From Candidatus Heimdallarchaeota archaeon (GTDB lineage: Archaea; Asgardarchaeota; Heimdallarchaeia; JABLTI01), in NCBI GenBank assembly GCA_030614005.1, contig JAUWKS010000044.1, forward strand, positions 1 to 27,093: a DNA stretch of 27,093 nt, written 5' to 3'. The stretch's first letter is position 1; the number at the start of each line of letters is the position of its first letter. The position numbers and the translations under genes were made by a program. The notes beneath the pieces were generated by a model, which saw only the letters and a program-made list of their open reading frames with translations, had not been told where the DNA came from and ran no database searches. This document shows positions 1 to 27,093 of this stretch, piece by piece.

Positions 1-7546: not shown

Positions 7547-9934
7547 ATGAAGAAAATTCGATTGGTTTCAATTTCACCCTCTTCAGGTATAGCTTATTAT
7601 ATTTTTAATAATAGACTATTAAGATATAATTTAGAATGTGATAAAACGGAGAAACTAGGGATATCTAAGTCTTTCGAGATTGATCAAGAATCAATTAACT
7701 TATCTTTTACAAATCTAACTCAACTAAAAGAATATGTTGAAGGGTGTTTTCTAAAATATAGAAAAGAATTATATTATATATTATTGTTCACAATAGACTT
7801 ATCTGAAAAACTTCGCAGAAATACTTTAAAAATCCTTAATAAAGATGACTTTGTTAAAATTAATATTTCAAATGATACTATTAATTATATAAATTCAAAA
7901 GCTAATCTTGAATTGGTAATTAAGACGTTTGAAACTATTATTGAGTTAGATTTAGTTAACACTTATTTACAAGTGGTAAATAACTTCAATGAATTATATA
8001 TCGACGTAAGAAAGTTTGCTGAATCAAGTCATTTTATAGATAACATTTCAAACAAATATATACAACTCATTTTAAGTATTATTTTTGACTTTAAATATAA
8101 CATATCATTTATTGAATATAAAAATTCAATCGTACCATTTATTTATATTAGTAAAATATGCAAATACTTGAATATATCCGAATATAATTCAATTAAAAAT
8201 GAATTTGAGCTAAATTATCGATGGAAATCATTATACAATCCGAACATTCCTTTACGATATAAAATACCAGACACTCATTTATATTCAGTTTTTAAAGAGT
8301 CAGTAGCAAAAGCAGGAAATAAACCATTTCTTTATTTTCATGGAAATATAAAGACATATGAAAATTCGGGGAGGGAAGTGAGGAAATTTGCTTCCTCGTT
8401 AAAAAATATCGGTATTGAAAAAGGTGATAGAGTTACATTATTTTTACCTAACTGTCCACAATTTGTTATTAGTCTTCTAAGTATAACATCTTTAGGTGCA
8501 GTAGTTATTACAATTAATCCTTTTTTAACCAATAAAGAAATTCTTTTTCAGCTTAAAAATAGTGGTTCTAGAGCAATTATTACACTAGATATATATTTAG
8601 AAAGAATTCGTGAAATCCGTTCAGAAACTGATTTAGAAAGTGTTATTGTTTCATCTATAACTGATGAATTAAAACCAATACAACAATTTATTTACAAATT
8701 GATAGTCAATCGGAAAAGTTTCAAATTAGCGAAAAATGAGCTTAATTATAAGAATTTAATTAAATATGGTAATGATATAGAGCAAAATACAGCTTTTGAT
8801 CCTCGTGAAGATTTAGCTATTTTACAATACACTGGTGGCATGACAGGTATACCTAAAGGTGCTATGATTACTCATTACAATCTTATTTCCCAAATAACTA
8901 ATCTGGATTATTGGATGGCATATATTGGTACAAGAGATTCAAAGATTCAAGATTCTACATTAGGAGTATTACCTCTCTCCCATTTCTTTGGATTAACTAC
9001 TTCGTTATTATTACCTATTTTTAGATGTGATTCTATTGTACTTATTCCAAATCCAAGAAAACTAAAATACAATATGAAAGCTATACAGAAATATAATATT
9101 ACTTATTTCTTTGGTGTACCAGCTTTCTTCCAAAAATTAGCTGAGCATTCAAAAATAAGAAGATTTAATTGGTCTTCTCTAAGATGCTGTATATCTATGT
9201 ATCCAACATTATATCCTGATACTGTTCGAAATTTCGAAAGCAAAACAAATGCTTTACTTGTTGAGGGTTATGGATTAGCTGAATCAATAGCAATAACCCA
9301 CCTTAATCCTCTTGATAAGGATACAGGTAGACATGGAATTGGAATACCTTTACCTAATTTGGACGTTAAGCTTGTTGATATTAACACTGGCGAAGATATT
9401 CCATTAGATTCGTTCAATGAAGATAATCTTACAAGTGAAGGGGAATTACTAGTAAAAGGTCCTCAAATAATGAAGGGTTATTGGAATCAACAAGATGAAA
9501 CTGATAATGTAATAACCAAAGATGGTTGGTTAAAAACAGGTGTTGTTACTAAAATGAATGATAAGGGTTATTTCTTTATTGTGGATCGGTTAACAGATTG
9601 TATCTACACATTCGGATTCCAAGTATGGCCTTTAGAAGTAGAAACTTGTCTCTGTAATCATCCAGATATTGATATGGCAGCTGCTATACCCGTCAAAGAT
9701 GAAAATTGCAATGAAGTAATTAAAATCTTTATTGTTCAACGTTGGGGTGCACCAAAATACACTCAAGAAGAACTAAGATCTTATTGTAAGGAAAACCTCG
9801 CTCCATACAAAGTTCCTAAATACTTTGAATACCGAGAAAATCTACCACTTTCTCCAGTAGGAAAAGTACTACGCAGACCATTAAGAGAAAACATTGACTT
9901 TGTAATTATAAAGGAAGAGTCCTTATGGGATTGA
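7547..9934 (+). CDS. unknown ~230-aa N-terminal domain fused to a degenerate long-chain acyl-CoA ligase (AMP-binding) domain
   Basis: LQYTGGMTGIPKGAMITHYNL, GYGLAE, KGPQIMKGYW and SPVGKVLRR identify the ANL fold. The conserved TGD reads TGV and GGAPL reads MYPTL. Confidence 0.85.
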   Translation: MKKIRLVSISPSSGIAYYIFNNRLLRYNLECDKTEKLGISKSFEIDQESINLSFTNLTQLKEYVEGCFLKYRKELYYILLFTIDLSEKLRRNTLKILNKDDFVKINISNDTINYINSKANLELVIKTFETIIELDLVNTYLQVVNNFNELYIDVRKFAESSHFIDNISNKYIQLILSIIFDFKYNISFIEYKNSIVPFIYISKICKYLNISEYNSIKNEFELNYRWKSLYNPNIPLRYKIPDTHLYSVFKESVAKAGNKPFLYFHGNIKTYENSGREVRKFASSLKNIGIEKGDRVTLFLPNCPQFVISLLSITSLGAVVITINPFLTNKEILFQLKNSGSRAIITLDIYLERIREIRSETDLESVIVSSITDELKPIQQFIYKLIVNRKSFKLAKNELNYKNLIKYGNDIEQNTAFDPREDLAILQYTGGMTGIPKGAMITHYNLISQITNLDYWMAYIGTRDSKIQDSTLGVLPLSHFFGLTTSLLLPIFRCDSIVLIPNPRKLKYNMKAIQKYNITYFFGVPAFFQKLAEHSKIRRFNWSSLRCCISMYPTLYPDTVRNFESKTNALLVEGYGLAESIAITHLNPLDKDTGRHGIGIPLPNLDVKLVDINTGEDIPLDSFNEDNLTSEGELLVKGPQIMKGYWNQQDETDNVITKDGWLKTGVVTKMNDKGYFFIVDRLTDCIYTFGFQVWPLEVETCLCNHPDIDMAAAIPVKDENCNEVIKIFIVQRWGAPKYTQEELRSYCKENLAPYKVPKYFEYRENLPLSPVGKVLRRPLRENIDFVIIKEESLWD

Positions 9935-9983
9935 AATGAATTGGGGTTTACTTCTAACGATGCACTATCCCGAGAAGCACTGG

Positions 9984-10352
9984 TCAATATTTGATTCTAT
10001 GTTCGGAATGGAGAACGAGCAGCTCAGTTACATCATGCAATTTTAACTCTCGAATAACATCCTCAAGAAGAATATTAACAACGTAATTGTGAGTATAATC
10101 AGCACAGAACTCATTAACAAGGAAGCGCAAACCCTCATCTTCTTCCAAATAAATCTCAAGATAATTTCGAGTACAAACCCAACGGATAAAAACACAGATA
10201 TCTTGATTCCAAATGATTTCACCAAGGATGGCAAGAATTTCATCATCAGGTAGATCATACACCTCTCGAATATCAGTATCGAATTCTACGTGAAATTGTT
10301 CTTCTACTTGATCATTAGTCACTTGACTTTCTAAAGTATGCATTAACATCAA
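9984..10352 (-). CDS. acidic hypothetical protein
   Basis: 122-aa ORF with plausible composition, located downstream of repeat copy 2 on the minus strand. Confidence 0.6.
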   Translation of the reverse strand: MMLMHTLESQVTNDQVEEQFHVEFDTDIREVYDLPDDEILAILGEIIWNQDICVFIRWVCTRNYLEIYLEEDEGLRFLVNEFCADYTHNYVVNILLEDVIRELKLHDVTELLVLHSEHRIKY

Positions 10353-10435
10353 CAGCTATAAACATTAATTGTCCCTGTATGAACACTGCCATTTTTCATT
10401 TAAAAGAAGCTAAATGCAAATAAGTGTGTTAGATG

Positions 10436-10605
10436 AAAGAAAAAAAATGTTGATTAGTGGATGGGCTTCTCAATCCGAAAACCCCATCCCATTTTTCCGT
10501 CTTCTTTCGGGAAACAAGAAGCGTGAAACACATTCACTTCTTGTTAAGAAACAGTAGAACTTTCTCTTAATTAATATTCTCTGGAAACATTCAGACAGAA
10601 ATTAG
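10436..10605. repeat. structured dispersed repeat, copy 2 left part
   Basis: Homologous to 1081-1269. The stem AACAAGAAG 10513-10521/CTTCTTGTT 10537-10545 replaces the copy-1 stem sequence while keeping pairing. Confidence 0.9.
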
Positions 10606-10731
10606 CCTGTGAAAAAAGTAATAAATCTTCATGTAATCAACTATATTAGAAGAATCGAATTTCATCCAAGTTTGTTCTGGAAAATTTGGTTCTTTATTAG
10701 AATTAGGCTTGTTGTAATTAGAGGGTTTATT

Positions 10732-11649
10732 ATGTGTGCAAGTTTTGGTATAAAAAAAGGAAATTGTAGAGTTATTGTTGATGTTCAGTCACAAGATATT
10801 AGAGGTGAAGGATCTGAATTTCCCAGAATTATTATTCCACTGAAAATTGCTGGAGAAACTTCAAAAACTGAAATCCATTATACTTTGATGACAATCCAGG
10901 GCGAGATAATAGTTCGGGGTGATAGTAAACATTTTACTATTGGTAAATTTAGCGAAAATGCTACTTTAAAAATTGAGTCAGCGAGAGGTGAAAGAAGCGT
11001 AATACTTTCAATACCAATTAATTTTTGGGCTTTAGAAAAGATCGAACAGATTAGAAAAGAAGATTTAAGTCTCACACTTGATTGTAATTTCAATTATCTA
11101 TTATGGGATAAAAGATATAATCGCGCTGATTTTTCAACAACAGATAATCAGAGTATTAGATTTACTATTCCACAATCAAATTGGTTAAAAATATTGAAAA
11201 ATACTGGTTTTACCAACATAAAAATTCTTGAGATAGTTATTCCAGAAGCTTTTAGTGATGAGAAATTTGACATAATGGTTAAACATCTTAAGGTTGCCAA
11301 CGATTTTATACTTAAAGGAGATTATGAGTCAGCAGTTAAAGAATGTAGACTAGCAATAGAACCAATACCTAATCTTTTACCAACAGAGAAAATAACTAAC
11401 AAGGATGGTAAGCCACCATCTTTTAAGGATAGACTAAACCAATTTTGTAAAGAGCATATTCAATCTTCAATTGGTAAAGAAAAGACAAAAATGTTGGTTA
11501 AAACAATTTGGAGTTTTTCCTCACAATTTCATCATTCAGATACTCCAAAAAAGACAAAGAAAACTGATATATCCAGAACTGATGCTGAATTTATCATTCA
11601 CACCACTTCAGGAATTATTGCTTATCTTGGAAAAATCCTATCACAATGA
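10732..11649 (+). CDS. Abi_C/HEPN-like abortive-infection protein
   Basis: C-terminal helical pattern ANDFILKGDYESAVKECRLAIE...SSQFHH...ISRTDAEFIIHTTSGIIAYL. ATG 10732 follows GAGGGT and is preferred over GTG 10609. Confidence 0.55.
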   Translation: MCASFGIKKGNCRVIVDVQSQDIRGEGSEFPRIIIPLKIAGETSKTEIHYTLMTIQGEIIVRGDSKHFTIGKFSENATLKIESARGERSVILSIPINFWALEKIEQIRKEDLSLTLDCNFNYLLWDKRYNRADFSTTDNQSIRFTIPQSNWLKILKNTGFTNIKILEIVIPEAFSDEKFDIMVKHLKVANDFILKGDYESAVKECRLAIEPIPNLLPTEKITNKDGKPPSFKDRLNQFCKEHIQSSIGKEKTKMLVKTIWSFSSQFHHSDTPKKTKKTDISRTDAEFIIHTTSGIIAYLGKILSQ

Positions 11650-11652
11650 AAA

Positions 11653-11729
11653 AAATTAGACGCTTAAAAAGAAAACGAGGGAGAGTATACTGGGATAATA
11701 ATGAATGACAGTAAAGAAAAACAAATGAA
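11653..11729. repeat. structured dispersed repeat, copy 2 right part (RBS plus relic start MNDSKEKQMK)
   Basis: Homologous to 1263-1339. Confidence 0.85.
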
Positions 11730-11734
11730 GTGTA

Positions 11735-12316
11735 TTGAAAATGGAAGTAGAAGAATCAAATAATGAAATAGAAGAAAACGAAAAACCAAAAGTGAAGAAG
11801 TGGCAAATAATCACTGTAATTTCAATAATATCCTTACTTCTCGCAAGTGCATTTTTTTCTGGTGGGGTTTTACTAGGACATAAACTCTATCGAATTGAGG
11901 AATATAATAACGATTGGATAATAAAAAATTCGCTCCATTACGTTGGGGTTAGTTATGTAAATGGGTCACATCATTCTACAATACACTATAATCGTTTGTG
12001 GGAGGATCAACCAGAATTACTCTACCTTCAATTTTGGGATAATGATCCAAAAGATAGGAACAACCCAGAATGTTTTGATTTATATGTTGGAAATAACACT
12101 TACGCATATCAGATAGTAAACATTTCACTAGCCTTCTCGAAATATCTAACAACTAGAAACTATCTAAAATTTGAATTTTATAGTTACGAATTCAATCCTG
12201 TTACCAGTATAGGAATAAACCCACAGTTTATCTATGGAGATAAAAATGTTAAGAATGGAACTCTTACATTGGAATCATCAAATGTTACATTCATTGAATA
12301 CAGAATTATGTACTAA
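11735..12316 (+). CDS. single-pass membrane protein
   Basis: Acidic N-terminus, one TM (WQIITVISIISLLLASAFFSGGVLLG), then a beta-rich ectodomain. ATG 11741 is likely. Confidence 0.7.
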   Translation: MKMEVEESNNEIEENEKPKVKKWQIITVISIISLLLASAFFSGGVLLGHKLYRIEEYNNDWIIKNSLHYVGVSYVNGSHHSTIHYNRLWEDQPELLYLQFWDNDPKDRNNPECFDLYVGNNTYAYQIVNISLAFSKYLTTRNYLKFEFYSYEFNPVTSIGINPQFIYGDKNVKNGTLTLESSNVTFIEYRIMY

Positions 12317-12376
12317 ATATCTAACAAATTTATTCATAAAATCAATTATTAGTGATACCATTTTAGTAAAAATACT

Positions 12377-12550
12377 ATTGTAATAGTCTTAGAAGAGAAG
12401 ACACTACGATTCTGTCCGAACTGTGGCAATCTAGTAAGACTAAAACTAAAAGAGCACAAATATTATCAAAATTTCTATATGTGTCCTATCTGCGGAGATA
12501 CCGTCTTATCAAAAGGAATGATACGAAATCCGTTTAGAGGAGCACAATAG
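12377..12550 (+). CDS. small zinc-ribbon protein, not in ORF track (start codon unclear)
   Basis: Translation ...LRFCPNCGNLVRLKLKEHKYYQNFYMCPICGDTVLSKGMIRNPFRGAQ* has two CxxC pairs. No in-frame ATG/GTG/TTG upstream of the first CxxC. Confidence 0.55.
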   Translation: MVIVLEEKTLRFCPNCGNLVRLKLKEHKYYQNFYMCPICGDTVLSKGMIRNPFRGAQ

Positions 12551-12598
12551 GGGAAAAGGATAATTACCAAATCAAATACAATAGATTCAGTGATAATC

Positions 12599-12820
12599 AT
12601 GTATAGTTCAGAGAAATTTTCAAAATTAAATTGGGAATATATAGAGCAAAACAGTAAACCATCTACAAGTAACGATTATATTAGAAGAGCAAAAGTTCCT
12701 GGAGGGTGGTTAGTTGAGAGTTATGTACGTGGGAGACCCCCTGATGGGTTATGATTTGGAGTAGGACTAACATTCATACCTGATCCACAACATAGGTGGA
12801 ATACAGCGAGCTATAAGTAA
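12599..12820 (+). pseudogene. small conserved hypothetical (RAKVPGGWLV...TFIPDP.H.W type) with an in-frame TGA
   Basis: MYSSEKFSKLNWEY...RRAKVPGGWLVESYVRGRPPDGL*FGVGLTFIPDPQHRWNTASYK*, with TGA at 12752-12754. The protein-like motif continues past the stop. Confidence 0.65.
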
Positions 12821-12828
12821 GTTGAGAA

Positions 12829-13065
12829 TTATTCCCACTTTCTATCATCCTTGGGGATAATTAACCGAGTAACTTGGATAACTACACCACAAACAGGACA
12901 AGCAAAGTGCAGGTAAGCAACTTCACGTTTAACAAAGATGAAAATATTAAACTGACCACACTTAGAACAGAGACGCATAGTTTTCTGTAATTCTCGGACT
13001 TCATACCGATGGAATTGTTCTTTCTCTGTTTCTCTCCAACGTGGACGGTAGGAACCATGAGCCAT
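12829..13065 (-). CDS. small zinc-ribbon protein
   Basis: CSKC...CPVC pairs. Confidence 0.6.
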   Translation of the reverse strand: MAHGSYRPRWRETEKEQFHRYEVRELQKTMRLCSKCGQFNIFIFVKREVAYLHFACPVCGVVIQVTRLIIPKDDRKWE

Positions 13066-13305
13066 AGAAAATCACGAGTGATTTTATTATTAAAACAAAA
13101 TAAAGTCCAAGCTCAGAGATATCAGAAAGTAATCTATACTCAGGAAATCTTTGCCAAAGAAAAAAGATTTGATGTGAAAAGAAGAACACTTTCGAGCAAA
13201 TTAACACCTTAGAGCACCAAGAAAGTATAGGTAGAAAGGATGTGTTTTCATAAACTTCATAAATTCTCAAATAGATAAGCATGAGTAAAAGGATTGAGGA
13301 TTTAA

Positions 13306-16300
13306 ATGACTATTTTTGAAAAGAATAATTTCCTTAAAATCTTCATTAGTTCAACATTTAGAGATTTAAGAAATTTTAGACAAGAAATTATTAAAGATTT
13401 AGATCATTGTTTTTCTATTGCTGCTATGGAAAGCTTCATCCCTTCTGGGAAACATTCACAAGAAGTTATAGTTCAAGAATTGAAATCAAGTGATATTGTT
13501 TTATTTTTTATTTCTTCATATTATGGAACTGTAATGGATAGATGCCGCATGCAGAATGATTGTAAATCCAAATGCGGAGCTAAAAATAACAAACAAATAT
13601 CATTTACTCGTTGTGAATATAGATATACAAATTCAATAAATCAAAATCACTCAACATATAAAATTAGAGATGATGGTTGGAATGAATTGGAAGATACATC
13701 GCCATCATTGGAATTCTTAGAAGAAATAGAAGGAAATGAGAATTGTGCATATATAACAACTGAAGATTATGAAAGGGTTTTACATGATCTTGTACACAAT
13801 ATAATAGCTTGGTATAGTTGTAATAATCTACATTTTGGTCGATTTTGCGGTAGACGAGAAGAACTAAGTGCATTATTTGAAAAAATTAAAAATAATAATG
13901 TAGTTGAAATTGTAGGAATAGGTGGTGTAGGTAAAACAACATTATGTGAAATACAATTATTATTATTCAGTTTATTAGGAAAACAAATTTACTATATAAG
14001 TCAAGAAGATTTTTATGTATCTGGAACAGGATATGATTTTTTTCCGAAAAATGTGCCTATTTATAGAACTAAAAACTTAACGCTTGACGATTTCGCTAGA
14101 TGTTTGAAACTTCCAGAAAATGTTTTAAAATTGGAAAGTAATCTAAAAAAGAAATTAATCATTGAGCTTTTGGACAAAGATAAGGGATCAATATTATTTA
14201 TCGATAGTATAAAGATGAATAAACATCTCAGTGAGTTTATTAGAGAATGTCAAAATTACCTAAAGAAAAGCTGTTTCTTGTTTTCTTCTAAGACTGATTG
14301 TGGAATTGCTTCGGAACGATTAAAAATCAATCCAATAAATGATTCTGAAGACCAGTTTGAATTACTTAGAATTTTTTTGGAAAAACTTGGATTACATGAG
14401 AACATTCCTAAAAACACAAAAATTAGGATTGTGAATTTAGCAGAAGGTCATCCAATTGCAACATATCTTCTTGTGAGTAATTATAATAGAATAGATTTTG
14501 AAACCATTGAGAGATTTAGGAATAGCTGTGATTTTTCTAAAGAAGATGACGTTAAAGAATATCTTTTAAGAGTAATACAAGAAGGATTGAAAAGTGATTT
14601 TTCTTTCACACTATTAAGTAATCTTGCAGTAATTGATGATATAATTGAGTATGAGATTATTTTAGATGCAGTAAAACAAACATTTCCTAATTCTTCCGAC
14701 TCATTATCGATAAATGCATTTAATGAAATAATTGATGCATTTTTAATGAAAAGAGAAAATGGCAAATTACTTTGGTGCTTAAATCAAATAAATGAGATAT
14801 TATACAGTGATATTGAAGAAAATCATATTATTGCTGTTAAATACTATGAAACTTTAGAATCAACAACATCACTTATTGATTTTGAATTAAAGAAATATAT
14901 CCATCAGTTAAAGAGTGGAATTAATAACAATATCAAAGATAAGTTTCTAAAATATGCTTCCGAAATCTCAACAATTCCTATTTTTCAAAATAAAAAGACA
15001 TTAAATCTTATGATAATATTAGGTGAAACTTTAATTGACAAAGTAGATGATAATCATTTAGCTTATATCTATGCTTATCTAGGACAGTTGCATGAAAACA
15101 TAACTGGTATGGGGTTTGAAGGAAAAAGTTTCTCATGTAGAAAAGCCATTGAATTTTACAGTAGAGCATTGGAATATTTTGGTTTGAGAAAAAATTCGTA
15201 TAATAATGCTAATACAAGAAACAGTATAGCAAATTCTTATAGAATGCTAGCAGAAATCGAAAATCGAGAAGAAAATTGCGAAAGAGCATTAAATATGTGC
15301 AAAGAAGCTATGATTGATTTTCCTAGTGAAATTTATCCTGAGTTATATTTTATATTTAAAATCAATCAAGGATTAACATATCAAACCTTATCCATTTCGT
15401 CTGATCGAAAAAAAAACTGTAAGAAAGCACTAAGAGCCTTTAATGAAGCACTAGAGTTTTACACAAAATCAAATTATCCATTAGATTATGCATTAATTCA
15501 AAACAATCTCGGAAATGCTTATCAAACTCTAGCTGAAATTGATAGAAGAGTCACTAATTCTAAAAATGCTATATCAGCATTCTCAGAGTCTCTGAAAATT
15601 TATACAAAAGACAAATACCCACAAGATTATGCAAATGGCAAACATAACATAGGTTCTGTTTACCATATTTTGTTTGACTTGGATGGCAATGAAAAGATTT
15701 TTGTAAATTCAATAAATGCATATAGAGAAGCTCTAAAAATAAGAACAAAGAGAAAGTATCCCTTTTTATATGCAGAAACTCAAGGTAATTTATCATCTCT
15801 TCTTATTAGTTACATAAATAAAAATGAAAGTCTGAAAACATGCAAGTTAGCTCTATACATAACACAAGAAGCTATATCAATTAATACAAAAGATATAAAT
15901 CAATATAGCTATGCCCAACAAAATTTGAAACTTGGGTTTATTTTTATGGTATTATCGAGATATGAGAATACAGAGGAGAATTTAGAGAAATCTCGATTAG
16001 CATTAGAAGAAGCTTTAACCATCTTCACGGTGGAAAATTATCCCTACCACTATGGAAATGTAATGATATCCTATGGAAATTATTATCGCGAAATGGCAAA
16101 ATTTGAGAAAAACAAGACTAGGTTTTATGATGCCATAGAAGCATTCGAAATTGCTAAGGAGATTTTTAATGAAGAAGGATATCCGATTCAATTTGGAAAA
16201 ATAAATATTAATATGGGCAATGTCTTCATAACATTAGCAAAACACGAAAAAAAAGCTGTTAATTGCAAGAAAGCAATAGATTGTATAGCATCAGCGATAG

Positions 16301-16407
16301 AAGCATTCGGTGATAGATATCCTGATTTACGGAAGTTGGCAATGGATGATTTTAATCAATTCAAAGTATTTTGTTCAGATTTGAGAAATTCCTTCGAAAA
16401 TATATAA
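13306..16407 (+). CDS. DUF4062-STAND (NB-ARC-like) NTPase-TPR protein, NLR/Avs-like
   Basis: N-terminal IFISSTFRDL...AAMESF...SDIVLFFISSYYG...TRCEY (DUF4062). Walker A GIGGVGKTT, Walker B ILFID. Repeated YP.DYA.IQNNLGNAYQTL TPRs. Confidence 0.9.
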   Translation: MTIFEKNNFLKIFISSTFRDLRNFRQEIIKDLDHCFSIAAMESFIPSGKHSQEVIVQELKSSDIVLFFISSYYGTVMDRCRMQNDCKSKCGAKNNKQISFTRCEYRYTNSINQNHSTYKIRDDGWNELEDTSPSLEFLEEIEGNENCAYITTEDYERVLHDLVHNIIAWYSCNNLHFGRFCGRREELSALFEKIKNNNVVEIVGIGGVGKTTLCEIQLLLFSLLGKQIYYISQEDFYVSGTGYDFFPKNVPIYRTKNLTLDDFARCLKLPENVLKLESNLKKKLIIELLDKDKGSILFIDSIKMNKHLSEFIRECQNYLKKSCFLFSSKTDCGIASERLKINPINDSEDQFELLRIFLEKLGLHENIPKNTKIRIVNLAEGHPIATYLLVSNYNRIDFETIERFRNSCDFSKEDDVKEYLLRVIQEGLKSDFSFTLLSNLAVIDDIIEYEIILDAVKQTFPNSSDSLSINAFNEIIDAFLMKRENGKLLWCLNQINEILYSDIEENHIIAVKYYETLESTTSLIDFELKKYIHQLKSGINNNIKDKFLKYASEISTIPIFQNKKTLNLMIILGETLIDKVDDNHLAYIYAYLGQLHENITGMGFEGKSFSCRKAIEFYSRALEYFGLRKNSYNNANTRNSIANSYRMLAEIENREENCERALNMCKEAMIDFPSEIYPELYFIFKINQGLTYQTLSISSDRKKNCKKALRAFNEALEFYTKSNYPLDYALIQNNLGNAYQTLAEIDRRVTNSKNAISAFSESLKIYTKDKYPQDYANGKHNIGSVYHILFDLDGNEKIFVNSINAYREALKIRTKRKYPFLYAETQGNLSSLLISYINKNESLKTCKLALYITQEAISINTKDINQYSYAQQNLKLGFIFMVLSRYENTEENLEKSRLALEEALTIFTVENYPYHYGNVMISYGNYYREMAKFEKNKTRFYDAIEAFEIAKEIFNEEGYPIQFGKININMGNVFITLAKHEKKAVNCKKAIDCIASAIEAFGDRYPDLRKLAMDDFNQFKVFCSDLRNSFENI

Positions 16408-16500
16408 GCTATGAAAGCTATATATTAGCATTGGATTTTTCTCACTTCAATAATTTGCCATTTTATTCACTTCTTATGCTCTTCTTTAATGACATTTTAA

Positions 16501-17043
16501 TTATTTTCTCAATTTTTGTGATTTTCTCTTAGAATTTTTTCTCCTACTAAACAGAAAACTCCAAATCAAAAATAGTACAAGTGGAAATGAAAAAAATTCT
16601 GACACACCTAAAATTTTAGTTTCATTTGTTGGATCTAAACTTGTTGGTGGTATTGTAACACTTGGAATATGTAATGAATCAAATCTACTTAGATTAATTG
16701 TTACCAAACTATAATCTTCATCTGCCCAAACAGTGATTCTATAGCTGAAATTTAATGGATCAATATCAATTTCTCTTGCAAAGCTTACGCTTGTAACATT
16801 AACTTCATTGTATTGATTTCCTTGATAATCAATGACATCCCAACTAATATTATTAGGTGTAATTTCCTCTTGAGAACTATCTATTACTACACTATTTAAA
16901 ACCAAACGTGTATTATAGCATCTTTCAGAGCAAACTAATTCTCTCCATCCAGTTGTTATTATACCAACTCCTGAAAAAGTTCCTGAATTGGGAATTAATA
17001 AAGTTGAGATTATTAATAATACTGGTAAAATTTTTTGAATCAT
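16501..17043 (-). CDS. secreted, C-terminally anchored surface protein
   Basis: N-terminal signal peptide, then a Pro/Thr linker, then VSEF+TM+basic tail resembling PEF-CTERM-like sorting signals. Confidence 0.7.
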   Translation of the reverse strand: MIQKILPVLLIISTLLIPNSGTFSGVGIITTGWRELVCSERCYNTRLVLNSVVIDSSQEEITPNNISWDVIDYQGNQYNEVNVTSVSFAREIDIDPLNFSYRITVWADEDYSLVTINLSRFDSLHIPSVTIPPTSLDPTNETKILGVSEFFSFPLVLFLIWSFLFSRRKNSKRKSQKLRK

Positions 17044-17334
17044 TCTATTTCCTCAATTCAATATTGTTTTTCTTAAATATAAATACACAAATTTGGATTT
17101 AATTCTTGGTATTATATATAATATACAAGTCTAGTTTAAGTATGTTCAAATACAACATTTGATTGAATTGAAAAGTATCTTGTCAATTATTGGTAAATTA
17201 AATATAAACAAATACTGCTAAGTAAGTAAAAAATGAAAAAGCTTTTATTATTTTTCTCTTAAATTTTCTTTGGCAATAATACTTTCAAAATAGATTATTT
17301 TATTGCAATAATAAGGAAATGAAATATCTCTTTA

Positions 17335-18168
17335 GTGAGGAGAATTAATTTGAAAAAACCTACAAAAATAATAATTTTAGCAAGTCTAATGGTAATATTC
17401 TCAACTAGTTTTATTTTTATAAAACCAGCATCAGGTTGGATTGAACAATATGGTTGGGAAGACACGAGTACGCTTTTTGGTACTCAGATTTCAAAAGTAA
17501 AAATCCAAGCTCATGCTGTTTACAATGACAATGATCAAGGTGGGGTTGCTGCGTTTGGCGTATGGATAAATGGCGAATACGATACTTCATACTATACAAG
17601 AATAGTCACTTACATCTATGTTTTAGCAGAATATGAAGTAGAAGAAATAAACTGGAAAACAGGGTAGTATAGTCATTATACTTACTGGGGTGCTGCTCCT
17701 TCAGACCTTATGAGTTGGGGTGGAGATTTTTCCTATAATTCAGGAGTACCCGGTCAATGGACTTGGACTGCTGGTGCAACAGGATATGGTATGTCATTAG
17801 GAATTTCCTATCAAGCAAATCCAAAAGCATCATATGGCTCTGCAAATAGTGTATTCGAAGGTTACAGATATCTTGGATGGTTTAAGAGTCAATATAACTG
17901 GTTTGGCGGTCATGAATTCTCGGCTCTTCTTAAACTACACTTAATAAATGATGCAGCTATAGATTGGGCAAATGGTATTTGGGAAGAAGTTGGATTAACA
18001 GAGCGAATTACAAAAATAAATAAAATTCGAGTTGCGCTTAATTTTGGATTCTATGTCTATTCATTTCCGAAGTGGTTTCTATTTGGTGCTCATGAACATA
18101 TAATGGGTGATGGTGCACCTTCAACAGATTTAAATTACATACCACTTTTAGTTGGAAGTGCTCCATGA
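17335..18168 (+). pseudogene. secreted beta-rich protein interrupted by an in-frame TAG
   Basis: 17335-17667 and 17710-18168 share a frame. TAG 17665-17667 is followed by the open YSHYTYWGAAPSDLM. N-terminal signal peptide present. Confidence 0.7.
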
Positions 18169-18538
18169 AAAAGGATTAAACCTTTTTCTATTTTTTTCAT
18201 TGATATTTACAATTATTTTATTTTTTCTTCAACAGCAGGATTATAATCCTTTTTCTTAAAAAAAATCATTTAGACGAGTAATGAAAAAAGATAATTCTCC
18301 TAAATTTATAATGATTTTTGTTTTTTTTCAAAAAAAAATCTTGTAACATGCAGTTATAGAATAAATCTTCGCTTCGTGGTACTTTTAAAGATAGATTCAA
18401 ACTATATCCTTGGAAAGACAGCTACTCTCATTTTCTCCAACCGCTGATCCGAACCCCAGCTGTCGCCCCCGAGAGAAACACTCTCCTATCTAATTCCTTC
18501 AACGACAGGGACATTCTGGTCGTCCCCGTCAAGATGAT

Positions 18539-18850
18539 TTAAAGATAACTCTTCATTTTTTCTGTTAACATTGATCTTTCTTCTTTTCCTACATCCATAA
18601 TTTTTGCTACAAAATTTGATATGAATTCTGGATCTTCTTTAAACATTGCGAGTATTAATTTTTTTAATAATTTTTCATCTTTTGGTAATAAATTTTCCAG
18701 TATACTATCAATACCAAATACTAAAATTAATTCGATATAGTCTTTATCATTTTCTAATGATTCACCCAGAGTAGAATCAATAACTATCTTTAGTGTTTTT
18801 ATTCTCTTCTCTAACTCTTCAGAAATTTCAAGTTTCAAGATAATCACCAC
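18539..18850 (-). CDS. small protein, possible ribbon-helix-helix DNA-binding
   Basis: IILKLEISEELEKRIKTL fits a beta-strand-then-helix RHH pattern; divergent from ParB. Confidence 0.5.
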   Translation of the reverse strand: MVIILKLEISEELEKRIKTLKIVIDSTLGESLENDKDYIELILVFGIDSILENLLPKDEKLLKKLILAMFKEDPEFISNFVAKIMDVGKEERSMLTEKMKSYL

Positions 18851-19021
18851 TTCTCTATTGAGAGAATTTATTTGTGAAGAAATAAAGTTTTAGGTTCGAT
18901 TATTAGTAAAGAAGATACAGAAATGCCAACTATTGAACGTAAACAGAACCCACTTGACCATTTTTTCGAACAATAGATAAGAAAGAAATTGTAATATATT
19001 AGCTAACATTATTGTTAGAGG

Positions 19022-19795
19022 ATGCAGAAAATGGAAATAAAAGAAATAAGAATATCCGAAATCACTATTTCAGAACATAATACAAGAAAGGATTTAAGTG
19101 CGGGAATAGAAGATGCAGGTATTGAGGATTTAGCTCAAAGTATAAAAGAAAATGGTTTACTTAATCCTCTAATTGCTATGGATAACAAAGATGGAACGTA
19201 TAGTTTGATTGCTGGACAAAGAAGATTCCTTGCCTGTCAAAAGCTGGGTTTACAGACAGTTCCTGTTATTATTCGGGAAATAAATGAATCAACTGAAGCA
19301 ACAATATTGTCATTAATTGAAAATGTTCATAGAGCAGATATGAGTCCAATGGATAAAGCAAGAGCTTATGAACAAATTTACCTTCGATATAACGATTACA
19401 AAAAAGTGTCAAAGGAAACTGGCGTTTCTGTGCCAACTATTAAGAGATATCTAAAATTGTTAGAACTTGCTCCATCAATACAAGACCAACTCACAACCTC
19501 TGATGGACCAACAGGTATTGCTGCATTATCCAAATTGGCTACTACTTTTTCTTCACCAGAAGAGCAGGTTGAAGCTCTTAAAGAAATTAGTGGTTTCAAG
19601 CAACAAATCCAGTTAGAGATATTAAGACGAAGTGAAGGTGATCTTGATAAAATTAAGGATTTAAAGGAACAAGCAATGGGTGGAGCTTTTGCTATAACAG
19701 TTTGCAGAGGACTTGAATCTTGTACTTTCATACCTGAAGAATTAGTTGATGTTTTCATTGAAGCTATTAAAAACATCAAAAAGGGGAAAAAGTAG
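19022..19795 (+). CDS. parB: ParB/RepB/Spo0J family protein
   Basis: LAQSIKENGLLNPL, LIAGQRRFLA (GxRR), LIENVHRADMSPMDKARAY, and an HTH VSKETGVSVPTIKRYL. Confidence 0.9.
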   Translation: MQKMEIKEIRISEITISEHNTRKDLSAGIEDAGIEDLAQSIKENGLLNPLIAMDNKDGTYSLIAGQRRFLACQKLGLQTVPVIIREINESTEATILSLIENVHRADMSPMDKARAYEQIYLRYNDYKKVSKETGVSVPTIKRYLKLLELAPSIQDQLTTSDGPTGIAALSKLATTFSSPEEQVEALKEISGFKQQIQLEILRRSEGDLDKIKDLKEQAMGGAFAITVCRGLESCTFIPEELVDVFIEAIKNIKKGKK

Positions 19796-20126
19796 AACTA
19801 TAATACTTGTTTTTATCCCATTTTATAGCAACCTAATTCTACTCATGTGATATTTTTAGAGGAAAAATAATCTCGCGATATTACCAAGATTAATAAGAAA
19901 TTATAATGAATGAAATTATTATCCGATAAGATGTTCCAATTCTAACTGACAATTAGTTATTATAAATAGCATAGAATAAAACTTATGTCGAAATTTGAAT
20001 AATTACATTTTCTTGTAATAATTGTTGAACAACAAATAGAAAATACTAAAATAATGAAAGTGATTTAATGAAAACTAAATTCCAAAAACATTTTGGACCT
20101 ATTGTAATAAGCTCTTCTGGAGATTT

Positions 20127-20555
20127 GTGGCAAATTGTTTGTATAATGGAAACAATTATACACGACTAATTTGTGAAAATATAATATGTAAGTCAGATGT
20201 ACAATTCACAGTAGAAAACAAGATAGCAGTTACTTTGTATGGACATCAATTAGTATCAATTTTTGAAATAGAAAATGATTTTGAATATTTACCATTAATC
20301 CATGATAAATCAAGTCCTAAGGAAAGCAAACTGGTCAAGTGTAATAATGTAATAATCAGTAGAGTGATAGATGGATTAAATCTCTTGTTTGATGGATATC
20401 TTTATGTTGATGAGAAAAAACTGAGCGAAAATGATATTAATTTCTTGAAAGATATCCAGACAAAAATAGAAAATGCTGCACCAGGTAATACTGCAATTTT
20501 AAGACAAACTGAATTAGATCAAATGGCAAAATTATATGATAAACTCAAAAAGTAA
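20127..20555 (+). CDS. hypothetical protein (possibly frameshifted from ATG 20068)
   Basis: 142-aa ORF. A short upstream ORF from 20068 (MKTKFQKHFGPIV...) overlaps it in another frame. Confidence 0.45.
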   Translation: MANCLYNGNNYTRLICENIICKSDVQFTVENKIAVTLYGHQLVSIFEIENDFEYLPLIHDKSSPKESKLVKCNNVIISRVIDGLNLLFDGYLYVDEKKLSENDINFLKDIQTKIENAAPGNTAILRQTELDQMAKLYDKLKK

Positions 20556-21288
20556 TCCTTTATTCATTTGCTATATTTTTGCACAATCTAGAGAAATTTT
20601 CTAAAGTATTTACTCAAGATAGATGAGACTCTAAAATCAACAAGCTAATTAGGTCAAAAATACAATTCTTTTCGATTAACGAAATGCTTATTTCACTTAT
20701 AGCTATTATATTTTACTTCAGAAAAGAAATTGAATAAAAAATGAAATGGGAACTATTATAGAAGCATTATAGATTTGTAAAATACAACAAAAGAAATCAC
20801 AGCTGAGGAGCAGTGTAGATTAAATAAAGAAGAAAAGGTGATTGTGATGATTTTGCAATTCTTTCATCAACAATATTTGAAAATAACGGTTACGATACAA
20901 TTTTTGCATTAATTCAAGATGATAGCTATCCATATATCGATGGTGGAATTCATCATGTGCTATGGTTCTAGCTTTATTCTGAGTGATTTGTCGAAAAAAT
21001 GACGAAAGTTCACTCAATATCTACTCGATGAAATCAATTAAAGTTTTAACTCTACTCTTACCATCAAAATGAAAGAGATAGCTACTTGGGAAAGTAGATT
21101 GTCTAATTATAAGCTAAAATTAAGAACACTTGATGTATGGATCTTTTTTATTTCAGTTTTCTTTGTTTTATATGAATAGTTGTCATAGGAATACTAGCAA
21201 TCGATAAAGAAACAAAAAAGAAAAAAACAGTACAAATAGAAAATGGAATAATAAAATTTGATGATGGAAACAAAAAAAATAACTTACA

Positions 21289-21311
21289 TCAAATCCCGGG
21301 GGCCAGACCAA
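21289..21311 (+). repeat. tRNA-Tyr 3'-end remnant, allele A
   Basis: Identical to 4902-4924. Confidence 0.85.
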
Positions 21312-21371
21312 TTACTCATTCTTGTATTTTCCAATTATTATTTTTTAATGAAAATTGATTCTAATAATATT

Positions 21372-21513
21372 GAAGTAGTAACTCAGCTTTGCTAGAGTTC
21401 TCGGCTATAGACTTAGTCGCTTCGATGAAAATGATGACTTGGTATCAGCGAGCTTACATACAACTCAGGCAGTAACTGAGAGATCCGGAGTTCAAATCTC
21501 CGGGGCTGGACCA
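21372..21513 (+). tRNA. degenerate intron-containing tRNA-Tyr (pseudogene; anticodon ATA, inferred ancestral GTA)
   Basis: D-stem ACTC/GAGT; anticodon stem CTCGG/CTGAG; 64-nt intron 21411-21474 at position 37/38; T-arm CGGAG-TTCAAAT-CTCCG; G72, A73 and CCA. The acceptor 5' strand GAAGTAG does not pair with GGGCTGG, and the D-loop GG is lost. Confidence 0.8.
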
Positions 21514-21612
21514 ATTTTCTTATTCTCGAAACTTTTCAATCATTCAATTAGAGATTTCCCTCTTAGACAAGAATTCTTTAATGCAATGTTTATTCTATTG
21601 ACTTGTAATACA

Positions 21613-22482
21613 ATGAGTTTCTCTGATACAAAGATACAACAAATCATACGTGAAAAACTCTCATTAAAAGTGAGTAGTATAACTGAGAATACTATAGGTT
21701 GGGATCAAGATGTATGGATTATTGATACAAATGATCAAAAAATTGTTTTAAAACACCCTAGGATTAATAACAAAGTTCGAAATAGTCGAGAAGTTATAGC
21801 AAGTAAACTACTTGCCCAAAAGGGTGTTATAGTTCCCCAAATATTATATTCTGATGACCAAATCCTAATTGAAACCTTCTTGGAAGGAATTCTTGTTGAG
21901 CAAGTTGATTTCACTAAAATTTCTCGAAACGATTTATATTTTAATGCTGGCAAAGTCCTCAAAAAAATCCACAGTATCACTACCACTAATTTCGGTATGG
22001 TTACTGATGACTCACTTGTTGGAGAATTCTCTACTCAAGTGGAGTATACTCAAGTTGGTTTCTCTAAAGCATTGATCAATCTTGAAAAAACGCCATTTTA
22101 TACTCATGATGATATTAGACAAATAAGGCAATATTTCGAATCAAATAAATCCGTTTTAGAGAACAGTCCCTCAGTTTTACTTCATGCGGATTACTGTGAT
22201 ACAAATCTTATTTACACTCCAGATGGAGAAATTGCAGTGATTGATTTTGGTGATCTTTCTGTCGGTAATCCAATGTATGATGTATCCATGGTGTATCTTG
22301 ACTGTGTTGATGATGGATCTTACCAAGCTTGTATTGATGGGTATGGTGAAACTAATCTCAAGCAAGTGGAATTATTTGGTCTTTGTCGGTTCACCTATTT
22401 AATTTCTGCCTGGTGGAATAAAGGTGATCCCCAAAAACGAGTGGAACGTTTATGTCGTCTTTTTGAATCTATTTGGAGATGA
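21613..22482 (+). CDS. aminoglycoside phosphotransferase/choline kinase-like (APH family) protein
   Basis: IVLKHP (VAIK-like Lys), LLHADYCDTNL (HxDxxxxN) and IDFGD. ATG 21613 (or 21586) preferred, because the 21439 start runs through the tRNA remnant. Confidence 0.85.
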   Translation: MSFSDTKIQQIIREKLSLKVSSITENTIGWDQDVWIIDTNDQKIVLKHPRINNKVRNSREVIASKLLAQKGVIVPQILYSDDQILIETFLEGILVEQVDFTKISRNDLYFNAGKVLKKIHSITTTNFGMVTDDSLVGEFSTQVEYTQVGFSKALINLEKTPFYTHDDIRQIRQYFESNKSVLENSPSVLLHADYCDTNLIYTPDGEIAVIDFGDLSVGNPMYDVSMVYLDCVDDGSYQACIDGYGETNLKQVELFGLCRFTYLISAWWNKGDPQKRVERLCRLFESIWR

Positions 22483-22533
22483 TTCTAGTTCTCAATTGTG
22501 AAATGGTTTCGCAATCCGCTTACTTTTTTCATC

Positions 22534-22572
22534 AACCGAGATGAGGGGAGTTCGAATCTCGGGGTTAGACCA
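22534..22572 (+). repeat. tRNA-Tyr 3'-exon remnant, allele B
   Basis: AACCGAGATGAGGGGAGTTCGAATCTC-GGGGTTAGACCA aligns with 21474-21513. Confidence 0.8.
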
Positions 22573-22723
22573 ATTCTTTAACGAATAAAAAATAATTAGT
22601 TATAGTCTTAAAACTAATCTAAACCAATTTTTTACTCATTTTAAACCTTCAGAACCCAACAACAACTATTCTCAGAGATACCTTTTGTATATTCGTGTCC
22701 TATACTTATTTGTGATTTAAAAA

Positions 22724-23161
22724 ATGAAAAAATCAATACTTATACCACTCTTAACAGTAGGTCTTCTTGCAGTGGTTGCAGGATCTACTCTGGGCTTAAT
22801 ATATGCTTTCTCTCCTAGTGACGATAGTGAACTAGAAGTTGTAAGTGTAACAACTCAACCTGGTACAGACCAAGTTACTGTCATTTTAGAATGTGAAGAA
22901 AATCAAACTGGTAACCTAACCAGAAATAGATTCAGAAGAAACTTCGCTTATATGCACCAAATCCAAGTTAACAATTCCGACACAAATGAGCTTATGCTTC
23001 AAGAAAGAATACAAAACCAATGGCAGCACCGAGTCCAAGCAGGTAAAACCCTAATGTATCAATTCAATATCGAAGGGCTTGAAAATGGACAAATGTTACA
23101 ATTGAGAATTGAATACAACAACGGCAAAATACTAACTTATAATTTTCAAGTAAATGGTTAG
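22724..23161 (+). CDS. secreted or membrane-anchored small protein
   Basis: N-terminal signal/TM MKKSILIPLLTVGLLAVVAG, then a beta-rich body. Confidence 0.75.
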   Translation: MKKSILIPLLTVGLLAVVAGSTLGLIYAFSPSDDSELEVVSVTTQPGTDQVTVILECEENQTGNLTRNRFRRNFAYMHQIQVNNSDTNELMLQERIQNQWQHRVQAGKTLMYQFNIEGLENGQMLQLRIEYNNGKILTYNFQVNG

Positions 23162-23172
23162 CCAAAAACATG

Positions 23173-23210
23173 AAAAGGGGAAGCTATGTATTTCCCTTCT
23201 TTTTTCTTTT
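23173..23210 (+). terminator. hairpin plus T-tract
   Basis: GGGAA...TTCCC followed by a T-rich tract, just after the stop at 23161. Confidence 0.45.
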
Positions 23211-23275
23211 AATAGGTTAGTGAAATTATATCTTGAACGATTTTTTTCATCATGTCAAAAACGTGTTTTTTATCT

Positions 23276-23317
23276 GTAACCGAGATGAAGGGAGTTCCAA
23301 TCTCTAGAGTCTGATCA
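23276..23317 (+). repeat. tRNA-Tyr 3'-exon remnant, allele B, most decayed
   Basis: GTAACCGAGATGAAGGGAGTTCCAATCTCTAGAGTCTGATCA aligns with 21472-21513 and 22534-22572. Confidence 0.7.
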
Positions 23318-23328
23318 TTAACACTATT

Positions 23329-23793
23329 TTATTTTTGATTGCCTCCCAATTCGAGCAAGTGTTGGAATTGCCAATTGCGCTCCTTGGAGGTGTTTGCTTT
23401 GGCATCAAAAGTTTCTGCAGCATAAGCAACAGCTTTAGCAGCATAAGTAGCTGCGTGAACAGCATGACTAACAACATGGACGGTTGCTGCTGCGTGTCCT
23501 GCAGCACGGGCACTTGCGCAAGCTGCTGCATGATTGATATCGCGAGCTGCTGCGTGGCTGGCAAATGCAGCACTACGCGCTTCGCTTATTGTTATTTCAC
23601 CCTGCACCCAAGCACGTCCTGCTTCGATTGCTTTTCGGGGTCTGTTGTCTTTCGGGTGATTCTCTTCGAAATATGGGAGTACATGCTCAGCACAATCAGT
23701 AGCCCAGAGCACTAATATTCTGTGATCCTGTTTGTTCACAAGCTCTGCAATCGATTTACTTATTTTTGTATCTACAATTTTTTTTTCAACCAA
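23329..23793 (-). CDS. Imm5-like putative immunity protein
   Basis: LWATDCAEHVLPYFE...DNRPRKAIEAGRAW.G...AFASHAAAR...AARAAGHAAATVHV matches the family pattern. TTG start preceded by GAAGGT. Confidence 0.8.
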   Translation of the reverse strand: MVEKKIVDTKISKSIAELVNKQDHRILVLWATDCAEHVLPYFEENHPKDNRPRKAIEAGRAWVQGEITISEARSAAFASHAAARDINHAAACASARAAGHAAATVHVVSHAVHAATYAAKAVAYAAETFDAKANTSKERNWQFQHLLELGGNQK

Positions 23794-24021
23794 TTCTATA
23801 CCTTCTCGAAGTTAATTAAGATAAAAATGCATCATTCTTACTTCACACTTTTCTACTTGATCCACCCTTGATTTTTGTTCCAATTACTAAATTTCAATAT
23901 CTTGTTATTCTTTAGTGATGTTACTATTTAATTTGCTCCTTCTCTGCTTAACTAGCTCTTTACTTAAGAAAGAAAAGAATTCCCTTTATATTTAATTTAA
24001 AGCAATAGAATTTTGTTGATA

Positions 24022-24630
24022 ATGAAACAAACTAGATTGATTAAGAAAACCGCTCGAGATAGTTCTTCACATAGGTTTATTACTTTAATTCTAGTCTTGT
24101 TTGTTATTTTTCTTGTCCTTCAAAATTCTATAACAAATGTTCATGCAGAAGATGATGATGACGAAGATGAAGATTTTGAAGATGTATCAAAAGATCTTGG
24201 GTGGGCTGCTTTAGGATTATTAGCTGTGAATTCCATCTACGTGCTTTTTTCTAAAGTTTTCAGAATAACAAGAAAATTCTCTGATGAAGGCGACTTTGCT
24301 GCTGTAAAATCTAAAACTCGTACTGCTTACCTCAAGGTTCGTAAACCTTTACAAATTATTCACGGTATTTCTGGATTGGGTGCATTGGTTGTTTTGCTAA
24401 TTCATGGTATAATACTTACTGATGGAGATTCAGAAGCCGTTGGACTTGGTTGGGCCAGTGCAGCAATATTTATTTTCTATATTTTGACAGGAATAATATT
24501 GATGTTGAAGCTCAAGCCTTTCTGGACTTTAAAGAAAGTTAGAAAGACTCTTCTCTTTCTTCACCGCAGTCTTATCCTTTTAGTTTTGATATTTATCTTA
24601 CACATTGTTCATATAGTAATTAGTGATTAG
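24022..24630 (+). CDS. multi-TM protein with His residues, cytochrome b/DUF4405-like
   Basis: Signal/TM, acidic EDDDDEDEDFED linker, then TM helices carrying IHG, IHG, LHR and LHIVH. Confidence 0.6.
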   Translation: MKQTRLIKKTARDSSSHRFITLILVLFVIFLVLQNSITNVHAEDDDDEDEDFEDVSKDLGWAALGLLAVNSIYVLFSKVFRITRKFSDEGDFAAVKSKTRTAYLKVRKPLQIIHGISGLGALVVLLIHGIILTDGDSEAVGLGWASAAIFIFYILTGIILMLKLKPFWTLKKVRKTLLFLHRSLILLVLIFILHIVHIVISD

Positions 24631-24733
24631 AAGTGAATTAGTAATCTTTATCTCGAGATAAATTATTTAAGAGTAGATTCCCCTTCTTCAATATTGAGGA
24701 ATACAAATCACTCATTTGTTGGATGTTGAAATT

Positions 24734-26050
24734 ATGACCTATAACATTGGCATTCGTCGAGAAACAAAACATGGTGAACGAAGAACTCCACTTGTACCAA
24801 GTGCAGTTACTTTATTGAAAGAAAAATACGATATTCAGACAATTTTGCAACCACATGCTACTAGAGCTTTTTCTGATGAAGAGTACGAAAAAGCAGGTGG
24901 AATACTCAAAGAAGATCTCTCTGAATGCCCTGTTATTTTTGGCATTAAAGAAATGGAAACTGATATTTTCACCAAAGGCGGCGCTTACATGTGTTTCCAT
25001 CATGTAATCAAAGGGCAAAAGGATAACATGCCTATGTTAAAGTATCTTATGGATACTGGTTGTACAATATTTGATTATGAGAAAGTGATTGATGATAAAA
25101 ATCGACGTTTAATCTTCTTTGGTCGTCATGCTGGTTATGCTGGTATGATTGATACCTTACATGGATTTGGTTTGCGCTTACAAGCAGAAGGTTTTGATAC
25201 TCCTTTTCTCAAAATCAAACAAGCTGGTAATTATTTTGATTTGAATGAAGCAAAAGAGGAAATTGCTAAAGTCAAAGTATTAATTGAAAATGATGGTTTA
25301 CCTGAAGAATTATGTCCGGTTGTTTTTGGTTTCCTCGGATATGGCAATGTTTCTCAAGGTGCACAATCTATACTTGAGATTCTTCCTGTCAAGGAAATTG
25401 CTCCTGAAGATTTAGCCAAAGTGGTTGAAAACCCCGATTTAGATGAATGTAAGAAAGTTATCTATAAAGTAGTCTTCAAAGAAGAGCATATGGTTAAACC
25501 AATTGGTGACCACAAATTCGAATTACAAGATTATTATAAGCATCCTGAGAAATATGAAGGCGTTTTTTCAGAGAATTATTTACGATATCTTACTGTAATC
25601 GTTAATGGAGCTTATTGGTCTGCTAAATATCCCAAGTCTGTTACTAAACAAGAATTGAAAGAGTTATTTAGTGGTGATTCTCCTCCTCGCTTACGGTTTG
25701 TCGGTGATATCAGTTGTGATATAGAAGGTGGTTTCGAGGGTACACTACGTATTTCCTACATAGACCGACCATTCTATGTTTTTGATCCATTCAAGAACAC
25801 GGCAACAGATGGTATAAAAGGAAAAGGACCAGCTATTTTAGCCATTGACCATTTGCCTACAGAAATACCTCGAGATGCTTCTGAATATTTCAGTGAGAGA
25901 TTAATGACTTTTGTTCCGGAAATAGCAAAAGCAGATTTCACCGGTTCTTTTGCTGATGTGAAATTGTCTGACGATGTTAAAAGATCGGTTATTCTTTGGC
26001 AAGGTAAATTCACTGAACCATTCGAGTATATTGCTGACTTTCAAAAATAG
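24734..26050 (+). CDS. lysine-ketoglutarate reductase / saccharopine dehydrogenase (AlaDH/PNT fold; AASS N-terminal half homologue)
   Basis: IGIRRETKHGERRTPLVP, FHHVIKGQKDNMPML, DYEKVIDD...RLIFFGRHAGYAG, GDISCDIEG and IDHLPTEIPRDASEYF. Confidence 0.9.
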   Translation: MTYNIGIRRETKHGERRTPLVPSAVTLLKEKYDIQTILQPHATRAFSDEEYEKAGGILKEDLSECPVIFGIKEMETDIFTKGGAYMCFHHVIKGQKDNMPMLKYLMDTGCTIFDYEKVIDDKNRRLIFFGRHAGYAGMIDTLHGFGLRLQAEGFDTPFLKIKQAGNYFDLNEAKEEIAKVKVLIENDGLPEELCPVVFGFLGYGNVSQGAQSILEILPVKEIAPEDLAKVVENPDLDECKKVIYKVVFKEEHMVKPIGDHKFELQDYYKHPEKYEGVFSENYLRYLTVIVNGAYWSAKYPKSVTKQELKELFSGDSPPRLRFVGDISCDIEGGFEGTLRISYIDRPFYVFDPFKNTATDGIKGKGPAILAIDHLPTEIPRDASEYFSERLMTFVPEIAKADFTGSFADVKLSDDVKRSVILWQGKFTEPFEYIADFQK

Positions 26051-26085
26051 GAAGGGATGATTTCTCATCTCTTTTTTCTTACTTT

Positions 26086-26442
26086 CTATTCTAATCCTGC
26101 TAATTTCTTTATTGCTTTCCAGTCTGTTTGTTCTTTCTTAGTTGCTGGATTCAAAATAAAATAATCTAATTCACTACTTCCTCTGTAGTTCCCATCTAAA
26201 ACAACTGCATTTTCTCCAAATGCTCTCCACGTTTTTCTAATTTCCTCTGCTGTTTTTGCTTTTTTTCTATTCTCTTCTAATGACTCTCTTACCCACCTTC
26301 GAGCAAATTCAACAGCTAGATCCTTTGTTGGGAATCCCTCTATGAGATAATCTTCTTCAGGATCCATATGAAAATTGTCGATTATTAGTACTGTAAAACT
26401 TTCCTTCTTACTCATAAGATTAGTTTCTTCAGTAATATTCAT
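26086..26442 (-). CDS. conserved hypothetical protein
   Basis: 118-aa ORF with protein-like pattern DNFHMD...GFPTKDLAVEFARRWVRESLEE. Confidence 0.65.
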   Translation of the reverse strand: MNITEETNLMSKKESFTVLIIDNFHMDPEEDYLIEGFPTKDLAVEFARRWVRESLEENRKKAKTAEEIRKTWRAFGENAVVLDGNYRGSSELDYFILNPATKKEQTDWKAIKKLAGLE

Positions 26443-26611
26443 TAAAGTTTTGAGAAAGGATTCTTTTATTGAATATTATTTCTTTCTAAATTTCTTCCAA
26501 GAATTTTATTAACCTTGAATGTCTATATGGATAAATAACAAATATTTATTTAGGAATCAATTTATTTAACTTAAAGCTTAGACGAATTAAACTGAAAGGA
26601 ACTGATTGATT

Positions 26612-27093
26612 ATGAAAAAAGTAGTAGTTTTTGGTGCCGGTTTAGTATCAAAACCAGGTATAAGATATTTACTTGATAACGAATTTCAGGTGACAGTTGC
26701 TTCTCGAACAGTTAGCAAAGCTGAAGCAATTGTTGACAAGCATCCAAATGGTAAAGCTTTAGCCTTTGATATTACTAAAGATTCGCTGGAAGATTCAGGC
26801 TTAATCCAAGGTCATGATTTAGCTGTAAGCTTGTTACCTTATGCTTTTCATCCTGAAGTTGCGAAAGCATGTATTAAACATGGAAAACTCATGGCAACCA
26901 CTTCCTATGTAAGTGACGCTATGAAAGCTTTAGATGAAGATGCCAAGAAAGCTGGAATCCTTATCATGAATGAGTGTGGTGTTGACCCAGGTACAGATCA
27001 TATGAGTGCTATGAAGATCATTCATAGTGTTCAGAAGAAGGGTGGAAAAGTAACCAGTTTTAAATCAATAACTGGTGGTCTTCCTGCTCCTGA
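26612..27093 (+). CDS. saccharopine dehydrogenase (glutamate-forming; Lys9/AASS C-terminal half homologue), 3' truncated by window
   Basis: Not in the ORF track. MKKVVVFGAGLVS Rossmann motif, VSLLPYAFH, TTSYVS, NECGVDPGTDHMSAM and SITGGLPAP. Confidence 0.9.
   Translation, partial: MKKVVVFGAGLVSKPGIRYLLDNEFQVTVASRTVSKAEAIVDKHPNGKALAFDITKDSLEDSGLIQGHDLAVSLLPYAFHPEVAKACIKHGKLMATTSYVSDAMKALDEDAKKAGILIMNECGVDPGTDHMSAMKIIHSVQKKGGKVTSFKSITGGLPAP

Follow-up and report, generated by a model that had tools for sequence, protein, structure and literature searches.

On balance we lean towards reading positions 21514-23317, which hold a kinase gene of the APH family and a gene for a small secreted protein between decayed copies of a tRNA-Tyr gene, as the old distal end of an island that would have formed by repeated insertion at a single tRNA-Tyr and later erosion, and not as an integron. 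This reading starts from the anatomy of the array, its synteny, its polarity, the deletions in it and the lower silent-site divergence of the APH gene, all of which were observed directly. The window, by which we mean the whole stretch of DNA that was analysed (27,093 nt), is contig C77 of G000, a Heimdall-group archaeal genome that is ~90% complete; C6, C58 and C110 are further contigs of this genome. We compared it with genomes of the same genus (including G001, G003, G004, G008, G009 and G010), with metagenome contigs and with run contigs (X1, X6 and X7). L016 is a contig of G010, and L055 and L056 are metagenome contigs of a distant lineage, M1.

Results

Anatomy of the array

ARAGORN and Rfam detected no intact tRNA in the 27-kb window; its pseudo-tRNA and tRNA remnants were detected only by a pattern search and a profile of the genus tRNA-Tyr genes, which we built and ran against the window with nhmmer. 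The nhmmer search placed five copies of the 3' part of tRNA-Tyr in the window, all five on the + strand, as co-oriented direct repeats that separate the units listed here.

4894-4923, + strand: remnant A1, T-loop to CCA (nhmmer match 4894-4933, E 3e-6)
4924-21288, no strand assigned: accessory element, 16.4 kb, bounded by a 23-nt repeat (Pfam and PHROGs searches)
21289-21310, + strand: remnant A2, T-loop to CCA (nhmmer match 21289-21316, E 5e-4; repeat family D3)
21311-21378, no strand assigned: spacer from A2 to the pseudo-tRNA, ~68 bp (read from the sequence)
21379-21513, + strand: B0, dead tRNA-Tyr, 135 nt (nhmmer match 21366-21526, E 3e-43; alignment with eight tRNA-Tyr genes)
21514-22534, + strand: APH unit, 1,021 bp (99-nt head, APH gene at 21613-22482, 52-nt tail)
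22535-22572, + strand: B1, 3'-exon remnant (nhmmer match 22530-22579, E 6e-8)
22573-23278, + strand: secreted-protein unit, 706 bp (gene at 22724-23161, from the ORF list)
23279-23317, + strand: B2, 3'-exon remnant, the most decayed (nhmmer match 23276-23320, E 3e-5)
23329-23793, - strand: Imm5-like gene (PF21805, E 7e-44)
24013-27093, + strand: conserved chromosomal flank (syntenic in G010, G009, G003 and M1)

The copies form two classes of joint, with class B at the intron/3'-exon boundary and class A in the T-loop. A preliminary description of this DNA had all the B remnants start at the intron/3'-exon junction. This holds for B1 and B2, where homology sets in 0-5 nt from the boundary, but not for B0, a near full-length pseudo-tRNA-Tyr that starts at tRNA position 8, keeps the intron and the anticodon ATA, runs to position 76 and is missing the 5' acceptor strand (its 3' exon is 21475-21513). 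B1 has a 1-nt deletion and a broken T-stem and keeps CCA, and B2 has TCA instead of CCA, retains 3 nt of intron and is orthologous to a remnant in G010 (83% alignment with L016:19155-19330). Identity to the genus consensus 3' exon is 35/39 for B0, 31/39 for B1 and 29/39 for B2; the left-to-right decay that had been described is therefore borne out, and it increases with distance from the tRNA. The T-arm, the sole hairpin in the recurring sites, is broken in both B1 and B2. We considered TTTTTCATCA as a conserved 'tail' motif before B1 and B2 and rejected it as too short and AT-rich. An RNA-level origin of the remnants (a cut by the splicing endonuclease at the BHB, ligation and reverse transcription) was considered and not adopted; B2 keeps its intron nucleotides and, because the genus tRNA genes encode CCA, the CCA in the remnants is no evidence for such an origin.

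B0 and B1 bracket the APH gene, and B1 and B2 the secreted-protein gene, so each interval holds one intact co-oriented gene, as had been described; the B copies are spaced 1,060 and 744 bp from start to start, in agreement with the earlier unit sizes of ~1.06 and ~0.74 kb. Single-gene units are co-oriented with the tRNA in 2 of 2 cases in the window and in all four intact units across G000, G010 and G003. Each of these four is compact: the gene has 51-150 nt on its two sides, and there are no remains of other genes. We also looked in other arrays for copies of two genes, the Bles03-like one of G003 and the 118-aa one of G010, and found none.

On the left of the window, a perfect 23-nt repeat ties A1 to 21289-21311 and bounds the 16.4-kb element, which carries an ADP-ribosyltransferase-like gene plus an AMP-binding fusion, a STAND-TPR protein, a ParB-like protein and zinc-ribbon proteins. 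A2 is separated from B0 by just 68 bp, and this spacer may be the sole remainder of one element. A1 is the right junction of an element that enters from C6 or from the window start. The gene beside it (4011-4892) is 5'-truncated and retains 265 C-terminal aa from a family of ~500-aa proteins; members of this family stand alone in defence-like neighbourhoods, with no clear tRNA-Tyr match inside the genes. We rejected the 293-aa ORF beside A1 as a split 'suicidal' integrase of the SSV type, since it is the C-terminal part of this family, which has no integrase domain. On the right, the Imm5-like gene belongs to the part of the island that varies, as synteny shows it in G010 and not in the M1 contigs, and the conserved flank holds a 205-aa ORF, an AlaDH/PNT-like gene and a saccharopine dehydrogenase-like gene.

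The live tRNA-Tyr and probable growth on its side

A functional, intron-bearing tRNA-Tyr(GUA) lies outside the window, at 6846-6984 of C6. Synteny and metagenome contigs place C6 directly upstream of C77, across an unassembled gap: C6:1-7420 corresponds to L016:3727-11149 in G010, and the counterpart of C77:23231-27093 comes 8.5 kb further on. In G009, tRNA-Tyr is ~2.7 kb from the same conserved flank, and in a contig of the X7 run the C6-type tRNA-Tyr intron is fused directly to window position 21470 onward and continues into the APH unit. The island thus sits immediately downstream of the tRNA, with conserved flanks on both sides (synteny with G010, G009, G003 and L055/L056, and the X7 contig). 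Its length varies with its content: G000 has at least 27 kb, G003 ~14 kb, G010 8.5 kb, G009 ~2 kb and M1 1.3 kb. The proposal that the array is anchored on tRNA-Tyr is thus supported.

In the X1 and X6 contigs, two different foreign sequences are joined at 21488, in the T-loop, ahead of the same APH unit. In the M1 contigs (L055 and L056 both read tRNA-Tyr, APH, decayed remnant, flank) and in the X7 strain, the first gene behind the tRNA is APH. The addition of new material on the tRNA side, which the preliminary description had proposed, is supported by these strains, with the tRNA directly ahead of the APH unit in some and other elements joined in the T-loop in others.

Across ~5 comparable loci, order is conserved and most differences are deletions. 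G010 retains only residues 204-289 of APH, 5'-truncated (the comparison covers 86 codons), and just the last ~60-80 nt of the secreted-protein unit, while G000 is without the 0.58-kb unit of G010, the sequence changing between copies at a common 10-nt block. The preliminary description had asked whether gene identity or order varies among relatives while the spacers persist: content does differ and the remnants do persist, but order does not vary, and conserved order with deletional differences is in part what that description itself had named as speaking against it.

C110 carries a further array, located at tRNA-Ala, whose units measure 16.4, 3.5, 2.7 and 1.0 kb from the tRNA outward, and it shows the same order as the tRNA-Tyr island, with large units near the tRNA and small ones far from it. 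Its most distal unit, a toxin-antitoxin pair, directly adjoins an intact tRNA-Ala in G008.

The APH unit

The APH gene belongs to PF01636 (E 5e-24, Pfam). Window positions 21551-22532 match a block in L056 at 78% identity, compared to 71% in the flanks; the match begins at ~21514 by eye (BLAST starts it at 21551) and ends at 22532, exactly up to B1. The dS of APH between the two is 0.70, compared to 1.8-3.0 in three flanking genes, and identity at fourfold sites is 0.59 [0.45-0.71] compared to ~0.40 pooled over six flanking genes. The silent-site comparison relies on 49 fourfold sites of a single gene in a single pair of lineages, and codon-usage constraint could account for part of the difference. 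With a dN/dS of 0.23, APH is under purifying selection. Because the distant relative shares both head and tail, and because silent divergence is lower than in the core flanks, the APH unit was probably transferred between lineages as a ~1-kb package with no integrase. The remnant in L056 is closer to the tRNA of its own organism (~65%) than to B1 (~50%) by a manual site count. The APH homologues in G001, G004, G008 and L057 have no adjacent tRNA remnant; they adjoin a nucleotidyltransferase gene and are bracketed by copies of its 3' end.

The secreted-protein unit

The secreted protein has 145 aa and a hydrophobic N-terminal signal, and its family is confined to the genus, with 2-3 copies per genome and homologues in 7 of 10 genus genomes. 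None of the homologues in these seven genomes is next to a tRNA remnant, and their flanks are ordinary chromosomal. We found no independent sign that this unit entered as a small piece, and the short piece of it in G010 is equally compatible with decay.

Search for a recombinase and its sites

PF00589 had no match on C77 or C6, and its sole match in the G000 genome is partial and lies on C58; PF16795 and PF00239 had no match in this genome, which, as noted, is ~90% complete. Pfam and PHROGs searches of every larger ORF on C77, on C6 and in the tRNA-Ala array recognised no integrase, whole or fragmentary, in any unit of the tRNA-Tyr or tRNA-Ala arrays. The claim that the small units encode no integrase thus extends to every unit and large element at the locus, although a recombinase of an undescribed family could be present there and have been missed by Pfam and PHROGs. 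Tyrosine recombinases are present in genomes of the same genus, and a scan of twelve genus integrase loci found no tRNA-Tyr-like site beside them. These searches tie no integrase to the tRNA-Tyr site; candidates for the enzyme include the partial tyrosine recombinase on C58 and a ~360-aa recombinase family of the genus.

The further claim of an integron-like system finds no backing in our searches. There is no IntI-type gene next to the array and no attC-like site, the recurring sites being tRNA-Tyr 3'-exon copies; the same unit was not seen in two array positions among the ~5 comparable loci; and contigs of four runs from four studies, which are silent on rare circles, contain no excision or deletion joints in 19000-25000. 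Two pattern scans of IMG/VR viral contigs for free elements with a tRNA-Tyr-like site gave 0 matches, and a scan of GTDB contigs for this site returned only same-genus loci and two matches in the actinobacterial genus Sphaerisporangium.

Discussion

Proposed growth and erosion of the island

From the layout of the island we infer an order of events, a position of crossover and a requirement for a trans-acting enzyme. Crossover in the RNA-splicing (BHB) structure itself, which the preliminary description had raised, is conjectural. An incoming piece would recombine with the then-functional tRNA gene and supply a replacement copy of the tRNA end, and the displaced original end would be pushed downstream where, being unused, it would decay. 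The B joints would be the older and the A joints the younger, with large new elements beside the tRNA and the oldest units farthest off. At the time of its entry the APH unit probably consisted of a single gene in ~1 kb and had no integrase, in which case its insertion would have depended on an enzyme from another source or on homologous recombination acting at its tRNA-derived ends. Since then the array would have been inherited mostly vertically, with useful parts such as APH kept and ordinary deletions eroding the rest. Two points weigh against this reading: we identified no recombinase able to make the insertions, and B0 begins at tRNA position 8 instead of at the 3' exon, only 68 bp away from A2.

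The small units could instead be pure relics, i.e. what remained in situ of large integrase-bearing elements that had entered at tRNA-Tyr and whose deletions then spared a single useful gene in each. We consider this unlikely but the most credible of the alternatives. Deletions are documented at this locus, units become smaller away from the tRNA in both arrays, species share the distal units, which are old, the genus does possess tyrosine recombinases, and such decay is the usual fate of tRNA-linked island elements (bioRxiv 10.1101/2020.12.28.424599; the review of decayed tandem elements, PMC5704250). However, the ends of the APH unit are identical in G000 and the M1 contigs and its silent sites are younger than the lineage split, so that independent decay to those same ends is unlikely. 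All four intact units, which come from three species, are compact, free of debris and co-oriented with the tRNA, the arrays contain neither whole nor fragmentary integrases, even in large elements with perfect repeats, and the twelve examined integrase loci lack a tRNA-Tyr-like site.

We place somewhat lower, as doubtful, homologous exchange, in which lineages would have traded the small units as ordinary island genes, with the tRNA gene and the remnants as anchors and no site-specific enzyme involved. This would fit the tRNA-derived sequence that bounds the exchanged APH block on both sides, the B0 3' exon with the GAGAG variant of the M1 tRNA next to a B1 with the genus-typical GAGATG, and the switch at a 10-nt repeat that distinguishes G000 from G010. 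The right-hand anchor, however, would be just ~40-90 nt long and 65-80% identical, and the sharp starts of the remnants, which lie at the exon boundary for B1 and B2 and in the T-loop for A1 and A2, resemble the fixed crossover points of tRNA-targeting integrases, the kinds of which were reportedly catalogued by Williams in 2002.

An active integron-like platform, in which a dedicated recombinase inserts, excises and reshuffles cassettes with the tRNA 3'-exon copies as attC, is very improbable: it would account for compact co-oriented single-gene units with different genes in three species, for content that varies between species while remnants persist, and for the X1 contig that diverges at 22564, in B1, and continues with another downstream sequence, but B1 and B2 are degenerate and unlike each other and would therefore make poor recombination sites, no unit occupies two positions, no integrase lies beside the array, homologues of the cargo genes occur elsewhere with no remnant, and APH is always first after the tRNA where large elements are absent.

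Relation to known systems

Integrons combine an IntI gene, an attI site, attC hairpin sites and co-oriented, compact, mostly single-gene cassettes that are added at one end. The array resembles them, including the sedentary chromosomal integrons and integrase-less clusters, in its compact co-oriented single-gene units, its recurring site and its one-end addition. In contrast to them, its repeats are tRNA 3'-exon copies, it has no IntI, attI or attC, no shuffling was seen, and 99-151 nt of separate upstream sequence belong to every unit.

Islands formed at tRNA genes by successive integration include the tycheposon islands of Prochlorococcus (bioRxiv 10.1101/2020.12.28.424599) and the Islander/TIGER tandem islands. 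They share with ours a position directly downstream of a tRNA, co-oriented partial copies that separate the units, newcomers that displace older elements inwards, degenerate distal remnants and variable content between conserved flanks. Unlike tycheposons, which carry a tyrosine or large serine recombinase, the tRNA-Tyr locus has none that we recognised, its tRNA has an intron, one of its joint classes is at the intron/exon boundary, and several of its units are single-gene units of 0.6-1.1 kb.

As far as the account in PMC5704250 goes (citing Pavlovic 2004 and Bellanger 2011), CIMEs in streptococci are decay products of ICEs and IMEs that move with an incoming ICE. The likeness to these CIMEs, on that account, lies in att-derived flanking repeats, the lack of integration genes and a tandem stack shared with newer elements at a conserved gene's 3' terminus. 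Our array differs from CIMEs as portrayed there in its archaeal host, in that no parent element or helper is known for it, and in that the APH unit seemingly crossed lineages as a small unit.

Within the same archaeal group, the aloposons and HeimV1 of Heimdallarchaeum (8-44 kb) are integrated beside tRNA genes and defined by giant or viral genes, with an integrase of its own in HeimV1 and a ParA/MinD-like ATPase gene in aloposons (Wu et al. 2022, PMC8813620); a later paper notes that aloposons also have ParB-like partition proteins. Integration beside tRNA genes and a ParB-like gene, here in the 16.4-kb element, are thus common to both, but PMC8813620 describes no array in which single-gene units alternate with decaying remnants.

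Implications

Among known organisms, Asgard archaea are the nearest relatives of eukaryotes, and their ways of acquiring genes are of broad interest. The comparative evidence indicates that one tRNA gene has been a long-lived landing pad, whose tRNA side receives defence genes and whose far side long keeps a few useful single genes. We tentatively suggest, as a reading that is itself unlikely to hold, that Heimdall-group archaea may generally stack accessory genes behind stable-RNA genes such as tRNA-Tyr and tRNA-Ala. Pieces of any size down to a single gene, carrying no more than a copy of the RNA gene end, might there be inserted by a recombinase whose gene lies outside them, either in the host or in a helper, and which may represent an undescribed family, with the joint at the intron/exon boundary in intron-bearing tRNAs. 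If small integrase-free pieces do not insert in trans, the locus would be a case of ordinary, well-documented island growth and decay, and a warning against taking decayed att scars for integron cassettes. If they do, these archaea would possess an unrecognised recombination system, and the tRNA-Tyr 3' exon and the APH unit would be a concrete pair of sites with which to find it.

tRNA-Tyr remnants in the window

Neither ARAGORN nor Rfam detects a tRNA anywhere in the 27,093 bp of the window, which is the entire contig C77 of a MAG (G000; 3.6 Mb, about 90% complete). The live tRNA-Tyr(GUA) lies on another contig of this genome, C6 (6846-6984), is interrupted at the canonical 37/38 position by an intron about 60 nt long and is miscalled by ARAGORN. 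We scanned the window with a tRNA-Tyr profile built from eight genes of the genus and obtained five matches, all on the + strand.

Matches to the genus tRNA-Tyr profile in the window
4894-4933, + strand, E 3e-6, T-loop-to-CCA remnant A1
21289-21316, + strand, E 5e-4, T-loop-to-CCA remnant A2
21366-21526, + strand, E 3e-43, tRNA-Tyr copy B0
22530-22579, + strand, E 6e-8, tRNA-Tyr copy B1
23276-23320, + strand, E 3e-5, tRNA-Tyr copy B2

The profile confirms, with corrections, the preliminary description of three tRNA-Tyr 3'-exon copies enclosing one APH and one secreted-protein gene. The leftmost copy, B0 (21379-21513), does carry the 3' exon but extends beyond it: the tRNA-Tyr sequence spans position 8 to CCA and retains the intron, its anticodon is ATA, and it lacks the 5' acceptor strand. 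B1 (22535-22572) and B2 (23279-23317), unlike B0, start at the first 3'-exon base, in agreement with the proposed joint at the intron/exon boundary, and GTA from the intron end is retained in B2 as well. A part for RNA splicing structure in forming the joint is not supported. The polar decay first noted also holds, with identity to the genus consensus 3' exon falling from 35/39 in B0 (3' exon) to 31/39 in B1, which has a 1-nt deletion, and 29/39 in B2, which has TCA where CCA is expected. Only 68 bp are left between A2 and B0.

The B0-B1 interval holds one intact APH-family kinase gene (PF01636, E 5e-24), in which the HxDxxxxN and DFG motifs are legible and on which purifying selection acts (dN/dS 0.23). 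The B1-B2 interval likewise holds one gene, whose 145-aa product has an N-terminal hydrophobic signal.

Two sides of one island

The same-genus genome G010 (isolate HM7_B34) matches C6:1-7420 at 87% identity, in an alignment that reaches through the tRNA-Tyr, and C77:23231-27093 at 83-90%, beginning 8.5 kb past the C6-matching part. The distance from tRNA-Tyr to the conserved flank is about 2.7 kb in G009 and about 14 kb in G003. Among public sequencing runs, a contig from a marine-sediment run (X7) has the C6-type intron fused directly to window 21470 onward, into the APH unit, and contigs from X1 and X6 have two different foreign sequences fused to this unit at 21488, in the T-loop. By this synteny and these joints, C6 and C77 belong to a single tRNA-Tyr-linked island, at least 27 kb long, as its two sides. 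The stretch at 21514-23317 is the island's far end, and additions are made next to the tRNA; the X1 and X6 joints, ahead of the APH unit, bear out the earlier claim of addition at the tRNA-proximal end.

The tRNA-proximal part is occupied by large elements (the C6 tail with window 1-4893, and a 16.4-kb element at 4924-21288), which are delimited by a perfect 23-nt T-loop-to-CCA repeat and have a left-end sequence and small zinc-ribbon genes in common. Every large element behind tRNA-Tyr, in G010 as in G000, contains a pair of small zinc-ribbon ORFs (83 and 93 aa) together with a non-coding block of 180-390 nt (window 953-1345, 10427-10621, 12391-12531 and 12827-13282; C6, locus L002, 7141-7392 and 9102-9911; G010 locus L016, 10871-13132). 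These shared sequences may be the conserved core of a large-element family; the block is present on contig C71 too. At 88% identity, the opening 578 bp of the window correspond to the opening 578 bp of contig C122; the assembly probably broke here at a repeat or at a point where strains diverge. In G007 the tRNA-Tyr (L046, G007:C64, 12830-13014) stands in inverted orientation to the conserved genes upstream of it, and its T-arm and 3' end are duplicated, the second copy lying 16 nt past the first.

The APH unit in a distant relative

Two JGI metagenome contigs of the distant lineage M1 (L055 and L056) carry, in order, C6-like upstream genes, tRNA-Tyr, APH, a very decayed remnant and the conserved flank. 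The block homologous to G000 ends at 22532, the last base before B1, and starts by eye at about the first base past the tRNA end in G000, the BLAST alignment starting at 21551. Identity is 78% for the APH block and 71% for flanking genes, and dS is 0.70 for APH and 1.8-3.0 for three flanking genes. At fourfold sites the identity of APH is 0.59 (0.45-0.71, n = 49), whereas six flanking genes have 0.28 to 0.52 each and about 0.40 when pooled, which is close to saturation (p of about 0.004, our own binomial estimate). The M1 remnant matches M1's tRNA at 26/40 sites and B1 at 20/40 (counted by hand), and a GAGAG variant is common to B0's 3' exon and M1's tRNA, B1 having the genus-typical GAGATG. 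Taken together, the block ends, the lower dS, the fourfold identity and the remnant and GAGAG likenesses suggest that the G000 and M1 lineages had already split when the APH unit arrived in them, with the ends it has now. The APH fragment of G010 points weakly the same way, with dS of about 1.0 to G000 (86 codons) against 0.34-0.62 for the flanks of the same pair.

Elsewhere in the genus, no tRNA remnant lies beside homologues of the APH or secreted-protein genes. The APH homologues there are bracketed by copies of the end of the adjacent nucleotidyltransferase gene, which is another way for this gene to lie between repeats. Such homologues in other species are convergent with the nucleotidyltransferase gene, with ~90-150-bp copies of that gene's 3' end on both sides (L037, G004:C389, 5542-6739; L036, G008:C38, 12500-13690; L057, 3745-4878, with two tandem APH copies).

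Deletion, erosion and recurrence of small units

G010 retains only residues 204-289 of APH, immediately before its B2 orthologue. The ~60-80 nt before this remnant match the tail of the G000 secreted-protein unit at 83%, and because only the tail of that unit matches, G010 has probably lost B1 and the secreted-protein gene. G010 has an additional unit of 0.58 kb, with a single gene for 118 aa, between the B2 orthologue and a further T-loop-type remnant. G000 tracks G010's first copy to a shared ATTTTTGATT block, 24 nt past the remnant, and then the second copy, a switch that looks like repeat-mediated deletion and not a cut at the tRNA-derived core. The 118-aa gene (L016 19370-19726) belongs to a family with no Pfam match, found only in this archaeal family (12 of the 60 genomes searched) at 1-10 copies per genome, mostly 4-10. 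In the arrays compared, no unit occupies two positions and most differences between relatives look deletional; the continuing cassette traffic first proposed is not supported.

Compact co-oriented single-gene units between tRNA-Tyr remnants number two in G000, one in G010 and one in G003, where a 787-bp unit has a Bles03-like gene between two remnants with 17 identical bases up to CCA (AATCTCCGAGGCCGGACCA). A second array in G000 (C110:34604-58449; L075, L076) starts with tRNA-Ala(TGC), behind which its 3' end recurs four times, as co-oriented copies of 28-32 nt.

Units of the tRNA-Ala array
16.4 kb, helicase, MmeI-type and LAGLIDADG defence genes
3.5 kb
2.7 kb, one UvrD-like gene
1.0 kb, DUF433/DUF5615 toxin-antitoxin pair, most distal

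No integrase was found in this array with Pfam and PHROGs. G010 keeps the order of its second and third units, and in G008 the toxin-antitoxin unit directly adjoins an intact tRNA-Ala. The two arrays are alike in having young, large units tRNA-proximal and old, small ones distal, and the small units look like real units despite erosion at the locus.

Integrase search and origin of the array

Pfam and PHROGs searches found no recombinase among the ORFs of C77 or the C6 tail. The G000 genome has one partial PF00589 match, on contig C58, and no match to PF16795 or PF00239. Tyrosine recombinases are present in same-genus genomes, and a tRNA-Tyr-like sequence lies near 0 of the 12 integrase loci examined. 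No free element with a matching site was found in IMG/VR viral contigs or GTDB contigs. Set beside these results, decay in place of integrase-bearing elements appears unlikely.

A 293-aa ORF (window 4011-4892, - strand), starting a few bases from A1, was considered as a split integrase and rejected: it represents the C-terminus (265 aa) of a family of ~500-aa proteins encoded by stand-alone genes, and its homologous part stops about 80 nt from A1. The ~490-500-aa family members lie in defence-like neighbourhoods, adjoining AIPR and PD-(D/E)xK genes, and the assembly lacks the N-terminal part of the family protein.

Less probable still is homologous exchange with tRNA-derived sequence as its anchor. 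An active integron-like platform is very improbable, and the integron label first given to the array fails because IntI, attC and shuffling are all missing.

We lean slightly towards a history in which material accreted at the tRNA gene and later eroded, the small units depending on functions supplied in trans. Accretion and erosion have been described for tRNA-linked islands such as tycheposon islands (bioRxiv 10.1101/2020.12.28.424599), as well as for CIMEs, decayed att-flanked elements arrayed in tandem (PMC5704250). It is unusual that no element at this locus has a recognisable integrase, and also that one or more of the single-gene units seem to have travelled in that form.
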